A stretch of DNA of 64,000 bases from Escherichia phage phiAPCEc03: the sequence record NC_047754.1. The stretch is one strand, 5' to 3'. Under the pieces are notes generated by a model. That model was not told where the DNA came from. It made no database searches and was given only the letters and a program-made list of their open reading frames with translations. The translations under genes and the position numbers were made by a program. Numbering within the stretch: the stretch's first letter is position 1; each line of letters begins with the position of its first letter. This document shows, one piece after another, positions 1 to 64,000 of this stretch.

Positions 1-74
1 TAAGCCCTGTGTTTCCTGGAGAGCGCAGGGCTTTTCTGTATAATGTATTTATACAACTAACTAGGGGATCAAAT

Positions 75-593
75 ATGACTGTTGATGAACTAACAGAACA
101 TCTCTTATCTAGAGGGTTTGATACAGATAAATATCATTGCTGGTTAAGCCCGGAAGGATGGCTAACAGTCCCATTGTATGATTTCTCTGGGATGTTGAGA
201 GGTTACCAGACTTATAATCCTTCTGCTCCAAAAGGACATGGTAAATCTCCTTTTGAAGCTAAGTATTTTACTTATTCTACTACACAGTGTGTATGGGGGC
301 TGGAAACTCTCAATGGAGATGAAAAAGTAGTATTGGTTGCTGAATCTGTATTTAAGGCAGTTGCGTTACATAATGCTGGTTATACAGCCCTGGCAATGTT
401 GGGTTCTTCTCCAGGAAAAGCGCTATTAAAGCAATTGAAATTACTACCTTTTAAATTGGTAGCTGTCGGGGATAATGATCCTGCGGGTGAAAAATTTGCT
501 AGAAAATTAAACGGCTTTGTTTCTCCTGTAGACGTAGATGAGATGTCTACCGAAAACTTGAAAAATTTTCTTGCTATGAAGCTAAATTTCTAA
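75..593 (+). CDS. Toprim-domain protein (primase-like fold)
   Basis: ORF with GGGG-type RBS before ATG at 75; conserved Glu in VLVAES and DxD motif in VGDNDPAG typical of Toprim domains; ORF frame is open from 9 but 75 has the better RBS. Confidence 0.45.
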   Translation: MTVDELTEHLLSRGFDTDKYHCWLSPEGWLTVPLYDFSGMLRGYQTYNPSAPKGHGKSPFEAKYFTYSTTQCVWGLETLNGDEKVVLVAESVFKAVALHNAGYTALAMLGSSPGKALLKQLKLLPFKLVAVGDNDPAGEKFARKLNGFVSPVDVDEMSTENLKNFLAMKLNF

Positions 594-613
594 TATAATA
601 TATTTATAAATTC

Positions 614-702
614 GGAAGAATAGCATAACGGTATTGCAGCAGATTGCTAATCTGTCGGTTTGAAATATAGCCTTGTGGGTTCGATTCCCACTTCTTCCGC
701 CA
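614..702 (+). tRNA. tRNA-Ser (anticodon GCU), long variable arm, CCA encoded
   Basis: 7-bp acceptor stem GGAAGAA/TTCTTCC, anticodon loop TTGCTAA, T-loop GGTTCGATTCC, 3-prime GCCA. Confidence 0.8.
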
Positions 703-708
703 AATTCT

Positions 709-786
709 GGTTCTCAAGCTCATATGGTATGAGCACCCGGCTCATAACCGGAAGGTACGTAGGTTCGAATCCTCGGGGAGCCACCA
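709..786 (+). tRNA. tRNA-Met/Ile2-type (anticodon CAU)
   Basis: Acceptor GGTTCTC/GGGAGCC pairs with two G-U; D-arm GCTC-ATATGGTAT-GAGC; anticodon loop CTCATAA; T-stem only 3 bp, so moderate confidence. Confidence 0.55.
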
Positions 787-807
787 TCTTGATTAGAGAG
801 GTTACAA

Positions 808-996
808 GTGGAACTATACCTAGTTTGTGTTGTGTTTATTCCAGATAGGGAATACCCGGATGAATATAAAAAAGGATATAGGTTAGCTAGGGCTATCTCT
901 GAAGCTCAGGCTATGGATAAAGTGGCAGATTATATGATTATGGTAGAAAACGTACACTATATCGACTCCCTTGAAGCCTCAAAAGTAATTGAATAA
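808..996 (+). CDS. hypothetical protein (GTG start)
   Basis: 62-aa ORF with AGAGAGG RBS upstream of GTG. Confidence 0.35.
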   Translation: MELYLVCVVFIPDREYPDEYKKGYRLARAISEAQAMDKVADYMIMVENVHYIDSLEASKVIE

Positions 997-1005
997 GGAA
1001 ACTAT

Positions 1006-1191
1006 ATGTCTAAGTTTCAAGAACTCAAGCAAGAGCTAGAAGAATGTGTCTGTCCTGACTGTCTAGGAGTTGGGGAAGCCTCTGATGCAGAAGCAGGAGA
1101 TACTTTTTGCAATATCTGGGTTTGTCCTACATGCAAAGGCACAGGCATTAATCCTACCTGTGGTATTTCTCTAGATATTGAAAGAGGATAA
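1006..1191 (+). CDS. small zinc-ribbon protein
   Basis: 61-aa ORF with two CxxC pairs (CPDC, CPTC). Confidence 0.5.
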   Translation: MSKFQELKQELEECVCPDCLGVGEASDAEAGDTFCNIWVCPTCKGTGINPTCGISLDIERG

Positions 1192-1291
1192 TACCTGTGA
1201 AACTAAAAGATTATTATATTGGTTGGTTTGTGGGACTAGTAGTAGGATTTTCACTAGGCTATAATATGTATCAACTAATAAACTGATTACA

Positions 1292-1369
1292 TGGGGGTGT
1301 AATCGAATTGGCATACATACCGTCCTTAAAATTCAGGTTTTGAGGGTTCGAATCCCTTGTCACGCACCA
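1292..1369 (+). pseudogene. degenerate tRNA-like element (no pairing acceptor stem)
   Basis: Canonical T-arm GAGGG-TTCGAAT-CCCTT and 3-prime ACCA; D-arm segment AATCGAATTGGC shared with the tRNA at 1482; no complementary 5-prime acceptor strand found. Confidence 0.3.
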
Positions 1370-1379
1370 AATTTGATGG

Positions 1380-1445
1380 TCAGAGTAAACTAAACCTACT
1401 ATCTCGGTTGAGCTGTTTTAATGGGTTCGAATCCCAGCGAGGCGT
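1380..1445 (+). pseudogene. degenerate tRNA-like element
   Basis: T-arm TGGG-TTCGAAT-CCCA present but no acceptor stem and no CCA. Confidence 0.25.
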
Positions 1446-1481
1446 AACTGCCTGGTGTGATAGAGGCATCATCTTATTATT

Positions 1482-1572
1482 GGAAGAGCAAATCGAATTG
1501 GCGACGAAAACCGCTTGGAAAGTGGCTGACTGGTAAAACGGCTTGAGAGTTCAAATCTCTCCTCTTCCGCCA
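1482..1572 (+). tRNA. class II tRNA, probably tRNA-Ser (anticodon GGA)
   Basis: Perfect acceptor GGAAGAG/CTCTTCC, perfect T-arm GAGAG-TTCAAAT-CTCTC, CCA encoded; anticodon loop TTGGAAA; D-arm and variable arm parse imperfectly. Confidence 0.55.
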
Positions 1573-1579
1573 AACAAAT

Positions 1580-1669
1580 GGAAGGTAGGGCGTAGTGGTA
1601 CGCAACTAGTCTTGAAAACTAGCCCGCTGTAGTGATACGGTGATGGTTCGACTCCATTACCTTCCTCCA
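1580..1669 (+). tRNA. tRNA-Ser (anticodon UGA), long variable arm
   Basis: Acceptor GGAAGGT/ACCTTCC, anticodon stem CTAGT/ACTAG with loop CTTGAAA, T-loop GGTTCGACTCC, CCA encoded. Confidence 0.85.
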
Positions 1670-1687
1670 ACTTATAAGGAAAACCTT

Positions 1688-1891
1688 ATGAAACATATTG
1701 TTAAGTATACTGAAAGTGAACGTGGGTGGGGCGGTGAAATCTGGTATCGTGGCTTTGATTCTGAAGAAGAAGCTAGAGCTGAGGTTCATGATACTAATAA
1801 AAATCTGCCAAAAGATCATGTACCAGACTACTATATTCAGGCTAAGTATGACGGTGTTAAAGATAAGGTTCCTGAAGGCTATAAGTTTTAA
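1688..1891 (+). CDS. hypothetical protein
   Basis: ORF starting MKHIVKY with AAGGAAA RBS; the upstream part of the listed ORF overlaps the tRNA. Confidence 0.5.
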   Translation: MKHIVKYTESERGWGGEIWYRGFDSEEEARAEVHDTNKNLPKDHVPDYYIQAKYDGVKDKVPEGYKF

Positions 1892-1899
1892 ATAATTCT

Positions 1900-2030
1900 T
1901 GGAATATGCCGGAATTGGTAGACGGGACTGCCGAATAGGTTTACTAGGAACATCCACTCCTAGAAATATACCTTAAAAGCGGTTGAGTTAAATGGTCTAA
2001 CTCATGAAGGTTCAAGTCCTTCTATTCCTT
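1900..2030 (+). ncRNA. tRNA-like structured element (oversized, about 130 nt)
   Basis: D-loop-like AATTGGTAGA near the 5-prime end, perfect T-arm GAAGG-TTCAAGT-CCTTC near the 3-prime end, acceptor-like pairing GGAATA/TATTCC, but 80 nt of extra sequence with two hairpins in between and no CCA. Confidence 0.3.
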
Positions 2031-2259
2031 GATACATCAATGGCTCAAAGTGTAACGGTGCTATTTGATGCTCTTGGAAAGACTTTCCCGACAGGCGTTC
2101 GGGGGTAAGCTTCTGAGGCTAGAATAGAAGAGTTTCTGAGAGCCGCCACAATTGAAAATTCGTACTCGTCTTGAGCTGCGTGCAATAGGGGATAACTTGA
2201 TTAGTATTCTAGAACATGCTAATTGAGGATGGTTTCGCTAACCCTGCGAGTTTTCAATT

Positions 2260-2336
2260 GTGGCTATATCATAATTGGTTAATGATCCTGATTGTGAATC
2301 AGGCCTATGTGGATTCGAATTCCACTAGCCACCCCA
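2260..2336 (+). tRNA. tRNA-His (anticodon GUG)
   Basis: Acceptor GTGGCTA/TAGCCAC, D-arm TCAT-AATTGGTTA-ATGA, anticodon arm CCTGA-TTGTGAA-TCAGG, T-arm GTGGA-TTCGAAT-TCCAC, CCA encoded. Confidence 0.85.
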
Positions 2337-2361
2337 AATTAATTTAAATAGGAAATAAAAT

Positions 2362-2535
2362 ATGGCTGATTTCTGCAAACAATGCTCCATTGATATGTGG
2401 GGCAGAGATACTGGTGACTTAGCTGGTCTGATTACAGAAGCCGAAGTCAAAGAAGGTTATGGTGCAGTTGTGGTTTGCGAAGGATGCGGAGTCATTCGAG
2501 TAGATCATGAAGGTAAGCGCCTTGAAGAAGGTTAG
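2362..2535 (+). CDS. small zinc-ribbon protein (57 aa)
   Basis: ORF MADFCKQCS...CEGCG with two CxxC pairs; below the 60-aa cutoff of the ORF track. Confidence 0.4.
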   Translation: MADFCKQCSIDMWGRDTGDLAGLITEAEVKEGYGAVVVCEGCGVIRVDHEGKRLEEG

Positions 2536-2601
2536 CCAAGTCGGTTAAGGCTGGGGTCTCTGAAATCCTGATCAGTGGTTCAAATCCACTACCTTCTGCC
2601 A
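2526..2601 (+). tRNA. tRNA-Gln (anticodon CUG)
   Basis: Acceptor AGAAGGT/ACCTTCT, anticodon loop CTCTGAA, T-arm AGTGG-TTCAAAT-CCACT, CCA encoded. Confidence 0.7.
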
Positions 2602-2606
2602 AACAA

Positions 2607-2684
2607 TTGGGATTAGCTTAGCTTGGCCTAAAGCTTCGGCCTTTGAAGTCGAGATCATTGGTTCAAATCCAATATCCCCTGCCA
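2607..2684 (+). tRNA. tRNA-Gln (anticodon UUG), imperfect acceptor stem
   Basis: Anticodon arm TCGGC-CTTTGAA-GTCGA, T-arm ATTGG-TTCAAAT-CCAAT, CCA encoded; only 5 of 7 acceptor pairs form. Confidence 0.5.
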
Positions 2685-2691
2685 AATAATC

Positions 2692-2767
2692 GCGGTTAAG
2701 CACACGGGTTGTGTCGCAGGCCTTCCAAGCCTCGCTGAGTAGGGTTCGATTCCCTCTAGCCGCTCCA
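2692..2767 (+). tRNA. tRNA-Gly (anticodon UCC), tentative
   Basis: Acceptor GCGGTTA/TAGCCGC with one G-U, anticodon loop CTTCCAA, T-loop GGGTTCGATTCCC, CCA encoded. Confidence 0.6.
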
Positions 2768-2783
2768 ACTTTAAGGGAACACT

Positions 2784-3035
2784 ATGCACGTTTTTGAGTT
2801 TCGTAATAAAAGTACTGATAAGCGAGTTATCATTATTGGAGAAACATATCGAGCATATGAACAAACTGACGGCTCTGTTATCTTGAATGATGAGAAAGGA
2901 GGTTTTAGCTTTTATCCAGAAGAACCTTATGAAGAGTTTCGAAAACAATTTAACCTAGACTGGAGAAAGCATTTAAACACTGTTGCTCCATCTGTAGTAT
3001 TGCCAACTACCAGTACTGTACCCTCTAATGGCTGA
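2784..3035 (+). CDS. hypothetical protein
   Basis: 83-aa ORF with GGGAAC RBS-like sequence. Confidence 0.5.
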   Translation: MHVFEFRNKSTDKRVIIIGETYRAYEQTDGSVILNDEKGGFSFYPEEPYEEFRKQFNLDWRKHLNTVAPSVVLPTTSTVPSNG

Positions 3036-3192
3036 CAACCTAAAAGTAAAGATTGATAAACAAAAGAAACGTGTAGAAGTAGAGATTGGCGAAGAACGTG
3101 TTGCCTTTACTTTCGAGTTTCTTCAGCAGTTGGCTATGACAGTTATGACTGATAAGTCTCCTGTTATTGAAAAAGAAATCCCGTTGAAATAA
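3028..3192 (+). CDS. hypothetical small protein (54 aa)
   Basis: ATG overlaps the previous stop; ORF MADNLKVKIDKQ ends immediately before the next tRNA. Confidence 0.35.
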   Translation: MADNLKVKIDKQKKRVEVEIGEERVAFTFEFLQQLAMTVMTDKSPVIEKEIPLK

Positions 3193-3200
3193 CGGGTTCT

Positions 3201-3287
3201 GCTGGGTTGGCAGAATGGTTGAATGCACCTGATTTGTAATCAGGAGGAGTAATCCCGTTGCAGGTTCGAATCCTGTGCCCAGCACCA
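3201..3287 (+). tRNA. tRNA with anticodon UGU (Thr by anticodon) and an atypical long variable region
   Basis: Acceptor GCTGGGT/GCCCAGC, perfect anticodon arm CCTGA-TTTGTAA-TCAGG, T-arm GCAGG-TTCGAAT-CCTGT, CCA encoded; 15-nt variable region is unusual for Thr. Confidence 0.55.
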
Positions 3288-3301
3288 ATTTAAGGACTAT
3301 T

Positions 3302-3469
3302 ATGTTTAAACTGTTAGTAGTTATCTGGTATAGTCAATCAAATAGAGCGAATACCTCCCACGTTATAGACTTTAATACTAAAAATGAAGCTGAAAAAGCA
3401 TATGCTAATTTAATAGAACGCAATAAAGAATCTCGTAGTATAGTTTATGAAGTGACTAAACTTTATTAA
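3302..3469 (+). CDS. hypothetical protein
   Basis: ORF MFKLLVVIWY with AAGGA RBS; upstream part of the listed ORF overlaps the tRNA. Confidence 0.45.
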   Translation: MFKLLVVIWYSQSNRANTSHVIDFNTKNEAEKAYANLIERNKESRSIVYEVTKLY

Positions 3470-3477
3470 AAATTCAT

Positions 3478-3530
3478 TTGCTTTCTCTCTTATATTCTTG
3501 TTATAATATTTATATAAATTAATGAGAGGG
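3478..3530 (+). promoter_or_regulatory. T5-type early sigma70 promoter
   Basis: -35 TTGCTT, 18-bp spacer, -10 TATAAT, then conserved TATAAATTAATGAGAGGG box before the ATG at 3538. Confidence 0.6.
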
Positions 3531-3537
3531 AAACCAA

Positions 3538-3831
3538 ATGAAACGTTATCTTTCTGTTGTGTTCCAAACTGGTGGTCAACGCTATACCTATGAATTTCCT
3601 AGCTCTTGGAAGATCAAAGAAGGTGATCAAGTTGTTGTGTTAACACCGCGTGATGGGTACAAGGTAGTAACGGTTAAGCAAGTCTTCACAAAAGATTATG
3701 AACCGTCTAAGTCTATTAACTATAAGATGATTCATGGTGTAGTTCGTCAAGTACCACGAGCGGAAGTCGAAATCAAAGTAGATAAAGATGGTAAACTTAA
3801 ATATACCTCTTGCTTAGACGAGTTGCTATAA
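3538..3831 (+). CDS. hypothetical protein
   Basis: 97-aa ORF downstream of the promoter. Confidence 0.6.
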   Translation: MKRYLSVVFQTGGQRYTYEFPSSWKIKEGDQVVVLTPRDGYKVVTVKQVFTKDYEPSKSINYKMIHGVVRQVPRAEVEIKVDKDGKLKYTSCLDELL

Positions 3832-4037
3832 TGAGGATTACTTTCACAGAAAAGATCATGAGTAACGGTGTTATGATCATTACCGCATGGGATGGTAATC
3901 AGTGGTGTAGTGTTTCAGGTATTAAGCCTGAAGAACAAACACTAGAAAATATCTCAAAGATTAAGCGAAGAATGGCAGAACGTGCACGACTTCCAGGTGC
4001 ACCTAGAAATGGCAAACGTTCTGCTGTAAAATGTTAA
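3831..4037 (+). CDS. hypothetical protein
   Basis: ORF MRITFTEK; start overlaps the upstream stop (TAATG). Confidence 0.45.
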   Translation: MRITFTEKIMSNGVMIITAWDGNQWCSVSGIKPEEQTLENISKIKRRMAERARLPGAPRNGKRSAVKC

Positions 4038-4038
4038 T

Positions 4039-4115
4039 GCTTCGGTAGCTTAGCGATCTAAAGCACTCGGCTGATAACCGAGAGATCGGGGGTTTAAATC
4101 CCTCCCGGAGTACCA
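4039..4115 (+). tRNA. tRNA-Ile (anticodon GAU)
   Basis: Acceptor GCTTCGG/CCGGAGT with G-U pairs, perfect anticodon arm CTCGG-CTGATAA-CCGAG, T-arm GGGGG-TTTAAAT-CCCTC, CCA encoded. Confidence 0.8.
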
Positions 4116-4211
4116 AATTTAGGAATTAAGACTATGCGTCCAGGAAAGTTTAAAAAAGCTAATTGGTCTAAAGAGTATAAAGAATACTTACTTAGTCTAA
4201 TAAAACATAAT

Positions 4212-4287
4212 AGTTAGTTGGCAGAGTGGTTATGCACCTCCTTCATACGGAGCGACTACAGTGGTTCAAATCCACTACTAACTACCA
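4212..4287 (+). tRNA. tRNA-Met/Ile2-type (anticodon CAU)
   Basis: Acceptor AGTTAGT/ACTAACT, anticodon loop TTCATAC, T-arm AGTGG-TTCAAAT-CCACT, CCA encoded. Confidence 0.7.
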
Positions 4288-4324
4288 TTAAAAGAGCTAG
4301 AGATAGCTAAATATAGGAGCAATT

Positions 4325-4519
4325 ATGTTAACAGTTAAAATAATGTCCACTGATGGTGGTGAGCAGATTCATGTTGGTAAAAGCGTAGGGTTTAATCCCA
4401 GAAATAAAAGCATAGCTATTTCTGGAATAGATCAAGCAATCTTCTTAAAAGAAGATGAAGTAGCATACGTTATGAACCAAACTGGTAAGACAGTTTCTGT
4501 ATATCGTGGTAAACTATAA
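4325..4519 (+). CDS. hypothetical protein
   Basis: 64-aa ORF with GGAG RBS. Confidence 0.5.
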   Translation: MLTVKIMSTDGGEQIHVGKSVGFNPRNKSIAISGIDQAIFLKEDEVAYVMNQTGKTVSVYRGKL

Positions 4520-4561
4520 AGAATAAAGAGCTGAGCCAATTTCTAACATCGTGGAGATCTA

Positions 4562-4930
4562 ATGAAAGCATATCAAAATCTTAAATCTGGCGTAATTAAC
4601 CTTGTTCATGAAAATCAGATTATTCAGCTATACTCCGACAACGGCGAACTTAAGCAGAAAGTTCTAGTTGAAGATCTAGAAGGTATCACACCACAATTCG
4701 ATCCCGAAGCCTTCCGTGAGGTCAAAGTGGAAGTCGCCCCTCAAATCGAAGGTGGTCAACACCTAAACGTCAATGTGTTAAGCCGTGATCAGCTTTTGGA
4801 TGCGCAGAAACATCCTGAAAAATACCCTCAGTTGACCATCCGTGTCTCTGGCTACGCTGTTCGATTTAATGCACTGACTCGTGAACAACAGAACGACGTT
4901 ATTAGTCGTACATTTACTCAGGCGATGTAA
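4562..4930 (+). CDS. hypothetical protein
   Basis: 122-aa ORF with GGAGA RBS. Confidence 0.55.
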
Positions 4931-5011
4931 TGGGGTTTGGATACGATTTCTCCCAGCTACGCAAGGTAGTCGAGCAAACTCCGTTTATCTCCCAAGTTTT
5001 AGGAGAAATGT

Positions 5012-5326
5012 GTGGATCGAGCATTAAGACGTCATCACCGGCAACGTGTGAAGAACAACCGCAAGAAGTACTGGACAGCCTTTCCACATGAAGAAAGCCC
5101 TAAGCGGTTAGGTATTATCACTACTACTCCTTGCATCTGTTCTTGTTGGATGTGTGGTAACCCTCGCAAGTACTATAAGAATAGTAAAGCAGGCATGAAG
5201 ACCTCGGAGATCAGGAAAATGGAAGCGATGATTATGGGCATCTCAAATGATGAATTTGATGGCTTTGTAGGGTTCGGAGAAGGAATCAGCTCAGGCTGTT
5301 TCGAAGATGAACGCCCCGATCTGTAA
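5012..5326 (+). CDS. hypothetical basic protein with Cys cluster (GTG start)
   Basis: AGGAG RBS 6 nt before GTG; arginine-rich N-terminus and CxCxC/CxxC cysteines. Confidence 0.45.
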   Translation: MDRALRRHHRQRVKNNRKKYWTAFPHEESPKRLGIITTTPCICSCWMCGNPRKYYKNSKAGMKTSEIRKMEAMIMGISNDEFDGFVGFGEGISSGCFEDERPDL

Positions 5327-5447
5327 TTAATAACAAACCCCAGCTATTGAATAAGTAGTCTGTGGTTTTTCTGTATACAGGAAAATAGTTTATGTATAAT
5401 AAAATTCATCCACATTAGGTTAATTTAAAAGACTTAATGGAGGTAAT

Positions 5448-5795
5448 ATGAGCCGTACTTATCGTAGACAATCTGGTGATCAGTGGTGGAAGTCTAAAGA
5501 ACAATTCTCTCAAGAATATTCTTTCCTCAAAGAAAATGGCTACTGGATTCGTGTTATTTATGCCAAATCCTGGGACGACATCAAAAAAGAAATGAAGGAA
5601 GCAACCATTCGTAATGAGAAAAAGGATGGTTATAACTGGAATTCCATTAGTAAGAATGTTAAGTGGCACTCTAATAAAATGGTTCGTCAAGGGAATCGTC
5701 AAGAACTTCACCGCGTGATGAAAGATCCAGAAAATTACGACTATAATCGCGATCATGACATGCGTAAGCGTGGGTTATGGTGGTGCTATGACTAA
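5448..5795 (+). CDS. hypothetical protein
   Basis: 115-aa ORF with GGAGG RBS. Confidence 0.6.
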   Translation: MSRTYRRQSGDQWWKSKEQFSQEYSFLKENGYWIRVIYAKSWDDIKKEMKEATIRNEKKDGYNWNSISKNVKWHSNKMVRQGNRQELHRVMKDPENYDYNRDHDMRKRGLWWCYD

Positions 5796-5812
5796 ATTCT
5801 GAAATAATTCAT

Positions 5813-5865
5813 TTGCTAAACCTCTCTTTTCTTGCTATAATATATTTATAAATTGATGAGAGAGG
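5813..5865 (+). promoter_or_regulatory. T5-type early sigma70 promoter
   Basis: -35 TTGCTA, 17-bp spacer, -10 TATAAT, then ATAAATTGATGAGAGAGG box. Confidence 0.6.
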
Positions 5866-5871
5866 TTTGAA

Positions 5872-6153
5872 ATGAAAAATCGCCTAGACTGTGCCATTCA
5901 TGTTCTTGAACATGATGTTGCGGGAACCTGTATGTCTTACCACGAAGCAGGTCGTTTAATTAAAGAACGTGTGGCAGATGTGTGCGGATTGAAGATTACT
6001 GCTGAGGAAGCGGATGATCTTTTAGGTCAAGCACTGGAGAAAACCGAAATGTTCCTCTGCGATTCTTGTTCTTGGTGGTGTGAAGCTCACGAACGTTCTT
6101 TCAACGATTATGATGTATGTCGTGATTGTAGTGGGGAGGATGAAGATGAATAA
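5872..6153 (+). CDS. hypothetical Cys-rich protein
   Basis: 93-aa ORF downstream of the promoter; CDSCSWWC and CRDCS motifs. Confidence 0.55.
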   Translation: MKNRLDCAIHVLEHDVAGTCMSYHEAGRLIKERVADVCGLKITAEEADDLLGQALEKTEMFLCDSCSWWCEAHERSFNDYDVCRDCSGEDEDE

Positions 6154-6442
6154 GTTTATTATTGCACTGATGATCTCCGCAGTTAGTTTCGGTTCTCTGG
6201 CGTCTACCAAAGTTTCTATGAAAAATGGTAATGTTAAAGTCCAACAGAGCGGCATTATTACCGAGTATGGTAAAGTTCGTGATGTTAAAGAACGTAATGG
6301 TAAGGTAGAAATCTATACTAATAAAAACTTCTCTACTCCAGCCGTTACTATTAGCAAACGCGGTGAAATAACCACTCAACGTACTAATAGCTCCAGTTCT
6401 TTTACTTGTCGTTATGATTGCGACTTTGAAGGAGAAGAGTAA
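6146..6442 (+). CDS. secreted protein with signal peptide
   Basis: GGAGGA RBS; N-terminus MNKFIIALMISAVSFGSLAS is signal-peptide-like. Confidence 0.5.
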   Translation: MNKFIIALMISAVSFGSLASTKVSMKNGNVKVQQSGIITEYGKVRDVKERNGKVEIYTNKNFSTPAVTISKRGEITTQRTNSSSSFTCRYDCDFEGEE

Positions 6443-6443
6443 C

Positions 6444-6752
6444 ATGGAAAAGAACGTGAAAAGACTAAACATCAATAGCACGGTGCAGATTCCAGCAACT
6501 AAGGATGTTTTAACATTCCTACGAAGTGAAAACGCTCAGTTTTGGCATGATCATGTTGTAAAGAACGGTAGTATTCCAGATGTAGTTGCCTTTGCCAAAA
6601 AACGTATCGAAGAATATAAAGATCCAGAGATTAAAGATGGGATGATCACTATGCAATTGTGGGTAGCCATGAATACGTTTGGACCTACTATGAGTCTAGG
6701 GGTTACTCCACTATTTACTAATATTCTAATTAATGAAAAGGATCTAAAATGA
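6444..6752 (+). CDS. hypothetical protein
   Basis: ORF MEKNVKRL with GGAGAAG RBS. Confidence 0.5.
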   Translation: MEKNVKRLNINSTVQIPATKDVLTFLRSENAQFWHDHVVKNGSIPDVVAFAKKRIEEYKDPEIKDGMITMQLWVAMNTFGPTMSLGVTPLFTNILINEKDLK

Positions 6753-7033
6753 TTATCTCTCCCTTTGCTCTTTGGTTCGTCATTGGATCTATAGTAGCTA
6801 TTTACAGCTTGGTTGATGATCTGTATATTTCTAAGAATAAAGATGTAATATTATACGTTATACATAAAACTCGACCGTTAGATCTGCCTCCTCTTGATGA
6901 TAAAACATTACTCAGATGTGCTAGATCTATGATATTTATTGTGGATATTCTTCTAGGCCCAACATCTGTGTTTTTCTTTTATAGAAAGACTCGTAATATG
7001 AAAAAATTTAAAGCTGAAATGCAGAATACCTAA
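6749..7033 (+). CDS. membrane protein
   Basis: 94-aa ORF with hydrophobic segments; ATGA overlap with the upstream gene. Confidence 0.5.
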   Translation: MIISPFALWFVIGSIVAIYSLVDDLYISKNKDVILYVIHKTRPLDLPPLDDKTLLRCARSMIFIVDILLGPTSVFFFYRKTRNMKKFKAEMQNT

Positions 7034-7142
7034 AGAACTCGCGTAGGACCGAGTTGCGTCACCTGCAACTGTTACGGATAAGGGAGTCGTGCCCCTTAGT
7101 GCGGTAAGTGGTGAGGTGGCTCTAGCCCTAACTGGAGATAAT

Positions 7143-7487
7143 ATGACTATATTACTAATTCTTGTTACAACTTGGTTTTTAATCGGTGCTGTATATGCGA
7201 TAGCTATTATTAGACATTTGGACGAATACTCTGCTGAATGGTTTGTTAAGTATCTACGTATTGATGATCAAGAACATGAGTTTAAAGATGAAAGACAGAA
7301 AAAAGCAGTAAATAATATGACAGCCAAAGAATGCTTGTTCTACATGCGTATTGTAGGGTTCTTTGGACTATTAGTTGCTGGCCCAATTGGTTCTACCATT
7401 GCTCCATATAAAGAAACAGTTGCTGACATCAAATTGTGGAGAAATGCAGGGGTACTACGCAAAGCTAGAGAAACTAGTATTACATAA
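7143..7487 (+). CDS. membrane protein
   Basis: ORF MTILLILVTTWFLIGAVYAIAII with GGAGA RBS. Confidence 0.5.
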   Translation: MTILLILVTTWFLIGAVYAIAIIRHLDEYSAEWFVKYLRIDDQEHEFKDERQKKAVNNMTAKECLFYMRIVGFFGLLVAGPIGSTIAPYKETVADIKLWRNAGVLRKARETSIT

Positions 7488-7532
7488 GATTGACACTAAG
7501 TCAACTTACTAGCAAAAGCAAATAATGACAAA

Positions 7533-7568
7533 GCCCAGCCTGCACTTTTGCGACTGGGCTATTTTTAT
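7533..7568 (+). terminator. rho-independent terminator
   Basis: GC-rich hairpin GCCCAG...CTGGGC followed by a T-tract. Confidence 0.6.
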
Positions 7569-7581
7569 AATAAAATTTTAG

Positions 7582-7634
7582 TTGCTTAGATGCCCAAACT
7601 TTTATATAATATGTTTATAGATTGAGGCAAGAGG
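7582..7634 (+). promoter_or_regulatory. T5-type early sigma70 promoter
   Basis: -35 TTGCTT, 17-bp spacer, -10 TATAAT, downstream GATTGAGGCAAGAGG. Confidence 0.6.
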
Positions 7635-7641
7635 ATTAAAT

Positions 7642-8322
7642 ATGAGAATCATTTCTAAATTCGCCGATGTGTATGATTTGCAGAACAGTTTGTTCGACCC
7701 TGATCGTGTTTGGGAGCGTAAAACTGAAGAGCTAACAATAAAGGCTCCAGATGATGGCAACTACATGATTATGCAAGAACGTATAATTGCTCGTGTTGGT
7801 GAAAAGAACGGCTACTTTAAAATTCTACCGTTTTTCCTAGCAGGAGAGATTTACTGGATGTACCATATTGATGTATTGGATACTCAAGTAAAAACTTTCA
7901 ACCTAGACAAAGCATTAGAAGTTCTGAAAGAGAATGGATGGTCAACGGGGTTTTCTCTGCTAGATATAAATAGGGGGAAGCCAAAAGAATCTATCCTATC
8001 CTGGAAAGAGGAAGTTACCTCTAAAGCTGAAGAAGCCTTAGCTGAGTTAAGAGTACCCTTAGCGGTTCTAGACTCAGTAGTTCCAAATGATAAAGATAGT
8101 AATAAGTATTTCAAGGCTATAACTAACCCACGCCTACATCTATCAGGTATTCCGTGGCAGGAAGTTGAAAGCAACTTATACCGATTACACCAGAGGGTTG
8201 AGCAGTATATCTGGGGGGTGCTTGGAACTGGAGAACCAGATATTATTACCACTTCTGATAAAGACCGCCTAGCAGCACATGGATTTGATACGGTTACATC
8301 ATTTAGGAATATGAAAAGATGA
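7642..8322 (+). CDS. hypothetical protein
   Basis: 226-aa ORF downstream of the promoter. Confidence 0.6.
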   Translation: MRIISKFADVYDLQNSLFDPDRVWERKTEELTIKAPDDGNYMIMQERIIARVGEKNGYFKILPFFLAGEIYWMYHIDVLDTQVKTFNLDKALEVLKENGWSTGFSLLDINRGKPKESILSWKEEVTSKAEEALAELRVPLAVLDSVVPNDKDSNKYFKAITNPRLHLSGIPWQEVESNLYRLHQRVEQYIWGVLGTGEPDIITTSDKDRLAAHGFDTVTSFRNMKR

Positions 8323-8762
8323 TAAAAAACTTTATTAGTTCTCTATGGCACGGTAAGTGGTATATCCTGGGAGCAGGTCTAGCGATAGGCATCTGGTTCG
8401 GTGCTTATCACTTAGTAGATAAAGTGGAGACTTTAGCAGGAGATCTTGCGGTAGCTACTAAAAAGATTTCTTCTCTAGAGACTTCCCTTAATAAGGTGAA
8501 AGCTGAAAGTGAACTTCGTGAGACTAGAATGAATCAGTATTTCACAATGAATAATATTTCGCAAGCAGATCTAGACAAAAAGATTAAGCAGTTAGATAAA
8601 GCTCTTAGTCGCCAAGATATTATAGCTGCAAAACCTGGATTGGTAACATTAATTGCTAAAAAGCAGAGTAAAGAGTTCGAGGAAAGATTAGCGTGTTTAA
8701 CTGGAAGCTTGGAATACTGCTCGCAGCCGCAATCACAATCACAGGCTGCGCACAAGAAATAA
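8319..8762 (+). CDS. membrane-anchored coiled-coil protein
   Basis: N-terminal transmembrane segment then heptad-like region. Confidence 0.5.
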   Translation: MIKNFISSLWHGKWYILGAGLAIGIWFGAYHLVDKVETLAGDLAVATKKISSLETSLNKVKAESELRETRMNQYFTMNNISQADLDKKIKQLDKALSRQDIIAAKPGLVTLIAKKQSKEFEERLACLTGSLEYCSQPQSQSQAAHKK

Positions 8763-9046
8763 AGCCAGAACCTACACATGAACTACCAACAGCTCATGTG
8801 GACTGGCCTAAAGGACTTCAACCTTGTAGCTTTGACTTTAAGTTTGAAAAGAAATTAGCTACAAATGGAGAAGATGGCGTAGTAGTTGTTGTACCATATA
8901 AAGATTGGAATGCAAAAGCAAAATGTGAGGAAGCAGTTTACTCTTACATTTCACGACTGACTGGTATGGTTTGCTTCTACCGCCAAGATTTACAAGAAAA
9001 ACGTTGCTTAGTTTACTATCCACCAATTAACAATAGGAAAGATTAA
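8693..9046 (+). CDS. lipoprotein
   Basis: Signal peptide with lipobox ITGC. Confidence 0.5.
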   Translation: MFNWKLGILLAAAITITGCAQEIKPEPTHELPTAHVDWPKGLQPCSFDFKFEKKLATNGEDGVVVVVPYKDWNAKAKCEEAVYSYISRLTGMVCFYRQDLQEKRCLVYYPPINNRKD

Positions 9047-9798
9047 TGTCAGTATTAGTAGGTTTACATGGTGAAGCTGGTTCGGGAAAAGATACCGTTG
9101 CAAAATTAATTATCGATTGGTGTAATGACACGTATCCAACGTGTTTATCACGTCGTTATAGTTTTGCTAAGCCCGTTTATGAACTTGCATCCGTAATCCT
9201 CGGTGTAACTCCAGAGTTTCTAGGAGAGCGCAGAGGAAAAGAGATTGACCAATGGTTTACGGTCACACAATCTCAATTGGAGCGAGCCAGAGATGTGTGG
9301 TTTAAGTACGGTATCGATAAGTTTGAAGACTTCTCGTACGTTTGGCCTATTTTTGAGGAAAAATATCTTAATCCTCAACAACTTATCTCAGAGAATAAAG
9401 AAGACGGACTTTATAGTTTATTTATTTCTCCGAGAAAAATGTTACAGCTCGTAGGGACAGAGCTAGGAAGGCAGCTGGTGCATGAACGCATTTGGCTCAT
9501 AATTCTGGAGCAATCCATCGCTAAAGACGACCCAGATGTCGCCGTAATAACAGATGTTAGATTCCCCAATGAAGGAGAGTTACTCAGAGAAACAAACCAT
9601 TTAGATATGGATTCTTTGATAGTAAATGTAGTACCCGCTGAGCAGAAGTTCACTATTAAATCAGATCATCCATCTGAAAGTGGTATTCCTGCAAAATATA
9701 TTACTCACGAATTAGTTAATAAATTCGATGGTATCAATAACCTTAAACTAGAAGTTTATAACTTCTGTGACTTAGAGCTAGAACCACTAGTTGGATAA
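9046..9798 (+). CDS. dnk: deoxynucleoside monophosphate kinase
   Basis: P-loop GEAGSGKDT as in T4-type dNMP kinases; 250 aa matches the size I recall for T5 dNMP kinase. Confidence 0.65.
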   Translation: MSVLVGLHGEAGSGKDTVAKLIIDWCNDTYPTCLSRRYSFAKPVYELASVILGVTPEFLGERRGKEIDQWFTVTQSQLERARDVWFKYGIDKFEDFSYVWPIFEEKYLNPQQLISENKEDGLYSLFISPRKMLQLVGTELGRQLVHERIWLIILEQSIAKDDPDVAVITDVRFPNEGELLRETNHLDMDSLIVNVVPAEQKFTIKSDHPSESGIPAKYITHELVNKFDGINNLKLEVYNFCDLELEPLVG

Positions 9799-9810
9799 TC
9801 AAGGATCGCT

Positions 9811-10392
9811 ATGACTAATAAAAAAGAAGAAAAGACTAACCTGTTTCACTCCATTCGCCAATCTAACGAGTATACCTTTTTCTTTGATGAAGAACTCGGT
9901 CCGCCGGATGAATACCGTGATTTAGCAATGGTACTTATGCAGGCAAATGAGGACGATGAAATTAATCTGATGATTAATGGTCCGGGTGGTTATGTTGATA
10001 CTGCTGCACAGTTATCTAACTTAATTGCTAATTGCCGTGGAACAGTTATAGGGCATCTGATTGGTCCTAGTGCTTCTGCTTACTGCACAATTTTCCTATC
10101 TTGTCATGGATGGGTAGTACATCCACATGCTACGCTAATGGGACACACGTTCTCTGGCGGGTTCTGTGAGAAGGGTCAAGAAATTAAGAAAGCCTATGAA
10201 TCTTACAACAAGTTCGTAGAAGATATGATGCTAGATGTCTACTATCCATTCTTCTCAATAGATGAAATAGACGAGATGGTAAAAGACAACAAAAATATCT
10301 ATCTAGATAGCAAGGAAATCCATAAGCGTATTGAAATCTTGGCAAAATATCGATCTGAGCAATATAATAAAGCCCAGTTACCTCAATTCTAG
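9811..10392 (+). CDS. ClpP-like serine peptidase
   Basis: INGPGG motif, Ser in GPSASAY and His in GHTFSGG spaced as in ClpP. Confidence 0.5.
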   Translation: MTNKKEEKTNLFHSIRQSNEYTFFFDEELGPPDEYRDLAMVLMQANEDDEINLMINGPGGYVDTAAQLSNLIANCRGTVIGHLIGPSASAYCTIFLSCHGWVVHPHATLMGHTFSGGFCEKGQEIKKAYESYNKFVEDMMLDVYYPFFSIDEIDEMVKDNKNIYLDSKEIHKRIEILAKYRSEQYNKAQLPQF

Positions 10393-10419
10393 GAGCACAA
10401 CGAAGAGTAAGTAGTTTTA

Positions 10420-10452
10420 AGCCAGGGTTTAACGACCCTGGCTTTTCTTTTA
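10420..10452 (+). terminator. rho-independent terminator
   Basis: Hairpin AGCCAGGG...CCCTGGCT plus T-tract. Confidence 0.65.
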
Positions 10453-10513
10453 TCTAAAATTCTTCTTGACAACGACAAAATTTTATGCTCCAGAAGTGAT
10501 CTTTAAAAACACA

Positions 10514-10550
10514 TTGTAATTTTCCTCCAAAATTAGTATAATGGTACTGG
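10514..10550 (+). promoter_or_regulatory. sigma70-type promoter
   Basis: -35 TTGTAA, 17-bp spacer, -10 TATAAT; upstream TTGACA also present. Confidence 0.5.
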
Positions 10551-10566
10551 TTAGAGGAGGTTACAA

Positions 10567-11223
10567 TTGGAAAAGTTCTTACAATTATTAACGGTACTGC
10601 TCCAAGAAGCGAAAGATCCAGCATCGCTTCTTAAACGTCTGCTAACTATCTTAGTTGCTGTCATTATTTTCTTATTTGTTAGTAATACTAGCGAGGTGAT
10701 GTCATTCTTAAAGACTTTCTCCACGTCTGCGGTCCTACAGGATGTTCAAACTCAAAGGATAGATAACTTTCCTAATGTAGCTAGAGAAAAGAGCATGGTG
10801 CTTTTCTCCCAAACGGGTGCGGATGCTGTTTTTGTCGTCAAGTATAAACCCGATGCCGTTAATGATTATTCTAACATTATTGCATGGGAAAGCAATGCGC
10901 AATTAGATAGGGCTGACTTGGCTGATAAAGCGGTAAATAAAACGTCTGAGCTATTTAGACGTCACTTAGACGGCTTCAACTACGCATCGGATTTAAGTGT
11001 AAAAGTAAATAAATACATGGGGTTAAATATACCTGCGTTTAAGAACGTTACTTTTAATTACATATACACTTGTCCGTATTTCAATCTAAACAATATCTAT
11101 GCTGGATATATTGGTATTGCTTGGAAAGATAATCCTGTAGATGCAGCCAATTCTGAGAAATTTAACGAGTATTTAACAAAGCTCTGTTCCCCACAACAGA
11201 GATCTTTAGGTAGATCAATATGA
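10567..11223 (+). CDS. putative holin (TTG start)
   Basis: AGGAGG RBS; one hydrophobic transmembrane segment; immediately upstream of and overlapping the endolysin gene. Confidence 0.4.
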   Translation: MEKFLQLLTVLLQEAKDPASLLKRLLTILVAVIIFLFVSNTSEVMSFLKTFSTSAVLQDVQTQRIDNFPNVAREKSMVLFSQTGADAVFVVKYKPDAVNDYSNIIAWESNAQLDRADLADKAVNKTSELFRRHLDGFNYASDLSVKVNKYMGLNIPAFKNVTFNYIYTCPYFNLNNIYAGYIGIAWKDNPVDAANSEKFNEYLTKLCSPQQRSLGRSI

Positions 11224-11633
11224 GTTTTAAATTTGGTAAAAATAGCGAAAAACAATTAGCTACCGTTAAGCCAGAGCTACAAAAAGTAGCTCGTAGAGCT
11301 TTAGAATTATCTCCATATGATTTCACGATCGTACAGGGTATTCGTACAGTAGCACAAAGTGCCCAGAATATTGCTAATGGTACTTCATTTTTAAAAGATC
11401 CTAGTAAAAGCAAGCATATTACTGGGGATGCCCTTGATTTTGCTCCATACATTAATGGCAAAATTGATTGGAATGATTTAGAAGCATTTTGGGCAGTTAA
11501 AAAGGCTTTTGAACAAGCGGGTAAAGAACTAGGCATTAAACTTCGTTTTGGTGCTGATTGGAATGCTTCGGGAGATTATCACGACGAAATAAAACGTGGT
11601 ACCTATGATGGCGGTCATGTCGAACTAGTTTAA
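11220..11633 (+). CDS. lys: endolysin, L-alanyl-D-glutamate peptidase (M15-like)
   Basis: 137 aa; metal-ligand pattern HITGDALDF and GGHVE; matches size and features I recall for T5 endolysin. Confidence 0.7.
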   Translation: MSFKFGKNSEKQLATVKPELQKVARRALELSPYDFTIVQGIRTVAQSAQNIANGTSFLKDPSKSKHITGDALDFAPYINGKIDWNDLEAFWAVKKAFEQAGKELGIKLRFGADWNASGDYHDEIKRGTYDGGHVELV

Positions 11634-11644
11634 TTAATAACTAA

Positions 11645-11667
11645 GGCGGGAATATTCCCGCCTTTTT
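11645..11667 (+). terminator. rho-independent terminator
   Basis: Hairpin GGCGGGAATATTCCCGCC plus TTTTT. Confidence 0.7.
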
Positions 11668-11710
11668 AGGCAAAGGGGGCTTTAATAATTTTTGAAGATA
11701 GGAGAAAGCC

Positions 11711-12127
11711 ATGTTTGCAGAACTATTCACTATGATGCTGCTAGGTATCTGGAAAATAAATCTAGTAGTATTCGTTTTAATGATAGTCTTTACTATCCTT
11801 GCATTAACTACCCGAAATAGCTTATTAATAAAGGTTATTCACGGACTAGAGTATATAATTATGGGTTCATTCGGCGTTTGTAAATGCAATTGCCATAGAG
11901 ATACGAAATATTGTTGGTTATGGATGGAACTAGAGAATCCTATATCCATAGCTTTGGCTGTTTCATTCGGTATGATTCTTATGGCTCTTACTCTAGCATT
12001 AATACCTTTGATGTTAGCTGGGGGAGTTACAGCGTATTTCACCCTTTTCTCCCCGATACTTATGTACTCAATTTACCCAATAACTATGTATCTAGTTAGG
12101 AAAAGATTTATACATGTAGTAGATTAA
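11711..12127 (+). CDS. polytopic membrane protein
   Basis: 138-aa ORF with several hydrophobic segments, GGAGAAAG RBS. Confidence 0.5.
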   Translation: MFAELFTMMLLGIWKINLVVFVLMIVFTILALTTRNSLLIKVIHGLEYIIMGSFGVCKCNCHRDTKYCWLWMELENPISIALAVSFGMILMALTLALIPLMLAGGVTAYFTLFSPILMYSIYPITMYLVRKRFIHVVD

Positions 12128-12140
12128 GATAAAAAAGTAG

Positions 12141-12195
12141 TTGACTTTTAGCCCTAGTTATTATATAATATATACATAAATTAGTTAAGAGAGGT
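12141..12195 (+). promoter_or_regulatory. T5-type early sigma70 promoter
   Basis: -35 TTGACT, 17-bp spacer, -10 TATAAT, downstream CATAAATTAGTTAAGAGAGG. Confidence 0.6.
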
Positions 12196-12202
12196 ATATA
12201 TT

Positions 12203-12634
12203 ATGTCTGATCGTTTCTATACTCAAATGGCGGAACATTTTCGTATACCACATTACGAGCTAAACATTGCACTCCGTGATCATGACTCTCCTGAGTACAA
12301 AAAGCTCGAAAAGAAAGCGGAAAAATCTATTGATACAAAGGTAGGTGCATCTATGTCTAAGGGCAAAAAGTTAACTCGTCTTGATCTTAATAAAATTTTA
12401 ACTGAACTTTTGGGTACTGATATTGAAGGTGCTAAATTACCGCTTCTTGTACTAGAGACTATGATTAAAAAGGTCAAAAATAAAGAGTATAAAAAGGTAG
12501 AAGTCCCAGAAGGCAGATTAAAAGCTCCTTATCAGGAAGCATTAACCGAGTGTTTGGGTGTAAATCTTGATCTGAGCACCGCAACCGTAAAAACTATGAG
12601 AAACTTCTTAGAGGCCATTAATAACTATGAGTAA
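12203..12634 (+). CDS. hypothetical protein
   Basis: 143-aa ORF downstream of the promoter. Confidence 0.6.
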   Translation: MSDRFYTQMAEHFRIPHYELNIALRDHDSPEYKKLEKKAEKSIDTKVGASMSKGKKLTRLDLNKILTELLGTDIEGAKLPLLVLETMIKKVKNKEYKKVEVPEGRLKAPYQEALTECLGVNLDLSTATVKTMRNFLEAINNYE

Positions 12635-12917
12635 ATTAGTATATCTATTGAAAGGTTCCACTTGCAATCCTTGCAAAATGTTTGAGCCAGTATTTGATAA
12701 AGTAGTCAGTGACTATAATTTGGAAATCCATAAAGAGACTGATAATACAGAATTAATGCAGAAATTTGGTGTGCGCCAAGTTCCTGTAGTAGTTCTGGCG
12801 GATCGCTTACCTAATGGTCGAGTAGAAGCCAATCATATTCTGATTGGACGTCAGCTTCGTAAAGAAACTATGCACGAAGCTATTAAAAATTTCCTGGATG
12901 ATAATCCAGAGGACTAA
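12627..12917 (+). CDS. thioredoxin/glutaredoxin-fold protein
   Basis: CNPC active-site-like motif near the N-terminus, 96 aa. Confidence 0.5.
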   Translation: MSKLVYLLKGSTCNPCKMFEPVFDKVVSDYNLEIHKETDNTELMQKFGVRQVPVVVLADRLPNGRVEANHILIGRQLRKETMHEAIKNFLDDNPED

Positions 12918-12924
12918 TAAACAA

Positions 12925-12956
12925 AGCCTGATCTTAGCTGATCAGGCTTTTATTTT
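12925..12956 (+). terminator. rho-independent terminator
   Basis: Hairpin AGCCTGATC...GATCAGGCT plus T-tract. Confidence 0.7.
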
Positions 12957-12958
12957 AC

Positions 12959-13010
12959 TTGCTTTTTGCTAAAAATTTTGGTATAATACTTATATAAATT
13001 GATGAGAGAG
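12959..13010 (+). promoter_or_regulatory. T5-type early sigma70 promoter
   Basis: -35 TTGCTT, 17-bp spacer, -10 TATAAT, downstream TATAAATTGATGAGAGAG. Confidence 0.55.
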
Positions 13011-13098
13011 ACATTAATATGATTATGTCACATATCTTTGTATGGATTTTAGTCATATTAATGGCTTTCTTTGCCCTTCAAGAAACAGGAATATTACG

Positions 13099-13476
13099 AT
13101 GAACTATGCATATCTAATTATTAATAACAATGTAGTTTGTGGTACTCGCGCCGTTGAGATGGGTATTACAGAAGAAAAGTATAAGTCACTGCCAGAAAAG
13201 GAACAACAATATTATGTTGAAGAAGCTGCTTGGGAATATGCTGATGTTTATCCCGAACAACGTGAAGATCGCGTTACTATTGTTGTTTCTTTGGGGCTGG
13301 TTGGCTGTGATACCGAAGTTGATACAGACCTAGAGACTTTAGAAGAGTGGGGAGAATTGGACATTTCAGTTAAAAACTCTTTAATCCGTGAGGCTTTTTG
13401 GGAAGCAGTTGACTGCCATGTTGTCTTTGAGCCTAACGATGAGGAAGCTGAGAAGCATACTAACCACTGGAGATAA
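13099..13476 (+). CDS. hypothetical acidic protein
   Basis: ORF MNYAYLIINN with AGGAA RBS; a 27-codon hydrophobic mini-ORF lies upstream at 13019-13102. Confidence 0.5.
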   Translation: MNYAYLIINNNVVCGTRAVEMGITEEKYKSLPEKEQQYYVEEAAWEYADVYPEQREDRVTIVVSLGLVGCDTEVDTDLETLEEWGELDISVKNSLIREAFWEAVDCHVVFEPNDEEAEKHTNHWR

Positions 13477-13480
13477 TTAA

Positions 13481-13726
13481 ATGTTAGCGGAACAAGCAAA
13501 ACGTTTAGCCAGGATAAATAGAGCTACACTCCTTAAGAGTAGAAAGAAACCATATAAATACGTTAAAAAGAGAATAGTTTCTTCTGTGGAGATTGGGGGT
13601 TCTTTTGTACAGTTTAATCGTAATGAAATTAGTTATGAAGCTATAAAAGCTCTATATAAAGAAGGTTATACTCTCCAACTATCTAATGATTATGGCACAA
13701 CTATTTTAACTGTTATTTGGGAATAA
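13481..13726 (+). CDS. hypothetical protein
   Basis: 81-aa ORF. Confidence 0.45.
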   Translation: MLAEQAKRLARINRATLLKSRKKPYKYVKKRIVSSVEIGGSFVQFNRNEISYEAIKALYKEGYTLQLSNDYGTTILTVIWE

Positions 13727-13728
13727 TT

Positions 13729-14592
13729 ATGAAAAAAGAATTTAATGTACATAAAACTCTAGTAGTGCCAGATGACGCCAACCTGTTTTTCGTTGGTGAT
13801 ATTCATGGATGCAACGATTTACTAGAAGATGCGTTGAAATTAGCTGGGTATAATAGCAAAAAAGATTGTGTAGTATGTGTTGGTGACTTAATTGACCGAG
13901 GCACACAAAACTTACAAGTTTTAGCCAAATTCCTGTATAATCCACGTTTTATTAGTGTCCGTGGTAATCATGACCAATTTATGATTGCAGGAGATTGGGC
14001 TAATTGGATGTATAATGGTGGTATGTGGGCTATGAATGAACTAGATGCAGACACCATTAAAAATATTGCCGAAGATATGGCTGAAAAAATGCCAGTATTC
14101 CTAACTGTTAGACATCGTGGTAAGAAATTTGGTGTTGTTCACGGTGGTGTACCTTTTACGTACAAAGAATGTGGTAATGAAGTAGAAACCCCAGTATGGG
14201 ATAATCTTATTGCACAAATAGAAGCAGCTAAGGAAGACCCACATGATCATCCTGGATACCATGTTGAGCCATATTTATGGGATCGAGATGTAATCCAAGA
14301 AATAGGCTTCTACTTGTCCAAAAATGGTGAGGAACACCCGTATTTCCAGCGTTATGCAGGATTTAAAGAAAAATACATGGTAGAAGTGCCAGAAGTTAAA
14401 GGTGTAGATTTCGTGTTTCACGGACATACTGGGGTTCCTTACCCACTTCTTTATAAAAACCGTGTTTATCTTGATACTGGCGGTGTTTTCAACGGGCAGT
14501 TGACGGTTGCGCAAGTTAACGATGAAACAGGTAAAATCACCACATTTACTACACTCCGGGAAGATAGTTGTGGTGTACAGAGGGTTCTTTAA
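13729..14592 (+). CDS. Ser/Thr protein phosphatase (calcineurin-like)
   Basis: Motifs GDIHG, GDLIDRG and RGNHD. Confidence 0.65.
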   Translation: MKKEFNVHKTLVVPDDANLFFVGDIHGCNDLLEDALKLAGYNSKKDCVVCVGDLIDRGTQNLQVLAKFLYNPRFISVRGNHDQFMIAGDWANWMYNGGMWAMNELDADTIKNIAEDMAEKMPVFLTVRHRGKKFGVVHGGVPFTYKECGNEVETPVWDNLIAQIEAAKEDPHDHPGYHVEPYLWDRDVIQEIGFYLSKNGEEHPYFQRYAGFKEKYMVEVPEVKGVDFVFHGHTGVPYPLLYKNRVYLDTGGVFNGQLTVAQVNDETGKITTFTTLREDSCGVQRVL

Positions 14593-14879
14593 TGAATGAT
14601 TGCACAAAAGATACACAAGAACAGTTAGAATCAATGCATATTGATACCCTTCGTTGGAAGGCGTTAGTCAATGCTTTCAGTAAAGGGGATACTGGGGTAT
14701 GGTACTCTGGGATAACAGTTAACTTTTGTTTTCATTCTCCTGCTGAGATAGAGATAGAAACAAGGCTTACTACCTACCTTAATGAGGTAGACCTTAAGGA
14801 AGGAGAGACTCCCGAAGAGTTTAAAACTAGAGTATTAACTTCTTGGGTTGATAATTTAATACAAAAAAGGAGTAAGTGA
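14592..14879 (+). CDS. hypothetical protein
   Basis: ORF MNDCTKDTQ; start overlaps the previous stop. Confidence 0.45.
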   Translation: MNDCTKDTQEQLESMHIDTLRWKALVNAFSKGDTGVWYSGITVNFCFHSPAEIEIETRLTTYLNEVDLKEGETPEEFKTRVLTSWVDNLIQKRSK

Positions 14880-15469
14880 TGAAGGTTAAATTCTGGTCAG
14901 ACTTGCACCTAGACCACCCTGGAGCACTACGTTTTCGTCCGTGGTTTAAGAACATGAAAGAGCACGATGAATATATTCTAGATACTCTTTCGAAGCATAT
15001 TGGTAAACGAACAAAACTTATTTTGCTAGGAGATATTGCAGTAGGTCGTGAAGGTCTGGCCAAATTAAAGTCGGTTATCCACAATGTTCCTAATCAACTG
15101 ATTATGGGCAATCACGATGCGGAACGTCAAGGACTGAGCATCAGGGACTTAGCGGAAGTTTATGACGATATTCAGGCTCTAGGTAAACAGACTGGAGGTG
15201 GCAAAAAGTTTTGGTTATCTCACTGCCCTTTGCACCCCAATGAACTTCGTGGTAAACTAAATATTCACGGACATGTACATACTATTTCTTTACGTGACCC
15301 ACGTTATATTAATGTCTCATTTGAAATGAGTAAAACTCCAGTTCCACTAGAGGATATTGTGTCTGGTAAGTTTACTAGCTATGATAGAGTAGTTAATTGT
15401 ACTACCGGCGAAGTATTACAAATATGGGAAGATGTAGCTGCTGTATTACGTGGTGATATAAATGTCTGA
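14876..15469 (+). CDS. metallophosphoesterase
   Basis: Motifs SDLHLD, GDIAVG, GNHD and GHVH. Confidence 0.6.
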   Translation: MMKVKFWSDLHLDHPGALRFRPWFKNMKEHDEYILDTLSKHIGKRTKLILLGDIAVGREGLAKLKSVIHNVPNQLIMGNHDAERQGLSIRDLAEVYDDIQALGKQTGGGKKFWLSHCPLHPNELRGKLNIHGHVHTISLRDPRYINVSFEMSKTPVPLEDIVSGKFTSYDRVVNCTTGEVLQIWEDVAAVLRGDINV

Positions 15470-15577
15470 GTATATAGCTGAGGCTATTATTAAACGAATC
15501 ATACAAACAGTAGCAATACTTATAATCATTTGTATTGCTATTGGTACAGGATTGGGCATTTTAATTAAAAGTTTTAT

Positions 15578-15630
15578 TTGCTAAAATGCTTAAGTTTCTG
15601 TATAATTACTTTATAAATTGATGAGAAGGA
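15578..15630 (+). promoter_or_regulatory. T5-type early sigma70 promoter
   Basis: -35 TTGCTA, 17-bp spacer, -10 TATAAT, downstream TTATAAATTGATGAGAAGG. Confidence 0.6.
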
Positions 15631-15636
15631 ATCAAA

Positions 15637-16068
15637 ATGAACAAAGTTGATAAAGCTCTAGTTTTCGCAGCAGCAGATAAGTTTGAACAAGTTAAGGCAA
15701 CTTTCCGAACCTTGTTCCAGTCTTACGTTCAAGATAAGTCTAATCCTATCTCTGAACGTTTGATGGTCTGGGAATGTCATGCTTGCAATGCCCTATTAAT
15801 TGCAGATTATCGTAGCGATATAGATAAAGATCTGTGTGAAATTCTTATCGCTGAGGAGGCAGAACGTTATCAGTTAATCTCTTTCCAAGATTTGGCGGAG
15901 CATATCATTCCTGATGATCTTTGGGATAAATACTATGGCGATCCTGAAGATGAAGGAATGACTCCAGAAGCCTGTATTGAGCTAATCTGCAAAAATCATC
16001 CTGAAATTGCAGAGAAATTTGAAAAAGTTTTTGCTTCTGAGTTCTCCGGCGTTGTTAACGATTGGTAA
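15637..16068 (+). CDS. hypothetical acidic protein
   Basis: 143-aa ORF downstream of the promoter. Confidence 0.6.
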   Translation: MNKVDKALVFAAADKFEQVKATFRTLFQSYVQDKSNPISERLMVWECHACNALLIADYRSDIDKDLCEILIAEEAERYQLISFQDLAEHIIPDDLWDKYYGDPEDEGMTPEACIELICKNHPEIAEKFEKVFASEFSGVVNDW

Positions 16069-16085
16069 GTAATTAAAAAATTCAG

Positions 16086-16140
16086 TTGCTTTAAGCCTTA
16101 AAATTCTGTATAATAAGTTCATAAATTAATGAGAGAGGAA
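16086..16140 (+). promoter_or_regulatory. T5-type early sigma70 promoter
   Basis: -35 TTGCTT, 17-bp spacer, -10 TATAAT, downstream CATAAATTAATGAGAGAGG. Confidence 0.6.
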
Positions 16141-16146
16141 ATTATA

Positions 16147-16422
16147 ATGGAAAACATGACTAAAGACTTCGACGCCTCTAACCTTACCAAGACTGAAATG
16201 GCCAATGTATTAGCAATTCTCCTCGACATGCAAGGATTTGAGGGGCAACTGATGAAAATGTCCATCCCAGCAATGAAAAAGATGTACGATTCTCTTAACA
16301 AGAACGCTATGGCCTTTAACTTAGCAAAACAAGAGGCACGCTTTGCTAAGGAGCATCAAGCAGTGGCAGAACGCCGGGCAGCTAGCTTTGAGCGTGAAGT
16401 TAAGCAATTAAAGAAAAAATGA
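16147..16422 (+). CDS. hypothetical protein
   Basis: ORF MENMTKDF with GAGAGG RBS. Confidence 0.55.
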   Translation: MENMTKDFDASNLTKTEMANVLAILLDMQGFEGQLMKMSIPAMKKMYDSLNKNAMAFNLAKQEARFAKEHQAVAERRAASFEREVKQLKKK

Positions 16423-16955
16423 TAACACAAGAAAGATTAAAAGAATTATTGGAATACCGCCCGGAAACGGGCGAGTTTATTAGATTAGTAAGTATAGGTA
16501 ATCAAAAAGCTGGTAGTATTGCTGGCTGTCTAAGAAAGACTGGGTATATAGAGATAAGAGTAGATAAAGTAGGTTACAAAGCACATCGACTAGCCTTCCT
16601 CTATATGGAAGGTTATATTCCCGAAATAATAGACCACGTAAATCATATACGGAGTGATAATAGGTGGGCTAACCTTAGAGAATCTAACAACCAAGAAAAT
16701 TCTAGAAATAGAACAGCAAGGAGCAAATCAGGGTATTTGGGAATCTTTTGGCATAAACAAAAGCAAAAATGGGAAGTAAGGGTTGTAGATTCATACAAAA
16801 AGTTAGTACATGGTGGGTATTTTGATTTCTTAGATCTAGAATTAGCGGTTCAAAGAGCTAATAAACTTCGTTTAGAGCTACATGGGTCTAACGCTGTTGT
16901 AGAAACTTTTGATCATACAAAACTCTTTCCTACTTTAGAGGAACTAAATAAATGA
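16419..16955 (+). CDS. HNH homing endonuclease with AP2-like DNA-binding domain
   Basis: HNH core IDHVNH...N-RWAN; C-terminal region GYLGIFWHKQKQKWEVRV resembles an AP2 domain; paralogous to the minus-strand ORF at 31964-32461. Confidence 0.6.
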   Translation: MITQERLKELLEYRPETGEFIRLVSIGNQKAGSIAGCLRKTGYIEIRVDKVGYKAHRLAFLYMEGYIPEIIDHVNHIRSDNRWANLRESNNQENSRNRTARSKSGYLGIFWHKQKQKWEVRVVDSYKKLVHGGYFDFLDLELAVQRANKLRLELHGSNAVVETFDHTKLFPTLEELNK

Positions 16956-17233
16956 TTATAGAAATTCTTATTGGGTTACTAATTCTTACTACGCTAGTAG
17001 CGATTGGTGGAGTTATTGGGATTATAAACGCACGAAAAAACATGGAAAGTATGCTTATTACTAATGATGGACTACACCACCGTTTGCTAGAGCAAGAGCA
17101 AGATATTGAATTAGCACAAAGACGCTCGGATATTCTTAAGGAAAAATTAAATAATATAGAAGCAATAGTTGGGAATAATAAATTACCTGCTAAAGTAATG
17201 TGTACACAGATAATCACGGAGATTAAAAAATGA
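16952..17233 (+). CDS. membrane-anchored coiled-coil protein
   Basis: N-terminal transmembrane helix, 93 aa. Confidence 0.45.
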   Translation: MIIEILIGLLILTTLVAIGGVIGIINARKNMESMLITNDGLHHRLLEQEQDIELAQRRSDILKEKLNNIEAIVGNNKLPAKVMCTQIITEIKK

Positions 17234-17475
17234 TGATGTTTATTCTAGCATTTTATCTAATCGTGGTAGGGGTTCTAGTTACTAAGTACCACACATGGGC
17301 ACCAAAGAATGTAGCTAAGGTAGCATTATTTGTTATTCCAGTTCCACTTATTATCTTTTCTATGTTACTGGTGATGTTAATCGGTAAAGTAACAAAGACC
17401 GATGTTAAGCGCATTGCTGACGAATTGCAACAGTCCTGTGATATGATTGAGGATATTCTTAAAGATGAAACTTAA
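17230..17475 (+). CDS. small membrane protein
   Basis: Two hydrophobic segments, 81 aa. Confidence 0.45.
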   Translation: MMMFILAFYLIVVGVLVTKYHTWAPKNVAKVALFVIPVPLIIFSMLLVMLIGKVTKTDVKRIADELQQSCDMIEDILKDET

Positions 17476-17791
17476 TTTTAACGAATTAAATACTTTGCAT
17501 GAGCTGTTACAGTTTGTAAATAATAATATTAGTATTCCAGATGACACACTAGAAGTTCTCATGGTAATCGAGAAAAAGGTAGGAATTGAGATTGAGGACT
17601 CCTGGAAACCGCTTTCTGTATTAACACCTCTTAATATGAAAGTGATAGTTAAAAATATCGATACTGGTGAAGAATGTAAGATGATTCGTAAAGAACTAGC
17701 TGATAGTTATTCACCAAAGTCTGTAGTAATGTACCATGATGACACACCTAAGGTTCTACAGACAGCTAATTATGTATGGCGTCTCCCATGA
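17447..17791 (+). CDS. hypothetical protein
   Basis: 114-aa ORF. Confidence 0.45.
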   Translation: MRIFLKMKLNFNELNTLHELLQFVNNNISIPDDTLEVLMVIEKKVGIEIEDSWKPLSVLTPLNMKVIVKNIDTGEECKMIRKELADSYSPKSVVMYHDDTPKVLQTANYVWRLP

Positions 17792-17890
17792 TTGATTTAG
17801 TACCAATTACTGCGGGGCTAATAGCACTATTAGTGCTCGCAGTTTTCATTATTGTGGAGCAGGCCAAAGTAATAAGGAGACTTAAAAACA

Positions 17891-18091
17891 ATGATAAAAC
17901 GTCTTGTTTACCAGGCACCAAAAATTGTAACTGAGTATTTTGTATTACTACCTCAGATTGTATTTCTAACAGCATTATTTAATATACTTTTTCGACATCT
18001 AGGAATAACGGAAAATATATTCTATACTTCTGGGTTACTTCCTTTTATGTATGAAGGCATTATCATGGCAATTAACGGAGTTCGTAAATGA
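17891..18091 (+). CDS. small membrane protein
   Basis: 66-aa hydrophobic ORF. Confidence 0.4.
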   Translation: MIKRLVYQAPKIVTEYFVLLPQIVFLTALFNILFRHLGITENIFYTSGLLPFMYEGIIMAINGVRK

Positions 18092-18549
18092 CAGCACTAC
18101 AACAACTACAGAATTACTGGTTTGATAACCAATTTAACGATCTTTTCATCCAGTTGTTTGTCGAAACGAACGGACGCTTCAACTACCGATTCTTTAACAA
18201 GTTTCACGAAACAAAATTCTCGCATACAGAAATTAATGCAGCGATCCAAGACCTAACTGGTTCTAAAGTAGTTCAATATCGTGAAGTAGACTTTACACCA
18301 GAGTGTTTTGGGTTTGAATTATTTAAGAAAGCATATAAATTTGGTAAGTTTGAGGATGCTCGTCAATGGGTTCACGATTTTTGGTATAACACCGATATTG
18401 TTCCTAGTCGCGTGCTGATTCTTAACTGGATTGCTAAGCAACATCCACCTAAAACGCAATCATCCTTCTTACCGACTGACACAGGAAACCTCTACCATGA
18501 CAGAAAAGAAAAATCCATTATTGGAGCAGATGAAGGAGTGGGAGAGTAA
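18088..18549 (+). CDS. hypothetical protein
   Basis: 153-aa ORF; ATGA overlap with the upstream gene. Confidence 0.55.
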   Translation: MTALQQLQNYWFDNQFNDLFIQLFVETNGRFNYRFFNKFHETKFSHTEINAAIQDLTGSKVVQYREVDFTPECFGFELFKKAYKFGKFEDARQWVHDFWYNTDIVPSRVLILNWIAKQHPPKTQSSFLPTDTGNLYHDRKEKSIIGADEGVGE

Positions 18550-18868
18550 TATTGAAACTGGTCTAATAGACGGTGAAGATATTGTCAACTCCATACTAGA
18601 AGTAACAGTAGATAATATTAATCCTATTTTGGCTGGAGAAACCTCAGATCTTATAGGACTCTCTAGCACATTTGATTCTTTGGCTAAATTATCTTTAGAC
18701 GATGAAGAGATAACCAAAGAAGATCTCGCTACAGCTATGAATATGGCTATTAATGCTTACATCAGTAAACGTACTGATGAACTTGGTAAACAGATCAATA
18801 AGCGTGATGCTACGCTAGGTCTTATGGAAACGGCCACTATGTTAAGAAGTGGTAAACAACTTCATTAA
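18497..18868 (+). CDS. hypothetical acidic protein
   Basis: ORF MTEKKNPLLEQ; internal start chosen for RBS context. Confidence 0.45.
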   Translation: MTEKKNPLLEQMKEWESNIETGLIDGEDIVNSILEVTVDNINPILAGETSDLIGLSSTFDSLAKLSLDDEEITKEDLATAMNMAINAYISKRTDELGKQINKRDATLGLMETATMLRSGKQLH

Positions 18869-18876
18869 TTTTAGGG

Positions 18877-18910
18877 GGCCAGGACTTAATTGTTCTGGCC
18901 TTTTATGTTT
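18877..18910 (+). terminator. rho-independent terminator
   Basis: Hairpin GGCCAGGAC...GTTCTGGCC plus T-tract. Confidence 0.65.
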
Positions 18911-18924
18911 TCAAGGAACTTCAA

Positions 18925-19128
18925 ATGCAAGTATATGTCCTTACTAGAGATATAAATGAGTATAATCAGGATGGTGAGTATTTTGTAAAAGTATTCGCTG
19001 AAAAGCCAAGTAAACAACAATTATTAGATGTTGGAGTACCGGAAGACCAGGCTAAGTGTATACTACAAGATAAAGAGTTTACTGGAGATGCTTACGAATG
19101 TTTCCACCTTAGCTGTGAGACTATTTAG
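18925..19128 (+). CDS. hypothetical protein
   Basis: 67-aa ORF. Confidence 0.45.
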   Translation: MQVYVLTRDINEYNQDGEYFVKVFAEKPSKQQLLDVGVPEDQAKCILQDKEFTGDAYECFHLSCETI

Positions 19129-19129
19129 T

Positions 19130-19576
19130 ATGAGAGAAAAAGTAAATGAATTATTAATCGAGGAAGCTAACAACTTCCCTATAAATAGATTCGTAAAATC
19201 GGATGGGTCTATTAATAGAACTAAAATTAAGCAACTACATCCCGACTTTCAACAAGAAGCACTAAACCTTATATTTATCAAGAAAGCTATTGCAGCTCAC
19301 GGGGCTTTCTTTGGGTATGAGCGTGTAAATTATAAGACAATGCAACAGCAAGTCGAGATCTACTGTCCAGACCATGATGGTTATTACTGGCAAACTGCTA
19401 GATCTCATTTAGAAGGTCATGGTTGTCGACTGTGTGCACACAAGGTTGTGCAGCGTGTCACTGATTATGGAACTTATACCGTACCAGCATGTTACCATAA
19501 ATTTGTGATTGACGATAATCATATAGTTTGGTATAATAAGTTTTCAAAGCTAAGAATGGAGATAAATAGTGAGTAG
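19130..19576 (+). CDS. hypothetical Cys/His-containing protein
   Basis: ORF MREKVNELL; internal start chosen to avoid overlap with the upstream gene. Confidence 0.45.
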   Translation: MREKVNELLIEEANNFPINRFVKSDGSINRTKIKQLHPDFQQEALNLIFIKKAIAAHGAFFGYERVNYKTMQQQVEIYCPDHDGYYWQTARSHLEGHGCRLCAHKVVQRVTDYGTYTVPACYHKFVIDDNHIVWYNKFSKLRMEINSE

Positions 19577-19859
19577 CTATATTGTATGGTCAAACCCACT
19601 AGCAGCACTTAGTAACAAACTATTTAAAACAACGTGGGGATATAATGAGATAGACTTAGGTAGTCGCCCAATACCAAACAAACACCCATTAGTTCCAGAG
19701 CTGTATAGGGTAGTAATAAATGGCGCAGAGTATTTGGTTGATAAATTTGACAGAAAACGTTTATTAGAGGGTATCTACGATAATTCTACATCAATAAATG
19801 AATTAGTAGAACATGCCCAAATATATGATAAAAGCTGGATGTTAATATGGAGATCATAG
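19569..19859 (+). CDS. hypothetical protein
   Basis: 96-aa ORF. Confidence 0.45.
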   Translation: MSSYIVWSNPLAALSNKLFKTTWGYNEIDLGSRPIPNKHPLVPELYRVVINGAEYLVDKFDRKRLLEGIYDNSTSINELVEHAQIYDKSWMLIWRS

Positions 19860-20080
19860 TAATTATTTTAGCAGTTATGTTATTTATTGTAACATTTGTA
19901 TCATTTGCTATTATGCGCAGAGCTAGAGAACTAGCGGAAGATATAACAAAATTACGTGGTGAGTTGGCTGCTCTTAAATTACAGCGTGAGGCTTTAAAGT
20001 TGTTTGTGATTCAGGGTAGCGTAGAACATACAACAGAAGACTTCATCACGTATCTCAAACGTTACATGGGAATTAAATAA
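19847..20080 (+). CDS. membrane-anchored coiled-coil protein
   Basis: N-terminal transmembrane helix, 77 aa. Confidence 0.45.
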   Translation: MEIIVIILAVMLFIVTFVSFAIMRRARELAEDITKLRGELAALKLQREALKLFVIQGSVEHTTEDFITYLKRYMGIK

Positions 20081-20265
20081 TGGAAACTCTTTTTCTTTTA
20101 ATGCTCGTAGGTTCCCTGCTAGTTATACTAGCACTTCTACTAATCTGTAATATTCTTAATAATAAGAATTTAGAGTTAAAGTGTGAGAACCAAATCCTTA
20201 ACCGTGAACTTAAACAATATAACCTAGCAGCTCATAAGCTGTTAGACAAACTGGAGAATAAATAA
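20080..20265 (+). CDS. small membrane protein
   Basis: 61 aa, hydrophobic N-terminus; ATGG overlap with upstream stop. Confidence 0.4.
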   Translation: METLFLLMLVGSLLVILALLLICNILNNKNLELKCENQILNRELKQYNLAAHKLLDKLENK

Positions 20266-20825
20266 TGACTTTATATGCACAACAATCTATTCAAGTAGTA
20301 CCAGAGCATGAACTGAATACATGGGATTATAGCTTTAAAGATTTAACTGCTACTGTACAATTCAAATCTATGAAGCTAACCTTTGCACACACTAGTATTA
20401 AAGCATGTAAAGATCTTGAAGGTAAGCTCGAAGATGCTCGTAAGATTTTTGGCACGGCTCGCATCCCAGCTGATAATCTAATTAACGCATTAATCGATGC
20501 AGGGTACAAACTTGTGAAGACTGAGGTAAATCGTCCCAGTACCCCAGTGACTATTAGAGATCCCTGGCAATCAGGGACAATCTCAATGCTGAATAACTCC
20601 GATAAAAGATTAATGTCGGATATGCACAATGTTCCTTGTGGGGGTGTGATACGTAGTACGCAGTCATATAAGTTTGGGGAAGATTACGGCCCTTCTGTAC
20701 AGCTGAAACATACTCAAGAAGCTTTTGAATCTGATATGCGAAGCGTAGCACCTGCGGATGCTGGAGCTTTTAATAAGTCTGTTTATACTATTCCTATGAA
20801 CAATCCTGTAAGAGCGGAAGTCTAG
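20265..20825 (+). CDS. hypothetical protein
   Basis: 186-aa ORF. Confidence 0.55.
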   Translation: MTLYAQQSIQVVPEHELNTWDYSFKDLTATVQFKSMKLTFAHTSIKACKDLEGKLEDARKIFGTARIPADNLINALIDAGYKLVKTEVNRPSTPVTIRDPWQSGTISMLNNSDKRLMSDMHNVPCGGVIRSTQSYKFGEDYGPSVQLKHTQEAFESDMRSVAPADAGAFNKSVYTIPMNNPVRAEV

Positions 20826-20960
20826 AAGATGCAATTATGGAAGCACTAGGGGCTGTTATTAACGAAAGTAAAAAGGATTAATAATTCCTAATATATGAGC
20901 CTCTACGGAGGCTATAAAATAAAAAGAAGGTCATCCAGACCTTAAAAATGGGAGATAATA

Positions 20961-21845
20961 ATGTATAACTTTAAAGATAAACTAAGACAAAATGCTGGCA
21001 AAACAAAACCTAAAGAGAACAATAATGTTCCTAATGCCAAAGTATTACCATTTCCAGAACTATCTCAAGAAGAAAAAGATAAGTTAGCATTTATGTTTGA
21101 TGCCCTTCTAGGGCTAAATGGACGTTTATACTCCTCACTCAATATTAATGAGAAACGTCTAGTAGAGATGTTCTGTAAGCGTTATCAAGTTACTTCAAAG
21201 GGTAATTCTTATAAAGAAGGTGAGAAAGCATTTACAGTCTTAAAGATTAGCGCATATGCACATCGTTTCTTAGTTTATGGGTTACAGATGGAATACTTCA
21301 CCATCCCATCATTTAGCTCTTTCCATATCTTTGAAGATGAACGAATGAATATTGATGATCTCTATGGGGATACGTACAAATACTCAGGAAGTCCATTCCA
21401 TGATGCATTAAGGAGCTACCCAACTAACTACTTACCAGTTAGGGCATCACAAGGTAAAGCTAGCATCTTCGCTGTTTACTCAGGATCTAAAGCATCGGAT
21501 CTAGAAACTTATATATTTAAAGAGCGTAAATCTGTACTTCCAGATGAAGCATTGTATAATAATCCATTGCTTCCAGAAAAAGAACCAGAGAAGATTGATG
21601 TAACCCCACCAATCCCATCTGATTCCCAGTATTTAATTTATGAGAAACAAGTTAAGTTATCCCTAGAAATTGGGTTAGTTACACCGCTTGCTGCAGCATT
21701 CATCAATAGGTATCTAGAAATTCCTGACGAGTTCCACACACGTTATAATACGAATATTCAGATAACGGATGAACTAATAGCTATTGCAAAAAGTACGCCT
21801 ACAGATACTGAGGCGTATCAAAAAGCATACCAAGAGTTACTATAA
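20961..21845 (+). CDS. hypothetical protein
   Basis: 294-aa ORF with GGAGA RBS; last gene before the repeat-rich noncoding region. Confidence 0.6.
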   Translation: MYNFKDKLRQNAGKTKPKENNNVPNAKVLPFPELSQEEKDKLAFMFDALLGLNGRLYSSLNINEKRLVEMFCKRYQVTSKGNSYKEGEKAFTVLKISAYAHRFLVYGLQMEYFTIPSFSSFHIFEDERMNIDDLYGDTYKYSGSPFHDALRSYPTNYLPVRASQGKASIFAVYSGSKASDLETYIFKERKSVLPDEALYNNPLLPEKEPEKIDVTPPIPSDSQYLIYEKQVKLSLEIGLVTPLAAAFINRYLEIPDEFHTRYNTNIQITDELIAIAKSTPTDTEAYQKAYQELL

Positions 21846-22382
21846 TATTCTGCAAGTCTCGGTGCACAATACCTGTACCGAGACAATAATACAAACTCTC
21901 GTTGACAGATAGCTAAATGTATGTTATCATAACTCTATGAGTTAATAGAATTAACCATTTAGAGTTGCCACACAGAAGGTGTGGTGGTTCAGTAATTTAA
22001 AATTACTAACTTGTAGCGGAGGATACGGAGCGACAGGACAAGTTAATAAGTAATTTAATATAAATTGCTAGAAACATCACGAGACCTTCTGGCGGGGGCA
22101 AAGCTCTATATGAGAACCCTGGGGGATCTTATATTTAAAATAAAAGTAAAACTTTTGACCACATAATTTACATTCAAGATGATACACCTGTTGCCGCTCA
22201 TCTGCTAGGATGGCACAACACTTTCTTCTAGACTCCTAAGTTTTTATGAAAACTCTAGTCAACTCAGGCGGTTTTCATTGTTCCTAGAAACTCTAGCAAT
22301 AGGCGGTTAATACAGGGCGGTTATAGGGAGGGCGGTTATTTCTAGGAGACATTTTTTGAAAACACATTTCCAGAAATTACTA

Positions 22383-22981
22383 TCGGATTTGCACATTGTG
22401 TTTCTAGAAATTTATGGTCGGATTTGCACAAACGCCTAAGTTTTCAGGAACTCTTACTCTCCTGAAAATGGCAGCATTATTTCGGGCCGAAGGCCCGTGA
22501 TTGCCTGAGTTTTTAGAGTCACAATAATTTTCACTTGTCAAGCTATTTTGCCCCATTTAGCTAATAAAATTTTACTTTATCTGCACTTATCTCAAATTAA
22601 CCCAAATCTTCTCAACTCTTCCCCAAAATCCCCGCAAATCAGGTGCTCCGCACCAAACATGCACCTCTCCCACAGTTCCCCCAAGTTTCTCTCGCTCTCT
22701 CAACTTCTCCCCAAACTCATACAATCACACACCCTCCAATCGAAGTCACAAAAATCTTGTCGGATTCGCACAAATAAACCCCTGTCGGATTTGCACATAT
22801 TCTAGCTAATTCCACAGGATTGATGCGCAGCATCGGATTGCTGTAGTTTTTAGGAAAATTCATTGTCGGATTTGCACACTATAAAAATTTTTCGGGTCGG
22901 ATTTGCACACTACTAAAAATTGTCGGATTCGCACATACACGCCCACGCGTAACACCCGTGGAGCAATGTCGGATTTGCACA
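22383..22981 (+). repeat. iteron-like array: 8 direct copies of 13-bp TCGGATTYGCACA
   Basis: Copies start at 22383, 22428, 22759, 22785, 22866, 22897, 22923 and 22969, all in the same orientation within a noncoding region. Confidence 0.85.
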
Positions 22982-23033
22982 AAAGCGCAGGGCAATTGCC
23001 CTGCCCGCCTGAATGCAAATACAAATGAGAATC

Positions 23034-23165
23034 ATTCGCATTTAAAAAGCGGAATGAGAATGATAATGATTCGCATTTAAAAAGTGAAATGAAAATTATT
23101 CAGGAAGTGAAACGATTCTCATTTAAAAAGTGGAATGCAAATGATAGTGATTCGCATTTAAGAAC
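23034..23165 (+). repeat. 4 direct copies of ATTCGCATTTAAAAAG-containing unit
   Basis: Units at about 23034, 23069, 23115 and 23150, period about 35-45 bp. Confidence 0.75.
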
Positions 23166-23191
23166 GGAAGTGAGAAACACTGTTATTTAAG

Positions 23192-23273
23192 TTATCCACA
23201 GACTTATTAACCGCATAATTTGACTTGACAGAATCCTAGCCATTTTGAGGCGTTATTAACAGACTTATCCACA
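23192..23273 (+). promoter_or_regulatory. DnaA-box-like 9-mers (TTATCCACA), two copies
   Basis: Exact TTATCCACA at 23192-23200 and 23265-23273. Confidence 0.55.
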
Positions 23274-23442
23274 GCTTATCCTACTGTATAAATATACAGT
23301 ATTCCTACGCAGTGAATAATTCTAATATAGTCCTAAAACGTCCTAGATCGCATTCTAACGCGTTTAATTTTGGTGGGGATACTAAAACAAGGGGTTATCC
23401 GGTTGCAGGCGTGAAAAACGGGGATCTGCTCCCCGCTTGTTG

Positions 23443-23637
23443 TCAGTCCGGTAATTGATGCGTGATCTTCTCCTCCTCCCCGTAGGAATCGACCAAATGT
23501 TGATAGTAACCATCGGCATCATAAATAACGCTATCATACTCGCCACGCTCGACCGCTTGCCGGTTTTCCGGCGTATCGGGCACGTAAAAAACATCAACCA
23601 TTGTACTGGTTTTAGTCACAATAATTTTATTGCTCAT
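23443..23637 (-). CDS. hypothetical small protein (pre-early-like block)
   Basis: 64-aa ORF with AGGGG RBS-like sequence. Confidence 0.5.
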   Translation of the reverse strand: MSNKIIVTKTSTMVDVFYVPDTPENRQAVERGEYDSVIYDADGYYQHLVDSYGEEEKITHQLPD

Positions 23638-23662
23638 AATAACCCCTAGTAAATATATAATT

Positions 23663-24007
23663 TCATTGTGCTACCTTTCGAAAAGCTGTTTCAATACTTT
23701 CCGCAGTTGATTGAATATACGCGCCTTTCATGATCAGGCGCTCAGTGCATATCTTACGGAAAATATTAATAAAATCATCTTCATTTTCTGCAATTAATGC
23801 TTCACCCATAACCTGAACGTCGCAAGATGCAAAGGTCAAAAATTGAAACGCTAGTTCACGGGCAACGACCGCATTGATTTTATAATGCGCCTTGCCCTCA
23901 TAAATATTAATAACGCCCTTGTAAGCTGGGGAAAGCTGGTTTAAATAGTTTGCTAGTAATGCCGGACGGCAATTAGCAACAAAGCGGTTGCCCTCATAAA
24001 TAACCAT
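23663..24007 (-). CDS. hypothetical protein
   Basis: ORF with GGGAGG RBS before internal ATG at 24007 (MVIYEGNRF); the listed ORF extends to 24022. Confidence 0.5.
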   Translation of the reverse strand: MVIYEGNRFVANCRPALLANYLNQLSPAYKGVINIYEGKAHYKINAVVARELAFQFLTFASCDVQVMGEALIAENEDDFINIFRKICTERLIMKGAYIQSTAESIETAFRKVAQ

Positions 24008-24130
24008 TTTATAACCTCCCAATCAGGTAACCAGATAAAAGCATAAAAATCCCCAGTAAAAGGGGATCATTCTTAAATAAGGTGGCGGTAAAACCGCCAA
24101 CCATTGCAAGGAGAATAACAATAGCGCTTT

Positions 24131-24343
24131 TCATAGTACCCCACGAAACGCAGCGTAAAAGGTGGCAAAGTGTTTAACTGTTTCAGCGATCACGTTGCCG
24201 CGCTTGTCAAATTTTTTCTCGGTAACACGAAAGGCATTTTTGTTACGTGCTACATATTCGATTTTACAATCTTCCCGCTCGAACGTGTTAACATCCACCA
24301 GCTTAAAGCCTTTCGAACGTGCAAGAGAAACGTTGCGGATCAT
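24131..24343 (-). CDS. hypothetical basic protein
   Basis: 70-aa ORF. Confidence 0.5.
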   Translation of the reverse strand: MIRNVSLARSKGFKLVDVNTFEREDCKIEYVARNKNAFRVTEKKFDKRGNVIAETVKHFATFYAAFRGVL

Positions 24344-24345
24344 TT

Positions 24346-24501
24346 TTATTCTCCTTTACTAGTCATGCAGCCCAGCAGATAAGAAAATACAGCGATACCC
24401 GCGCCAATAATAACCGCGTGAACGCCGAAAGCTATGGCAAAAAGTGATAAAATAGCGCCCAAGATACCTGCCAGAATAGCTCGAAAAATAACCATTTTCA
24501 T
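24346..24501 (-). CDS. small hydrophobic membrane peptide (51 aa)
   Basis: ORF MKMVIFRAILAGILGAILSLFAIAFGVHAVIIGAGIAVF, GGAG RBS; below the ORF-track cutoff. Confidence 0.4.
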   Translation of the reverse strand: MKMVIFRAILAGILGAILSLFAIAFGVHAVIIGAGIAVFSYLLGCMTSKGE

Positions 24502-24541
24502 TCTCCTAGTTAGCGGGGCGAAAATAACGCCCCGTTATTAC

Positions 24542-24772
24542 TTACATTAAAACAATTTTAGCGGCTTGTTTTTTGGTGCAATGTTCCGCCTTCAGGGTAT
24601 CCAGCAAAAAGCCAGCCGTTTGCTGGTCAATCTTATCAGCGTTATACAATTCTTGGATGGTGTTATAAGTTTTAGCAATGCCATATTCTTGCACCATTTC
24701 GTGAATAATAACGCGGTTAGATACCCAGCCTTGAGCGGTGAACAGATGACTAGCAGAAGAATAAGCAACCAT
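24542..24772 (-). CDS. hypothetical protein
   Basis: GGAGG RBS before internal ATG (MVAYSSASH); the listed ORF extends to 24829. Confidence 0.5.
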   Translation of the reverse strand: MVAYSSASHLFTAQGWVSNRVIIHEMVQEYGIAKTYNTIQELYNADKIDQQTAGFLLDTLKAEHCTKKQAAKIVLM

Positions 24773-24889
24773 TTTAAGCCTCCAATTTTTGGGAAAATTT
24801 TCAACCGTCCTCGAACGGTGTAAGGGCATTATAACAAAAAAGGCCGCCGATTATGGCGACCTTTACAAAACTTTACATTAGATTATTTA

Positions 24890-25123
24890 TTACTCGCTTT
24901 CGGTGCTAGTGGTAAAAGTAGAAATATCAATACCTTTCACCATTTCATCAATCATCTCAGCAATGTTAAAAGATTGCACCATTTCTAACATAGCCGCTTC
25001 CATAGCTGCACCTGCTACCGCTTTCGCCTTTTGGTTACTCGGGGCGTACTGGTCAACCGCTACACTCAGCAGGTTAGCGATCACTACCCGACCAATCGGC
25101 GTATCAATATAGCCTTTAATCAT
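24890..25123 (-). CDS. hypothetical protein
   Basis: 77-aa ORF; start overlaps the upstream stop (ATGA), suggesting coupling. Confidence 0.5.
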   Translation of the reverse strand: MIKGYIDTPIGRVVIANLLSVAVDQYAPSNQKAKAVAGAAMEAAMLEMVQSFNIAEMIDEMVKGIDISTFTTSTESE

Positions 25124-25866
25124 GAAGGGCGCTTTTTAGCCGCTACTTTCGTAATTTGAGTCAGTGCAATTTTACCCGCTTCCAGTTTTGCAGCGTTTAC
25201 AACAGCGGATTTATTAGCGGCAACGATGTTAGCAATCTTGGTCATAGTATTTTTTCCTTTATTTTCAGTAGTTTGAGCGTTAGAATTTACAGCATGTTTT
25301 TCCGTGTTGTCAATAGGCTGATCTTCATCTTTCCAGAAAGAAAAACCAGCACTTTCGATGTCGCCATCATATACATATGGGTATAGCTCCCGTGGTAGCA
25401 AAAAATTGCCATCGTCATCAAAAGCCATTACAGCCGCCAGACGATACCCGTCACCAATTGACCGATTCCAGCCAACTGATAAATAACGCCAAAATGAATC
25501 GAGAAAATTTTCAACGTCATAAAGATCATTGGGGTTGGCCCCATAGTTTTCTATTGAAAAAACTTCTAAGCCCGCCCCAGTATCATAGGCTTTTACTATA
25601 CTACCTTTTACAATTATGAAATCGGTATCCGGCCCCCTGCTAGTAAGCAGGTGATTATCTCGATTATATAAAACAAGCGTTGCCCCTTGCTTATACAGTT
25701 GCAAAAAACTACTCATATCATAGGCATCGAAATCATCAAAAAAATTTTGGTGAATATCTTCGGACTTGTTAACAAAGTGTTTAATGCTGGTTGTTCTGCT
25801 ACCATCCAGCAGGTTACGCAGCGCACCTTTTAAGACGGTTGCGTTATCTGGTTTATATAGCCTCAT
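25120..25866 (-). CDS. hypothetical protein with Ala/Lys-rich C-terminal tail
   Basis: 248-aa ORF, first gene of the minus-strand block. Confidence 0.6.
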   Translation of the reverse strand: MRLYKPDNATVLKGALRNLLDGSRTTSIKHFVNKSEDIHQNFFDDFDAYDMSSFLQLYKQGATLVLYNRDNHLLTSRGPDTDFIIVKGSIVKAYDTGAGLEVFSIENYGANPNDLYDVENFLDSFWRYLSVGWNRSIGDGYRLAAVMAFDDDGNFLLPRELYPYVYDGDIESAGFSFWKDEDQPIDNTEKHAVNSNAQTTENKGKNTMTKIANIVAANKSAVVNAAKLEAGKIALTQITKVAAKKRPS

Positions 25867-26158
25867 TTGTTCGGCCCCCTCGTTAATCGGTGAGTGAATG
25901 ATAAGGGTAATTTTCTAGCATAGGCAAAGATTATTTTACTTTTTTATTTTCCTTGCCTAACGCCTATTTTTATGCTAACCGCGCAGCGGTGTACTAAAGA
26001 GCAAAACACGGCGAAGCCACCAGGCCGTCGCATTGAGGCTTTACTTTAATATTACCTTGTAGCGTTCAGCTCGTTAGAAAGCGTTTTAGGCCGCTTAAAA
26101 TTGATTGCAGTCGTTAACACTACCTTTTTACCCTGTGTATTTATACAGTAGAATAACC

Positions 26159-26540
26159 TGTGGATAAGTCTGTGCAAAAGTCCCTATATCGCCGCCTATC
26201 GTGTCAAATTATTTTGTGCTGTGGATAACGTTGTGGATAACTTAAATGATAGTGGTTCTCACTTAGGCCGATAGTTTCTTATAGTTATTATTTCTTATAA
26301 TTATTATTTCTCATTAATTTATAAGTATATTATATATCATGAAATAGTTAGTTGGCTAATGAGATTTTCCGTGATTAATAGTCTGCTAATAATTTAAGCC
26401 GTTACAATCCACCAGCATGATTATCATCCTAGCAATTATTAGTCTGCTATCTTTCCGATGCATACTAACAGATAAAAGTCAATTAATTTATTTTATAAAA
26501 TAAGTAGTTATCCACTGGAAAATAGAAGTCAAGTGGATAA
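26159..26540 (+). promoter_or_regulatory. DnaA-box-like 9-mer cluster, mostly in reverse orientation
   Basis: TGTGGATAA at 26159-26167, 26220-26228 and 26232-26240; TTATCCACT at 26507-26515 and AGTGGATAA at 26531-26539. Confidence 0.55.
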
Positions 26541-26987
26541 CTAGGAAAATTTCATTTTTGCTTCTGGGGATAAGTTATCAACAAGGCTAGAATGCGCCTA
26601 AAACGCCCTAGAACGCGATGAAGTTTTTAGCCATCTCATCATAAAGGGATAAGCCGTTTATCGCTGTCACGAGCTTTTTAGGTTTTGTCAAGTAGGGCAA
26701 AGTAAATATAAATGAAAAAATTACTTGCCTATTTGCTATGTTTTGTGGTATTCGCGCGCCCGTTTCTTTCAATTTTAGGCCGTCGCCGCACGCCGTCCGG
26801 TGGATCGTGTCTTTACGTTTCTTTACAAAAATAAGGTTGCGCCATTTTCGGGAATCCCCTATTATTTATCTCGTAGGGCGGCAATGACGAACTACACGGC
26901 GGGAAGTTTACCACCACGCTCTTTAAAAATTGGGTACATCTTAAAGCCTATCGGCGGTAAACTTATTCATTATAAGGAATCGACGAT

Positions 26988-27191
26988 ATGAAACAAACGC
27001 TTTTGATCACTGGCAAGCCTATTAAGGCACTAGATATCAAAACAAAAAACTTGTTGACAGTAGCACAAAGATCAGTAAAATATAGATTCACGCAGTACAA
27101 GAAAGGTCGCCAGCAAGGTTTAGAAATGATCTGGCGAAATATTATGATTGACTTGAAAGAAAATCATAAAAAACTGCAAAAAACCGCTTGA
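26988..27191 (+). CDS. hypothetical basic protein
   Basis: 67-aa ORF with AAGGA RBS. Confidence 0.4.
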   Translation: MKQTLLITGKPIKALDIKTKNLLTVAQRSVKYRFTQYKKGRQQGLEMIWRNIMIDLKENHKKLQKTA

Positions 27192-27216
27192 CAACCTAGC
27201 CGATAGGTTTTAAGAT
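27188..27216 (+). promoter_or_regulatory. sigma70-like promoter
   Basis: -35 TTGACA, 17-bp spacer, -10 TAAGAT. Confidence 0.4.
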
Positions 27217-27420
27217 GTACCCAGTTCGATAAGAGCGATAACTTGATAAAATTTGACGGTCGGTGCTTACCATAATGCATCCCGCCCCCCTAACTGGGAT
27301 ATAGCGGCCTACGTGGAGTTCTTTAAATCGATTATACTGGCGAGCGGATTGTTACTTATTACCTGCTACTTTCTAGCAGGTAATGCGGAACAATCCACCA
27401 AATAACTCGGAGTTTATATT

Positions 27421-27672
27421 ATGCAAAACGTTATTACCGCGCCTAAAATTGGTCAATCCGTCTTCATTCCTTTCGTTACTAAAACGGATGAATTAACCGG
27501 AAAGGCTGAACGCATTAAAGGTGCGGCGCTTATGCCGTTCGATACAATCGACGCGGTATATGCTGAAAATGAACGTAGTAACAACGGCAAACCTGTTTTT
27601 AACGTTCGCGTTAAATCCGGCGACGTTGTAAAGGTTGTTCAACGTAACGAAAAATGGGAAGCTGTTCTGTAA
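27421..27672 (+). CDS. hypothetical protein
   Basis: 83-aa ORF with GGAG RBS. Confidence 0.6.
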   Translation: MQNVITAPKIGQSVFIPFVTKTDELTGKAERIKGAALMPFDTIDAVYAENERSNNGKPVFNVRVKSGDVVKVVQRNEKWEAVL

Positions 27673-27770
27673 TTTAGTGTTAACTTTATATCCCCCTTAT
27701 TTCAGGGGGATATAACGATTAACATTAAGTTAATCTAATCCCTTAAATTAAACTAATAGGAGTTTATATC

Positions 27771-28178
27771 ATGACTAACGTTAAAACCGCAAAATTCGCA
27801 TGGAATGAAGAAAACACTCAGAAAGCTGTTTCCATGTATCAGCAGTTAATTAATGAAAACGGTTTAGATTTCGCAAATAGAGACGGTTTAAAAGAGATTG
27901 CAAAAGCAGTTGGCGCGGCTTCCCCTGTATCCGTTCGCTCAAAATTGACCAGTGCAAAAGCCTATCAAAAAAGCGATAAGCCGCGTAAAGTTGGTGGCGG
28001 TAGCTCTGTGCGTAAAGCTCACTATGTGCGCGTTATCGCTAAACATGCTATTGATTCCGGCATTATCAAAGACGCCGACGATCTGGCAAGTCTGGAAAGT
28101 GCAAAACTTGAAACGCTGGACGCAGTAGCGCAACTGTTAGGCGTTGCCGATGAAGTAAAACAAGCCGCAGGCGAATAA
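27771..28178 (+). CDS. A2: A2-like pre-early protein (tentative)
   Basis: 135-aa ORF next to the A1-like gene; size matches what I recall for T5 A2; assignment rests on size and synteny only. Confidence 0.4.
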   Translation: MTNVKTAKFAWNEENTQKAVSMYQQLINENGLDFANRDGLKEIAKAVGAASPVSVRSKLTSAKAYQKSDKPRKVGGGSSVRKAHYVRVIAKHAIDSGIIKDADDLASLESAKLETLDAVAQLLGVADEVKQAAGE

Positions 28179-28269
28179 TAGTTATACCTTGCCCCCTTTT
28201 AGTGAGGGGGCAATAATATAACTGTTTAGCGATAGTTATTTTCTTCCCTTAAATCAGGAGTTTTAAAAA

Positions 28270-28467
28270 ATGATTTTCTTTCCTACTGAATCATTAATTC
28301 TAGGCTTGTTTATTATGGCGGCCTCATTATTATTTGCTTATTTTCAAAATGATTTAGATTCATATTATTTTAAACGTAAATCTAAGTTAGCAAAACGTTT
28401 GGGCTTGCTTTGTTTTATCGCTGCCGTTGCTTGTGGTGTTAGTTCTAGCCTAATGCCTTTAAATTAA
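28270..28467 (+). CDS. small membrane protein
   Basis: 65-aa ORF with two hydrophobic segments. Confidence 0.5.
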   Translation: MIFFPTESLILGLFIMAASLLFAYFQNDLDSYYFKRKSKLAKRLGLLCFIAAVACGVSSSLMPLN

Positions 28468-28557
28468 TGTTGCAAATTATAACGCCTATTATTCGAGGCG
28501 TTATATTTGGCAATATTGCCGTTATTAATCTAATCCCTTTAATGGAGTTTTATTACT

Positions 28558-30228
28558 ATGATTATTTCCGCAGAAAAACAAACCGTTATCCTGAAAATGG
28601 CCGCTGACTTTAATTTCTATGGTAAACGTCTGCGCGCTACTAAACTGGAAGTCTGCGACGATATATCAAAAGCGGTCTACGATACAACGAAGCATTCAAC
28701 CGCTATCTGCGACTGGCTGGAAGCAAATAAACCAGCTAAACCGAAAGCGGCAAAAGTAGCAAAAGCCATTAAAAACGATGAGCGCCCAGAAGCGGCGGGG
28801 ATTGTTTCTAGTACGGTTGAGCAATGGGAAGTAAAACAGGGTAAACGCTTTATTATTACGTCGATTCAGAATAATACTTTCCCACATAAAAACTTTTTAG
28901 CAAGTCTGGAAAAATTCGCTGAATATATCGGTGCTGATTTGCTTGTTTCTAAGTATATTTATAATAAAAACGGCTTCCAGAATGGAGAAGGTGCAGACGG
29001 TATCAAATACGATCCCGCATTTGATAAATATATTTGCAGCAAAAACGTGTTTTTAAATAACCGCCGTTTTGCTTTCATGGCTGAAATTAATGTTTTGCCT
29101 ACCGCAGACTATCCGCTTTCAGGATTTGCAGAAACTGCAACGGCTTTAAATATTGAAGGGCTGGCAATTGGTCACGCTAAAATTACCGCTGAAAGCGTGC
29201 CAGCTTTAAAAGGTGAAGTAGTGCGCCGTATGTATTCAACCGGAACGGCAACGCTCAAAAACTACATTCAGCAGAAAGCAGGACAAAAAGCCGAGGCGCT
29301 GCATAACTTCGGTGCGCTTATAGTTGAGTTCGACGACGACGGGGAATTTTTTGTTCGCCAGCTTGAAACAATGGACGAAAGCGGGGTGTTTTATGATCTG
29401 AACGTTTGCGCTACTCCTGCCGGATGCTATGAGACATCGGGGCATGTTTTAGGCTTGCAGTATGGCGATATTCACGCCGAAAAATTAGATGAGGAGTGCG
29501 CCGCCGCATCTTGGGGGCATGGTGATACTTATGGGCTAGTAGATATTCTTAAACCAAAATATCAGTTTGTGCATGACGTTCACGATTTTACATCCCGCAA
29601 TCATCATAACCGCGCATCCGGTGTATTCCTAGCTAAACAATACGCCGCCGGACGTGATAAAGTTCTGGATGATCTTATCGATACGGGGCGCGTGCTGGAA
29701 TCAATGGAACGTGATTTTAGTCAAACAATCATTGTTGAATCTAATCACGATTTGGCGCTATCCCGTTGGCTTGATGATCGTAATGCTAACATCAAAGACG
29801 ATCCAGCAAACGCCGAGTTATATCACCGCCTGAATGCTGCAATTTACGCGGCAATCGGTGAACACGACGAAACGTTTAACGTGCTAGATTATGCGTTGCG
29901 CAAGGTTGCAGGTTGTGAATTTAACGCCATTTTCCTGACCACTGATCAATCTTTCAAGATTGCAGGCATTGAATGCGGCGTACACGGTCACAATGGCATT
30001 AACGGCAGTCGTGGCAATCCTAAACAATTTAAAAAATTGGGCAAGTTAAACACGGGGCATACCCATACCGCCAGCATTTATGGCGGCGTATATACCGCTG
30101 GCGTTGCTGGTAGTCTGGATATGGGTTACAACGTTGGCGCGTCAAGCTGGACGCAAACGCATTTAATTACCTATGCAAATGGTCAACGCACTTTGATTGA
30201 CTTTAAAAACGGTAAATTCTTTGCATAA
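28558..30228 (+). CDS. A1: A1-like pre-early protein, metallophosphoesterase-family nuclease
   Basis: 556 aa; calcineurin-like motifs GDIH, SNHD, GVHGHNG and GHTHT in canonical order; size matches T5 A1. Confidence 0.7.
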   Translation: MIISAEKQTVILKMAADFNFYGKRLRATKLEVCDDISKAVYDTTKHSTAICDWLEANKPAKPKAAKVAKAIKNDERPEAAGIVSSTVEQWEVKQGKRFIITSIQNNTFPHKNFLASLEKFAEYIGADLLVSKYIYNKNGFQNGEGADGIKYDPAFDKYICSKNVFLNNRRFAFMAEINVLPTADYPLSGFAETATALNIEGLAIGHAKITAESVPALKGEVVRRMYSTGTATLKNYIQQKAGQKAEALHNFGALIVEFDDDGEFFVRQLETMDESGVFYDLNVCATPAGCYETSGHVLGLQYGDIHAEKLDEECAAASWGHGDTYGLVDILKPKYQFVHDVHDFTSRNHHNRASGVFLAKQYAAGRDKVLDDLIDTGRVLESMERDFSQTIIVESNHDLALSRWLDDRNANIKDDPANAELYHRLNAAIYAAIGEHDETFNVLDYALRKVAGCEFNAIFLTTDQSFKIAGIECGVHGHNGINGSRGNPKQFKKLGKLNTGHTHTASIYGGVYTAGVAGSLDMGYNVGASSWTQTHLITYANGQRTLIDFKNGKFFA

Positions 30229-30284
30229 TTAAATTATTCCCCTAGCGGCTTGAAATATAGTCGCTATTACAGGAGTCACAAAAA

Positions 30285-30542
30285 ATGAAAGTTACATTAC
30301 CCAAAACATTGGACGAAAAAGTATTCATTTCACCGGATGAAATGGAATCCGATAAAGTTTACAGCTTCGGGCCTATCCTAGCCGCCAAAACTAATACTGA
30401 TGGTATTATTTCCGTCGATTCCCGTGATAATGATGTTGTTCCTTTTGATGACTATGGCGCTTTTTATGAATGGCTAAGTGATAATAATCTACCCGTAAAC
30501 GGTGAATTAACGCCGTACCAAATGCAGATTATTATCAAATAA
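30285..30542 (+). CDS. hypothetical acidic protein
   Basis: 85-aa ORF with AGGAG RBS. Confidence 0.55.
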   Translation: MKVTLPKTLDEKVFISPDEMESDKVYSFGPILAAKTNTDGIISVDSRDNDVVPFDDYGAFYEWLSDNNLPVNGELTPYQMQIIIK

Positions 30543-30580
30543 ATTAAATTCCTTATTAAACTAACTGGAGTTTTATAAAT

Positions 30581-30973
30581 ATGAAAAAGCAAAATATTCC
30601 ATTTGATCGCGCTCAGTCTTCCATTGTTCTGGTTTATTCTAATGGCGAACGTTACCACGTCGAGGCGGGGCACGTTATTGATGATCTATTAGATTTCAAT
30701 GACGCTTTACAGGTTACAACATTCGCATATACGCAGGGCAAACTAACCAGCCATATTAAAGCAAAAGGCGTTTATGTTGATACGGTGAAGCAAGAAACGA
30801 TTATCATCGACGCCGTAAAATCCGGCCTTGCCTTTGCAGTTGTCGCGCCTTGCCCCGCTTGCCTTGATGATCAATTGATTTCTGCAAAAGTATATACTTG
30901 TGCTGGTATTCGTTCCAGCGTATCAGGTGAGGATGTTAGTTTTATTGCCGATGCGTTGGCTTATGGTCTTTAA
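30581..30973 (+). CDS. hypothetical protein
   Basis: 130-aa ORF with GGAG RBS. Confidence 0.6.
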   Translation: MKKQNIPFDRAQSSIVLVYSNGERYHVEAGHVIDDLLDFNDALQVTTFAYTQGKLTSHIKAKGVYVDTVKQETIIIDAVKSGLAFAVVAPCPACLDDQLISAKVYTCAGIRSSVSGEDVSFIADALAYGL

Positions 30974-31053
30974 TAGTTAATTTATTATTACCCGCTTATA
31001 AATAGCGGGTAATGCTGAAATAACTAAATCCCTTTAATGGAGAACGTAACAAA

Positions 31054-31788
31054 ATGAATCAAGTTAAAACGAATATTACCCGTAATTTCCCGCATATTTC
31101 CCGCGTCATGATTTGGGATCTGGACGGCACTATCATTAATTCTTTCCATCGTGTAGCGCTTTGCTTTGATAGTGAGGGCAATTTAGATTTAAATAAGTAT
31201 AAAAATGAAGCCTGCAAACATCATTTAATAATGCAAGATACTTTATTGCCATTAGTTGAATACATGCGCCAGTGCATGAATGACGCAAATACTTTAAACA
31301 TTATTTGCACCGCTCGACTAATGAGCAAGTCGGACTATTATTATTTGCGCAAACAAGGCTTGCGCGGTCGTGGTAATAGTAATATCCGCGTGTTTTCCCG
31401 TGATACACTGCATAAATATTTTGAGGCTGATAAAGTTAGCGAAATATACCACAGCAAGGACGCAGTATATAAATCTTATTATTTTGAATTATTCAAACAA
31501 CTATACCCAAACGCTGATTTTACAATGATTGACGATCATAAAGGCGTACTATCAGCGGCGGCATCATACGGATTTAAAACGCTGGACGCGCAAGCCGTTA
31601 ACGATATTCTATCAATCGGCGTGACATTGATAGGTGAAACCTTTATTGATGAATCCCTCGATGATGATAATGATTATCAATTCCTAGCTGACCGTTTAAA
31701 ATTATGCTGGGAAGGTATGACCGAGGAAGAACGCGCAGAATATAGTTGCAGCCCGCAACAATATATTGAGAAATTAAAAGTTGCGTAA
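31054..31788 (+). CDS. dmp: HAD-family 5-prime-deoxyribonucleotidase
   Basis: 244 aa with HAD motif I (WDLDGTI) near the N-terminus; size and position match T5 dmp. Confidence 0.6.
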   Translation: MNQVKTNITRNFPHISRVMIWDLDGTIINSFHRVALCFDSEGNLDLNKYKNEACKHHLIMQDTLLPLVEYMRQCMNDANTLNIICTARLMSKSDYYYLRKQGLRGRGNSNIRVFSRDTLHKYFEADKVSEIYHSKDAVYKSYYFELFKQLYPNADFTMIDDHKGVLSAAASYGFKTLDAQAVNDILSIGVTLIGETFIDESLDDDNDYQFLADRLKLCWEGMTEEERAEYSCSPQQYIEKLKVA

Positions 31789-31963
31789 TAATTAAAGTTG
31801 AAATAGTTTCATCCTGCAATTAAAATGGTTGCAGGATGAAACAGTTACCCTGCTAATAGTAACGGGGGTGGCGGTTAGCAGACTAAGTATTTCCGCCGGA
31901 GGCAGTGAGCACATCTTCATGTGTAATCTTAGGAAATTTGGCAAAAAGGTTAATTAGCGCTAA

Positions 31964-32461
31964 TTAATTATGGTTTGCAAACTCACCGTGGTAATGCTCC
32001 CTGGCTTTTCTAAGTTCTTTTTCAGCCTGCTCAAGAGTTTTAAAAGTTCCTATGGTAATTCTATTACCATTTACACGTAGTTTTGCTTCGAACTTTCCCT
32101 CCCCGCGTTTATATACTCCCTTAACCCCTGTAGACTCATTCTTCCATCCCGAAGAGTTTTTTCCATTCTCTGCATTTGTTGCTTTACGTAAGTTATTCCA
32201 CCTATTGTTGAAGGGGTCTTGATCTTTGTGATCAATGAGAAATTCACCTGGGTCTTCTCCTGTCATGTATAGATACGCTACCCGATGGGCCTTATATAAC
32301 CCATTATTACCCATTGATAGGGATATTCCTGAACTATTTCTACTACCTGCTGGTTTACCTTTACGACTCCCTGAATTCCAAGTAAATATACCTGCCTCTG
32401 GATCATAGTCATATTTTTTCTTATATTCTTCTAATGATAGAAGAGGTTTATGATTTGCCAT
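31964..32461 (-). CDS. HNH homing endonuclease with AP2-like domain
   Basis: Core AHRVAYLY...IDHKD...NNRWNNL, C-terminal GVYKRGEGKFEAKLRV; paralog of 16419-16955. Confidence 0.6.
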   Translation of the reverse strand: MANHKPLLSLEEYKKKYDYDPEAGIFTWNSGSRKGKPAGSRNSSGISLSMGNNGLYKAHRVAYLYMTGEDPGEFLIDHKDQDPFNNRWNNLRKATNAENGKNSSGWKNESTGVKGVYKRGEGKFEAKLRVNGNRITIGTFKTLEQAEKELRKAREHYHGEFANHN

Positions 32462-32666
32462 TTATCTTGAATCTCCTCCGAGAACTTCTTGAGCCATCAT
32501 TCCACTCCCGCTCAAACTCCGCACGTTTCTCTTCAAACTTCCGCTCCCTTTCCGCAATCTCCCGCGATACTTCCGCAATATATTTACGATGGCTGTCGAT
32601 AGCCGCAGTCATTCCGAAAATTCCCGCAAGTATCCCGATAATAAAAGCAATTATAATACTAAACAT
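32448..32666 (-). CDS. small membrane protein
   Basis: 72 aa, N-terminal transmembrane helix then charged tail. Confidence 0.45.
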   Translation of the reverse strand: MFSIIIAFIIGILAGIFGMTAAIDSHRKYIAEVSREIAERERKFEEKRAEFEREWNDGSRSSRRRFKINGKS

Positions 32667-32853
32667 CTAATTCCCTCTCAATTTGCAGAATACGGGTACT
32701 ATCACAACGTTGCAGTTCTACTAATTTTTCTATAGCAAATTGTTGCTGCTTTACCTGGGCCTCTAGAGTTTTTAGGCGAACATACGCGTTATAAGAAACA
32801 ATGAAAGTTGCCCAGACTAGTATTACTATTAGTGTAGCTACTACTTCCATCAT
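32659..32853 (-). CDS. small membrane protein
   Basis: 64 aa, N-terminal transmembrane helix. Confidence 0.45.
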   Translation of the reverse strand: MMEVVATLIVILVWATFIVSYNAYVRLKTLEAQVKQQQFAIEKLVELQRCDSTRILQIERELDV

Positions 32854-33261
32854 TTACGTTTCTCCAGTAATAAAATTTCAACTCTAGCCAAGTGATTATC
32901 TAAAATACATTGTCCGATAATAACAACCCCTAGTAATGCAATAATTACCCATTCCATTAAATCCACCCCGCCATAGCTGCTAACCAAAAACCTACGAAAA
33001 TAAAGAATAGGATAGTTCCGAACCCAAAACTATTTATCCAACTCTCATACACCTCTCCGCGTCTATTCTTTCTTTTGTTTGACATATCTTTCGTGCTCCC
33101 ATAAATGTGATATTTAAAATATTTTATAGTTTGTGTATAACCGACCGTGCTTGTGAACTCCTAGAAGGACTCCTATTTTTCTTACCTAGTGGTTTCTGCC
33201 AATATACCATCCAAGAAATAAAAAATTTAGTTTACTTGGATGTCTTTTTGTTTTATACTAA

Positions 33262-33528
33262 TTACAGGTAATTAGATTGCTCTAGTTTAAATTTACAATC
33301 ACCATATTTAAGGTCAAACTGACTGAGATCCCACCACCCAAATTTAGTACGGAGCTGTACTACTGGAAAGCGATCTCCCTTAATACGAACTTTTTGAACC
33401 TTGAGACCGTAATGTTCTTCTCCCGCACCACCAAAAGATTTTACAAATCCCGTACAAAATGGTTTGGGAGCAGGTGCACAACCAGATAACATAACTACGG
33501 CAACTAGTGCAATTACAAACTTTTTCAT
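33262..33528 (-). CDS. llp: lipoprotein, Llp-like (receptor-blocking lytic conversion lipoprotein)
   Basis: Signal peptide with lipobox LSGC; divergent from the adjacent receptor-binding protein gene as in T5 llp/oad. Confidence 0.6.
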   Translation of the reverse strand: MKKFVIALVAVVMLSGCAPAPKPFCTGFVKSFGGAGEEHYGLKVQKVRIKGDRFPVVQLRTKFGWWDLSQFDLKYGDCKFKLEQSNYL

Positions 33529-33613
33529 ATTTATCTCTCCATTTCTAATTTATGAATCTATTATAGCAAAATAGAGGGATGAAAGCAAATACATTTTTAT
33601 AATAGGAGATTAT

Positions 33614-35371
33614 ATGGGTTTTTTCGCTGGAAAGTATAGCGATGGTAAGACCGTACTATCTTTAAATACTGAATCTGGGGGTGACATTAATCGTCACTAT
33701 AGTCCAAATAATAATAGTATTTTTCATAGTGATATGCCATTTGTCCTAGTTGATGGTACTTACGAGGCTGGGTTAGGTGATGCCGGAAATGGGTTTTTCG
33801 TATGTCAGATGCCTCCTGATATAGTAAATATTAAATCTAATGATCCTGGTAGAGTTATACTAACTGCTATTGAAATTAACGGCACTCACAGAGCTTTTCT
33901 TAATGGTACTCAGAGTAAGGTTGGTCAAACTATAGTTGCCACTCAAGCTGATCCCTTTAGATCTTTTGCTAGTGTTTCTCAAACTAGTGGATTTGCATTT
34001 GGTAATAGTCTAGCATCTGGAACTTATAATTATAATTCATCGATAGGGCACGAAGAATCTATCTCTAGGAGTGGCACAGGGGGTACTACATTACATAGTA
34101 CCTACCATGGGATAGTTAGGCCCGGTGCGGGAGCTCCTGTAGGTGTTACTGTTGCAGAAGCTTTTGCACAATTAGGGTTTCCTACTAACAGTAGCACAGT
34201 ACCTGTAGATGGGAATAACCCGTACTATTGGGATCCTGGATGGATGTCGCCTCTAGGAGCAGCACATAGAGGGCATGATTGGTTTTATGTTTGCAATTCT
34301 AATATACGTGGGTACGGTGGGGTTAGGCAAGGGCTCCCAGGTAATGTAAATACTATGTACCACGACGGCGGGAACAGATTTGTTTGTAGGGGATCTACTA
34401 CTAATCTAGCTAACCAGTCGGGTGACTCTACAATACTACAGGATTGGTATAATATAACTCCTACTAAGGTTATTTGGTATGTTCTTAACTTAAGGTACTC
34501 AAATGGCGGTATGAGTATTTCCGGCAATCCCTTTACTGGTTCTGATATTCTTATATCTCCTTCTAATTTCATAATTAAAGGGGTAAGTCTCCCGAATACT
34601 GGATATAAATTTATAAATCAGAATGCTTTTGGTAACCTAGGTTACCGTCCTGATATGGAGTATATAGGGAATAACGCAGCGTATACTGGGGTTTTTGGGG
34701 ATACCACGGCAAGGTGTGAACTTGTAGGGTCTAGTAATGGAGGATTATGGTCTCCTGTAGACTATGGTGGAGCTAAATCACAGATTAGCATTTATAGGTT
34801 CGGAGTAGGTAAACAGTGGTATGTAAACTCTAACGATAATACTATTGGTAACGAGCATGGAGTTGTTTGGGGACCATCAGCAGTTCCACTGCGACTTTTT
34901 GGTGGAAATGTAGGTAGTTCTTATATGGGAGATGATATTACTCCTAGCTACCCAGGAACGGGTGATAGATACGTTGGTTTATCAACTATTGGGCTAGGTA
35001 TACCAGGCGGAAATGCTACAGTAATTCTTACTACTGAAGTTATATCAGGTAATCTTAATTGTGCGGGTGTTCCAGCTAATACATGGAATAACGGTGTGTT
35101 TCAAGTGCAAGGAAGAAGAGCATATAGCTATAGCGGCGGGGATGCAATATTCCACCAGATTTTAACGCTACCTGTGGGCTATCTAGTACCTTTTCATACT
35201 ACATCTGCTTTTAGATATACACCTAACAATGCTCTAAGTAGAAACAGTTTTATATATACAGTTAAAAATCTAGGAAATGGAAATGTGGAGTTAGGGGTAG
35301 TTATGCACGTGAGTTTGGGTAGTGCAGTTTTCCTACCTAGATTAAGAGTAACAGTTCAACGCCTTACCTAA
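33614..35371 (+). CDS. receptor-binding tail protein (pb5/Hrs-like)
   Basis: 585-aa Gly/Asn-rich protein adjacent and divergent to llp; call by synteny. Confidence 0.55.
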
Positions 35372-35381
35372 AGGAGGAAAT

Positions 35382-35864
35382 ATGGCAAATGATGTATTAG
35401 TACCAGATCTTATGTCCCCTGAAGGGATGGATGTGATTGAAGCTTATTTACAGTGCGGCAGCGATGTGCCTTCTGCCGCACGTAGTCTTGGAATGTCCGA
35501 AATTGCTTTCCGAGATATTATGAATCGTAGTGAAGTTAAGAACTACTTAAATGATATTTTTATGGAAAGTGGATTCCGTAACAGGGATCGTTTGTTTGGT
35601 GTTCTAGATGAAGTTATTAAACGTAAACTAGAGGAACTGGAAGAAACTGGCATGGGTTCTGACCAGGATATTATGGATATTCTCTGGAAAGCACACAAGA
35701 TGAAGATGGAAGAGATGAAAATGATGGTAGAGTTAGAAAAAGCTAAAGCTGCCGTTCGAGCTCCTGCTAATCAGACCAATATCCAGAATAACATTATTGC
35801 TGGAGCTGGGGATCAAAACTACATGGACTTAATTACTTCCCTGGCTACTGGAGGTAAGAAATAA
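35382..35864 (+). CDS. putative terminase small subunit
   Basis: 160 aa, immediately upstream of and abutting the large terminase gene. Confidence 0.4.
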
Positions 35865-37180
35865 TGGAAGTATCAAGACCCTACGTTAACACAGTAGATG
35901 TTATTGATTTCGGAATAGACAAACGTTTCTTTCGTTTACCTGTTTCAGGAATACTAGCACAAGAAGGTATTACACCTAATGGTCCTCAAATAGCGATTAT
36001 CAATGCGCTAGAAGACCCTAGACATCGTTTTGTAACGGCGTGTGTATCGCGCCGTGTGGGCAAGTCCTTTATAGCATATACACTTGGATTCCTAAAATTG
36101 CTGGAACCCAATGTGAAGGTACTAGTAGTTGCTCCTAACTACTCACTGGCCAACATCGGATGGTCTCAGATTCGTGGTCTTATTAAGAAGTATGGCCTAC
36201 AAACTGAACGTGAGAACGCTAAAGATAAAGAGATTGAGTTAGCTAATGGTTCTCTGTTTAAACTAGCTTCCGCGGCTCAGGCTGACTCCGCAGTTGGACG
36301 TTCATATGATTTTATCATTTTCGATGAGGCGGCAATTTCCGATGTGGGTGGTGATGCCTTTAGGGTTCAGTTACGTCCTACTCTAGATAAACCTAATTCT
36401 AAAGCTCTATTTATTTCCACCCCTCGTGGAGGTAACTGGTTTAAAGAGTTTTACGCCTATGGATTTGATGATACGTTACCTAACTGGGTGTCTATTCATG
36501 GTACATACCGTGATAACCCTCGTGCTGACCTGAATGACATTGAGGAAGCACGTCGTACAGTTAGTAAAAACTACTTCCGCCAGGAATACGAGGCCGACTT
36601 CTCTGTATTCGAAGGCCAGATCTTTGATACCTTTAATGCTATCGATCATGTTAAAGACCTCAAAGGTATGCGTCACTTCTTTAAAGATGATGAAGCATTC
36701 GAAACATTGCTTGGTATTGACGTTGGTTATCGTGATCCTACAGCAGTTCTTACTATTAAGTACCACTATGATACAGATACCTACTATGTATTAGAAGAGT
36801 ACCAGCAGGCAGAGAAAACTACAGCGCAACATGCTGCGTATATTCAGCACTGTATAGATCGTTATAACGTAGATCGTATCTTCGTTGACTCCGCGGCTGC
36901 CCAGTTCCGTCAGGACTTAGCTTATGAACATGAAATTGCATCAGCTCCAGCTAAAAAATCTGTCCTAGACGGTCTAGCATGCTTGCAAGCGCTATTCCAG
37001 CAAGGCAAGATTATTGTAGATGCTTCATGTTCCTCATTAATCCATGCGTTGCAGAACTATAAATGGGACTTCCAAGAAGGTGAAGAAAAATTATCACGTG
37101 AAAAACCACGTCATGATGCTAACTCTCACCTCTGTGATGCGCTGCGCTATGGAATTTACTCTATTTCCCGTGGTAAATAA
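35864..37180 (+). CDS. terminase large subunit
   Basis: 438 aa; Walker A VSRRVGKS and Walker B DFIIFDEAA. Confidence 0.8.
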   Translation: MEVSRPYVNTVDVIDFGIDKRFFRLPVSGILAQEGITPNGPQIAIINALEDPRHRFVTACVSRRVGKSFIAYTLGFLKLLEPNVKVLVVAPNYSLANIGWSQIRGLIKKYGLQTERENAKDKEIELANGSLFKLASAAQADSAVGRSYDFIIFDEAAISDVGGDAFRVQLRPTLDKPNSKALFISTPRGGNWFKEFYAYGFDDTLPNWVSIHGTYRDNPRADLNDIEEARRTVSKNYFRQEYEADFSVFEGQIFDTFNAIDHVKDLKGMRHFFKDDEAFETLLGIDVGYRDPTAVLTIKYHYDTDTYYVLEEYQQAEKTTAQHAAYIQHCIDRYNVDRIFVDSAAAQFRQDLAYEHEIASAPAKKSVLDGLACLQALFQQGKIIVDASCSSLIHALQNYKWDFQEGEEKLSREKPRHDANSHLCDALRYGIYSISRGK

Positions 37181-37294
37181 ATAAATATAGGAAGGGATAC
37201 TACTCAGTTGGTATCCCATTCCTGCATTTTAAAATCCCCTTTACAAATTCGATACGATTATGTATACTATATTCATACAGTTGAGGAGAACACT

Positions 37295-37732
37295 ATGGCA
37301 AGCAATATAAAATATAAACGCGATGCTATATCCCTTATGAGAGACGGAATAAAAAGTCAATATAAAAAAGACTCTCAATGTGCTATCTGCGGTTGTGCTG
37401 AAGAATTAGAGCTTCATCATTACCATACGGTGTCTCTACTAGTTAAAAAATTTGCTAAAGAACTCCAATTGGATTTCACTGACGAAGAAACAGTCCTTTC
37501 AAATAGGACGGCATTCTATGATCGATATAGGCATGAGCTAGTAGAAGACACTGTTACCCTTTGTGTACACCATCACCAATTATTACATAAGGTTTACACA
37601 AAAGAACCTCCTTTATTTTCTGCTAATAAGCAAAAAGTGTGGGTTCAAAAGCAGAAAGACAAATTACAGAATCCTCAAGAAAAGACACAAGTCAAGACTG
37701 AAACAAAATCAGGATTCGCAAGGTTCTTATAA
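37295..37732 (+). CDS. HNH endonuclease (terminase-associated type)
   Basis: CAICGC...HHYH...CVHHHQLLH motifs; GAGGAG RBS before ATG at 37295. Confidence 0.6.
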   Translation: MASNIKYKRDAISLMRDGIKSQYKKDSQCAICGCAEELELHHYHTVSLLVKKFAKELQLDFTDEETVLSNRTAFYDRYRHELVEDTVTLCVHHHQLLHKVYTKEPPLFSANKQKVWVQKQKDKLQNPQEKTQVKTETKSGFARFL

Positions 37733-38949
37733 TGGGTTTTAAAAGCTGGATTACTGAAAAGCTAAATCCGGGTCAACGTATTATAAGAGACATGGAACCA
37801 GTTAGTCATCGCACTAACCGTAAGCCTTTTACCACTGGACAAGCCTACAGTAAAATTGAGATTCTCAATAGAACTGCTAATATGGTTATAGATAGTGCGG
37901 CGGAGTGTTCTTATACTGTCGGAGATAAATATAATATTGTCACGTATGCCAATGGTATCAAGACAAAGACTCTAGACACTCTCTTAAATGTACGACCTAA
38001 TCCATTCATGGATATAAGCACATTCCGTAGACTTGTAGTCACTGACCTACTTTTTGAAGGTTGTGCATACATCTATTGGGATGGCACAGCACTTTACCAT
38101 GTCCCTGCTGCACTAATGCAAGTAGAGGCAGATGCCAATAAGTTTATCAAAAAATTTATATTTAATAATCAGATAGACTATCGCGTAGATGAGATTATCT
38201 TTATAAAGGATAACAGTTACATGCGCGGCACAAATTCTCAAATTTCTGGACAATCTCGTGTTGCTACTGTTATTGATTCTCTTGAGAAGCGTTCTAAGAT
38301 GCTTAACTTTAAAGAGAAATTCCTCGATAACGGAACCGTGATTGGTCTTATTCTTGAGACGGATGAAATCCTGAACAAGAAATTGCGTGAGCGTAAACAA
38401 GAAGAATTACAACTAGATTATAATCCTAGTACTGGTCAGTCCTCTGTCCTGATTCTAGATGGTGGTATGAAAGCTAAACCGTACTCCCAAATATCCTCTT
38501 TTAAAGATCTAGACTTTAAGGAAGACATTGAAGGATTTAATAAATCTATCTGTCTAGCCTTTGGTGTTCCGCAAGTACTGATTGATGGTGGTAATAATGC
38601 GAACATTCGACCAAACATCGAATTGTTCTACTATATGACTATCATCCCTATGCTGAACAAACTGACTAGTTCTCTTACTTTCTTTTTTGGTTATAAGATT
38701 ACTCCTAATACTAAGGAAGTAGCTGCATTAACACCAGATAAAGAATCTGAGGCTAAACATTTAACCTCATTGGTTAATAATGGTATTATAACTGGTAACG
38801 AAGCTCGTTTAGAGCTGAACCTTGAACCTTTAGATGATGAGCAGATGAATAAGATTCGTATTCCTGCTAACGTTGCTGGTTCTGCAACAGGCGTATCTGG
38901 TCAAGAAGGTGGTAGACCTCAAGGTTCCACCGAGGGAGATAAAGAATGA
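37732..38949 (+). CDS. portal protein
   Basis: 405-aa ORF between terminase and protease/capsid genes; call by synteny and size. Confidence 0.7.
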   Translation: MGFKSWITEKLNPGQRIIRDMEPVSHRTNRKPFTTGQAYSKIEILNRTANMVIDSAAECSYTVGDKYNIVTYANGIKTKTLDTLLNVRPNPFMDISTFRRLVVTDLLFEGCAYIYWDGTALYHVPAALMQVEADANKFIKKFIFNNQIDYRVDEIIFIKDNSYMRGTNSQISGQSRVATVIDSLEKRSKMLNFKEKFLDNGTVIGLILETDEILNKKLRERKQEELQLDYNPSTGQSSVLILDGGMKAKPYSQISSFKDLDFKEDIEGFNKSICLAFGVPQVLIDGGNNANIRPNIELFYYMTIIPMLNKLTSSLTFFFGYKITPNTKEVAALTPDKESEAKHLTSLVNNGIITGNEARLELNLEPLDDEQMNKIRIPANVAGSATGVSGQEGGRPQGSTEGDKE

Positions 38950-39431
38950 TTGATTATAGTGGTCTAAAGACCATTTTTGGTGAAAAACTGCCAGAATCTC
39001 ATATCTTCTTTGCTACGGTTGCTGCGCATAAATATGTTCCTAGCTACGCTTTTCTGCGTAGAGAACTAGGACTTTCATCTGCGCATACTAACCGTAAAGT
39101 ATGGAAGAAATTTGTAGAGACCTATGGTAAAGCAGTTCCTCCTGCTCCACCATTAACTCTTTCTAAGGATTTAACTGCTAGCATGTCCGTTGAAGAGGGA
39201 GCAGCGTTAACCCTTTCTGTTACTGCAACCGGTGGTATTGGTCCATATACTTATGCATGGACTAAAGATGGTTCTCCTATTCATGGTGCTTCAGGAGCTA
39301 CCTATACTAAGCCTGCAGCAGCTACAAAGTATTCTGGAGCCTATAAAGTAACTGTAACAGATAGTAAGCAAGTAAGCAAGGACTCTGCTACATGTGCTGT
39401 GACAGTTAATCCTACTGTTCCTGGAGGCTAA
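38946..39431 (+). CDS. Ig-like domain capsid decoration protein (pb10-like)
   Basis: 161 aa; C-terminal Ig-like segment TATGGIGPYTYAWTKDGSPI...TVTD. Confidence 0.55.
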   Translation: MIDYSGLKTIFGEKLPESHIFFATVAAHKYVPSYAFLRRELGLSSAHTNRKVWKKFVETYGKAVPPAPPLTLSKDLTASMSVEEGAALTLSVTATGGIGPYTYAWTKDGSPIHGASGATYTKPAAATKYSGAYKVTVTDSKQVSKDSATCAVTVNPTVPGG

Positions 39432-39434
39432 TAA

Positions 39435-40067
39435 ATGACACAAGCTGCTATTGACTATAACAAGTTAAAATCAGCACACGTTCATTTAGATGCCTATATT
39501 AAATCTATTGATAGCGAATCCAAAGAGGGCGTTGTAAAAATCCGTGGATTCGCTAATACAATTAGTAAAGATCGCGCTGGTGATGTAATTCCTGCTTCTG
39601 CGTGGAAAACATCTAATGCACTTACTAACTATATGAAAAACCCGATTATTCTTTTCGGACACGATCATCGTCGTCCAATCGGTAAGTGTATTGATCTTAA
39701 CCCTACTGAAATGGGTCTCGAAATCGAATGCGAGATCTATGAAAGTTCTGACCCGGCTATCTTTTCACTAATTAAAAACGGTGTACTGAAAACTTTTAGT
39801 ATCGGATTCCGCTGCCTAGATGCAGAGTGGGATGAAGCTACTGATATATTTATTATTAAAGATTTAGAACTATACGAAGTTTCGGTAGTTTCTGTACCTT
39901 GTAATCAGGACTCAACGTTCAATCTCGCTAAGAGCATGAATGGTCATGATTATACTGAATGGCGTAAATCTTTTACTGCAATAAGTTCTAAAGCTGTCCC
40001 AGCTCAAGAACGTAATCTTTCTGAACTAGAAAAACTTGCGATAGCTTTAGGCTACGTTAAAGAATAA
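39435..40067 (+). CDS. prohead protease (HK97-type)
   Basis: 210 aa, immediately upstream of the major capsid gene. Confidence 0.7.
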   Translation: MTQAAIDYNKLKSAHVHLDAYIKSIDSESKEGVVKIRGFANTISKDRAGDVIPASAWKTSNALTNYMKNPIILFGHDHRRPIGKCIDLNPTEMGLEIECEIYESSDPAIFSLIKNGVLKTFSIGFRCLDAEWDEATDIFIIKDLELYEVSVVSVPCNQDSTFNLAKSMNGHDYTEWRKSFTAISSKAVPAQERNLSELEKLAIALGYVKE

Positions 40068-40084
40068 CGGAGAATTATTTAAAA

Positions 40085-41458
40085 ATGACTATTGATATTA
40101 ATAAGCTGAAAGAAGAACTTGGTCTGGGTGATCTGGCTAAATCTCTGGAAGGTCTGACCGCTGCTCAGAAAGCTCAGGAAGCTGAACGTATGCGTAAAGA
40201 GCAGGAAGAAAAAGAACTGGCTCGTATGAATGACCTGGTTTCTAAAGCTGTTGGTGAAGACCGTAAGCGTCTGGAAGAGGCTCTGGATCTGGTTAAGTCT
40301 CTGGATGAGAAATCTAAGAAGAGCGCAGAACTGTTTGCACAAACTGTAGAAAAACAACAGGAAACTATTGTTGGTCTTCAGGACGAAATTAAATCTCTGC
40401 TAACAGCTCGTGAAGGTCGTTCCTTTGTTGGTGATAGTGTTGCTAAAGCACTGTACGGTACTCAGGAAAACTTTGAAGACGAAGTAGAAAAACTGGTTCT
40501 GTTGTCTTATGTAATGGAAAAAGGTGTATTCGAAACCGAACACGGTCAAAAACACCTGAAAGCAGTGAATCAGTCCTATTCTGTAGAAGTTTCTAGTGAA
40601 AGCTATGAAACTATTTTCTCCCAGCGTATTATCCGTGACCTGCAGAAAGAGCTGGTAGTTGGCGCACTGTTCGAAGAACTGCCGATGTCTAGTAAAATTC
40701 TTACTATGTTGGTTGAGCCAGACGCTGGTAAAGCTACTTGGGTTGCTGCTTCTACTTATGGTACTGATGCAACTACTGGTAATGAAGTTAAAGGTGCTCT
40801 TAAAGAAATCCACTTCAGTACTTACAAACTGGCTGCTAAGTCCTTCATTACTGATGAAACTGAAGAAGATGCAATCTTCTCTCTGCTGCCTCTGCTGCGT
40901 AAACGCCTGATTGAAGCACACGCTGTTTCTATCGAAGAAGCGTTTATGACTGGTGATGGTTCTGGTAAGCCGAAAGGCCTGTTGACTCTTGCTAGAGAAG
41001 ATGATGCTAAAGTTGCTACTGAAGCTAAAGCTGATGGTACTGTTCTGGTAACTGCTAAAACTATCTCTAAACTGCGTCGTAAACTGGGTCGTCATGGTCT
41101 GAAACTGAGCAAACTGGTACTTATCGTATCTATGGATGCTTACTACGATCTTCTGGAAGATGAAGAATGGCAGGATGTTGCACAGGTTGGTAACGATGCT
41201 GTTAAACTGCAAGGTCAGGTTGGTCGTATTTACGGTCTGCCGGTTGTAGTTTCTGAGTACTTCCCAGCTAAAGCTGCTTCCGCAGAGTTCGCAGTTATTG
41301 TTTATAAAGATAACTTCGTAATGCCGCGTCAGCGTGCTGTTACTGTTGAGCGTGAGCGCCAAGCTGGTAAACAGCGTGACGCATACTACGTTACCCAGCG
41401 TGTTAACCTGCAACGTTACTTTGCAAATGGCGTTGTATCTGGTACTTACGATGCTTAA
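40085..41458 (+). CDS. major capsid protein precursor with N-terminal scaffold-like delta domain
   Basis: 457 aa; N-terminal about 150 aa is a charged coiled coil; size matches T5 pb8 precursor. Confidence 0.8.
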   Translation: MTIDINKLKEELGLGDLAKSLEGLTAAQKAQEAERMRKEQEEKELARMNDLVSKAVGEDRKRLEEALDLVKSLDEKSKKSAELFAQTVEKQQETIVGLQDEIKSLLTAREGRSFVGDSVAKALYGTQENFEDEVEKLVLLSYVMEKGVFETEHGQKHLKAVNQSYSVEVSSESYETIFSQRIIRDLQKELVVGALFEELPMSSKILTMLVEPDAGKATWVAASTYGTDATTGNEVKGALKEIHFSTYKLAAKSFITDETEEDAIFSLLPLLRKRLIEAHAVSIEEAFMTGDGSGKPKGLLTLAREDDAKVATEAKADGTVLVTAKTISKLRRKLGRHGLKLSKLVLIVSMDAYYDLLEDEEWQDVAQVGNDAVKLQGQVGRIYGLPVVVSEYFPAKAASAEFAVIVYKDNFVMPRQRAVTVERERQAGKQRDAYYVTQRVNLQRYFANGVVSGTYDA

Positions 41459-41477
41459 TACAGGCTTTTCAGCCGAT

Positions 41478-41504
41478 AAGGAGAGCTTCGGCTCTCCTTT
41501 TTTA
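41478..41504 (+). terminator. rho-independent terminator
   Basis: Hairpin GGAGAGC-TTCG-GCTCTCC plus T-tract. Confidence 0.75.
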
Positions 41505-41517
41505 TTGGGAAAAATAA

Positions 41518-42030
41518 ATGCAAATAATCACAGCTGAAGATTATAGATTATATGGCGGGTTAAAACGACCTGAACTAGAATCTGGAGTAGAGATGATGAT
41601 TACTGCTGCCAATGCGCTGATTACTAGCCTTTTAGGTATGGATGATGCTGATGCGGTAGACCAGTTAATCAATACAAAACCTACTCGTAAAAAATACTTT
41701 TTAAGTTCTCCCTCAGCTACTTCAGTAACCAAAATGACTATTAATGATAAGGAGATAGATCCCGAACAGTATAAGTTGTACTCTGATGGGGTTATACTTC
41801 TTAAATTTAATCCTCCGGAAGGTTATATGGATGTAGAGTACACACAAGGTGGATTTAATCCAATACCTGAGGATCTCAAACTTGCAGCATGTATGCTAGT
41901 AGATCATTGGCATAAACAGGATTACCGTCAAGCTAAAACAATTGGTGGAGAAACAGTTACTTTTAATAATACTAAGTCTGGTATTCCAGAGCATATTCGT
42001 ACTATTATTGAAGTTTACAGGAGAGTATAA
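41518..42030 (+). CDS. head completion / connector protein (putative)
   Basis: 170-aa ORF after the capsid gene. Confidence 0.45.
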   Translation: MQIITAEDYRLYGGLKRPELESGVEMMITAANALITSLLGMDDADAVDQLINTKPTRKKYFLSSPSATSVTKMTINDKEIDPEQYKLYSDGVILLKFNPPEGYMDVEYTQGGFNPIPEDLKLAACMLVDHWHKQDYRQAKTIGGETVTFNNTKSGIPEHIRTIIEVYRRV

Positions 42031-42797
42031 TGTCTCTTTCTGATTTAGCTACACAAATTATTAAGGAGCAACTAGATACTGTCGGACGTTCCGAGAACAA
42101 TAAAAATACTGTTGTATACTCTGTTGAAACAGGATTAAAAGATCCTACTAGGGACGGTACTGTTGCTCAAGTATCTTTTAAGTTTTCAAAACCTGTATCA
42201 CAAGATCTTCTTAATATTAGAACCGCTTCTATATTAAAAGCTGTATCCTCTAGTTTAGATCTTTCTGGAGATTTAGGTGCTCTAGAGAACTTAATACAAG
42301 CAACCGCTGGTAAAAAATCCTCAGTAGGTAAAAAACGTTCTACTGGTAGAGTGCAGGTAAATTTTGGGGATCCTAGAGACGTAGAAGATGGATATTCTGG
42401 TGCAGTAACAGGTGCTTCAGGACGTTTTGTATCAAATAGCAATATGAAGGTTATTCTGGAGTTGGTTGCTAAAGAATACTTAATAAAGGATATGAAAAAA
42501 GCAGGAGCGCCATTAAAATTTAGAACTGGTCGCTTTGCAAACTCTTTAAAAATTAAAGATGTTATGCTTAGAGACGCAGAGACTAGTAAAGGTGCCCCAG
42601 AACTAAACGTAACATATAACTATATGACTCGTCCATATTCTGTATTCAACCCCGCAGTATCTACATACAGAAGATTATCTCTACGACCTTATCCTGGCGC
42701 TAGAAACCCACAAAAACTTATTGGTGAGGCTATAGCAAAAGCTGCAAGAGACCTGATTCACTCCAGATATAAAATTAAGGTTAATCAAGGAACCTAA
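42030..42797 (+). CDS. structural protein (putative head-tail joining)
   Basis: 255-aa ORF in the head-tail junction block. Confidence 0.45.
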   Translation: MSLSDLATQIIKEQLDTVGRSENNKNTVVYSVETGLKDPTRDGTVAQVSFKFSKPVSQDLLNIRTASILKAVSSSLDLSGDLGALENLIQATAGKKSSVGKKRSTGRVQVNFGDPRDVEDGYSGAVTGASGRFVSNSNMKVILELVAKEYLIKDMKKAGAPLKFRTGRFANSLKIKDVMLRDAETSKGAPELNVTYNYMTRPYSVFNPAVSTYRRLSLRPYPGARNPQKLIGEAIAKAARDLIHSRYKIKVNQGT

Positions 42798-42800
42798 TAA

Positions 42801-43286
42801 ATGGACCATAGAACAAGTATTGCACAAGCTATGGTTGACCGAATCTCTAAACAAATGGATGGTTCTCAACCTGACGAATATTTTAATAACCTATACGGAA
42901 ACGTTTCTCGTCAAACTTATAAATTTGAGGAAATACGAGAGTTTCCTTATGTGGCAGTTCATATCGGAACTGAAACTGGGCAGTATCTTCCTTCGGGCCA
43001 ACAGTGGATGTTTTTAGAACTTCCAATCCTGGTGTACGATAAAGAGAAAACAGACATTCAAGAGCAACTTGAAAAACTCGTAGCGGATATAAAAACCGTT
43101 ATTGACACAGGTGGAAATTTAGAATATACTGTTAGTAAACCTAATGGATCGACCTTCCCATGTGAGGCAACTGATATGATCATTACATCAGTTAGTACAG
43201 ATGAGGGTCTACTGGCCCCATATGGTTTAGCAGAAATAAATGTAACAGTGAGGTATCAGCCTCCACGTAGGTCACTTCGCAGATAA
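42801..43286 (+). CDS. tail terminator protein (p142-like, putative)
   Basis: 161 aa, immediately upstream of the tail tube gene. Confidence 0.45.
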   Translation: MDHRTSIAQAMVDRISKQMDGSQPDEYFNNLYGNVSRQTYKFEEIREFPYVAVHIGTETGQYLPSGQQWMFLELPILVYDKEKTDIQEQLEKLVADIKTVIDTGGNLEYTVSKPNGSTFPCEATDMIITSVSTDEGLLAPYGLAEINVTVRYQPPRRSLRR

Positions 43287-43312
43287 GTTACAGATTAGGA
43301 GAAAATAATTAA

Positions 43313-44707
43313 ATGTCTTTACAACTATTACGTAATACTCGAATCTTCGTGTCTACGGTTAAGACCGGTCACAATAAGACCAACACGCAAGAGATTCTAG
43401 TTCAGGATGATATTTCTTGGGGTCAGGACAGTAACTCAACAGATATTACTGTTAATGAAGCTGGTCCGCGTCCAACTCGTGGTTCTAAACGTTTTAATGA
43501 CTCTTTAAACGCAGCTGAGTGGAGTTTCTCTACTTATATCCTGCCGTATAAAGATAAAAATACTAACAAACAAATTGTTCCTGACTATATGTTATGGCAT
43601 GCACTTTCTAGTGGTAAAGCCCTTAACCTGGAAGGTGATACAGGGGCACACAATAACGAAGCTAACTTTATGGTTAACTTCAAAGATAACTCCTATCATG
43701 AGTTAGCAATGTTACATATTTATATTCTGACTGATAAAGCATGGAGTTATATCGATTCCTGTCAGATTAATCAGGCAGAAGTTAACGTTGATATCGAAGA
43801 TATTGGCCGTGTAACTTGGTCTGGTAATGGTAATCAGCTTATTCCTCTGGATAAGCAACCATTTGACCCAGATAAATTAGGTATTGATGATGAAACTTAT
43901 ATGACTATCCAGAGTTCTTATATTAAGAACAAACTTACTATCCTGAAAATTAAGGATATGGATTCTGGTAAAGCATATGATATTCCTATTACTGGTGGTA
44001 CTTTCACTATTAATAACAACATCACGTACCTAACCCCGAATATTATGTCCCGTGTAAATATTCCGATCGGTTCATTTACTGGTGCATTTGAACTAACTGG
44101 TTCATTAACTGCTTATCTGAATGATAAATTTCTTGGTTCTATGGAGCTGTACAAAGATCTTATCAAAACTCTGAAGGTAGTTAACCGCTTCGAAATTGCT
44201 CTAGTACTTGGTGGTGAATACAAGGAAGAACGTCCTGCGGCTATTCTGGTAGCTAAACAAGCACACGTTAATATTCCTACTATTGAAACTGATGATGTAC
44301 TTGGTACTTCAGTAGAGTTTAAAGCTATTCCATCTGATCTGGATGCTGGTGATGAAGGTTACTTAGGCTTCTCTAGTAAATATACCAAAACAACTATTAA
44401 TAACTTGATTGTTAATGGTGATGGTGCTACTAATGCTGTAACCGCAATTACTGTTAAATCTGCTGGTGATGCTACTACAGTAAACAACTCGGCTACTCTT
44501 CAAATGAGTGTTGAAGTTACTCCTTCTCCCGCAAAGAATAAGGAAGTTACTTGGGCTATCACTGCCGGTGATGCAGCTACTATCAGTGCAACCGGACTGT
44601 TGACAGCAGATGCTAGTAAAACTGGTGCAGTTACTGTGAAAGCTACTGCTAAAGATGGTTCTGGAGTTAAAGGTACTAAACAGATTACTGTAACAGCAGG
44701 TGGCTAA
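43313..44707 (+). CDS. tail tube protein (pb6-like) with C-terminal Ig-like domain
   Basis: 464 aa, same as T5 pb6; C-terminal Ig-like segment. Confidence 0.75.
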   Translation: MSLQLLRNTRIFVSTVKTGHNKTNTQEILVQDDISWGQDSNSTDITVNEAGPRPTRGSKRFNDSLNAAEWSFSTYILPYKDKNTNKQIVPDYMLWHALSSGKALNLEGDTGAHNNEANFMVNFKDNSYHELAMLHIYILTDKAWSYIDSCQINQAEVNVDIEDIGRVTWSGNGNQLIPLDKQPFDPDKLGIDDETYMTIQSSYIKNKLTILKIKDMDSGKAYDIPITGGTFTINNNITYLTPNIMSRVNIPIGSFTGAFELTGSLTAYLNDKFLGSMELYKDLIKTLKVVNRFEIALVLGGEYKEERPAAILVAKQAHVNIPTIETDDVLGTSVEFKAIPSDLDAGDEGYLGFSSKYTKTTINNLIVNGDGATNAVTAITVKSAGDATTVNNSATLQMSVEVTPSPAKNKEVTWAITAGDAATISATGLLTADASKTGAVTVKATAKDGSGVKGTKQITVTAGG

Positions 44708-44711
44708 TTAA

Positions 44712-45611
44712 ATGTACTACTCTCTAATGAGAGAGTCAAAAGTTATAGTTGAGTATGATGGTAGGGCATTTCATTTTGATGCCCTATCAAACTATGATAT
44801 ACAGACTTCCTACGAGGAATTCAAGACTCTTCGTAGGACTGTTCATCGTAGAACTAACTATGCAGACTCTATTATAAATGCTCAAACTCCCTCTTCTATC
44901 TCTCTAGCAGTAAATTTCAGCAATACTCTTACTGAGGCTAACTTCTTTGAATGGTTAGGTTTTGATAGAAAAGGTAATACTTTCTTACTCCCACTATATA
45001 GTAATAATATTGAACCTATTATGTTCAATATCTATATAGTAAACAAAGATAATAACTGTGTATATTTTGAAAACTGCTATGTATCTACAGTAGATTTTTC
45101 TTTAGATAAGAATATACCAATTCTTAATGTTGGTATTGAGTCTGGGAAATTCTCAGAAGTATCTACCTATAGAGAAGCCGCTTCTATTATACAGGGTGAA
45201 GTAATGTCTTACAGCCCAGTAATAGCTTCTACTAATGGCAGCATCTTACCCGGTCTTATTTCTGCCTCTTTATCTTTCCAACAGCAGTGCTCCTGGAGAG
45301 AGGATAAGAGTGTTTTTGATATAAATAAAATTTATAATAATAAAAGAGCCTATGTAACTGAAATGAATGCTTCGGCAACCCTTTCTCTGTATTACTTAAA
45401 ACGTTTTGCAGGAGATATGGTTTATAATATAGAACCGGAGATAGATGTACCTTTAACGATAAGAAATAATAATATTTCTATAGATTTTCCTTCAGCACGT
45501 ATTACAAAACGCCTAGATTTCTCAGATGTGTATAGAGTTGAGTGGGATATTATACCTACTGCCTCCTCAGACCCAGTGAGAATAGATTTCTTTGGAGAAA
45601 TTAAAAAATGA
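44712..45611 (+). CDS. tail protein (p140-like, putative)
   Basis: 299-aa ORF between tail tube and chaperone genes. Confidence 0.4.
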   Translation: MYYSLMRESKVIVEYDGRAFHFDALSNYDIQTSYEEFKTLRRTVHRRTNYADSIINAQTPSSISLAVNFSNTLTEANFFEWLGFDRKGNTFLLPLYSNNIEPIMFNIYIVNKDNNCVYFENCYVSTVDFSLDKNIPILNVGIESGKFSEVSTYREAASIIQGEVMSYSPVIASTNGSILPGLISASLSFQQQCSWREDKSVFDINKIYNNKRAYVTEMNASATLSLYYLKRFAGDMVYNIEPEIDVPLTIRNNNISIDFPSARITKRLDFSDVYRVEWDIIPTASSDPVRIDFFGEIKK

Positions 45612-46012
45612 TTAATTTAAAAGATATTACTCTTGATACTCGTACTATTACTCTTTCCTACCCAGGTATGCCGAACTTTAAACTAGAACTTAACTATATG
45701 TCTCGTGCTACCTCTAAACGTGTTATTTCTTCTGCTAAACGCGATGAATGGGTTAACGGTACTTTGGTTCAGGTACAGGATGATGATAAGTTCATTGAAG
45801 CCTTCGTTGATGCTGCGATTAAAGGTTGGACTGGTTTGACTGTTGGTGACGTTGAAAAACTGATGCTGATTGAAACAGATGCTGATCCTGAGACTGAAGT
45901 TCCTTTTAGTCGCGATAATGCTGTAATGCTTATGCAGAACTCTTCTGCGTTTGATTCCTGGATCAACCAGACAGTGTTCCACTTAGACACTTTTCGTAGC
46001 TCAAAAGCGTAA
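45608..46012 (+). CDS. tail assembly chaperone (putative)
   Basis: 134-aa acidic protein upstream of the tape measure gene. Confidence 0.45.
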   Translation: MINLKDITLDTRTITLSYPGMPNFKLELNYMSRATSKRVISSAKRDEWVNGTLVQVQDDDKFIEAFVDAAIKGWTGLTVGDVEKLMLIETDADPETEVPFSRDNAVMLMQNSSAFDSWINQTVFHLDTFRSSKA

Positions 46013-46073
46013 AGAGTTACTAGATGCTGTTGCTGATTTTGCAGACAAATGTATTAAAAGCTCAGCATCTAAA

Positions 46074-46442
46074 ATGACTAAACAACAATATTTAATACTT
46101 TGCGAGTCAATGGGTATAGAGCCTGATCCTAAGGCTATGCCCGTTGAACTTGAGGATTTTCCACCTATTGTAGCTATTAGTATGAATATTTATAATAGTC
46201 TAGTTGACTGTTTCATACCTGGTGACTTCCCTATCTTTATAGGTAAAGACAAAGCTGCTTTAGGTGTTTTATTTGATATTTATGGGATTACTGATCCTAT
46301 AGAAAAAGAATTTGTTCTACACATTATCAATATATTTGATGCTAAAGCTGTAGACGCTGCACGTAAACGTGCTGAGAAGCATAAGCCGCAAAACGGTAGA
46401 ATACCTAACGTTAAGCCGCACGCCAGATCTCGAGCACGGTAA
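46074..46442 (+). CDS. tail assembly chaperone second ORF (possible frameshift product)
   Basis: 122-aa ORF with no obvious RBS; its frame is open back to 45987 and overlaps the end of the upstream ORF. Confidence 0.4.
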   Translation: MTKQQYLILCESMGIEPDPKAMPVELEDFPPIVAISMNIYNSLVDCFIPGDFPIFIGKDKAALGVLFDIYGITDPIEKEFVLHIINIFDAKAVDAARKRAEKHKPQNGRIPNVKPHARSRAR

Positions 46443-46477
46443 AAGTTTCCTCCAATGGGCGTTCCACGATGAGGCTT

Positions 46478-46509
46478 GGCTCTGGGTGATTTGCCCAGAG
46501 CCTTTTTTA
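46478..46509 (+). terminator. rho-independent terminator
   Basis: Hairpin GGCTCTGGG...CCCAGAGCC plus TTTTTT. Confidence 0.75.
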
Positions 46510-46525
46510 TTGGGAAAAATAAAAT

Positions 46526-49500
46526 ATGACTGATAAGCTAATACGAGAATTACTAATAGACGTTAAACAGAAGGGGGCAACCCGTACTGCAAAGTCTATT
46601 GAAAACGTATCTGATGCATTAGAAAATGCTGCTGCTGCTTCCGAACTGACAAATGAACAGTTAGGTAAAATGCCCAAAACTCTATATTCCATTGAGAGGG
46701 CAGCAGATAGAGCAGCGAAAAGTCTTACTAAAATGCAAGCTAGCAGAGGTATGCTTAGTATTACTAAATCTATTAATGATATAGGAGCTAAGTTAGATGA
46801 TCTCGCTATTACAATGATTGAAGTAGCAGATAAATTAGAAGTCGGATTTGATGGAGTTTCTAGATCTGTTAAAACAATGGGCAATGATGTTGCAGCTGCA
46901 ACAGAGAAGGTTCAAGATAGGTTATATGATACTAATAGGGCTTTAGGAGGTACGGCTAAAGGCTTTAATGATACTACTGGTGCTGCTGGTAGAGCTTCTA
47001 GAGCTATTGGTAATACTTCTGGTTCAGCACGTGGTGCAACTCGTGATTTTGCAGCAATGGCTAAAATTGGTGGTAGTTTACCTATTATGTACGCAGCTCT
47101 TGCTTCCAATATCTTCGTTCTGCAATCCGCGTTCGAACAACTTAAACTAGGTGATCAGTTAAATCGTCTAGAAAAATTTGGTGTTATAGTAGGTACTCAG
47201 ACTGGTACTCCTGTTCAGTCTCTTGCTAGATCACTACAAGAAGCTGCCGGGTATGCTATCTCCTTTGAAGAAGCAATGAGACAAGCATCCTCAGCGTCCG
47301 CTTATGGCTTTGATGCCGAACAACTTAATAAATTTGGTTTAGTAGCTCGTCGTGCTGCTGCTGTTCTTGGTGTTGATATGACTGATGCACTTAACCGTGT
47401 AATTAGGGGCGTATCTAAACAAGAAATCGAACTTCTGGATGAACTTGGTGTCACCATCCGTCTTAATGACGCATACGCTGATTATGTTAAACAGTTAAAT
47501 GCTGCAAACACAGGTATAACATATAATGTTAATAGTCTTACCACTTTCCAGAAACAACAAGCATACGCTAACGCGGTAATTGCTGAATCTACTAAGCGGT
47601 TTGGCTACCTAGATGAAGTACTACGTGCAACTCCATGGGAGCAATTTGCTGCTAATGCAGATGCTGCACTAAGAAAAATACAACAAGCTGCTGCTAAGTA
47701 TTTAGGGCCAGTAATTGATGCTATCAACACAGTATTTTATACATCTCAGGCTTCTATATCTGCTGAGGCAGCTAGAGCTCAAGAAAAAACTAATAGACAG
47801 ATAGACCCTACCAACGTTGGTGCTGTTGCTTTAAGTTTAGCTGCTTCTGAAGAAGGCTATAATAAAGCTCTAGATATGTATAAGGAATCTCTTGATAAGC
47901 GTAATAAGCTAAAATCTGAGTTCGATAAACGAATGGAACAAGCAGATTTCTATACAAAACTAGCTATACGTCAAGTTGGTGAAGGTATTCCTGTTGGTCT
48001 TGCAGCAGCAGGTGCTTCGGAGGCCAATAAGCAATTTGTAGCAGAAACTGCAGCTATGGGTTTACAAGTAACTAGACTTGGTAAAGAAGTAGAGGATTCT
48101 ACTGAAAACCTCAATGCTTGGAAATCAGCGTATCAAGCTGCTGGAGCTGCTGCTGCAAAAGCTAACCCCGAGTTTCAGAAGCAAATTAATCTACAGAGAG
48201 ATACTACTGATCCTGATGCTGTATACGATTTTAACTCTACTGTATTAAAAGGACTAACTGAGCAGCAGAAAGCGTACAATCAGACTAAGAAAACTGCTAG
48301 TGACTTAGCTAATGATATACAGAACGTTGCTCAGAATACAGATACTGCTGCTAAAACTAGTACTACGTTAGCAGATGCTATAAAAAACATAGAATCTCTA
48401 TCTCTAGGTACGGGTAAAAGTGCAGATGAGTATGTTAAAAATCTTAATTTAGGCTATAATACGTTATCTGAGATGAAAACTGCTTCTCAGGCCTTGTCCG
48501 AGTATGTTAAACTAACTGGTAATGAAACTAAAAATCAGTTAGCAGTTCAACAGAAAATAGCCGATGTGTATAATCAAACTAAGGATAAGGAAAAGGCTCA
48601 GGAAGCTGGTAGACGTTTAGAGTTGCAACAGTTAGAAGAGCAAGAAGCTGCTTTACGCCGTGTTCTTCAAACAAACCAGGGAAATAAAGCTGTTGAGAAA
48701 GAAATTGAAAAAATTCAGCTGGAGAAACTTAAACTTACCAATCAGGGTATGGAGGCCCAGAAGAAGATTAAGGATTATACAGATAAAATCCTGGGTGTAG
48801 ATCGTGAGATAGCTCTTCTGAATGACCGCACTATGACTACTACTCAATATAGATTAGCTCAGCTAAAACTAGAACTAACTATAGAGAAAGAGAAGTACGA
48901 ATGGTATACAAAACAAGCGGACAAACAGAAAGAGGCAGAACAGTCTAGACGTGCTCAAGCACAAATAAGCAGAGAAATATGGGAAGCGGAGAAACAGGCA
49001 ACTGCCTCACATGTATCAGCTCTCATGGATGCGCTAGAGGTCAGCCAAACGCAGAGGAATGTTACTGGTCAATCTCAAATTCTTACTGAAAGATTATCCA
49101 TTCTGCAGCAACAGCTGGAGCTGTCTAAGGGCAATACTGAGGAAGAAATTAAATATCGTAATGAGATTTATAAAACTTCGGCGGCCTTAGAGCAGCTTAG
49201 AAAACAGAGAGATATCCAGATGCAGCAACAGGTGGGATCTTCTGTAGGTGCTGTATATACTCCTACAACTGGACTATCTGGGGAGGATAAAGATTTTGCT
49301 GATATGCAAAATAGAATGGCTTCTTATGATCAGGCAATCTCTAAACTATCTGAATTAAATTCTGAAGCAACCGCTGTGGCTCAAAGTATGGGTAACTTAA
49401 CTAACGCTATGATTCAGTTCTCTCAGGGATCCCTAGATACTACCTCCTTGATTGCTTCTGGCATGCAAACTGTATCTTCTATGATTCAGTATAGTACTAG

Positions 49501-50206
49501 TCAACAGGTTAGTGCAATTGATCAGGCTATTGCAGCAGAACAGAAACGTGATGGTAAATCAGAAGCATCTAAAGCTAAGTTGAAGAAGTTGGAAGCTGAA
49601 AAGCTGAAGATTCAACAAGACGCAGCTAAGAAGCAGATTATCATCCAAACTGCAGTAGCTGTAATGCAAGCGGCAACAGCTGTACCATACCCGTTCTCTA
49701 TTCCTTTAATGGTTGCGGCAGGTTTAGCGGGTGCATTGGCGTTAGCACAAGCATCTTCTGCATCTGGTATGTCAAGTATTGCTGATTCTGGGGCGGATAC
49801 AACTAGTTACTTAACCTTAGGAGAGCGTCAGAAGAATATAGATGTGTCCATGTCTGCTAATGCAGGTGAACTATCTTATATTCGTGGCGATCAAGGTATA
49901 GGTAGTGCCAACTCTTTCGTTCCTCGTGCTGAGGGTGGTAATATGTATCCAGGGGTTAGCTATCAAATGGGTGAGCATGGTACAGAAGTAGTTACCCCTA
50001 TGGTTCCTATGAAAGCTACACCTAATGATGAGCTAAAAACCTCGTCTAACTCAACTTCAGGAAGACCTATCATCCTGAATATTAGTGCTATGGATGCTGC
50101 AAGTTTTAGAGAGTTTGCTTCTAGTAATAGTGGTGCTCTAAGAGACGCGGTAGAATTAGCTCTGAATGAGAACGGTGCTAGTCTGAAAACATTAGGAAAT
50201 TCTTAA
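46526..50206 (+). CDS. tape measure protein (pb2-like)
   Basis: 1226-aa Ala/Gln-rich coiled-coil protein with hydrophobic segment near the C-terminus. Confidence 0.85.
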   Translation: MTDKLIRELLIDVKQKGATRTAKSIENVSDALENAAAASELTNEQLGKMPKTLYSIERAADRAAKSLTKMQASRGMLSITKSINDIGAKLDDLAITMIEVADKLEVGFDGVSRSVKTMGNDVAAATEKVQDRLYDTNRALGGTAKGFNDTTGAAGRASRAIGNTSGSARGATRDFAAMAKIGGSLPIMYAALASNIFVLQSAFEQLKLGDQLNRLEKFGVIVGTQTGTPVQSLARSLQEAAGYAISFEEAMRQASSASAYGFDAEQLNKFGLVARRAAAVLGVDMTDALNRVIRGVSKQEIELLDELGVTIRLNDAYADYVKQLNAANTGITYNVNSLTTFQKQQAYANAVIAESTKRFGYLDEVLRATPWEQFAANADAALRKIQQAAAKYLGPVIDAINTVFYTSQASISAEAARAQEKTNRQIDPTNVGAVALSLAASEEGYNKALDMYKESLDKRNKLKSEFDKRMEQADFYTKLAIRQVGEGIPVGLAAAGASEANKQFVAETAAMGLQVTRLGKEVEDSTENLNAWKSAYQAAGAAAAKANPEFQKQINLQRDTTDPDAVYDFNSTVLKGLTEQQKAYNQTKKTASDLANDIQNVAQNTDTAAKTSTTLADAIKNIESLSLGTGKSADEYVKNLNLGYNTLSEMKTASQALSEYVKLTGNETKNQLAVQQKIADVYNQTKDKEKAQEAGRRLELQQLEEQEAALRRVLQTNQGNKAVEKEIEKIQLEKLKLTNQGMEAQKKIKDYTDKILGVDREIALLNDRTMTTTQYRLAQLKLELTIEKEKYEWYTKQADKQKEAEQSRRAQAQISREIWEAEKQATASHVSALMDALEVSQTQRNVTGQSQILTERLSILQQQLELSKGNTEEEIKYRNEIYKTSAALEQLRKQRDIQMQQQVGSSVGAVYTPTTGLSGEDKDFADMQNRMASYDQAISKLSELNSEATAVAQSMGNLTNAMIQFSQGSLDTTSLIASGMQTVSSMIQYSTSQQVSAIDQAIAAEQKRDGKSEASKAKLKKLEAEKLKIQQDAAKKQIIIQTAVAVMQAATAVPYPFSIPLMVAAGLAGALALAQASSASGMSSIADSGADTTSYLTLGERQKNIDVSMSANAGELSYIRGDQGIGSANSFVPRAEGGNMYPGVSYQMGEHGTEVVTPMVPMKATPNDELKTSSNSTSGRPIILNISAMDAASFREFASSNSGALRDAVELALNENGASLKTLGNS

Positions 50207-50210
50207 AACT

Positions 50211-50240
50211 GGAGGAGGACTTTGAGTCCTCCTTTTCTTT
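50211..50240 (+). terminator. rho-independent terminator
   Basis: Hairpin GGAGGAGGAC...GTCCTCC plus T-tract. Confidence 0.7.
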
Positions 50241-50259
50241 ATGGAAAAATAAAAATTTC

Positions 50260-50300
50260 TTGATAAAATTTTCTAATACTATTATAATAATTGTATCTAA
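50260..50300 (+). promoter_or_regulatory. sigma70-type promoter upstream of distal tail genes
   Basis: -35 TTGATA, 17-bp spacer, -10 TATAAT, followed by strong RBS AAGAGGAGAAATTAACTATG. Confidence 0.5.
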
Positions 50301-50315
50301 GAGGAGAAATTAACT

Positions 50316-50930
50316 ATGAGATTACCAGACCCATACACGAATCCAGAACTTTCAGGATTAGGATTCGAAAGTGTTAACCTGATTGATAATGACCCAGTAA
50401 TTCGTGATGAGTTACCAAATGGTAAAGTTAACGAAGTTAAGGTATCTGCTCAATACTGGGGTATAAATATTTCTTATCCAGAATTATTTCCAGATGAATA
50501 TAATGTTCTAGATGCTTTTATTCTAGAATACAAAAGGACTGGTAGTTATATAGATGTTATATTACCCCAATACGAAGCTTTTAGAGTTAGAGGTAATACT
50601 AACTTAGTAAATATACCAGCAGGACAAAAAGGTTCCAATATTACTATGGATACAAAAGGTGTTCTTACCGGTATCCCTAAACCAGGTGATTTATTTAAAT
50701 TATCCAATCACCCAAAAGTTTATAAAATAACATCATTTAATAGATCTGGTAATTCATGGTCTATTAACGTATACCCTGATTTATTTGTAACGACTACTGG
50801 AGCTGAAAAACCAGTATTTAATGGGATACTGTTTAGAACAAAACTCATGAATGGTGATGCTTTCGGATCTACATTAAATAATAACGGAACGTATTCCGGC
50901 ATCTCATTAAATTTACGGGAAAGTTTATGA
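50316..50930 (+). CDS. distal tail protein (pb9-like)
   Basis: 204 aa, same as T5 pb9; follows the tape measure gene. Confidence 0.7.
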   Translation: MRLPDPYTNPELSGLGFESVNLIDNDPVIRDELPNGKVNEVKVSAQYWGINISYPELFPDEYNVLDAFILEYKRTGSYIDVILPQYEAFRVRGNTNLVNIPAGQKGSNITMDTKGVLTGIPKPGDLFKLSNHPKVYKITSFNRSGNSWSINVYPDLFVTTTGAEKPVFNGILFRTKLMNGDAFGSTLNNNGTYSGISLNLRESL

Positions 50931-53776
50931 AAAAAATACTAGATAGTGCTAGAAACTACTTAAAAAATAATAGCAGAATAAAAACTGCTAGTCTAATTTC
51001 CCTAGAATTACCTGGCTCTACTGGTACTAGTACTGCTTTTATTTATTTAACTGATTATTTTAGAGATGTACTATATAATGGTATTTTGTACCAGGCCGGT
51101 AAGGTTAAGTCCATTAGCACACATAAACAAAATAGAGATTTATCTATTGGCAGTCTATCTTTTACTATTACAGGTACAGCGCAGGATGAAGTACTAAAAC
51201 TAGTGCAAAATGGTGTATCCTTCTTAGATAGAACCGTATCAATTCATCAAGCAATTATTACTGAAGATGGTTCTATTCTACCAGTAGACCCCGATACAAA
51301 TGGTCCTTTACTATATTTTAGAGGGAGGATTACTGGAGGGGGTATTAAAGATAACATTAGTACCTCTGGAGTAGGAACCTCTACAATTACCTGGAATTGT
51401 TCTAACCAATTCTATGACTTTGATAGAGTTAATGGTAGATATACTGATGACGCTTCCCATAGGGGGCTTGAAGTTGTAGCTGGACAGTTAGTACCATCTA
51501 ATGGTGCTAAAAGACCAGAGTATCAAGAAGACTACGGCTTCTTCCACTCTAATAAAAGTATCTCTATCCTAGCAAAATATCAGGTTCAAGAAGAAAGATA
51601 CAAGCTAAAATCAAAGAAAAAATTATTTGGTTTATCTAGAAGCTACAGCCTTAAAAAATACTATGAAACTGTCACTAAGGAAGTGGATATAGATTTTAAC
51701 CTTGCTGCTAAATACATACCGGTGGTTTATGGAGTTCAAAAAATTCCTGGAATACCCATTTTTGCTGATACAGAACTACACAATCCCAACATAGTTTATG
51801 TCGTATACGCCTTTGCTGAGGGGGAGATTGATGGTTTTCTTGATTTCTCCTTTGGTGATAACCCTATGATCTGCGTAGATGCTAATGACAGCTCCGCTAG
51901 AACCTGCTTTGGTACTAAAAAAATAGCAGGAGATACAATGCAGAGGATAGCATCTGGAACCTCTTCTAGTAGTCCATCCGTCCATGGTCAAGAGTATAAG
52001 TATAATGATGGAAATGGTGACATAAGGATTTGGACTTATCACGGAAAATCTGATCAAACAGCCTCTGAAGTACTAGTAGATATAGCTAAAGAACGTGGAT
52101 TCTACCTTCAGAATATGAATGGCAATGGGCCGGAGTACTGGGATGCTAGATATAAGCTACTAGATACTGCATACGCAGTGGTGCGCTTCACTATTAATGA
52201 AAATAGGACTGAGATTCCAGAAGTTAGTGCTGAAATTCAAGGTAAAAAAGTAAAAGTCTATCATTCTGATGGTAGAGTAACTGCTAATAGTACTAGTTTA
52301 AATGGTATTTGGCAAACACTTGATTACTTAACCTCTGATAGATATGGCGCTAATATTACCATTGATCAGTTCCCCCTTCAGCAATTAATACAGGAAGCAT
52401 CTATTTTAGATATTATAGATGAATCCTATCAGGTATCTTGGCAGCCATATTGGAGATACGTTGGGTGGACTGATCCACTAGCAGAAAATAGACAAATAGT
52501 ACAAATGAATACTATTCTGGATACATCTGAATCAGTATTTAAAAATGTGCAAGGTTTGTTAGAGTCCTATGGTGGGGCTATTAACAATTTATCTGGCCAG
52601 TATAGGGTTACTGTAGAAAAATACTCTAATACTCCCTTAGAGATTAATTTTCTAGATACTTACGGTGATTTGGAGCTATCAGATACTACTGGTAGAAATA
52701 AATTCAACTCAGTTCAAGCATCTATCGTAGATCCCGCCCTTAGCTGGAAAACTAATTCTATTACATTCTATAATTCCAAGTATAAGGAACAGGACAAGAA
52801 CCTAGATAAAAAATTACAACTATCTTTTGCTAATATTACTAACTACTATACTGCAAGAAGTTTTGCGGATAGAGAACTTAAGAAATCCAGATACTCAAGA
52901 ACACTTTCTTTCTCATTACCATACCAGTTCATAGGGATTGAACCCAATGATGCTATTGCATTCACGTATGACCGTTACGGGTGGAACAGAAAGTATTTCC
53001 TAGTTGATGAGGTTGAAAACTCTAGAGAGGGTAAGATAAATGTTACCTTACAGGAGTATGGAGAGGATGTATTCATCAACTCTGAGCAGGTTGATAATAG
53101 CGGTAATGATATTCCTGATATTAGTAACAATGTCCTTCCTCCTAGAGACTTTAAATATACTCCTACTCCTGGCGGTTTAGTAGGCTCTATAGGTAAAAAT
53201 GGTGAGTTATCCTGGCTTCCGAGTCTAACCAATAATGTAGTTTACTACTCTATTGTGCACTCAGGCCATGCCGAACCTTACATAATACAACAGTTAGAGA
53301 CCAATCCTAACGAACGTATGATCCAAGAAATAATTGGGGAACCAGCAGGTCTGGCTATATTTGAGATAAGGGCAGTAGATATTAATGGTAGAAGAAGTTC
53401 CCCGGTGACTCTGTCTATAGAACTTAACTCTGCTAAAAACCTTAGTGTAGTATCTAATTTTAGGGTAACTAATACGGCCTCTGGGGATGTAACTGAGTTT
53501 GTCGGCCCAGATGTAAAACTAGCTTGGGATAGGATACCGGAAGAAGATATAATAGAGAGTATATTTTATACCCTTGAAATACACGATTCACAAAATAGGA
53601 TGTTAAGAAGTGTACGTATTGAAAATCAGTATACTTATGACTATTTATTAACGTATAATAAGGCAGATTTTGCTCTCCAGAACAGCGGTGCTCTAGGTAT
53701 AAATAGAAAATTGTATTTTCGTATTAGGGCTGAGGGGAATGATGGAGAACAGTCTGTGGAGTGGGCATCCATTTAA
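50927..53776 (+). CDS. baseplate hub protein (pb3-like)
   Basis: 949 aa, same as T5 pb3. Confidence 0.75.
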   Translation: MKKILDSARNYLKNNSRIKTASLISLELPGSTGTSTAFIYLTDYFRDVLYNGILYQAGKVKSISTHKQNRDLSIGSLSFTITGTAQDEVLKLVQNGVSFLDRTVSIHQAIITEDGSILPVDPDTNGPLLYFRGRITGGGIKDNISTSGVGTSTITWNCSNQFYDFDRVNGRYTDDASHRGLEVVAGQLVPSNGAKRPEYQEDYGFFHSNKSISILAKYQVQEERYKLKSKKKLFGLSRSYSLKKYYETVTKEVDIDFNLAAKYIPVVYGVQKIPGIPIFADTELHNPNIVYVVYAFAEGEIDGFLDFSFGDNPMICVDANDSSARTCFGTKKIAGDTMQRIASGTSSSSPSVHGQEYKYNDGNGDIRIWTYHGKSDQTASEVLVDIAKERGFYLQNMNGNGPEYWDARYKLLDTAYAVVRFTINENRTEIPEVSAEIQGKKVKVYHSDGRVTANSTSLNGIWQTLDYLTSDRYGANITIDQFPLQQLIQEASILDIIDESYQVSWQPYWRYVGWTDPLAENRQIVQMNTILDTSESVFKNVQGLLESYGGAINNLSGQYRVTVEKYSNTPLEINFLDTYGDLELSDTTGRNKFNSVQASIVDPALSWKTNSITFYNSKYKEQDKNLDKKLQLSFANITNYYTARSFADRELKKSRYSRTLSFSLPYQFIGIEPNDAIAFTYDRYGWNRKYFLVDEVENSREGKINVTLQEYGEDVFINSEQVDNSGNDIPDISNNVLPPRDFKYTPTPGGLVGSIGKNGELSWLPSLTNNVVYYSIVHSGHAEPYIIQQLETNPNERMIQEIIGEPAGLAIFEIRAVDINGRRSSPVTLSIELNSAKNLSVVSNFRVTNTASGDVTEFVGPDVKLAWDRIPEEDIIESIFYTLEIHDSQNRMLRSVRIENQYTYDYLLTYNKADFALQNSGALGINRKLYFRIRAEGNDGEQSVEWASI

Positions 53777-55833
53777 TGATTTCAAATAATGCACCAGCCA
53801 AAATGGTCTTAAATAGTATAATGACTGGATATACTTTGGCTTATGTCCAGCACTCCATTTATACTGATTATGATGTTATTGGTAGATCTTTTTGGTTAAA
53901 AATAGGAGAAAGTATAGATAGACGTGATTACACCGGTATAGATACTTTCTTCGTAATGATTAATAATCTAACCCCCTCTACCTCCTATGAGATTCAGGGG
54001 GCTTTCTATGACTCAATTATTGACTCAGAGTTACTGGAAGCTAAGATTGGTATCAACCTCTCTAATGAAACTAATTTTAGAACAAAGGAAAAGCCAATAA
54101 TTGTTGCAGCAAGATCTGAATCAGAACCCGTCGACGTTGGTGTTGGTGCTCCAATAGTTGTTGTAGAGACTGCTGGTGAAGCTAGTTACTGCACTATTGA
54201 ATTAAAAAGTACTGCATCAGAAGACAGTGAATGGGTTAAGTATTATATAGGTGCGCTGGGACCTACTATCAAATTTGGTGGTGTTCCTGTTGGAGACTAT
54301 AAGATCAGAATATCTGGTCAAGTTACGATGCCAGATGGTGTTACAGTTGACTCATCTGGCTATTATGAATATCCTAGCGTTTTCACTGTAGCTTATAATT
54401 TCGTACCACCTACTGCACCTACTAACATTGCCTTTAAAACTGCACGAATCGCAGACGGTAAGGAACGATATGATGTTAGAATAGAATGGGACTGGGAACG
54501 TGGTGCTGGTGCTAATGTCCGTGAATTTCTGGTTACTTATATAAACTCTGAAGAATACGCTAAGACTGGTTGGGCTAAAGCTCAAAAGATAAACGTTGGG
54601 GCTGCTAGAGCTGCAACAATTATATCATTCCCATGGAAAGTTGAGCATACTTTTAAGGTATCATCAATTGCCTGGGGACCAAATAAGCAAGATATAACAG
54701 AATCAGCTCCTGTAACATTTATATTGAATGAAGATACTCCTCTAGACAACAGCTTTGTCAATGAGACGGGTATTGATGTTAATTATGCCTTTATTAAGGG
54801 CAGCATGAAAGATGGAGAAATCTGGAGACAGACATTCTTAATCGATGCAGCTACTGGTGCTATTAACATTGGTCTGCTAGATGAAGAAGGAAAAGCACCT
54901 ATTTCTTTTGACCCTATAAACCGTGTTGTTAACGTTGATGGTAAAGTAATTACTAGAGATATTAATGCTGCGAACTTTATCATGACTAACTTATCTGGTA
55001 AGGATAACCCAGCAATTTACACTCAAGGTAAATCTTGGGGGGATAATAACTCCGGTATTTGGATGGGTATGGATAATACCTCTGCCAAAGCTAAGTTAGA
55101 CATTGGTAATGCCACACAGTGGATTCGTTATGATGGTGATGTGCTACGTATTTCTAGTGGAGTAGTTATTGGAACTCCTAATGGCGATGTAGATCTTGGT
55201 ACTGGTATGCAAGGTAAGCAAACAGTATTTGTTTATAAGTTAGCAACATCTCTACCTGCTAAACCACTAGAACAAGATTATCCGCCTCCTGGTTGGTCAA
55301 AAACTCCACCTAACCGTACAGATATGACACAAAATATCTATGCCACTACAGGTACACTTGATCCCGTTACTAACAAACTTCTTGAAGGTACTAGCTGGTC
55401 TGATGTAGTTCAGTGGAGTGGTACTGAGGGTACTATAGGACATGATGGACAACGTGGTCCTGGGATGTACTCCTTAGGTATTCCTGGTCTTGGAGGCTGG
55501 GATGATGGACAAGCTAATGCCTTCTTCCAGAATAACTTTGGTAGTCCTCCTGTTAGATATGATGTATTAACCGAATTTAATAGTAATGCTCCACAATCAG
55601 CATTTACCAGACAATGGAATGGATCTGGGTGGGTGAACCCTGCAATGGTTCTTCATGGGAACATGATTGTTAATGGAACAGTGACGGCAGATAAAATTGT
55701 AGCAGGAAATGCTTTCTTGTCTCAAATTGGTGTTAATATCATTTATGATAGAAATGCTGCGTTATCCTGGAATCCTGAGGCATACTACAAGATGAAGATA
55801 GACCTAAATAGTGGGTATATCCATATAAGGTAA
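53761..55833 (+). CDS. central tail fiber / baseplate protein (pb4-like)
   Basis: 690 aa, about T5 pb4 size. Confidence 0.7.
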   Translation: MGIHLMISNNAPAKMVLNSIMTGYTLAYVQHSIYTDYDVIGRSFWLKIGESIDRRDYTGIDTFFVMINNLTPSTSYEIQGAFYDSIIDSELLEAKIGINLSNETNFRTKEKPIIVAARSESEPVDVGVGAPIVVVETAGEASYCTIELKSTASEDSEWVKYYIGALGPTIKFGGVPVGDYKIRISGQVTMPDGVTVDSSGYYEYPSVFTVAYNFVPPTAPTNIAFKTARIADGKERYDVRIEWDWERGAGANVREFLVTYINSEEYAKTGWAKAQKINVGAARAATIISFPWKVEHTFKVSSIAWGPNKQDITESAPVTFILNEDTPLDNSFVNETGIDVNYAFIKGSMKDGEIWRQTFLIDAATGAINIGLLDEEGKAPISFDPINRVVNVDGKVITRDINAANFIMTNLSGKDNPAIYTQGKSWGDNNSGIWMGMDNTSAKAKLDIGNATQWIRYDGDVLRISSGVVIGTPNGDVDLGTGMQGKQTVFVYKLATSLPAKPLEQDYPPPGWSKTPPNRTDMTQNIYATTGTLDPVTNKLLEGTSWSDVVQWSGTEGTIGHDGQRGPGMYSLGIPGLGGWDDGQANAFFQNNFGSPPVRYDVLTEFNSNAPQSAFTRQWNGSGWVNPAMVLHGNMIVNGTVTADKIVAGNAFLSQIGVNIIYDRNAALSWNPEAYYKMKIDLNSGYIHIR

Positions 55834-55839
55834 TAAATA

Positions 55840-56262
55840 ATGAGTACTGAAAATAGAGTTATAGACTTAGTAATAGATGAGAAAGTACCTTATGGTCTAA
55901 TGATGCAATTCTTAGATGTTGATGATAGTACTTATCCCCCTACAAACACCCCTGTTAACTTAACAGGGTATTCTCTAAAGGGTACTATAAAGAATAGCCT
56001 TGATGAGAATGCGGAAACTTTGGCATCTTTTACTACTAAAATTATTGATGCTGCTCAAGGTGCTATAGCTATAAGTTTACCTGTAGAGGCGGTAGATAAT
56101 ATTGGTGAAAAAGCCACCAAAGAGAGAGATAAGTATAACCCTCGCCAACGTTTTGCAGGATACTATGATATAATTATGACACGAGATGTCATAGGATCAG
56201 CTATTAGCTCTTTTCGTATAATGGAGGGTAAAGTATTTATCAGTGATGGGGTAACTAGATAA
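55840..56262 (+). CDS. collar protein (p132-like)
   Basis: 140 aa, immediately upstream of the tail fiber genes. Confidence 0.55.
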
Positions 56263-58709
56263 TGGCAATAACTACTAAGATTATTGTACAACAAATATTA
56301 AATATTGATGATACTAAAGCTACTGCTAGTAAATTTCCTAGATACACAGTAACTCTTGGAAACTCTATTAGCTCTATTACTGCTATAGAGTTAGTATCCT
56401 CTATAGAGGCCGCTGCTAAATCTGCTGCGGCTGCAAAAGATTCTGAAATAGCTGCTAAAACCTCAGAACTTAATGCTAAGAACTCTGAACAGGAAGCTGC
56501 TATTTCTGCTGGAGCTTCAGAAGCTTCTGCTAATCAGTCTGCTACCTCTGCTACTCAGTCCGCAGCGTCAGCCAATAAGTCTGCAGAATCCGCTGCCGCA
56601 GCTAAAATATCCGAGACTAATGCGAAGACTAGTGAAACTAATGCGAAGACTAGTGAAACTAACGCGAAGACTAGTGAAACTAATGCTGACGCATCAGCTG
56701 CTGCTGCAAAAATTAGTGAGACTAATGCAAAGGCAAGTGAGACTAATGCAGCTCAATCAGCTGCTGATGCAAAACTTAGCGAGGGTAACGCAAAGGTCAG
56801 TGAGACTAATGCAGCTCAATCAGCAGCTGATTCTAGCGGTTTTAGGAATGAGGCGGAAATATTTTCTGGGCAAGCTGCTGCATCGGCATCTGCGGCAAAA
56901 ATCTCTGAAACCAATGCAAAAACCTCGGAAACAAAAGCTAAGGCTAGTGAAACTAATGCTGCGGGATCTGCAACTTCTGCTAGCCAATCTGTAGCTACTA
57001 TTCAAGGACTTAAATCAGATGTCGAACAGTTAAAATCTGATACCCAGGACATTAAAAATAGTGCTATAACAGAGACAACAGCTTTAAAAGCGGATGTCGA
57101 ACAGTTAAAATCTGATACCCAGGCCATTAAAAATAGCGCTATAACAGAGACAACAGCTTTAAAAGCGGATGTTGAGCAACTAAAAACAGATACACAAGGT
57201 ATTAAGGATAGCGCGGTATCTGAGACAACAACTTTAAAAGATCAAGCTGCTGCTTCTGCTGCACAAGCAGGTAATAGTGCTGTTGAGGCCGGGCAACAAG
57301 CTAGCAATGCTGCTGGTAGTGCAAATAGCTCTAAAGTAGAAGCAGACCGTGCAAAGGCAGAAGCAGACCGTGCGGAAGTTGCAGCTAATAGGGATCCTGA
57401 TCTTCAACCATTCCCTGACGTATGGATTCCATTTAATGACTCGCTTGATATGCTCGCAGGTTATTCACCCGGCTATAAGAAAATAACAGTTGGTGAAGAT
57501 GTTATTACAATGCCTTCTGATAAGGTTGTTAGTTTCACGCGTGCGTCAAATGCAACATACATAAATAAGCATGGTGAATTTTGTATTGCTAATATCGATG
57601 AACCCAGATTTGAAAAGCAAGGACTCTTGATTGAAGGCCAGAGGACAAATCACATTACTTTCAGTAATGACCCCGCTTCACTAAATACAGATAAGCACCG
57701 TAGTGATGTTACTTATAATGTTGATAAGTATGGTTTTGCATATGCAACGGCTACAGCTAACGAAAATTCACATGGTGAGTACCCTTCATTATTTTATTGT
57801 AAAACCGTGAATGCAATCAACTGTCAGCAAAATGAATATGTTTCTTTATCTATACGAGTAAAGGCAAACTCGGATATCTATATCACCCCACAATTTTATT
57901 TAGTAGGTAAGGATGGAGGTCTTATTCTCGGTGCTAGATCTTTCATAAGTTGCGAAACCGGCGAAGTTTCTTCTGTAGTAGAAGGGAGGGGGACTATAGC
58001 ACATAGAATATATAGAGAAGACAACGGATGGTTGAAAGTTGAAGCTATGTGTAAATTTGTAGAACGTGGAGGTAGTTCTATTGGATCTGTAAATTATTGT
58101 CGGAATAATGATCAACCTTCGCAAGTTGGGGATACAATATCATTTTGTACTCCGCAATTTGAAAAGGGTTTTTGTGCATCCTCCTTCATTATTACGGGAA
58201 GCACTCCTGCAACAAGGGCTCTGGATTATGTTACTATACCTGCAAGAAATAATTTCTCAGGGACGAATATTTCATTCCTTGCTGAGGTAAGTATCAACTG
58301 GAATAGCTTTCAATTAGATAATATATACCCAATGATAGTGGATAACAACCACTACTTCGTAAGAGGAAAAGCATTTGTTGCGGAATTTGACAGAACCTCC
58401 GTTACACCTTACACGTATGTGGTAACTGAGGATGGATCAACTATTCTGTCCAGAGGTTATTCATTTGAAAAACAATTTTCTCCACATGTATTTGGTTTTA
58501 TTCTCAGTGGCGATGTAGAGGTCACCTCGTTTGTTAATGGTAATAGTGGTGAGACCTCACACGGTTCTACCTGGAAAGGAACGGACTCGGACGCACTAGT
58601 AGAAATAGGCGGTAGACTTTCAGATTCAACTAAATTGTATGGTCATATTCGTAACCTTAGAATATGGAATAGAGTATTAACAGATAGTCAAATGCGGGAG
58701 AAAGTTTAA
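56262..58709 (+). CDS. L-shaped tail fiber proximal subunit (LtfA-like) with tandem coding repeats
   Basis: 815 aa; Ala-rich SETNAKT-type repeats and three 27-aa repeats (DVEQLKSDTQ.IKNSAITETTALKA). Confidence 0.6.
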   Translation: MAITTKIIVQQILNIDDTKATASKFPRYTVTLGNSISSITAIELVSSIEAAAKSAAAAKDSEIAAKTSELNAKNSEQEAAISAGASEASANQSATSATQSAASANKSAESAAAAKISETNAKTSETNAKTSETNAKTSETNADASAAAAKISETNAKASETNAAQSAADAKLSEGNAKVSETNAAQSAADSSGFRNEAEIFSGQAAASASAAKISETNAKTSETKAKASETNAAGSATSASQSVATIQGLKSDVEQLKSDTQDIKNSAITETTALKADVEQLKSDTQAIKNSAITETTALKADVEQLKTDTQGIKDSAVSETTTLKDQAAASAAQAGNSAVEAGQQASNAAGSANSSKVEADRAKAEADRAEVAANRDPDLQPFPDVWIPFNDSLDMLAGYSPGYKKITVGEDVITMPSDKVVSFTRASNATYINKHGEFCIANIDEPRFEKQGLLIEGQRTNHITFSNDPASLNTDKHRSDVTYNVDKYGFAYATATANENSHGEYPSLFYCKTVNAINCQQNEYVSLSIRVKANSDIYITPQFYLVGKDGGLILGARSFISCETGEVSSVVEGRGTIAHRIYREDNGWLKVEAMCKFVERGGSSIGSVNYCRNNDQPSQVGDTISFCTPQFEKGFCASSFIITGSTPATRALDYVTIPARNNFSGTNISFLAEVSINWNSFQLDNIYPMIVDNNHYFVRGKAFVAEFDRTSVTPYTYVVTEDGSTILSRGYSFEKQFSPHVFGFILSGDVEVTSFVNGNSGETSHGSTWKGTDSDALVEIGGRLSDSTKLYGHIRNLRIWNRVLTDSQMREKV

Positions 58710-58973
58710 GTGAAAGATATTAATTTACAATTCAAGGATGAAAAACATTATCTGGATGTTGTCGTTGATAGTGGGTGGCTTAAGACAAACTACGGTAACG
58801 TGTTTATAGATGAAATTGGTTTTATCCCTGTGGTAGACGACCCTAAAAGTAAAACCCCTGCTATTATTGGTAAAGAAGGTTATTACATAAATATAAGGGT
58901 AGGAGATAATATAGACTTGTCAGACATCGAACAATTCATTATTAAGAATCCCGATGTACGCAAATGGGCATAA
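58710..58973 (+). CDS. hypothetical small protein between tail fiber genes (GTG start)
   Basis: 87-aa ORF starting right after the LtfA stop. Confidence 0.35.
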   Translation: MKDINLQFKDEKHYLDVVVDSGWLKTNYGNVFIDEIGFIPVVDDPKSKTPAIIGKEGYYINIRVGDNIDLSDIEQFIIKNPDVRKWA

Positions 58974-58983
58974 GAGGTGATCA

Positions 58984-60726
58984 ATGACTACTTATACTAA
59001 TATCCCCCAGGATATTACAAAACTTAAAGACGAAAAGATGGATAAAAACAACAATTTATCCGATCTTGCAGACCGTGCAGCAGCATGGTTAAATGTGCGT
59101 CCTATTGGGTCCACCCCTCTTGCGGGGGATCCTGTTGGGGACTATGATGCCGCAACTAAACGTTGGGTAGAGAATAAGATTAACACCGGTACAGTCGGTC
59201 CCACTATGAATGGTGTTATGAATTACGGTGTTGGTGATTTCCACCTTCGAGATAGTCGTGCGTATATCCAGCCGTACGAGGTGGTTTCTGATGGTCAGCT
59301 TCTTAACAGGGCTGACTGGCCGGAGCTTTGGGCATACGCTCAAAGGGTTGGTGTTATAGAGGATTCGGTATGGTTAGCTTATAAATTCCAGCGTGGAAAA
59401 TACTCTAATGGTGACGGAGCAACAACTTTTCGTGTTCCAGATAAGAATGGGGTGCAGGAGGGATCAATACGTGCTCTTTATGGCCGTGGAGATGGCGGGA
59501 ATAGTGGTGCAAATGGGCAACTGTTCGAATCCGCTGCGCCTAATATTACAGGCTTTTTCACCACATATTCCGCTCAAACTTACGGCCAGGTATTAGGTAT
59601 GACAGGTGGTTCTTTTACCACAAGTAATAAAATATTTCCGGAAGGAAAAGGAGACGGTATACCCCCAGGCACAGCGCCGCTCGCTGGGCGTTATAATACC
59701 TGCGACTTCAATGCCTCAATGTCAAGTCCGATTTACGGGGCATCAACTGATGAGATTCTTACACGAAACTTTGTCGGCGTGTGGGTAATACGGGCGTCCG
59801 GTGGTTTCGTTGCGGCAAATACATCATGGAGTGTAATAAACGCTGATGCTGCCAAACCTCCTACTGGTACAGTTGTAAGGGGTGGTAGTGTGAAGTCAGA
59901 ATACAAGATTGGCACAACTACTACGCATCAAGCATATCTGCAATCTTACGGAAAGATTGATGGATTGACGTCTGAACAAGGTGCAGTTATATCAAACGGG
60001 GTTCAAGAGTGGTCATTTAATCAAGCTGGGACTTTGTACTTCCCAAGCGCAGAAACTCAAATTGGCACGCTAAGGTCTGATGGCGCGCTACAGGTTAACG
60101 CATACGTACGAGCAAAAGACTTCGTTGCACAGCCATTAAACTCTGTTGGAGTTGCCGCTATAGAAAGAAACGCCATCAGAATGATTAACTACGCGAATGT
60201 GTCAGAAGGGTATTATGTAAACACTATAAGCGGCGATTGGTACGATGGAAGCTGGATATTTGGTGGTATTCGCTCCGGTAATAGGTTGTTAGATAGGGTA
60301 CAGCTTAATGTCTATAACGGAATCGGAGGAGCTGCATCTTATATTTTTGGGACGGATGGTATAGCAAAAGGTCAAGAATGGAGAAACTTATCCGACAAAC
60401 GCATTAAAAGTAATATTGAGCGTATAAACGATCCACTATCTAAGATGCGAAACATTAAAGGGGTTAAATGGGTACTAGAAACAAACGGCTCAGTTGGGTA
60501 TGGATTTATTGCTCAGGATGTAGAGAAAGACTTTCCTGAAGCAGTATCTGAAACTCAGTCATCACCTGTTACTCTGCGCGACGGTTCGACGTTGGATAAC
60601 ATAAAATCTGTTAATATGCCAGGTGTAGCAGCTGCACTGCACCACGAGGCGATACTTGCTTTGATGGAAAAGGTGGAGAACCTAGAAGCAGAATTAGCTG
60701 CATTAAAAGAAGCGAATGGTTCCTAA
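58984..60726 (+). CDS. tail fiber distal subunit (LtfB-like) with C-terminal intramolecular chaperone domain
   Basis: 580 aa; C-terminal segment SDKRIKSNIERI...GYGFIAQDVEKDFPEAV resembles the autoproteolytic chaperone domain of phage fibers. Confidence 0.6.
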   Translation: MTTYTNIPQDITKLKDEKMDKNNNLSDLADRAAAWLNVRPIGSTPLAGDPVGDYDAATKRWVENKINTGTVGPTMNGVMNYGVGDFHLRDSRAYIQPYEVVSDGQLLNRADWPELWAYAQRVGVIEDSVWLAYKFQRGKYSNGDGATTFRVPDKNGVQEGSIRALYGRGDGGNSGANGQLFESAAPNITGFFTTYSAQTYGQVLGMTGGSFTTSNKIFPEGKGDGIPPGTAPLAGRYNTCDFNASMSSPIYGASTDEILTRNFVGVWVIRASGGFVAANTSWSVINADAAKPPTGTVVRGGSVKSEYKIGTTTTHQAYLQSYGKIDGLTSEQGAVISNGVQEWSFNQAGTLYFPSAETQIGTLRSDGALQVNAYVRAKDFVAQPLNSVGVAAIERNAIRMINYANVSEGYYVNTISGDWYDGSWIFGGIRSGNRLLDRVQLNVYNGIGGAASYIFGTDGIAKGQEWRNLSDKRIKSNIERINDPLSKMRNIKGVKWVLETNGSVGYGFIAQDVEKDFPEAVSETQSSPVTLRDGSTLDNIKSVNMPGVAAALHHEAILALMEKVENLEAELAALKEANGS

Positions 60727-60810
60727 CAAATTTGAGCAAGAATTAATCGAACTGAAAAACTTGTGAACCAGCTCAATAATCCAGATAGATAATTATATAC
60801 GCATAGTAAA

Positions 60811-60846
60811 AAGAAACCCCAGTGGACAAAATCCGCTGGGGTTTTT
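60811..60846. terminator. bidirectional rho-independent terminator
   Basis: Hairpin CCCCAG...CTGGGG flanked by A-run upstream and T-run downstream, between convergent gene blocks. Confidence 0.7.
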
Positions 60847-60849
60847 ATA

Positions 60850-61113
60850 TTACTTGCTTCTACAACCTTCTATAATACCAAGATTATAGATAGTTAATAG
60901 TATTTTTAAATGCTCATTATCAGTATTAGTACAAAATTCTACAAAACCTTCAGGATCCCAGAAAGTAACATTACCTTCTTTATCTGTTTTTAGCACAAAC
61001 GTTTCTGGTTTAGTAGTTTTAATCTGATAAGCTGACATACTAGTATCAATACCTACCATATTAGGATCACTAAAATTATTTGCTTCCTGAGCTTCCAAAC
61101 CCGCCTTCCCCAC
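60850..61113 (-). CDS. hypothetical protein
   Basis: 87-aa ORF. Confidence 0.45.
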   Translation of the reverse strand: MGKAGLEAQEANNFSDPNMVGIDTSMSAYQIKTTKPETFVLKTDKEGNVTFWDPEGFVEFCTNTDNEHLKILLTIYNLGIIEGCRSK

Positions 61114-61522
61114 GATCAGTTTCCCCTAGTTCATCAACAATTTCAAAATTATGTGTTGAGTAGTGTGGTACTACTACCAACTGGCAAAGTCTTTCAAAAT
61201 TTTCCAGAGTTTGAATTTCAGAACCGTAGTTATAAAGGTTCATCTTAATAGTTCCACGATAGTCTGAGTCGATCACTCCTGCGGTATTTGCGATCATCAG
61301 ATGACGCTTACCTAAAGAGCTGCGAGGAACTACCAAACCGAACCAACCTCGCGGAATTTCCACCGCGACACCGGTGTCAATCATTAGGGATTTGCCTGGT
61401 GCAATAGCGCGTAAATCTGCAGCAGGGTTAGTACCAAAGAATGCTCGCAGGTCCATACCTGCGGCATCTTTGGAACCAATCTTAGGCATACAATCTGGAT
61501 GAGTTAATTTAATTTTAATCAT
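61076..61522 (-). CDS. dut: dUTPase
   Basis: 148 aa; dUTPase motifs PRSS and GVIDSDYRG. Confidence 0.85.
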   Translation of the reverse strand: MIKIKLTHPDCMPKIGSKDAAGMDLRAFFGTNPAADLRAIAPGKSLMIDTGVAVEIPRGWFGLVVPRSSLGKRHLMIANTAGVIDSDYRGTIKMNLYNYGSEIQTLENFERLCQLVVVPHYSTHNFEIVDELGETDRGEGGFGSSGSK

Positions 61523-62394
61523 TGTTCTGCAATCTCCAAAATATCTTTTGTAAACTTATCTAATACATCTTGACCTACAGCAGCAATAGCATCCACACAG
61601 TAGGTAGGTAAATCAACCAGAATTAGGTTTCGATAAAGCAATTCTTCCGAAGCGTTTAAATTCTGTATATATTTCTGTTTTCCAGGTAGTGGAAGCTGAT
61701 CAATAATATCCAGAACATTACCAAATTCACGAATAATGTTATATCCTCGTTTCGCTCCAATACCTTCAACGCCACGGATATTATCCCCTAAATCACCCAT
61801 AATTGCTTTCAGAGAGATAAACTGCTCTACATCGTCAACATTATGGTGCTCATACATATCACGAAGATGATATTCACGACGTGTTGTGAAAGAGAAGCGA
61901 GAAACTTTATCAGTTAATAAAGTATCCCAGTCACCGTCAGTAGAAATCAACCAAACGTGGTCATATAGATGCCCGATGAGCTTAACAATATAAGCTGCCA
62001 TATCATCTGCTTCTACACCACGAATAGTGAAAGTTGGAAATGTAGTTTCGCATAACTCGAAAGCATCTCTCAGATATTCGAAGAATTGTTCATCTAATGC
62101 TTTCTCCTCTTCCGTACGCTGTGAGTATTTCTCATCTCGATTCCCTTTATACTCGGGGAGATGCTCTAAGCGGAATGCAGACTTCCCTTTATCTCCTAAA
62201 ACTATTGTAGTTCTAGCGGAATAAGATTTTGCTAGAGACTGAATAGTGGAAACATAACTTGAGGCAAAGGGTTTTTTACTGTTATTATGTTTGAAGCGAA
62301 AGCCTAAGTTAGTTCCATCGACAATCATTAGGTTACGACGGGAAGCCATTTCAGCTTCCTCTTCTTCAATAAATTTTCCCCAGGATTTACTCAT
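61519..62394 (-). CDS. D15: flap endonuclease / 5-prime to 3-prime exonuclease (D15)
   Basis: 291 aa; N-terminus MSKSWGKFIEEEEAEMASRRNLMIVDGTNLGFR and acidic clusters match the T5 D15 exonuclease I recall. Confidence 0.9.
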   Translation of the reverse strand: MSKSWGKFIEEEEAEMASRRNLMIVDGTNLGFRFKHNNSKKPFASSYVSTIQSLAKSYSARTTIVLGDKGKSAFRLEHLPEYKGNRDEKYSQRTEEEKALDEQFFEYLRDAFELCETTFPTFTIRGVEADDMAAYIVKLIGHLYDHVWLISTDGDWDTLLTDKVSRFSFTTRREYHLRDMYEHHNVDDVEQFISLKAIMGDLGDNIRGVEGIGAKRGYNIIREFGNVLDIIDQLPLPGKQKYIQNLNASEELLYRNLILVDLPTYCVDAIAAVGQDVLDKFTKDILEIAEQ

Positions 62395-62876
62395 TATTTA
62401 ATTAAGTCCTCAACAGATGCATGATGTAGCCACGGCTCAAATAAACCAATTACGATTTCCATGTCTTTCTTATTTAACACCATATGGGTACGACTCATTA
62501 AGTTGTCAACCATCGGGTCTGAGCTATCCAAAGCTATTAACCACTGTCCTCTGTCTTTTTTGAATATTAATGCAGGTTTGGAGTTCATCTGCTCACCTTC
62601 ACGTGAGCACTGCTGCCACCACTTCTCTAGAGTGGATTCACCAACATTAAATAAATTACTTGATATATTATCATCTTTATACCACTTAACTTCGAAGCAG
62701 TATTTACTAATGTGTCCGCTTTGTGGTGGAAGGTAGATGTCACCTTTCAGTCCGTGGCTCTGGCCAAAAGCACCAGAGCCAGGAACACGTTCCCACTCAA
62801 GACCTGTACGCTCACGTAGAATATCTCTTACCTGATATTCACCACGTTTACCTTTCTCTCTACTATCTACAGCCAT
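62394..62876 (-). CDS. hypothetical protein (D14 position)
   Basis: 160-aa ORF between SbcC-like and D15 genes. Confidence 0.5.
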   Translation of the reverse strand: MAVDSREKGKRGEYQVRDILRERTGLEWERVPGSGAFGQSHGLKGDIYLPPQSGHISKYCFEVKWYKDDNISSNLFNVGESTLEKWWQQCSREGEQMNSKPALIFKKDRGQWLIALDSSDPMVDNLMSRTHMVLNKKDMEIVIGLFEPWLHHASVEDLIK

Positions 62877-62879
62877 GTT

Positions 62880-64000
62880 TTATTCTAAGTAGGAAAATCC
62901 TTCTGCATCTTTTTTGACAGTAATCTTATGAGCTAATGGATGCGTATGCCCATGAGAAACAATGATAGAATTTAGACTTTCTTCCCCATTTAATAGTTCA
63001 ACGAGAGTATCAAGTCCTTTCGTATCAATAAAGCTAATTACTTCATCAAGGAATAGAAGATTAATATTAACTTTACTAATAGATGTTAACAGCATCCGAA
63101 TAGCTAACAGGGTTGCTAGATTAATTCGACTTTGCTGACCAGTAGAGCAGTTCTCCATACTGGTACGATTTCCATCATTGAAGATTACTACTTGTAATTT
63201 TGTTTCATCAAGTTCAAATCCAAGTGCGAATTTACCTCCAGTCATAATAGAAAGGTATTTATTAATTAATTCTTCGAATACTTTCACACTATGCTCTAGT
63301 TTATATCCTACTAGATTCTTCAATGCAGCAATCAGAATATCGAGATCAGCAACAGCTTCAGATACTCCATCCAGTTTGGAAGTAATCTCAGTCATTTCTG
63401 CTTCTGCTTTCTCAATCTGTTCTAACTTTGCTTTATATTTTGCATTGGCTAATTCGACATTTGCATTATGCTCTTTGGCAATTGCAACCTTAGAGCGGCC
63501 ATCAGCGATTTCCTGTTCTAATTGTCGGATTTGCACCTGTAGGATTTGCACATTGAGTTCTTCAAAAGAAGCATCACTCATTGAATTTTTGAACTCGTCT
63601 CTAGCTACCACTGCTTTATCCAAAGCATCCTTTGCTTTAGTATACGCAACGTACTCAAGTTGTTCTTTCTTCAACTGTTCTAGCTTAGCTTCAAGAGATT
63701 GCTTCTCTTTGAACAGAGGATCATATTCTATTCTAGCCATATCCATTGCTTTTTGAGCAGCAGTTGTATCCAGATGAGTACCACAAGTAGGGCATTCAGT
63801 ATTTGAAGCCTCTTGCTTAAACTTCTGATAACGTTTCTTAACTTCGCTCGCACGTGAGGTCACAATCGTTAGGTCACGCGTAACACTCGAGATCTCTTCA
63901 TTTTGGTCGGTGGGCGCGGGCAGATTTTTGAAAGGTTCGAAAGATTGTTCGGCAACTTGTACAGCTTTGTCCAAATTACGCAACTTAGTAATATTAGCCT
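62880..64000 (-). CDS. SbcC/Rad50-like ATPase, C-terminal part (partial; N-terminus beyond window end)
   Basis: Zinc hook CPTCG, coiled coil, ABC signature STGQQSRINLA, Walker B LLFLDE and H-loop VSHGH; frame stays open to the window edge. Confidence 0.7.
   Translation of the reverse strand, partial: ANITKLRNLDKAVQVAEQSFEPFKNLPAPTDQNEEISSVTRDLTIVTSRASEVKKRYQKFKQEASNTECPTCGTHLDTTAAQKAMDMARIEYDPLFKEKQSLEAKLEQLKKEQLEYVAYTKAKDALDKAVVARDEFKNSMSDASFEELNVQILQVQIRQLEQEIADGRSKVAIAKEHNANVELANAKYKAKLEQIEKAEAEMTEITSKLDGVSEAVADLDILIAALKNLVGYKLEHSVKVFEELINKYLSIMTGGKFALGFELDETKLQVVIFNDGNRTSMENCSTGQQSRINLATLLAIRMLLTSISKVNINLLFLDEVISFIDTKGLDTLVELLNGEESLNSIIVSHGHTHPLAHKITVKKDAEGFSYLE

What the first reader, a model, noticed from the sequence alone, without database searches (positions are those of the whole stretch)
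45983..46076. Possible programmed frameshift joining the two ORFs upstream of the tape measure gene
The ORF at 46074-46442 has no recognisable RBS, and its reading frame is open upstream to 45987, overlapping the last codons of 45608-46012 in the +1 frame. The overlap contains the U-rich stretch ACTTTTCG (45989-45996). In many siphophages the tail assembly chaperone pair before the tape measure gene is expressed as a frameshift fusion. Here a +1 shift (or -2) would be required, which is less common, so this is tentative.
Basis: inference. Interest (0 to 1): 0.4.

Follow-up and report, generated by a model that had tools for sequence, protein, structure and literature searches.

The report
T5-type tail chaperone +1 frameshift
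The two small genes before the tape measure gene of this T5-like phage are almost certainly read as one fusion protein when a few ribosomes slip one base forward on the sequence UUU-CGU. It is a forward-slipping member of the well-known phage tail-chaperone frameshift, which published T5 work says it could not predict.

Summary
ORF1 is 45608-46012. The ORF2 frame is open back to 45987 and lies +1 relative to ORF1. The ATG at 46074 has no Shine-Dalgarno pairing.

The window is a T5-like phage (Tequintavirus). The pair sits between the p140 baseplate-tube gene and the tape measure gene.

In 23 loci, down to about 30% identity, ORF2 always overlaps the ORF1 end in the +1 frame. All 23 carry an in-frame UUU_CGN in the overlap (45992-45997 here). 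The "intergenic" stretch 46013-46073 evolves like coding sequence in the ORF2 frame.

More distant homologues place the same downstream domain in the -1 frame, behind the classical heptamers A_AAA_AAC or A_AAU_UUU. So the fusion protein is the conserved entity.

Best explanation: tRNA-Phe slips from UUU to UUC, giving a 277-aa GT-like fusion beside the 134-aa G-like protein (confidence 0.85). UUU_CGN is the influenza PA-X and amalgavirus +1 motif, and UUU_Ynn is shift-prone in bacteria.

No stimulatory element was found, the efficiency is unknown and no protein data exist.

One record (phage Shivani) already annotates a joined chaperone, yet a 2018 paper says T5 lacks a predicted signal. I file it as a new member of a known kind, of moderate interest.

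The parts
45608..46012 (+). ORF1: G-like tail assembly (tape measure) chaperone, 134 aa, the product of standard decoding (homologue of T5.143)
   Evidence: ORF list. PHROG phrog_313 'tail assembly chaperone', E=6e-34, profile positions 12-141 of 258. Precomputed Pfam PF27119 Phage_YdaY on homologues. AF2 model pLDDT 83.6, with best structural neighbours being phage tail assembly chaperones.
45992..45997 (+). Proposed +1 shift site UUU_CGU. P-site tRNA-Phe re-pairs from UUU (45992-45994) to UUC (45993-45995), C45995 is not read as the first base of a codon, and decoding resumes at GUA 45996.
   Evidence: In-frame UUU_CGU/CGA/CGC lies inside the overlap in all 18 phage loci and 5 of 6 metagenomic FR-type representatives, while the preceding codon varies. 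F129 and R130 are invariant in the protein alignments. Motif precedent: PMC5052127 and PMC5009743.
45984..45986 (+). TAG that closes the +1 (ORF2) frame just upstream of the shift site
   Evidence: Sequence and translation.
45987..46012 (+). 26-nt overlap of the ORF1 frame and the ORF2 frame; unusually conserved
   Evidence: 2 of 26 sites vary among 31 distinct T5-like sequences, against 117 of 379 in the ORF1 body; Fisher p=0.013.
45996..46442 (+). T-like part read in the +1 frame after the shift (148 aa plus stop). With ORF1 codons 1-129 (45608-45994) it gives the 277-aa GT-like fusion.
   Evidence: Fusion built. PHROG phrog_3914 (E=1e-56), and phrog_313 positions 170-258 of the same profile that ORF1 matches. 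Collinear alignment with the fusions of relatives.
46013..46073 (+). Stretch annotated as intergenic in most records; translated only in the fusion
   Evidence: Variable sites by codon position in the ORF2 frame are 6/1/15 (chi-square p=0.001), the same pattern as the ORF1 and ORF2 bodies. There is no ATG, GTG or TTG in this frame between 45987 and 46074.
46074..46076 (+). ATG usually annotated as the ORF2 start; probably an internal Met codon
   Evidence: No SD pairing (-0.1 kcal/mol). It is replaced by Ile, Leu or Phe codons in Klebsiella and Vibrio lineages. Annotators disagree on the start: equivalents of 46074 or 46110, or starts overlapping ORF1.
46021..46071 (+). Local hairpin whose 3' arm abuts ATG 46074. 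Conserved only among close T5-like relatives; role unknown; not required by the model.
   Evidence: MFE z=-3.4. The helix is 93% paired with 1-2 compensatory changes in 19 sequences. No comparable structure in divergent lineages.
44712..45611 (+). Context: baseplate tube protein p140 gene, immediately upstream
   Evidence: Pfam PF23779, E=5e-140.
46526..50206 (+). Context: tape measure protein (pb2-like) gene, immediately downstream
   Evidence: Pfam TMP_N and TMP_C.

Best explanation
The two ORFs are the G and T parts of a lambda G/GT-type tail assembly chaperone pair of a T5-like phage.

- Most ribosomes translate ORF1 to its stop and make the 134-aa G-like chaperone.
- A minority, with tRNA-Phe on UUU (45992-45994) in the P site and CGU in the A site, slip one base forward. 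The tRNA then pairs with UUC (45993-45995).
- Those ribosomes read GUA (45996) onward in the +1 frame to the stop at 46440-46442. This makes a 277-aa fusion: 129 aa shared with G plus 148 aa of T.

By analogy with lambda, the G part would bind the tape measure protein and the T part would recruit the tail tube protein. The fixed slip frequency would set the G:GT ratio.

Shown here:
- the anatomy;
- its conservation across the family;
- coding constraint on the linker;
- homology of both halves to tail-chaperone families;
- -1 frameshift versions of the same fusion in relatives.

Inferred:
- that the slip occurs, and on this codon;
- its efficiency (probably a few per cent or less);
- the division of labour between G and T.
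For: (1) Identity and position. The window is a Tequintavirus-like genome. The pair lies between p140 and the tape measure gene.

(2) Conservation of the arrangement.
- In 18 phage loci, ORF2 is always +1 to ORF1, always overlaps its end (14-122 nt) and always has in-frame UUU_CGU or UUU_CGA in the overlap.
- These loci cover about 16 genus-level Demerecviridae lineages, with hosts Escherichia/Salmonella, Enterobacter, Pantoea, Serratia, Pectobacterium, Klebsiella, Providencia, Proteus and Vibrio, down to about 30% identity.
- The codon before UUU varies: ACU, ACG, ACC, UCA, UCC, UCU, AAC, GGG, UUG.
- Five of six more distant metagenomic representatives show the same, with CGC, CGA or CGU.
- In two lineages ORF1 stops right after CGU and the overlap is only 14 nt. 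That confines the shift to the N-N-F-R codons.

(3) The linker is translated. Positions 46013-46073 show 6/1/15 variable sites at codon positions 1/2/3 of the ORF2 frame (p=0.001). No start codon is available upstream of 46074.

(4) No independent start.
- ATG 46074 lacks an SD.
- The first ATG lies 62-134 nt after the ORF1 stop and is not positionally conserved.
- Most candidate starts lack an SD.

(5) One family. ORF1 and ORF2 match the N- and C-terminal halves of the same PHROG profile, phrog_313. The fusions are 262-286 aa.

(6) Independent confirmation from relatives.
- Homologues have the T part in the -1 frame behind A_AAA_AAC followed by a stop, or behind A_AAU_UUU on the conserved Asn-Phe codons.
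- Their fusions align collinearly across the junction with the +1 fusions.
- Two -1 relatives that keep Phe-Arg encode it as UUU_AGA and UUC_CGC, not UUU_CGN.
- Phe is UUU in 23 of 23 +1 loci and in 4 of 6 -1 loci (Fisher p=0.037).

(7) Mechanistic precedent.
- UUU_CGN is the +1 site of influenza A PA-X and the site proposed for amalgaviruses (PMC5052127).

(8) A joined two-piece 'tape measure chaperone' CDS is annotated in Salmonella phage Shivani, whose product is 96% identical over the ORF1 part.
Against: - There is no experimental evidence here for a fusion protein.
- A 2018 genome paper, citing Zivanovic et al. 2014, states that the T5 tape measure chaperone has no predicted frameshift signal (PMC6256483).
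- No conserved stimulator was found: no SD-like sequence upstream and no conserved downstream structure.
- CGU is the commonest Arg codon in this genome (284 of 724). So a 'hungry' A-site codon is not evident.
- UUU_CGN is not avoided in the window's other genes (11 observed, 11.3 expected). The bare motif must therefore be weak or context-dependent.
- A few lineages have an SD-preceded ATG in the T frame (Serratia Slocum -7.7, Vibrio D149 -6.4, Proteus Stubb -6.1 kcal/mol). Some independent initiation cannot be excluded.
- One metagenomic FR-type locus (L068) has stops in the +1 frame after UUU_CGA. That locus did not translate to its query and may contain errors.
- The Phe is conserved in the protein family whatever the frameshift type. 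Part of the motif's conservation is therefore protein-level.
Confidence: 0.85

Rival explanations
1. There are two separate chaperone genes. ORF2 is translated on its own from ATG 46074 (or 46110), as most public annotations assume, and there is no recoding.
For: An ATG exists at 46074 in T5-like and Pectobacterium phages. Nearly all of the public records examined list two separate CDSs. Some lineages have an ATG with a good SD in this frame. The published view is that no frameshift signal is predicted.
Against: - ATG 46074 has no SD (-0.1 kcal/mol), against -4.2 to -9.3 for neighbouring genes.
- The ATG is not conserved: it is Ile, Leu or Phe in Klebsiella and Vibrio lineages. The first ATG position varies from 62 to 134 nt after the ORF1 stop.
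- The 61 nt upstream of the ATG evolve as coding sequence in this frame.
- The frame is open into ORF1 in every lineage.
- Relatives carry canonical -1 heptamers at the equivalent place.
Confidence: 0.07
2. The fusion is made by a -2 shift rather than a +1 shift. This reaches the same net frame but reads two bases twice, for example on the A-rich UCA_AAA_GCG near the ORF1 stop.
For: The net frame is the same. The Shivani joined CDS spans 832 nt including its stop, and its product is listed as 277 aa. That fits two bases read twice, whereas a one-base skip would give 276 aa there. This is an inference from lengths, because the join coordinates were not visible.
Against: - CAAAAG is not conserved. 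In several lineages ORF1 stops directly after CGU, or within three codons of it, so no such site exists.
- The two bases 5' of UUU, which a -2 re-pairing would need, vary between lineages.
- UUU to UUC re-pairing is available in all 23 loci.
Confidence: 0.05
3. RNA polymerase slippage on the T run (45991-45994) changes the frame in a fraction of the mRNAs.
For: A run of four T is present in the T5-like sequences.
Against: The run is only three T in most lineages (AAC TTT CGA and similar). From established knowledge, that is far shorter than the homopolymer runs known to support transcriptional slippage.
Confidence: 0.01
4. The overlap and the motif are a chance or purely protein-level feature, and no fusion is made or needed.
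For: In a single genome the open extension has P about 0.1, and UUU_CGN occurs at the expected frequency elsewhere. Phe at this position is conserved in the family regardless of frame arrangement.
Against: - The +1 overlap with UUU_CGN is universal across 23 loci.
- The linker shows coding-type substitutions.
- Both halves match a single PHROG profile.
- Relatives use -1 heptamers.
- Codon choice differs between +1 and -1 lineages.
Confidence: 0.02

Closest known systems
Phage lambda gpG/gpGT tail assembly chaperone frameshift, and its conserved counterparts in long-tailed phages (Levin 1993; Xu, Hendrix & Duda 2004, 2013, 2014; as summarised in PMC5009743)
   Same: Two ORFs lie directly before the tape measure gene. 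The second lacks its own start and overlaps the end of the first. The short product and the fusion have similar sizes: 134 and 277 aa here, against 140 and 279 aa for lambda (the lambda sizes are from memory). Neither product is expected in virions. The slip would set a fixed ratio (30:1 in lambda).
   Different: The direction is +1 on UUU_CGN, not -1 on an X_XXY_YYZ heptamer. Here the -1 frame is closed by a stop.
Influenza A virus PA-X and amalgavirus +1 frameshifting at (UCC_)UUU_CGN (Jagger 2012; Firth 2012; PMC5052127)
   Same: The core is identical: UUU in the P site, CGN in the A site, and tRNA-Phe re-pairing to UUC. There is no evident stimulatory element, and a low level is expected. 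More than one CGN codon is used across lineages (CGU, CGA, CGC here).
   Different: These are bacterial ribosomes and a dsDNA phage. The UCC E-site codon is not conserved; only the Pectobacterium phages have it. In enterobacteria CGU is a common codon, so rarity of the A-site codon cannot be the explanation.
Bacterial UUU_Ynn +1 shift-prone sites (Fu & Parker 1994; Schwartz & Curran 1997) and the Yersinia YopN-TyeA fusion (PMC5009743)
   Same: The tetranucleotide logic is the same (UUU followed by a pyrimidine), on bacterial ribosomes and without an adjacent stop codon. The result is a fusion of two adjacent gene products.
   Different: Here the site is conserved across a whole virus family, in an essential morphogenetic gene pair.
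Escherichia coli prfB (RF2) +1 frameshift at CUU_UGA (established knowledge)
   Same: A P-site tRNA slips +1 onto an overlapping cognate codon.
   Different: prfB uses a stop codon in the A site and an upstream SD-like stimulator. Neither is present here.
Joined 'tape measure chaperone' CDS of Salmonella phage Shivani (KP143763, CPT_Shivani132; UniProt A0A0A7TXI3)
   Same: It covers the same two ORFs in a close relative (96% identical over the ORF1 part; 270 of 276 fusion residues), annotated as one two-piece product.
   Different: Its length implies a different junction, probably two bases re-read. Its genome announcement does not contain the word frameshift, and most other records of the family do not follow it.
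-1 frameshifting homologues of the same chaperone family in uncultured T5-like phages (L054-L057, L059-L063)
   Same: The G and T domains are homologous, the gene context is the same (p140 upstream, tape measure downstream), and the junction is at the same place in the protein.
   Different: The T part is in the -1 frame behind A_AAA_AAC or A_AAU_UUU. These loci have no UUU_CGN.

Membership tests
G/GT-type tail assembly chaperone frameshift (lambda-like) | Two ORFs located between the tail tube/baseplate tube genes and the tape measure gene | tested here: met
   p140 at 44712-45611, ORF1, ORF2, then the tape measure gene at 46526-50206. The order is the same in all relatives.
G/GT-type tail assembly chaperone frameshift (lambda-like) | The downstream ORF overlaps the 3' end of the upstream ORF in another frame and lacks a conserved start or RBS | tested here: met
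   The overlap is 26 nt here and 14-122 nt in relatives. SD energy is -0.1 kcal/mol, and the ATG is not conserved.
G/GT-type tail assembly chaperone frameshift (lambda-like) | A canonical -1 slippery heptamer X_XXY_YYZ in the overlap | tested here: not met
   The -1 frame is closed by TAG at 45997-45999, and the T part is in the +1 frame. Canonical heptamers are present only in distant homologues.
G/GT-type tail assembly chaperone frameshift (lambda-like) | The arrangement is conserved among diverged relatives despite low sequence identity | tested here: met
   18 phage loci and 5 metagenomic loci with +1, and 9 loci with -1, all give collinear fusions.
G/GT-type tail assembly chaperone frameshift (lambda-like) | Sequence or fold relationship to tail assembly chaperones | tested here: inconclusive
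   The PHROG families phrog_313 and phrog_3914 are named tail assembly chaperone. The AF2 model's BFVD neighbours are tail assembly chaperones, but beyond the T5 group the TM-scores are at most 0.56. The solved HK97 chaperone 2ob9 gives only E=1.2 and TM 0.37-0.43. There is no Pfam hit in the local copy.
G/GT-type tail assembly chaperone frameshift (lambda-like) | Both G and GT are produced, in a fixed ratio, and both are needed for tail assembly | not testable with these tools
   This needs proteomics and genetics in infected cells.
+1 frameshifting at UUU_CGN / UUU_Ynn | In-frame UUU followed by CGN inside the overlap, with the +1 frame open from that point | tested here: met
   UUU_CGU at 45992-45997, with the +1 frame open from 45987 to 46439. 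The same holds in 23 of 24 FR-type loci.
+1 frameshifting at UUU_CGN / UUU_Ynn | Codon-level (not only amino-acid-level) conservation of the motif | tested here: met
   UUU and CGN are used in 23 of 23 +1 loci. Genome-wide use is 63% UUU for Phe and 60% CGN for Arg. Relatives of the -1 type with Phe-Arg use UUU_AGA and UUC_CGC. Fisher p=0.037 for the Phe codon.
+1 frameshifting at UUU_CGN / UUU_Ynn | UCC in the E-site position, as in the influenza minimal cassette | tested here: not met
   The preceding codon is ACU here and varies among lineages. It is UCC only in the Pectobacterium phages. This context enhances the influenza shift; it does not define the motif.
+1 frameshifting at UUU_CGN / UUU_Ynn | Demonstrated trans-frame product with the junction at Phe | not testable with these tools
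   This needs mass spectrometry or a reporter assay.

The most novel reading that the evidence does not exclude
All Demerecviridae, including the model phage T5, make their GT-type tail chaperone by an unstimulated +1 slip of tRNA-Phe on UUU_CGN. This is the same minimal cassette as influenza PA-X and the amalgaviruses. Within one protein family the recoding has switched between classical -1 heptamers and this +1 site, in at least one lineage at the very same Asn-Phe codons (A_AAU_UUU versus AAC_UUU_CGN). If so, this would be a family-wide, essential use of UUU_CGN frameshifting on bacterial ribosomes. It would also correct the published statement that T5 lacks a chaperone frameshift.
Probability: 0.45. 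Interest if true: 0.6.

Novelty: new member of a known kind. Interest (0 to 1): 0.5.

Why it matters
- T5 is a structural and assembly model for siphophages. Knowing that its chaperone pair is G plus a 277-aa GT fusion changes how tail assembly experiments and annotations should be designed.
- Nearly all of the public T5-like records examined list two unrelated small proteins with inconsistent starts. About 900 records hold the pair.
- It gives a natural, conserved bacterial example of the UUU_CGN +1 site. The site could be dissected genetically in E. coli.
- The family also offers a natural series of -1 and +1 solutions to the same problem, useful for studying how recoding signals are exchanged in evolution.
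- The kind of system (G/GT frameshift) and the slip chemistry (UUU_Y) are both already known, so this is a refinement rather than a new principle.

Tried and rejected
- A protein search with the 277-aa fusion returned no hit, although ORF1 alone found 18. I treated this as a limitation of the word index, not as evidence.
- Local Pfam gave nothing for either ORF. PDB sequence searches gave nothing useful. Rfam gave nothing in 45400-46700.
- Zivanovic et al. 2014 (PMC3911642) is not held, so the 'no frameshift signal in T5' statement is known only through PMC6256483.
- Several literature searches for a described T5 or Demerecviridae chaperone frameshift found none.
- Stimulatory RNA structure: the first predicted hairpin (45996-46020) is not conserved even among T5-like phages. 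The second (46021-46071) is conserved only in the close group. Folding energies downstream of the site in 16 lineages scatter around background. I therefore rejected a structure as a general stimulator.
- An SD-like stimulator upstream was rejected on inspection of 18 lineages.
- A -1 shift was rejected because of the stop at 45997-45999.
- Avoidance of UUU_CGN elsewhere in the genome was tested and not found.

Full report
**What the window is**

The region matches 444 T5-like phage records at 80-99% identity, and T5 itself at 94%. The neighbouring genes are:
- the tail tube gene (464 aa);
- the baseplate tube protein p140 gene (44712-45611, Pfam PF23779, E=5e-140);
- the tape measure protein gene (46526-50206, TMP_N and TMP_C);
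- the distal tail protein pb9 gene.

The two ORFs of the finding occupy the slot that tail assembly chaperone genes occupy in long-tailed phages. They correspond to T5.143 and T5.142.

**Observation**

All stated coordinates are right.
- ORF1 is 45608-46012.
- The ORF2 frame is +1 relative to ORF1. It is closed by TAG at 45984-45986 and open from 45987 to the stop at 46440-46442.
- The overlap is 26 nt.
- In the ORF1 frame the U-rich stretch reads ACU UUU CGU (45989-45997).
- The -1 frame has a stop at 45997-45999.
- The ATG at 46074 has essentially no anti-SD complementarity (-0.1 kcal/mol), and the alternative ATG at 46110 has -1.8. Eleven neighbouring structural genes have -4.2 to -9.3.

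Alone, these facts are weak. A 29-codon open extension has a chance probability of about 0.1. UUU_CGN occurs 11 times in-frame in the window's genes against 11.3 expected.

**Comparative evidence**

I collected the homologous locus from 18 phage genomes. They represent about 16 genus-level lineages of Demerecviridae: Tequintavirus, Epseptimavirus, Sugarlandvirus, Hongcheonvirus, Myunavirus, Priunavirus, Novosibvirus, Pogseptimavirus, Thalassavirus, Jesfedecavirus, and unclassified Enterobacter, Pantoea, Serratia and Vibrio phages. Protein identity falls to about 30%.

In every one:
- ORF2 is in the +1 frame relative to ORF1;
- ORF2 is open back into ORF1, with an overlap of 14-122 nt;
- the overlap contains an in-frame UUU CGU or UUU CGA.

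The codon before UUU is not conserved (ACU, ACG, ACC, UCA, UCC, UCU, AAC, GGG, UUG). The ORF1 tail after CGN varies from 0 to 12 codons in both length and sequence. In two lineages ORF1 stops immediately after CGU. There the overlap is only 14 nt, which confines any shift to the Asn-Asn-Phe-Arg codons.

The first ATG in the ORF2 frame lies 62-134 nt beyond the ORF1 stop and is not positionally conserved. The Met codon at 46074 is Ile, Leu or Phe in Klebsiella and Vibrio phages, and most candidate starts have no SD.

Public annotations disagree accordingly. They use equivalents of 46074 or of 46110, or arbitrary GTG/TTG starts that overlap ORF1.

**The linker is translated**

Among 31 distinct T5-like sequences, the 61 nt between the ORF1 stop and ATG 46074 show 6, 1 and 15 variable sites at codon positions 1, 2 and 3 of the ORF2 frame (chi-square p=0.001). 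That is the same signature as the bodies of ORF1 (26/4/87) and ORF2 (18/12/75).

The 26-nt overlap is much less variable than the rest of ORF1 (2 of 26 against 117 of 379, p=0.013). No ATG, GTG or TTG exists in this frame between 45987 and 46074. Ribosomes can therefore reach the linker only from ORF1.

**Both halves belong to one protein**

ORF1 matches positions 12-141, and ORF2 positions 170-258, of the same PHROG profile (phrog_313, tail assembly chaperone, 258 positions).

The predicted fusions are 262-286 aa. Here it is 277 aa: 129 aa shared with the 134-aa short product plus 148 aa. This is close to the lambda G and GT sizes, which I recall from memory.

In about 900 phage records that hold both halves, they always lie in two frames and never in one.

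An AlphaFold model of ORF1 (pLDDT 83.6) finds phage tail assembly chaperones as its structural neighbours in the viral library. Its similarity to the solved HK97 chaperone is only weak.

**Relatives that use -1**

An exhaustive HMMER search with ORF1 found 323 cluster representatives. Of 132 full-length ones:
- 55 have Phe-Arg near the C-terminus;
- 14 end in ...Lys-Asn;
- 25 have Phe-(Thr/Ser/Asn/Gln)-Lys.

The DNA of sampled members shows the following.
- Loci ending in Lys-Asn have the T part in the -1 frame behind the canonical heptamer A_AAA_AAC, followed directly by a stop (L054-L057, L062, L063).
- L061 has A_AAA_AAC two codons before the conserved Phe.
- L059 and L060 have A_AAU_UUU, formed by the conserved Asn-Phe codons themselves.
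- All sit between a p140-family gene or tube gene and a tape measure gene where the contig allows.

The -1 fusions align collinearly with the +1 fusions across the junction. Residues encoded after the shift in T5-like phages are encoded before the shift in these relatives.

Two -1 relatives keep Phe-Arg but spell it UUU_AGA and UUC_CGC. All 23 +1 loci spell it UUU_CGN.

Five of six further FR-type metagenomic representatives have UUU_CGC, UUU_CGA or UUU_CGU with the T part in the +1 frame. The sixth (L068) has stops in that frame, but its locus does not translate to the query protein and may be erroneous.

**Mechanism**

The only feature shared by all +1 lineages is UUU followed by C. tRNA-Phe (anticodon GAA) reads both UUU and UUC, so a one-base forward slip keeps, and even improves, the pairing.

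This is the documented +1 site of influenza A PA-X, and the site proposed for amalgaviruses (PMC5052127). The Atkins et al. [quoted passage not shown]

I found no stimulator:
- the upstream 12 nt are not SD-like;
- downstream folding energies in 16 lineages scatter around background.

By analogy with PA-X, described as unstimulated and very low, and with lambda G:GT at 30:1, I expect a low, fixed efficiency. This is inference.

A -2 shift gives the same frame but needs re-pairing to bases that vary between lineages. Transcriptional slippage is implausible on a run of three or four T. A -1 shift is excluded by a stop codon.

**What was known**

Within the searchable library, no paper describes a chaperone frameshift in T5 or Demerecviridae. 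[quoted passage not shown] 2014. I could not read that paper.

However, the GenBank record of Salmonella phage Shivani (2015) annotates a two-piece 'tape measure chaperone' CDS that spans both ORFs, next to the short one. Its 277-aa product is the top structural hit. From its span (832 nt with the stop) and length, that join appears to re-read two bases rather than skip one; a one-base skip would give 276 aa there.

So the idea of a fusion exists in at least one database record. The site, the direction, the family-wide conservation and the link to -1 relatives appear not to be described.

**Verdict**

This is a real, conserved recoding site. It is a G/GT-type tail chaperone frameshift, executed as a +1 slip on UUU_CGU at 45992-45997. 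Confidence is about 0.85 that the fusion is made this way.

It is a new member of a known kind. It is of moderate interest because T5 is a model phage and because the published view and most annotations miss it.

Noticed in passing
window 46478-46512: A strong terminator-like hairpin (11 bp, 7 G-C pairs, followed by TTTTTTATT) sits between the end of ORF2 and the tape measure gene start at 46526. Equivalent terminators are annotated in phages Lindwurm, PR1, Slocum and T5. A terminator directly before an essential, long late gene suggests attenuation or differential expression of the chaperones and the tape measure protein.
   Followed up: partly
window 46021-46071: A hairpin has its 3' arm ending three bases before ATG 46074. 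Among 19 T5-like sequences the helix is 93% paired, with one or two compensatory, synonymous double changes (for example U-A to C-G in L029). It is absent in divergent lineages. It could mask internal initiation or affect mRNA stability.
   Followed up: partly
window, 73 long ORFs genome-wide: UUU is followed by a pyrimidine far less often than by a purine (108 against 324). UUC shows no such bias (130 against 127). This fits general avoidance of shift-prone UUU_Y dicodons, although UUU_CGN itself is not depleted (11 observed, 11.3 expected).
   Followed up: partly
L059 1603-1623 and L060 (uncultured T5-like phages): In these relatives the -1 slippery heptamer A_AAU_UUU is formed by the same conserved Asn-Phe codons that precede CGN in the +1 lineages. 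This suggests that the switch between -1 and +1 recoding happened at one and the same Phe codon.
   Followed up: partly
L068 1273-1450: This FR-type homologue has UUU_CGA, but two stops lie in the +1 frame before the T domain. The locus did not translate to the query protein. It is either an assembly error or a lineage with a different junction, possibly at the ORF1 stop.
   Followed up: no
window 614-4287: A cluster of eight tRNA genes (Ser x2, His, Gln x2, Thr, Ile, Met). No tRNA-Phe or tRNA-Arg gene lies in the window, so whether the phage alters the supply of the tRNAs used at the shift site could not be judged.
   Followed up: no
public records H218 (PQ773600.1) and P0001: T5-like chaperone sequences appear in records labelled Corynebacterium phage (41-kb record), Listeria phage and Campylobacter phage, and as an 'Enterococcus faecalis' partial protein that is 96% identical to ORF1. 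These are probably contamination or mislabelling in the databases.
   Followed up: no
L037 and L039 (Vibrio phages AG74, D149) about 1880-2690: In several Vibrio T5-like phages an extra ORF of about 250 aa lies between the chaperone pair and the tape measure gene. It is absent from the enterobacterial phages.
   Followed up: no

Follow-up and report, generated by a model that had tools for sequence, protein, structure and literature searches.

A lateral tail fibre locus of Escherichia phage phiAPCEc03 that likely encodes a lectin-tipped stalk, a small accessory protein and a docked distal fibre

The window, a 64,000-nucleotide stretch of Escherichia phage phiAPCEc03 (NC_047754.1), carries three ORFs on one strand that encode 815, 87 and 580 aa. 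In T5, a single ltf gene of 1396 aa occupies this position. The initial annotation had read the three ORFs as replacing the one large fibre gene of T5, and the coordinates bear this out. The locus contains the following features.

55840-56262, plus strand: neighbouring gene for the LtfC/p132 collar protein (140 aa; Pfam LtfC, E 3.7e-15; labelled a collar protein in the FFH1 and AKFV33 records)
56262-58709, plus strand: proximal lateral tail fibre protein (815 aa, 86.5 kDa; ATG start)
58710-58973, plus strand: 87-aa accessory protein (GTG start; phrog_1361, no known function)
58984-60726, plus strand: distal "T-shaped" receptor-binding fibre (580 aa; ATG start, own Shine-Dalgarno AGAGGTG)
60812-60846, plus strand: Rho-independent terminator with a 15-bp stem (terminator scan)

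In DT57C, LtfC forms a ring that grips the fibre N termini (cryo-EM; PMC10713586). The terminator closes the late fibre operon and faces convergent early genes; the minus-strand genes downstream of the trio are a T5.132-like gene, a dUTPase and a flap endonuclease. The annotations of AKFV33 and T5 include comparable bidirectional terminators. Trios of the 815/87/580-aa type are present in at least 12 other phage genomes and are annotated or recoverable in FFH1, AKFV33, NBEco002, SelmaRatti, SP15, IrisVonRoten, EC100, L6jm, KookSpook, BRET and others.

The 815-aa protein has a collar-binding N terminus, an Ala/Ser/Thr-rich coiled-coil shaft and a C-terminal lectin-like module.

56614-57240, plus strand: shaft tandem repeats (Tandem Repeats Finder)
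57402-58709, plus strand: C-terminal module of about 435 aa (aa 381-815), its first ~90 aa highly conserved
57627-58220, plus strand: GTA head-spike-fibre-type domain (aa 456-653; match above curated cut-offs)
58224-58691, plus strand: LamG/ConA-like domain (aa 655-810; match above curated cut-offs)

Residues 1 to 212 match the solved LtfA chain of DT57C (8hqz_d, E 8e-34), and residues 1 to 227 align with T5 pb1 1-205 at 52%. The fibre is made of two large, separately encoded proteins rather than one pb1-type protein, as the initial annotation had proposed, and the first of them is anchored like LtfA and pb1. The protein also matches the tail protein family phrog_1419 (E 8e-227), and mass spectrometry has placed its homologues AKFV33 ORF137 (Niu et al. 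2012, PMC3326045) and SIA3lw ORF42 in virions. Tandem Repeats Finder resolved the shaft repeats into SETNAK-type heptads in 21/63-nt units (56614-56831) and three 75-nt units (57018-57240). Stalk homologues range from 537 to 816 aa, and these length differences are due to the shaft tandem repeats.

The lectin module has a ConA-like jellyroll fold. Polysaccharide binding has been shown for the RcGTA head spike fibre and suggested for IrisVonRoten Gp22 (Humolli et al. 2025, PMC11990801). We regard the module as a putative glycan-binding element and the probable docking end of the stalk. Its first ~90 residues, the natural candidate for a joint, are poorly modelled (pLDDT below 40) and are equally conserved in phages that have no third fibre. 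The locus is mosaic here, with a LamG patch (58340-58590) that is 58% identical to FFH1 and 96% identical to SelmaRatti.

For the 580-aa protein, the features listed below follow an inferred layout.

58984-59052, plus strand: N-terminal peptide, aa 1-23
59053-59208, plus strand: near-invariant neck, aa 24-75
59236-59796, plus strand: T4-gp12-like receptor-binding domain RBD1, about aa 85-271, followed by a shaft
after the shaft, plus strand: T5-like receptor-binding domain RBD2, about aa 370-469
60391-60723, plus strand: S74 chaperone, aa 470-580 (Pfam Peptidase_S74 at aa 470-521, E 8.9e-12)

The Pfam match supports the earlier proposal of a C-terminal intramolecular-chaperone-like domain. Moreover, S470-D-K-R-I-K475 corresponds to S1264-D-A-R-L-K in T5 pb1 and to S933 in LtfA, and profile matches include the chaperone domains of S16 Gp37, MYRF and GA-1 (6f45, 7dc3 and 3gud). 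EP335 gp13 is autoproteolysed at Ser621/Asp622 (PMC8217332), and by analogy self-cleavage of the 580-aa protein is predicted at Ser470/Asp471. Searched for directly, RBD1 gave just a weak Pfam Collar match that stays below threshold (E 0.064), and in the PDB profile search only the chaperone part was matched. The putative gp12-like assignment comes through homology to proteins analysed in the literature. One of these is EP335 gp13, which shares 65% identity with the 580-aa protein over aa 49-548 and whose F236-A422 segment has been matched to T4 gp12 (PMC8217332). The bounds of RBD1 come from a VogelGryff homologue that lacks aa 75-277. Identity to IrisVonRoten Gp24 is 46% across the protein and reaches 66% within aa 1-332. 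The distal half is FFH1-like and unlike that of AKFV33, to which the last 250 aa are 33% identical. The homologue SIA3lw ORF44 is present in virions.

The 87-aa ORF is under purifying selection (dN/dS 0.12-0.28 against diverged homologues). The initial annotation had given no account of this conserved gene. Its product is acidic and compact, with a confident AF2 model (pLDDT 89), and searches returned no informative sequence or fold relative. The TAA of the stalk gene immediately abuts the GTG of the 87-aa gene, an arrangement that indicates translational coupling of the two. The small gene is invariably found behind the lectin module, also in lambdoid prophages that lack a third fibre. Therefore, the 87-aa protein is probably an assembly chaperone or a tip accessory of that module.

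The gene layout, the homologies, the domain content and the occurrence in virions of homologues of both large proteins are observed, and on them we built a model that we consider likely, a lateral tail fibre of three products. Trimers of the 815-aa protein would insert their N termini into the LtfC collar, as DT57C LtfA and T5 pb1 do, and would extend outward as a repeat-rich coiled-coil stalk ending in two ConA-type jellyrolls. This lectin-like end may itself bind surface polysaccharide. The 87-aa protein, made by translational coupling, would act on or sit at the C-terminal module as an assembly chaperone or small tip subunit, a role that we infer. The 580-aa protein would trimerise with the aid of its S74 chaperone, which is expected to cut itself off after Ser470 to leave a mature chain of about 50.6 kDa. 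Its short N terminus, with the conserved motif xTxTxIPxDIxxLK, would then dock onto the distal end of the stalk. Cassette co-transfer, the conserved N-terminal peptide and the published AlphaFold-Multimer model of IrisVonRoten, in which a T-shaped fibre is attached to the proximal fibre (Humolli et al. 2025, PMC11990801), point to this docking site.

The docked fibre would expose a T4-gp12-like and a T5-pb1-like receptor-binding domain, both of them variable. Their ligand is most likely O-antigen, probably O157. The latter specificity is extrapolated from the 65% identity to EP335 gp13, which binds O157 and O26 experimentally (Witte 2021, PMC8217332), and from the hosts of relatives. The initial annotation had suggested a different or dual specificity; more than one glycan-binding element is indeed plausible. 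If the fibre branches here, the branch would stem from the lectin module that terminates the stalk.

The 87-aa protein could instead be a structural connector, and not a non-structural chaperone, that caps the lectin module and receives the N-terminal peptide of the 580-aa protein in a socket. We hold this variant to be possible but doubtful. The gene lies between those of both partners, the product has the acidic, compact and confidently predicted fold described above, and BASEL records call the small protein a 'tail fiber protein'. The N-terminal peptide covaries with the module and with the small-protein class (rho 0.75-0.77), the latter as strongly as the former (rho 0.77), but the signal reflects mostly two sequence classes and is not crisp at a finer scale: IrisVonRoten and KookSpook share 78% in the small protein versus 62% in the peptide. 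The small protein is also kept where the distal fibre is absent, and it is not known to have been detected by proteomics. Proteins as small as 10 kDa fell outside the range of the virion proteomics done on relatives. We tentatively suggest that the 87-aa protein and the lectin module might form a portable "socket" and the ~23-aa distal peptide the "plug" of a previously undescribed joint, an idea that we rate as less probable than not. If true, T5-like phages, Queuovirinae and lambdoid siphoviruses could add or swap a dual-domain fibre onto a complete lectin-tipped fibre, with up to three glycan-binding elements per fibre.

It is unlikely that the locus encodes two independent fibres, one a complete side fibre with a lectin tip, formed like that of phage 21 by the 815-aa and 87-aa proteins, and the other the 580-aa protein, attached at a different site of the tail tip. 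Lambdoid prophages have the stalk and small protein but no third fibre, so that the two are self-sufficient there, and contact between the 580-aa protein and the stalk has never been directly observed. However, the 580-aa N terminus has just ~23 non-fibre residues and no collar- or baseplate-binding homology. The same N terminus is found in T5-like phages, Nonagvirus, Seuratvirus and lambdoid phages despite their unrelated tail tips, and distal fibres that carry it always adjoin the stalk and small genes. The IrisVonRoten model also places the distal fibre on the proximal one.

The initial annotation likened the locus to the branched DT57C type. On such a reading, the 815-aa protein would be LtfA with a chaperone-matured tip, and the 580-aa protein would be LtfB, docking sideways through a gp15-like N terminus onto a gp14-like region. 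Part of this likeness stands. Two large fibre genes directly follow ltfC, the first with a T5-pb1/LtfA-like collar-binding N terminus, the second protein has an S74 domain, and AKFV33, a close relative, is one of the phages for which Golomidova 2016 records two ltf genes. The docks and the S74 tip on the first protein do not. Only aa 1-191 of the 815-aa protein match LtfA (aa 1-212 in the match to 8hqz_d). The phiEco32-gp14-like stretch of LtfA (aa 223-471), on which LtfB is proposed to dock, has no similarity to the 815-aa protein (hhalign probability 0.1%; BLASTP E 0.52). The 815-aa protein ends in the GTA-spike-fibre and LamG domains and has no S74 domain (Pfam) and no SDxRxK motif. The 580-aa family gave no alignment to LtfB aa 1-184, including the gp15-like dock (BLASTP; hhalign probability 0.1%); the dock was searched for as it occurs in LtfB, and tblastn matches of the 580-aa protein in Kuraviruses begin at aa 49. 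Furthermore, the 580-aa protein aligns with the distal half of LtfA (49% to aa 508-1037 over nearly its whole length; aa 16-371 against 8hqz_d aa 528-887, E 6e-116) at least as well as with LtfB (56% to 185-512). DT57C and DT571/2 have no 87-aa gene. The DT57C LtfA/LtfB type is therefore contradicted at the sequence level by the absence of both docks and the S74 tip, and we consider it highly improbable. The 815-aa and 580-aa proteins together would roughly resemble LtfA cut in two with a non-covalent joint, with no counterpart of an LtfB-like second fibre.

We are nearly certain that the trio is not a single pb1-like gene split by sequencing errors or a nonsense mutation, even though the 815-aa and 87-aa ORFs share a frame with a lone TAA between them, the shaft repeats are prone to errors and the stalk gene is split in the records of SP15 and KookSpook. 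Many genomes sequenced independently of one another have the trio, with stalk/small-gene junctions that vary (in-frame TAA-GTG, +1 or +2 spacing, ATGA overlap) in a way not expected of one broken gene. A start and a ribosome-binding context of its own precede each ORF, the 87-aa protein is a separately folded domain under purifying selection, the 815-aa C terminus aligns end to end with those of complete fibre proteins, and the 580-aa ORF sits in a different frame.

Lateral tail fibres set which O-antigen types a T5-like phage penetrates, and fibre architecture is therefore relevant to predicting host range and to engineering phages for the biocontrol of E. coli O157:H7. The three-product model separates conserved scaffolding (collar anchor, neck and N-terminal peptide) from exchangeable specificity elements (LamG patch, RBD1 and RBD2). 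It also corrects a tempting equation with DT57C, in that there would be one T-shaped fibre on a lectin-tipped stalk and not two chaperone-matured fibres.

The architecture is already published for AKFV33 (Niu et al. 2012, PMC3326045) and IrisVonRoten (Humolli et al. 2025, PMC11990801), in which a stalk with the lectin ("galectin-like") module, a ~90-aa gene and a distal fibre are all homologous to ours and in the same order. AKFV33 ORF137/136/135 ("ltpA/ltpB") and FFH1 ORF133/132/131 are direct orthologues of the trio; FFH1 DNA is 96% identical over the locus, and its proteins are 88%, 97% and 98% identical. Both phages are O157:H7-specific Tequintaviruses. In the Tequintavirus IrisVonRoten (Bas32), Gp22/Gp23/Gp24 likewise follow ltfC, and the ~575-aa fibre has the N-terminal IPxDIxxLK peptide and an S74 chaperone. 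Starting at the NLSDLAD motif, 50 residues of its neck (about aa 24-73) are 100% identical to those in the window. However, identity is low in the lectin module (38%), the small protein (36%) and the distal 250 aa (about 25%), and the two therefore differ in ligand specificity; the link is to O16 for IrisVonRoten and to O157 for relatives of the window.

More distant systems share parts of this arrangement. DT57C and DT571/2 (Golomidova 2016; Ayala 2023) also have a collar-anchored first protein with a homologous N terminus and a separately encoded, intramolecular-chaperone-matured second fibre that rides on it, with a homologous distal T-shaped region, but they have two T-shaped modules where this locus has one. 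T5 pb1 (Ltf) is L-shaped, with a homologous N-terminal ~200 aa and a fibre-forming tip whose S74 chaperone also carries the SDxRxK motif; unlike our trio, it is a single polypeptide with no lectin module or small gene, and it binds polymannose O-antigen. In the Kuraviruses phiEco32 (gp14/gp15) and EP335 (gp12/gp13; Witte 2021, PMC8217332), the region of gp13 shared with the 580-aa protein holds the gp12-like segment and the chaperone. EP335 gp13 has ~150 extra N-terminal residues, by alignment offset, for docking to gp12/gp14, whereas residues 1-48 of our protein, outside the match, are the 23-aa peptide and neck conserved in trio-type fibres. Finally, lambdoid phage 21 and related E. coli prophages (Stf plus a 92-aa protein) have the same lectin module (~36% identity) and a homologous small protein, but their stalk starts with a lambda-Stf-like N terminus (PF08400), and the small gene is followed by a gene for a 97-aa membrane protein instead of a third fibre gene.

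The window carries three consecutive ORFs in the slot that T5 fills with a single 1396-aa ltf gene, at exactly the coordinates given in the initial annotation. They encode an 815-aa stalk (proximal lateral tail fiber), an 87-aa small protein, and a 580-aa distal fiber. The features of the locus are as follows.

56262-58709, + strand: 815-aa ORF
56614-56831: 21/63-nt SETNAK-type heptad repeats in the shaft of the 815-aa protein
57018-57240: three 75-nt units in the same shaft, encoding DVEQLKSDTQxIKNSAITETTALKA
58710-58973, + strand: 87-aa ORF, GTG start
58984-60726, + strand: 580-aa ORF
60812-60846: hairpin terminator, 15-bp stem followed by a T-run

Upstream lie a 140-aa LtfC collar gene (Pfam LtfC) and the pb3 and pb4 homologues. 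Downstream, on the opposite strand, are a T5.132-like gene and genes for a dUTPase, a flap endonuclease, and a RusA-like resolvase. The neighborhood is syntenic in FFH1, AKFV33, and T5. The hairpin separates the convergent late fiber operon from the early genes (T5.132-like, dUTPase), and T5 and AKFV33 have annotated bidirectional terminators as its equivalents. A promoter scan did no better than on shuffled sequence (20 found versus 15.8 ± 4.5 expected). A 173-aa ORF in an alternative frame over the shaft repeats (56473-56994, + strand) was rejected as a Leu/Arg/Gln-rich by-product of the repeats, with no gene evidence.

By megablast, FFH1 carries the locus at 96% identity, and NBEco002, ESCO40, and AKFV33 match it at 81 to 95% coverage. 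All four are Tequintaviruses, and several were isolated on E. coli O157:H7. At 58707-58712, the TAA stop of the 815-aa ORF abuts the in-frame GTG start of the 87-aa ORF, a junction common to FFH1, AKFV33, and NBEco002. In SelmaRatti, BRET, SP15, and IrisVonRoten, the first two ORFs lie in other frames or have an ATGA overlap. Because the junction frames differ among relatives, the 815-aa and 87-aa ORFs are separate, translationally coupled genes. We considered programmed read-through of the TAA because the gel mass of AKFV33 ORF137, the stalk homologue, is near that of a fusion of the two ORFs: it was observed at 95.8 kDa against 83.1 kDa predicted, and the fusion would be 93.2 kDa (calculated). 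Acidic coiled-coil proteins commonly migrate slowly on gels. Read-through is unsupported, since SelmaRatti, BRET, SP15, and IrisVonRoten lack the in-frame arrangement, and the supplements of the AKFV33 paper held nothing bearing on it. Finally, one gene split by sequencing frameshifts, the possibility raised against the initial annotation, or by a nonsense artifact is excluded, because the trio is annotated or recoverable in at least 12 independently sequenced phages, the junctions vary, and the 87-aa gene has a low dN/dS (0.12 to 0.28 versus diverged homologues) and a confidently predicted compact α/β fold (AlphaFold2 pLDDT, 89); the ORFs are genuine.

Homology searches with both large ORFs, as first suggested, revealed an LtfA/pb1-like N terminus in the 815-aa protein and a body like distal LtfA and LtfB 185-512 in the 580-aa protein. 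The collar anchor of the stalk (aa 1 to 212) matches the solved DT57C LtfA chain 8hqz_d (E = 8e-34), and aa 1 to 227 align with T5 pb1 1-205 at 52%. In the DT57C cryo-EM structure, the LtfA N terminus is threaded into the ring of the collar protein LtfC and is followed by a trimeric coiled coil (PMC10713586). The shaft (aa ~40 to 380) is rich in Ala, Ser, Thr, Glu, and Lys and contains the tandem repeats; stalk homologues vary in length between 537 and 816 aa. In the SP15 and KookSpook records, the stalk gene is entered as two overlapping CDS, suggesting frameshifts tied to the repeats or errors in sequencing. Residues 381 to 815 form a distinct C-terminal lectin module, with a GTA_spike_fiber domain at aa 456 to 653 (NCBIfam; 50.4 bits versus a cut-off of 36) and Laminin_G_3 at aa 655 to 810 (Pfam). 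Capsular polysaccharide is bound by the RcGTA head spike fiber, after which the NCBIfam domain is named (PMC10218006). The module is common (2447 database proteins at E ≤ 1e-5) and is joined to lambda-Stf-type, P2-type, rV5-type, and T5-type N termini in Drexlerviridae, Dhillonvirus, Queuovirinae, lambdoid phages, and Vequintavirinae. Given these varied partners, it behaves as an exchangeable distal module would. AKFV33 ORF137 has been detected in virions, as have homologues of both the 815-aa and the 580-aa proteins in purified virions of SIA3lw.

The 580-aa protein carries the C-terminal chaperone-like domain that had been recognized at the outset: Peptidase_S74 lies at aa 470 to 521 (Pfam; E = 8.9e-12), and its Ser470-Asp-Lys-Arg-Ile-Lys motif corresponds to the cleavage motifs of T5 pb1 (S1264) and LtfA (S933). 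The protein aligns over nearly its full length with distal LtfA (DT571/2 aa 508 to 1037, 49%); DT57C LtfA 528-887 matches it with an E value of 6e-116. LtfB aa 185 to 512 align with it at 56%, and no counterpart of LtfB aa 1 to 184 was found in it. IrisVonRoten Gp24 is 46% identical overall and 66% identical over aa 1 to 332, and EP335 gp13 is 65% identical over aa 49 to 548. Gp24 has been modeled as a "T-shaped" fiber with a T4-gp12-like RBD1, a T5-like RBD2, and a chaperone, attached to the proximal fiber Gp22; the galectin-like domain at the C terminus of Gp22 is a possible additional RBD (Humolli et al. 2025, PMC11990801). Witte et al. 2021 (PMC8217332) demonstrated binding of EP335 gp13 to O157 and O26 cells and its autocleavage behind the conserved serine, and found its F236-A422 segment to be similar to the tip of T4 gp12. 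Mapped through the shared serine, RBD1 would lie at about aa 85 to 271 of the 580-aa protein. This placement agrees with the third protein of VogelGryff, which lacks exactly aa 75 to 277. A PDB profile search with the 580-aa protein recovered chaperone domains only, and not the T4 gp12 or T5 pb1 tip structures.

The VogelGryff protein (L007 5559-6725, 388 aa) is annotated as a "putative lateral tail fiber chaperone" and is a distal fiber without the RBD1 insert. In Dru_SM1 (L074 4890-6100) and VSe12 (L017 4898-5731), the third gene seems to lack part of its 5' end or to be divided there.

The 87-aa protein falls in phrog_1361, a family without known function, and all its database relatives are labeled hypothetical. 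In a full HMM scan, 1.84 billion representative proteins yielded only 83 relatives, nearly all 85 to 125 aa long. The few long TPR or PKD proteins among the hits were heterogeneous, matched through numerous short segments, and were judged spurious. Fold searches gave no informative relative. Its homologues lie directly 3' of the lectin module at every locus examined, and in phage 21, 4A7, Perceval, and JeffSchatz no further fiber gene follows. Downstream sequence was sufficient at 14 lambdoid prophage loci (from L020-L065); none of them has a third fiber gene, and 13 have a 97-aa membrane protein in its position. The sequence classes of the small protein and the lectin module vary together (rho = 0.75; 66 pairs, 12 trios). 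We conclude that the 87-aa protein acts for the lectin module, either helping it assemble as a chaperone or sitting at the tip as a small subunit. It may instead be the connector to the distal fiber.

A conserved predicted membrane protein of ~97 aa (MDISPLLHALCAVAAQ...) also follows the small protein at L008 5590-5883, L013 4792-5085, and L075 4792-5085. In several of these lambdoid phages, sitABCD iron/manganese transporter cargo comes next, with no third fiber.

All third-gene products begin with a peptide with invariant T3, T5, I7-P8, D10-I11, L14-K15, and K21, followed by a near-invariant neck. The Nonagvirus BRET has the same cassette (identities of 74% for the C-terminal part of the stalk, 78% for the small gene, and 54% for the distal fiber) on an unrelated stalk N terminus and tail. 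Therefore, judging from these comparisons, the docking partner of the distal fiber would have to be part of the cassette rather than of the T5 tail. The first 23 residues of the distal fiber correlate in class with the module and the small protein (rho = 0.75 to 0.77), mainly through two classes, and the correlation blurs at a finer scale; the 50 residues after them hardly vary, and the distal 250 show no correlation. This pattern lends weak support to docking within the cassette.

The locus is FFH1-like throughout except at 58340-58590 (aa ~693 to 776), within the LamG domain. There, DNA identity is 58% to FFH1, 96% to SelmaRatti, and 88% to AKFV33 and NBEco002, and the flanks are 92 to 99% FFH1-like. 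This stretch is a recombination patch, which fits the LamG domain as a specificity element. Of the seven relatives compared, only FFH1 matches in DNA over 59840-60726, which encodes the shaft, RBD2, and chaperone in the distal half of the 580-aa fiber. The N-terminal ~300 aa are widely shared, a pattern of modular exchange at the neck/RBD boundary.

The observation of a divided fiber was thus confirmed, and its reading as the branched DT57C LtfA/LtfB type was supported in part. The functional likeness stands: a second fiber rides on a collar-anchored first protein. In the strict sense, the fiber is not DT57C-type; three defining features are absent. The 815-aa protein lacks an S74 domain and shows nothing similar to LtfA aa 223 to 471, the proposed LtfB-holding region, and the 580-aa protein lacks a counterpart of LtfB aa 1 to 184. 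A two-gene fiber was described for AKFV33 in 2012, Golomidova et al. placed this phage among the T5-like phages with two ltf genes, and Maffei et al. noted that a T5-like fiber can consist of a single protein, of two, or of more; the proximal plus T-shaped architecture was modeled for IrisVonRoten in 2025. The fiber in the window adds a new mosaic member to this already described AKFV33/IrisVonRoten kind.

Follow-up and report, generated by a model that had tools for sequence, protein, structure and literature searches.

In-frame tandem repeats in the predicted coiled-coil shaft of a T5-like lateral tail fibre gene

The window analysed here, a stretch of 64,000 nucleotides from a T5-like phage (Tequintavirus), holds a lateral tail fibre gene in which several units are repeated in tandem without loss of the reading frame. 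What part of the fibre do these repeats build, and what would a change in their number do to it?

The fibre gene and its repeats

The genes of this region follow the order pb4, LtfC collar gene, LtfA-type fibre gene, second fibre gene. The genes, together with the two ends and the neck of the fibre protein, are as follows.

53761-55833, pb4, straight-fibre gene (PF24168-PF24171)
55840..56262, + strand, LtfC collar protein gene (PF23926 LtfC, E = 3.7e-15)
56262..58709, + strand, LtfA-type lateral (L-shaped) tail fibre gene, 815 aa (ORF, homology)
56262..56381, + strand, N-terminal anchoring domain of the fibre, aa 1-40 (homology to DT57C LtfA aa 1-40)
57396..57671, + strand, highly conserved neck, aa 379-470, starting PDLQPFPDVWIPFNDSLD (alignment)
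57672..58706, + strand, C-terminal beta-rich, lectin-like (LamG / concanavalin A-like) putative receptor-binding region
58710..58973, + strand, 87-aa ORF that travels with the fibre cassette (phrog_1361)
58984..60726, + strand, second, LtfB-like fibre gene, whose product ends in an S74 intramolecular chaperone (PF13884, phrog_6921)

The initial annotation had called the gene LtfA-like, and our results support this assignment. The N-terminus of the product is homologous to LtfA of phage DT57C (PDB 8HQZ chain d; aa 1-212 align with its residues 1-226 at E = 8.1e-34), the genes for pb4 and LtfC lie upstream, and the second fibre gene, bearing the S74 domain, lies downstream. The protein is also matched over aa 3-815 by phrog_1419, annotated 'tail protein' (E = 8e-227), and at its N-terminus by phrog_5481 and phrog_24369, and the gene shares 93.5% nucleotide identity with its tail fibre counterpart in phage ESCO40. 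A domain search located PF13884, the S74 chaperone, in the second fibre gene product (aa 470-521, E = 8.9e-12) and found it absent from the 815-aa protein. Since the chaperone is encoded by the next gene and not by this one, the protein is LtfA-type and not pb1-type. By analogy with the genetics of DT57C (PMC4728585), the second fibre protein would be attached to LtfA. The position of the 87-aa ORF between both fibre genes is identical in T5-like and Queuovirinae phages.

The anchoring domain, whose role is insertion under the LtfC collar (PMC10713586, PMC12750041), contains two short strands in our structural model (aa 28-32 and 35-39). The neck holds most of the invariant columns of the homologue alignment and was modelled as a monomer with low confidence (pLDDT 25-45). 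In the C-terminal region, PF13385 (Laminin_G_3) is found at aa 655-810, and the fold of the region matches those of laminin LG4-5, neurexin, pentraxins and Pseudomonas phage tail fibres.

Three kinds of unit are repeated between the anchor and the neck.

56601..56684, + strand, 21-bp / 7-aa units AK(I/T)SETN, one diverged and three near-exact (TRF, unit alignment)
56643..56831, + strand, 63-bp / 21-aa higher-order repeat, three copies, AKxSExNAKxSETNAxxSAAx (TRF)
57018..57242, + strand, 75-bp / 25-aa units DVEQLK(S/T)DTQxIKxSA(I/V)(T/S)ETTxLKx, three copies (TRF)

That the fibre gene carries in-frame tandem coding repeats was borne out, far above chance. The best in-frame self-match of the long unit was 73/75, compared with a maximum of 52/75 after 300 shuffles of the region's codons, and that of the short unit was 41/42, compared with a maximum of 32/42 among codon shuffles. 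These repeats are the top-scoring tandem repeats of the entire 64-kb window.

The 21-bp unit, GCGAAGACTAGTGAAACTAA(T/C), encodes AKTSETN. Three near-exact copies (56622-56642, 56643-56663 and 56664-56684, with identities of 21/21, 20/21 and 21/21) are preceded by a diverged fourth one (56601-56621, AKISETN, 13/21 nt), and TRF describes the array as having a period of 21, 3.4 copies and 96% matches at 56616-56686. About four copies had initially been placed at 56631-56700; the count is fair, but the array begins some 10-30 nt before 56631. It is nested in the 63-bp (21-aa) repeat (TRF period 63, 2.9 copies, score 227), which had been missed, and the in-frame self-identity of the surrounding heptad array peaks at lags of 21, 42, 63, 84 nt and onward.

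The long array had been described as three near-identical 81-bp units of 27 aa at 57005-57240. Three tandem copies are indeed present (57018-57092, 57093-57167 and 57168-57242; TRF period 75, 3.0 copies, score 313), but the unit measures 75 bp or 25 aa, and the motif as spelled in that description itself has 25 letters, not 27. Near-identity holds for copies 1 and 2 only (73/75 nt, 97%), copy 3 matching them at 55-56/75 nt (~74%) and 18/25 aa. Between copies 1 and 2 there are 2-4 nt differences in the window, ESCO40 and T5_ev219, against 8 in NBEco002, FFH1 and AKFV33; orthologous copies show 2-4 nt differences as well. Because orthologous and paralogous copies are similarly divergent, homogenisation is inseparable from conservation here and we do not carry a reading of concerted evolution.

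A predicted shaft and its length among relatives

Both repeat arrays belong to one shaft of about 330 residues, which the initial annotation did not see.

56382..57380, + strand, predicted alpha-helical coiled-coil shaft, aa 41-373, holding every repeat (model helices, heptad register)
56400..56999, + strand, Ser/Ala heptad array, 29 heptads, aa 47-246 (heptad counts)
56817..56843, + strand, predicted helix break, aa 186-194, SAADSSGFR, beside GFRNEAEIF (DSSP of the model)
57243..57395, + strand, distal end of the shaft, Ala/Ser heptads, aa 328-378 (heptads, model)

In the monomer model the helix begins at aa 41 and the chain forms helices at aa 41-185 and 195-373, while the heptad register (for coiled-coil periodicity rules, see PMC4786415) begins at about aa 40-47. 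The start of the shaft is homologous to DT57C LtfA, in which a helix runs from T40 in a three-helix coiled coil (PMC10713586), and to T5 pb1, whose coiled-coil domain spans residues 41-218 (PMC12750041). Taken together, heptads, model and homology predict that aa 41-373 form a trimeric coiled coil. The 25-aa units are its most confident part (pLDDT 82-87); they present a V/L/I/A seam, and their seam periodicity of 25/7 was reached by 0.1% of shuffles. The helix break adjoins the GFRNEAEIF motif, which is kept in relatives, and may possibly act as a hinge.

The repeats are most probably in-frame tandem duplications in the coiled-coil shaft of a T5-like LtfA, giving stepwise change in shaft length. 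The shaft would join the N-terminal anchor, clamped under the LtfC collar, to the lectin-like receptor-binding end. Units may be gained and lost through replication slippage or unequal recombination between near-identical copies, and selection would retain only those indels that amount to whole helical turns (7 residues in 2 turns, 11 in 3, 18 in 5, 25 in 7 and 36 in 10), because these would keep the three-helix seam in register. Each heptad would then contribute about 1 nm and each 25-aa unit about 3.7 nm, for a shaft of some 49 nm in this phage. Such changes would alter how far the receptor-binding end reaches, and perhaps how flexible it is, while leaving anchor and binding domain untouched; it is in this sense that we infer, with the initial annotation, that the repeats may tune fibre length or flexibility.

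Comparison among relatives shows that copy number varies by whole units; homologues number roughly 2,900. The 25-aa unit is present in 0, 1, 2 or 3 copies across relatives; relative to the window, the proximal shaft differs in length by multiples of 7 aa and the distal shaft by 11, 18, 25 or 36 aa. Anchor motif and IQGLKS are separated by 96, 103, 110, 124, 173, 194, 201, 208 or 215 aa, distances that are all equal modulo 7; this agreement was seen in 46 of the 63 clustered proteins carrying both motifs, and the 215-aa distance and further in-phase cases come from viral contigs outside these 63. The segment from IQGLKS to LKD measures 20, 31, 42, 53, 56, 67, 74, 81 or 103 aa, lengths that correspond to 31 plus combinations of 11, 18, 25 and 36. 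Exact gains or losses are also visible, the phage genomes L022 and L023 (97.4% identical over the fibre stretch) differing by exactly one 21-nt and one 108-nt unit and AKFV33 being without exactly one 63-nt unit. Some relatives have nearly no shaft at all, and SelmaRatti indicates that viable phages can dispense with it. Out-of-phase indels were found as +3 aa in one clade, +2 aa in one protein and a 10-aa deletion in AKFV33. An IMG/VR scan returned mostly isolate genomes already sampled, with little independent sampling beyond L022 and L023.

These whole-unit differences across the family agree with the earlier description of the repeats as a hotspot for length variation, but the closest relatives (ESCO40, NBEco002, FFH1, PH204, P0002 and P0003) all have the copy number of the window. 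Given this invariance, turnover is not fast and the locus does not appear hypervariable.

The same structure could have arisen as neutral filler, unit gain and loss being drift, helical phase the sole constraint and no length being tuned. We regard this as possible, though we doubt it. Nearly shaftless natural phages do grow: LtfA of SelmaRatti (537 aa) has the anchor fused directly to the last heptads, with nearly no shaft in between, and the proteins of P0005, P0081, P0089 and P0090 (~557-561 aa) are almost shaftless. Shaft length follows clade rather than any clear property. On the other hand, IQGLKS lies at aa 247 and the first 25-aa unit at aa 253 exactly, even in diverged shafts such as that of T5_ev219, and such conservation of length across diverged relatives hints at stabilising selection within lineages.

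The Ser/Ala seam, frame-shifting insertions and the alternative frame

The proximal part of the shaft differs from ordinary coiled coils in its seam, which consists only of Ser and Ala with two Phe and contains no canonical hydrophobic residues. This, and the low confidence of the monomer model over aa 100-240, are what one would expect if the region were a flexible, low-complexity or otherwise folded linker and not a coiled coil. A Fourier test on hydrophobic residues was not significant for this part (power 0.85, shuffle maximum 1.73), but such an analysis is uninformative here and counts by heptad position are decisive. Position 1 is Ser in 27 and Phe in 2 of the 29 heptads, and position 5 is Ala in 23 and Ser in 5 of 28. 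A strict 7-residue phase thus runs across 29 heptads, relatives' indels are multiples of 7, the region is continuous with the three-helix bundle observed in DT57C LtfA as well as with the coiled-coil domain of pb1, and the model (pLDDT 41-61 for the Ser/Ala part) is helical throughout. We consequently consider a linker improbable. A nearly pure Ser/Ala seam across 29 heptads makes this an unusual coiled-coil sequence.

Two more active roles can be envisaged for shaft repeats. In the first, they would be a fast and adaptive length dial matched to O-antigen or capsule thickness, and the out-of-frame partial-unit insertions of three public genomes would be real and provide a reversible on/off switch of the fibre. 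We give this little credit. In the second, the repeats would be a contingency locus that toggles LtfA by frame-shifting slippage. Frame-shifting insertions do fall exactly within the repeats in three public genomes, and on rough hosts phages can do without lateral fibres (PMC10713586), but each unit length (21, 63 and 75 nt) is divisible by 3, so that whole-unit slippage is never frame-shifting. The frame-shifting insertions are instead partial units, typical of mis-joined assemblies, and smooth hosts were used to isolate the phages that carry them. Phase variation is thus very unlikely.

Could repeat expansion or collapse at assembly have produced the copy numbers of the window itself? Assembly errors would be in keeping with the out-of-frame partial-unit insertions in the repeats of I14 (+28 nt), SP15 (+94 nt) and WP85, with the several public records that terminate inside the fibre gene, and with the PH204 record, which is cut within the repeats and has a 111-bp terminal overlap. 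The gene of the window, in contrast, is uninterrupted and in frame, and at every residue it is colinear with those of ESCO40, NBEco002, FFH1 and PH204 and with two metagenomic proteins, all from independent sources. Colinearity with at least six independent sequences indicates that the arrangement is not mis-assembled, contrary to a concern raised initially, and we hold an artefact here to be highly improbable. In T5-like phages the repeats nonetheless cause short-read assemblies to break or go wrong, and as frameshifts or contig ends occur here in several public records, a long-read check of fibre genes is advisable before host range is inferred from them.

One further reading concerns an alternative frame of the heptad array.

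56473..56994, + strand, alternative-frame ORF, 173 aa, not a gene (+1 frame relative to the fibre gene)

We reject the idea that this ORF is an overlapping gene encoding a real protein served by the repeats, and find it scarcely credible, on the basis of the substitution pattern and the scarcity of codons able to create a stop. In the window and in three of the six relatives checked, the +1 frame runs open through 180 codons, and a fully open +1 frame over aa 64-245 occurred in just 1.65% of codon shuffles; in the other relatives it is open for 149 and 167 codons and is broken at 94 in NBEco002. Substitutions relative to four relatives, however, concentrate at third codon positions of LtfA, and residue changes are about three times more numerous in the +1 frame (12, 34, 21 and 52) than in the LtfA frame (4, 12, 8 and 23). 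Only three codons in aa 64-245 could create a stop in the +1 frame, Val, Leu, Ile and Met codons being nearly absent from the region, and the product would be a low-complexity string of Leu, Arg and Gln. The ORF behaves as a compositional by-product, in agreement with its initial description as an artefact of repetitiveness.

Comparison with known fibres

DT57C LtfA (PDB 8HQZ chain d; PMC10713586, PMC4728585) is the nearest described system. Both proteins have a homologous N-terminus and an anchor under the LtfC collar, both contain in-frame tandem repeats, and in both phages a second fibre gene (ltfB in DT57C) lies downstream. In DT57-1/2, a sister of DT57C, a laboratory-selected mutant gained one copy of a 19-aa repeat in LtfA (PMC4728585). 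Kinship is nevertheless confined to the first 100-200 residues: DT57C LtfA has 1076 aa and a different distal part, and its repeat is the 19-aa motif VDSALADKADIATTYTKME, whereas the shaft of the window is longer and made of 7-, 21- and 25-aa units. The tandem VDSALADKADIATTYTKME motif was absent from the translation of the window fibre, which did not align significantly with the corresponding part of 8HQZ_d.

T5 pb1 (Ltf; PMC12750041, PMC4690869) has the same order of anchor (1-40), coiled coil (41-218) and distal receptor-binding part, and both are lateral fibres with surface sugars as their ligands. The coiled coil of the window fibre (aa 41-373) is about twice as long as that of pb1, there is no counterpart to the 500-angstrom beta-rich fibre domain of pb1, and the distal end is lectin-like (LamG), unlike that of pb1. 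The C-terminal S74 chaperone, on the same protein in pb1, is found on the next gene in the window.

The repeats are an ordinary feature of phage fibres, of a known kind, and their wider biological weight is limited, because variable-length coiled-coil shafts are well known in such fibres. T4 fibritin (gpwac) is a trimeric alpha-helical fibre in which the number of segments sets length differences among related phages; it has no sequence kinship to the window fibre, occupies another place in the virion with another role, and has a canonical hydrophobic seam. Segmented coiled-coil fibres such as fibritin are cited in PMC10713586. The coiled-coil rod of the T7 tail fibre gp17 (PDB 7BOZ) showed marginal similarity (window aa 268-377 to gp17 164-265, weak, E = 0.05), and phage family and attachment differ. 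A literature search for heptad-quantised tail-fibre repeats returned nothing specific.

The distal part of the window fibre has its counterpart in the lateral fibres of Queuovirinae (Nonagvirus BRET gp23, Seuratvirus SA126VB_22 and phiG7_32). Their distal shaft, with one 25-aa unit, their neck and their lectin-like end, with 84% aa identity over 524 aa, are shared with it, as are both downstream genes. Their N-terminal attachment domain is a different one (PF08400), and their shaft is short, with one 25-aa unit or its 11-aa sub-repeats as against three 25-aa units in the window. From the natural indel spectrum (7, 11, 18, 21, 25 and 36 aa, and near-total deletion) one can read the shaft lengths that are tolerated, which is useful for fibre engineering and for swaps of receptor-binding cassettes between Tequintavirus and Queuovirinae. 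Recombination breakpoints at the boundary of copies 2 and 3, read from megablast endpoints at gene nt 899-903, were considered and dropped, since these endpoints mostly reflect the difference in copy number, Queuovirinae fibres having IQGLKS directly before their single unit. In binned comparisons, identity between Queuovirinae and the window is 73-80% across the unit and reaches at least 93% only from about nt 1080.

The LtfA-type fibre gene and its tandem repeats

The strongest tandem repeats anywhere in the 64-kb window (periods 21, 63 and 75 bp) lie inside a single fibre gene, which the initial annotation had called LtfA-like. This label is correct: DT57C LtfA (PDB 8HQZ chain d) aligns to residues 1-212 with E = 8e-34, and the neighbouring genes agree with it. 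The S74 domain of T5 pb1 is absent from the 815-aa protein, which is hence of the LtfA and not of the pb1 type. The gene's DNA shares 93.5% identity with the ESCO40 (Escherichia phage) tail fibre gene; for the counterparts in the Tequintavirus members NBEco002, FFH1, AKFV33, SP15 and PH204, identity is 91-96% along most or part of the gene.

Features in and around the fibre gene (window positions)
53761-55833, 5' side of the fibre gene: straight fibre pb4, four PB4 Pfam domains
55840-56262, 5' side: collar protein LtfC (PF23926)
56262-58709, + strand: LtfA-type fibre gene, 2.4 kb (ORF, 815 aa)
56616-56686: TRF array, period 21, 3.4 copies, 96% matches
56651-56831: TRF array, period 63, 2.9 copies
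57018-57240: TRF array, period 75, 3.0 copies, 87% matches
58710-58973, 3' side: 87-aa ORF, phrog_1361 (function unknown)
58984-60726, 3' side: second fibre gene, S74 intramolecular chaperone domain (PF13884)

When aligned by codon, the 21-bp unit (AKTSETN) is found in three in-frame copies one synonymous base apart (56622-56684), next to a diverged AKISETN copy (56601-56621). The four copies proposed initially are hence real as three plus a diverged fourth, but they span 56601-56684 instead of 56631-56700. The longer repeat had been described as three near-identical units of 81 bp (27 aa). Its three in-frame copies (57018-57092, 57093-57167 and 57168-57242) stand, but the unit measures 75 bp (25 aa), the larger figure being a miscount since the motif as then written has 25 letters. 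Furthermore, only copies 1 and 2 are near-identical (73/75 nt), copy 3 sharing 55-56/75 nt with them. The best in-frame self-matches over 75 and 42 nt reach 73 and 41 identities, against maxima of 52 and 32 when the codons of this region were shuffled 300 times.

The ORF at 56473-56994, set aside in the initial annotation as an artefact of repetitiveness, is indeed a compositional by-product, arising where the Ser/Ala-rich stretch is read in the +1 frame. Because aa 64-245 contain almost no Val, Leu, Ile or Met codons, a +1-frame stop could arise from only three codons there (two ATA and one GTA). Substitutions relative to ESCO40, NBEco002, FFH1 and T5_ev219 fall mostly on third positions of LtfA codons, changing 12, 34, 21 and 52 residues, respectively, in the +1 frame versus 4, 12, 8 and 23 in the LtfA frame, and in NBEco002 the +1 frame is interrupted. 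Together with the scarcity of stop-capable codons, this makes a genuine gene very unlikely.

Shaft, neck and distal end

Residues 47-246, set out seven to a row, make up an unbroken series of 29 heptads, with Ser (27) or Phe (2) at position 1 and Ala (23) or Ser (5) at position 5. In-frame self-identity of the shaft DNA peaks at lags of 21, 42, 63, 84, 105, 126 and 147 nt, and also at 75 nt; the AKTSETN and 63-bp units are the youngest copies inside this heptad array. In the 25-aa units the seam is of the conventional V/L/I/A kind and is spaced 3,4,3,4,3,4,4, which makes three heptads and one four-residue 'stutter', or 25/7 = 3.57 residues per turn; power at period 25/7 was matched by 0.1% of shuffles.

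An AlphaFold2 monomer model, built from a 60-sequence alignment, has short strands at aa 28-32 and 35-39, helices at 41-185 and 195-373 and a beta-rich C-terminal part, with pLDDT of 82-87 over the 25-aa units versus 41-61 over the Ser/Ala heptads. In DT57C LtfA a long helix starts at T40 and contributes to a three-helix coiled coil that extends outward from the collar (PMC10713586). In T5 pb1, residues 1-40 are the anchoring domain and 41-218 the coiled-coil domain, after which comes a fibre domain (PMC12750041). Since heptads, model helices and both structures agree, we read aa 41-373 as a putative coiled-coil shaft, probably trimeric by analogy and nearly twice as long as the coiled-coil domain of pb1. 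As coiled coils rise by ~0.148 nm per residue, it would measure about 49 nm. The shaft's only two Phe, both at seam positions, belong to a conserved motif, SSGFRNEAEIF (aa 186-201, window 56817-56864), which adjoins the only predicted helix break and may be a hinge or docking point.

Between the shaft and the distal end lies a neck (aa 379-470, window 57396-57671), the most invariant stretch across 60 homologues from T5-like phages and Queuovirinae. It is poorly modelled as a monomer (pLDDT 25-45), and is possibly a trimer-only fold or a docking site for the second fibre. Residues 655-810 match Laminin_G_3 (PF13385), and fold matches to the modelled C-terminal part include laminin LG4-5, neurexin LNS domains, pentraxins, a neurotoxin binding domain and Pseudomonas phage tail fibres. 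Sequence and model thus point to a lectin-like, putative receptor-binding distal end.

Copy number and shaft length among relatives

Of 2,885 homologues identified by protein search, the 120 best cluster representatives were compared, and 75 of these have the T5-type N-terminus. The initial annotation had called for a comparison of copy number among isolates, and copy number is indeed not invariant: these 75 proteins contain 0, 1, 2 or 3 of the 25-aa units, and differences are mostly of whole units. Where the neck motif is the same, the distance from IQGLKS to PDLQP is 82, 107 or 132 aa, in exact 25-aa steps. From SSIEAA, in the anchor, to IQGLKS we measured 96, 103, 110, 124, 173, 194, 201 and 208 aa, and in a single viral contig 215. 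These values, which share one remainder modulo 7, account for 46 of the 63 proteins having both motifs; 16 others carry three extra residues (a 'stammer') and one carries two. IQGLKS-to-LKD lengths (20, 31, 42, 53, 56, 67, 74, 81 and 103 aa) equal 31 plus combinations of 11, 18, 25 and 36. Indels of 7, 11, 18, 25 and 36 residues amount to 2, 3, 5, 7 and 10 helical turns at 3.5 to 3.67 residues per turn, periodicities that a coiled coil can accommodate (PMC4786415).

In the DNA of AKFV33, exactly one 63-nt unit is missing, along with 30 nt of the AKTSETN array. Two viral contigs, L022 (110,901 bp, with two 36-aa units of 25+11) and L023, share 97.4% identity in the gene's first 1.1 kb and differ by exactly one 21-nt and one 108-nt unit. 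At the extreme, the 537-aa LtfA of SelmaRatti (Bas34; locus L008, 1501-3114) has its anchor (aa 1-48) fused straight to the last shaft heptads, a deletion of ~278 residues joined between two Ala-rich heptads, and several metagenomic relatives are nearly as shaft-less. On the other hand, the nearest relatives (ESCO40, NBEco002, FFH1, PH204, P0002 and P0003) have exactly the window's arrangement. The suggested hotspot of length variation therefore holds family-wide, and sometimes between close genomes, but the region is not hypervariable.

The same agreement among nearest relatives argues, on sequence grounds, that the window is correctly assembled here, against the mis-assembly that the initial annotation had considered. 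Three public records (I14, SP15 and WP85) carry out-of-frame partial-unit insertions exactly inside the repeats (+28 nt at gene nt 829 in I14, +94 nt at gene nt 505 in SP15), and their fibre gene is annotated in pieces. These may be real knock-outs, but mis-joined assemblies, more typically than slippage, produce partial-unit insertions that break the frame. Inside the 75-bp array, several records or contigs of Salmonella phages come to an end, and the PH204 'complete genome' is cut within the heptad array, with a terminal overlap of 111 bp. The I14 record is labelled Felixounavirus, though its fibre locus is T5-like.

The repeats are thus in frame, inside a heptad-phased helical shaft, and relatives differ by whole units. 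Slippage, or unequal recombination, between copies that are nearly identical would add and remove units, the freshest substrates being 75-bp copies 1 and 2 and the three 21-bp copies. Only changes holding the helical seam in register would persist, and shaft length would change stepwise, each heptad counting for ~1 nm and each 25-aa unit for 3.7 nm. A precedent exists in DT57-1/2, whose LtfA gained a repeat of its own, a 19-aa motif, for which a compensatory effect was proposed (PMC4728585). Shaft length could be tuned to the host surface, and its exact conservation among diverged relatives hints at constraint; alternatively, it could merely drift. Since viable shaft-less phages exist, growth on laboratory hosts does not require a shaft.

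The initial interpretation is hence essentially right, with corrected numbers, and the repeats are an ordinary case of a known kind, the modular, length-variable coiled-coil shafts of phage fibres. Two details go mildly beyond the published descriptions that we found, namely an indel spectrum cleanly quantised in helical turns and a seam made almost purely of Ser and Ala.

Kinship with Queuovirinae and other observations

From IQGLKS onward, the window has its distal shaft, neck and lectin-like end, as well as the two genes that follow, in common with Queuovirinae (Nonagvirus BRET, Seuratvirus SA126VB and phiG7), with 84% aa identity over 524 residues of the fibre and at least 93% DNA identity from ~nt 1080. 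Contrary to the window's fibre, those of Queuovirinae have another N-terminal attachment domain (PF08400) in place of the T5-type anchor, and one 25-aa unit or its 11-aa sub-repeats instead of three units; BRET (locus L011, 1804-3975) has three sub-repeats, TQxIKxxAVxE. The single-unit form is therefore common to both families, the extra units being T5-like expansions.

A three-gene cassette (distal LtfA, the phrog_1361 ORF and the S74-chaperone fibre) occupies window 57018-60726 and recurs in the BRET (L011) and SA126VB (L012) loci, spanning Tequintavirus and Queuovirinae (Nonagvirus and Seuratvirus). Always placed between two fibre genes, the 87-aa product may be an assembly factor.

Elsewhere in the window, an ORF-poor region (22750-23300) contains two families of iteron-like direct repeats, TGTCGGATT(C/T)GCACA (about 6-7 occurrences, 22758-22988) and ATTCGCATTTAAAAAG(C/T)G(G/A)AATGA (about 5 occurrences, 23023-23176, with a 14-nt inverted repeat), which makes it a candidate for a replication origin, or for a regulatory region, in the T5-like genome. 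A tRNA cluster (614-4287, + strand) comprises 8 genes: Ser x2, His, Gln x2, Thr, Ile and Met.
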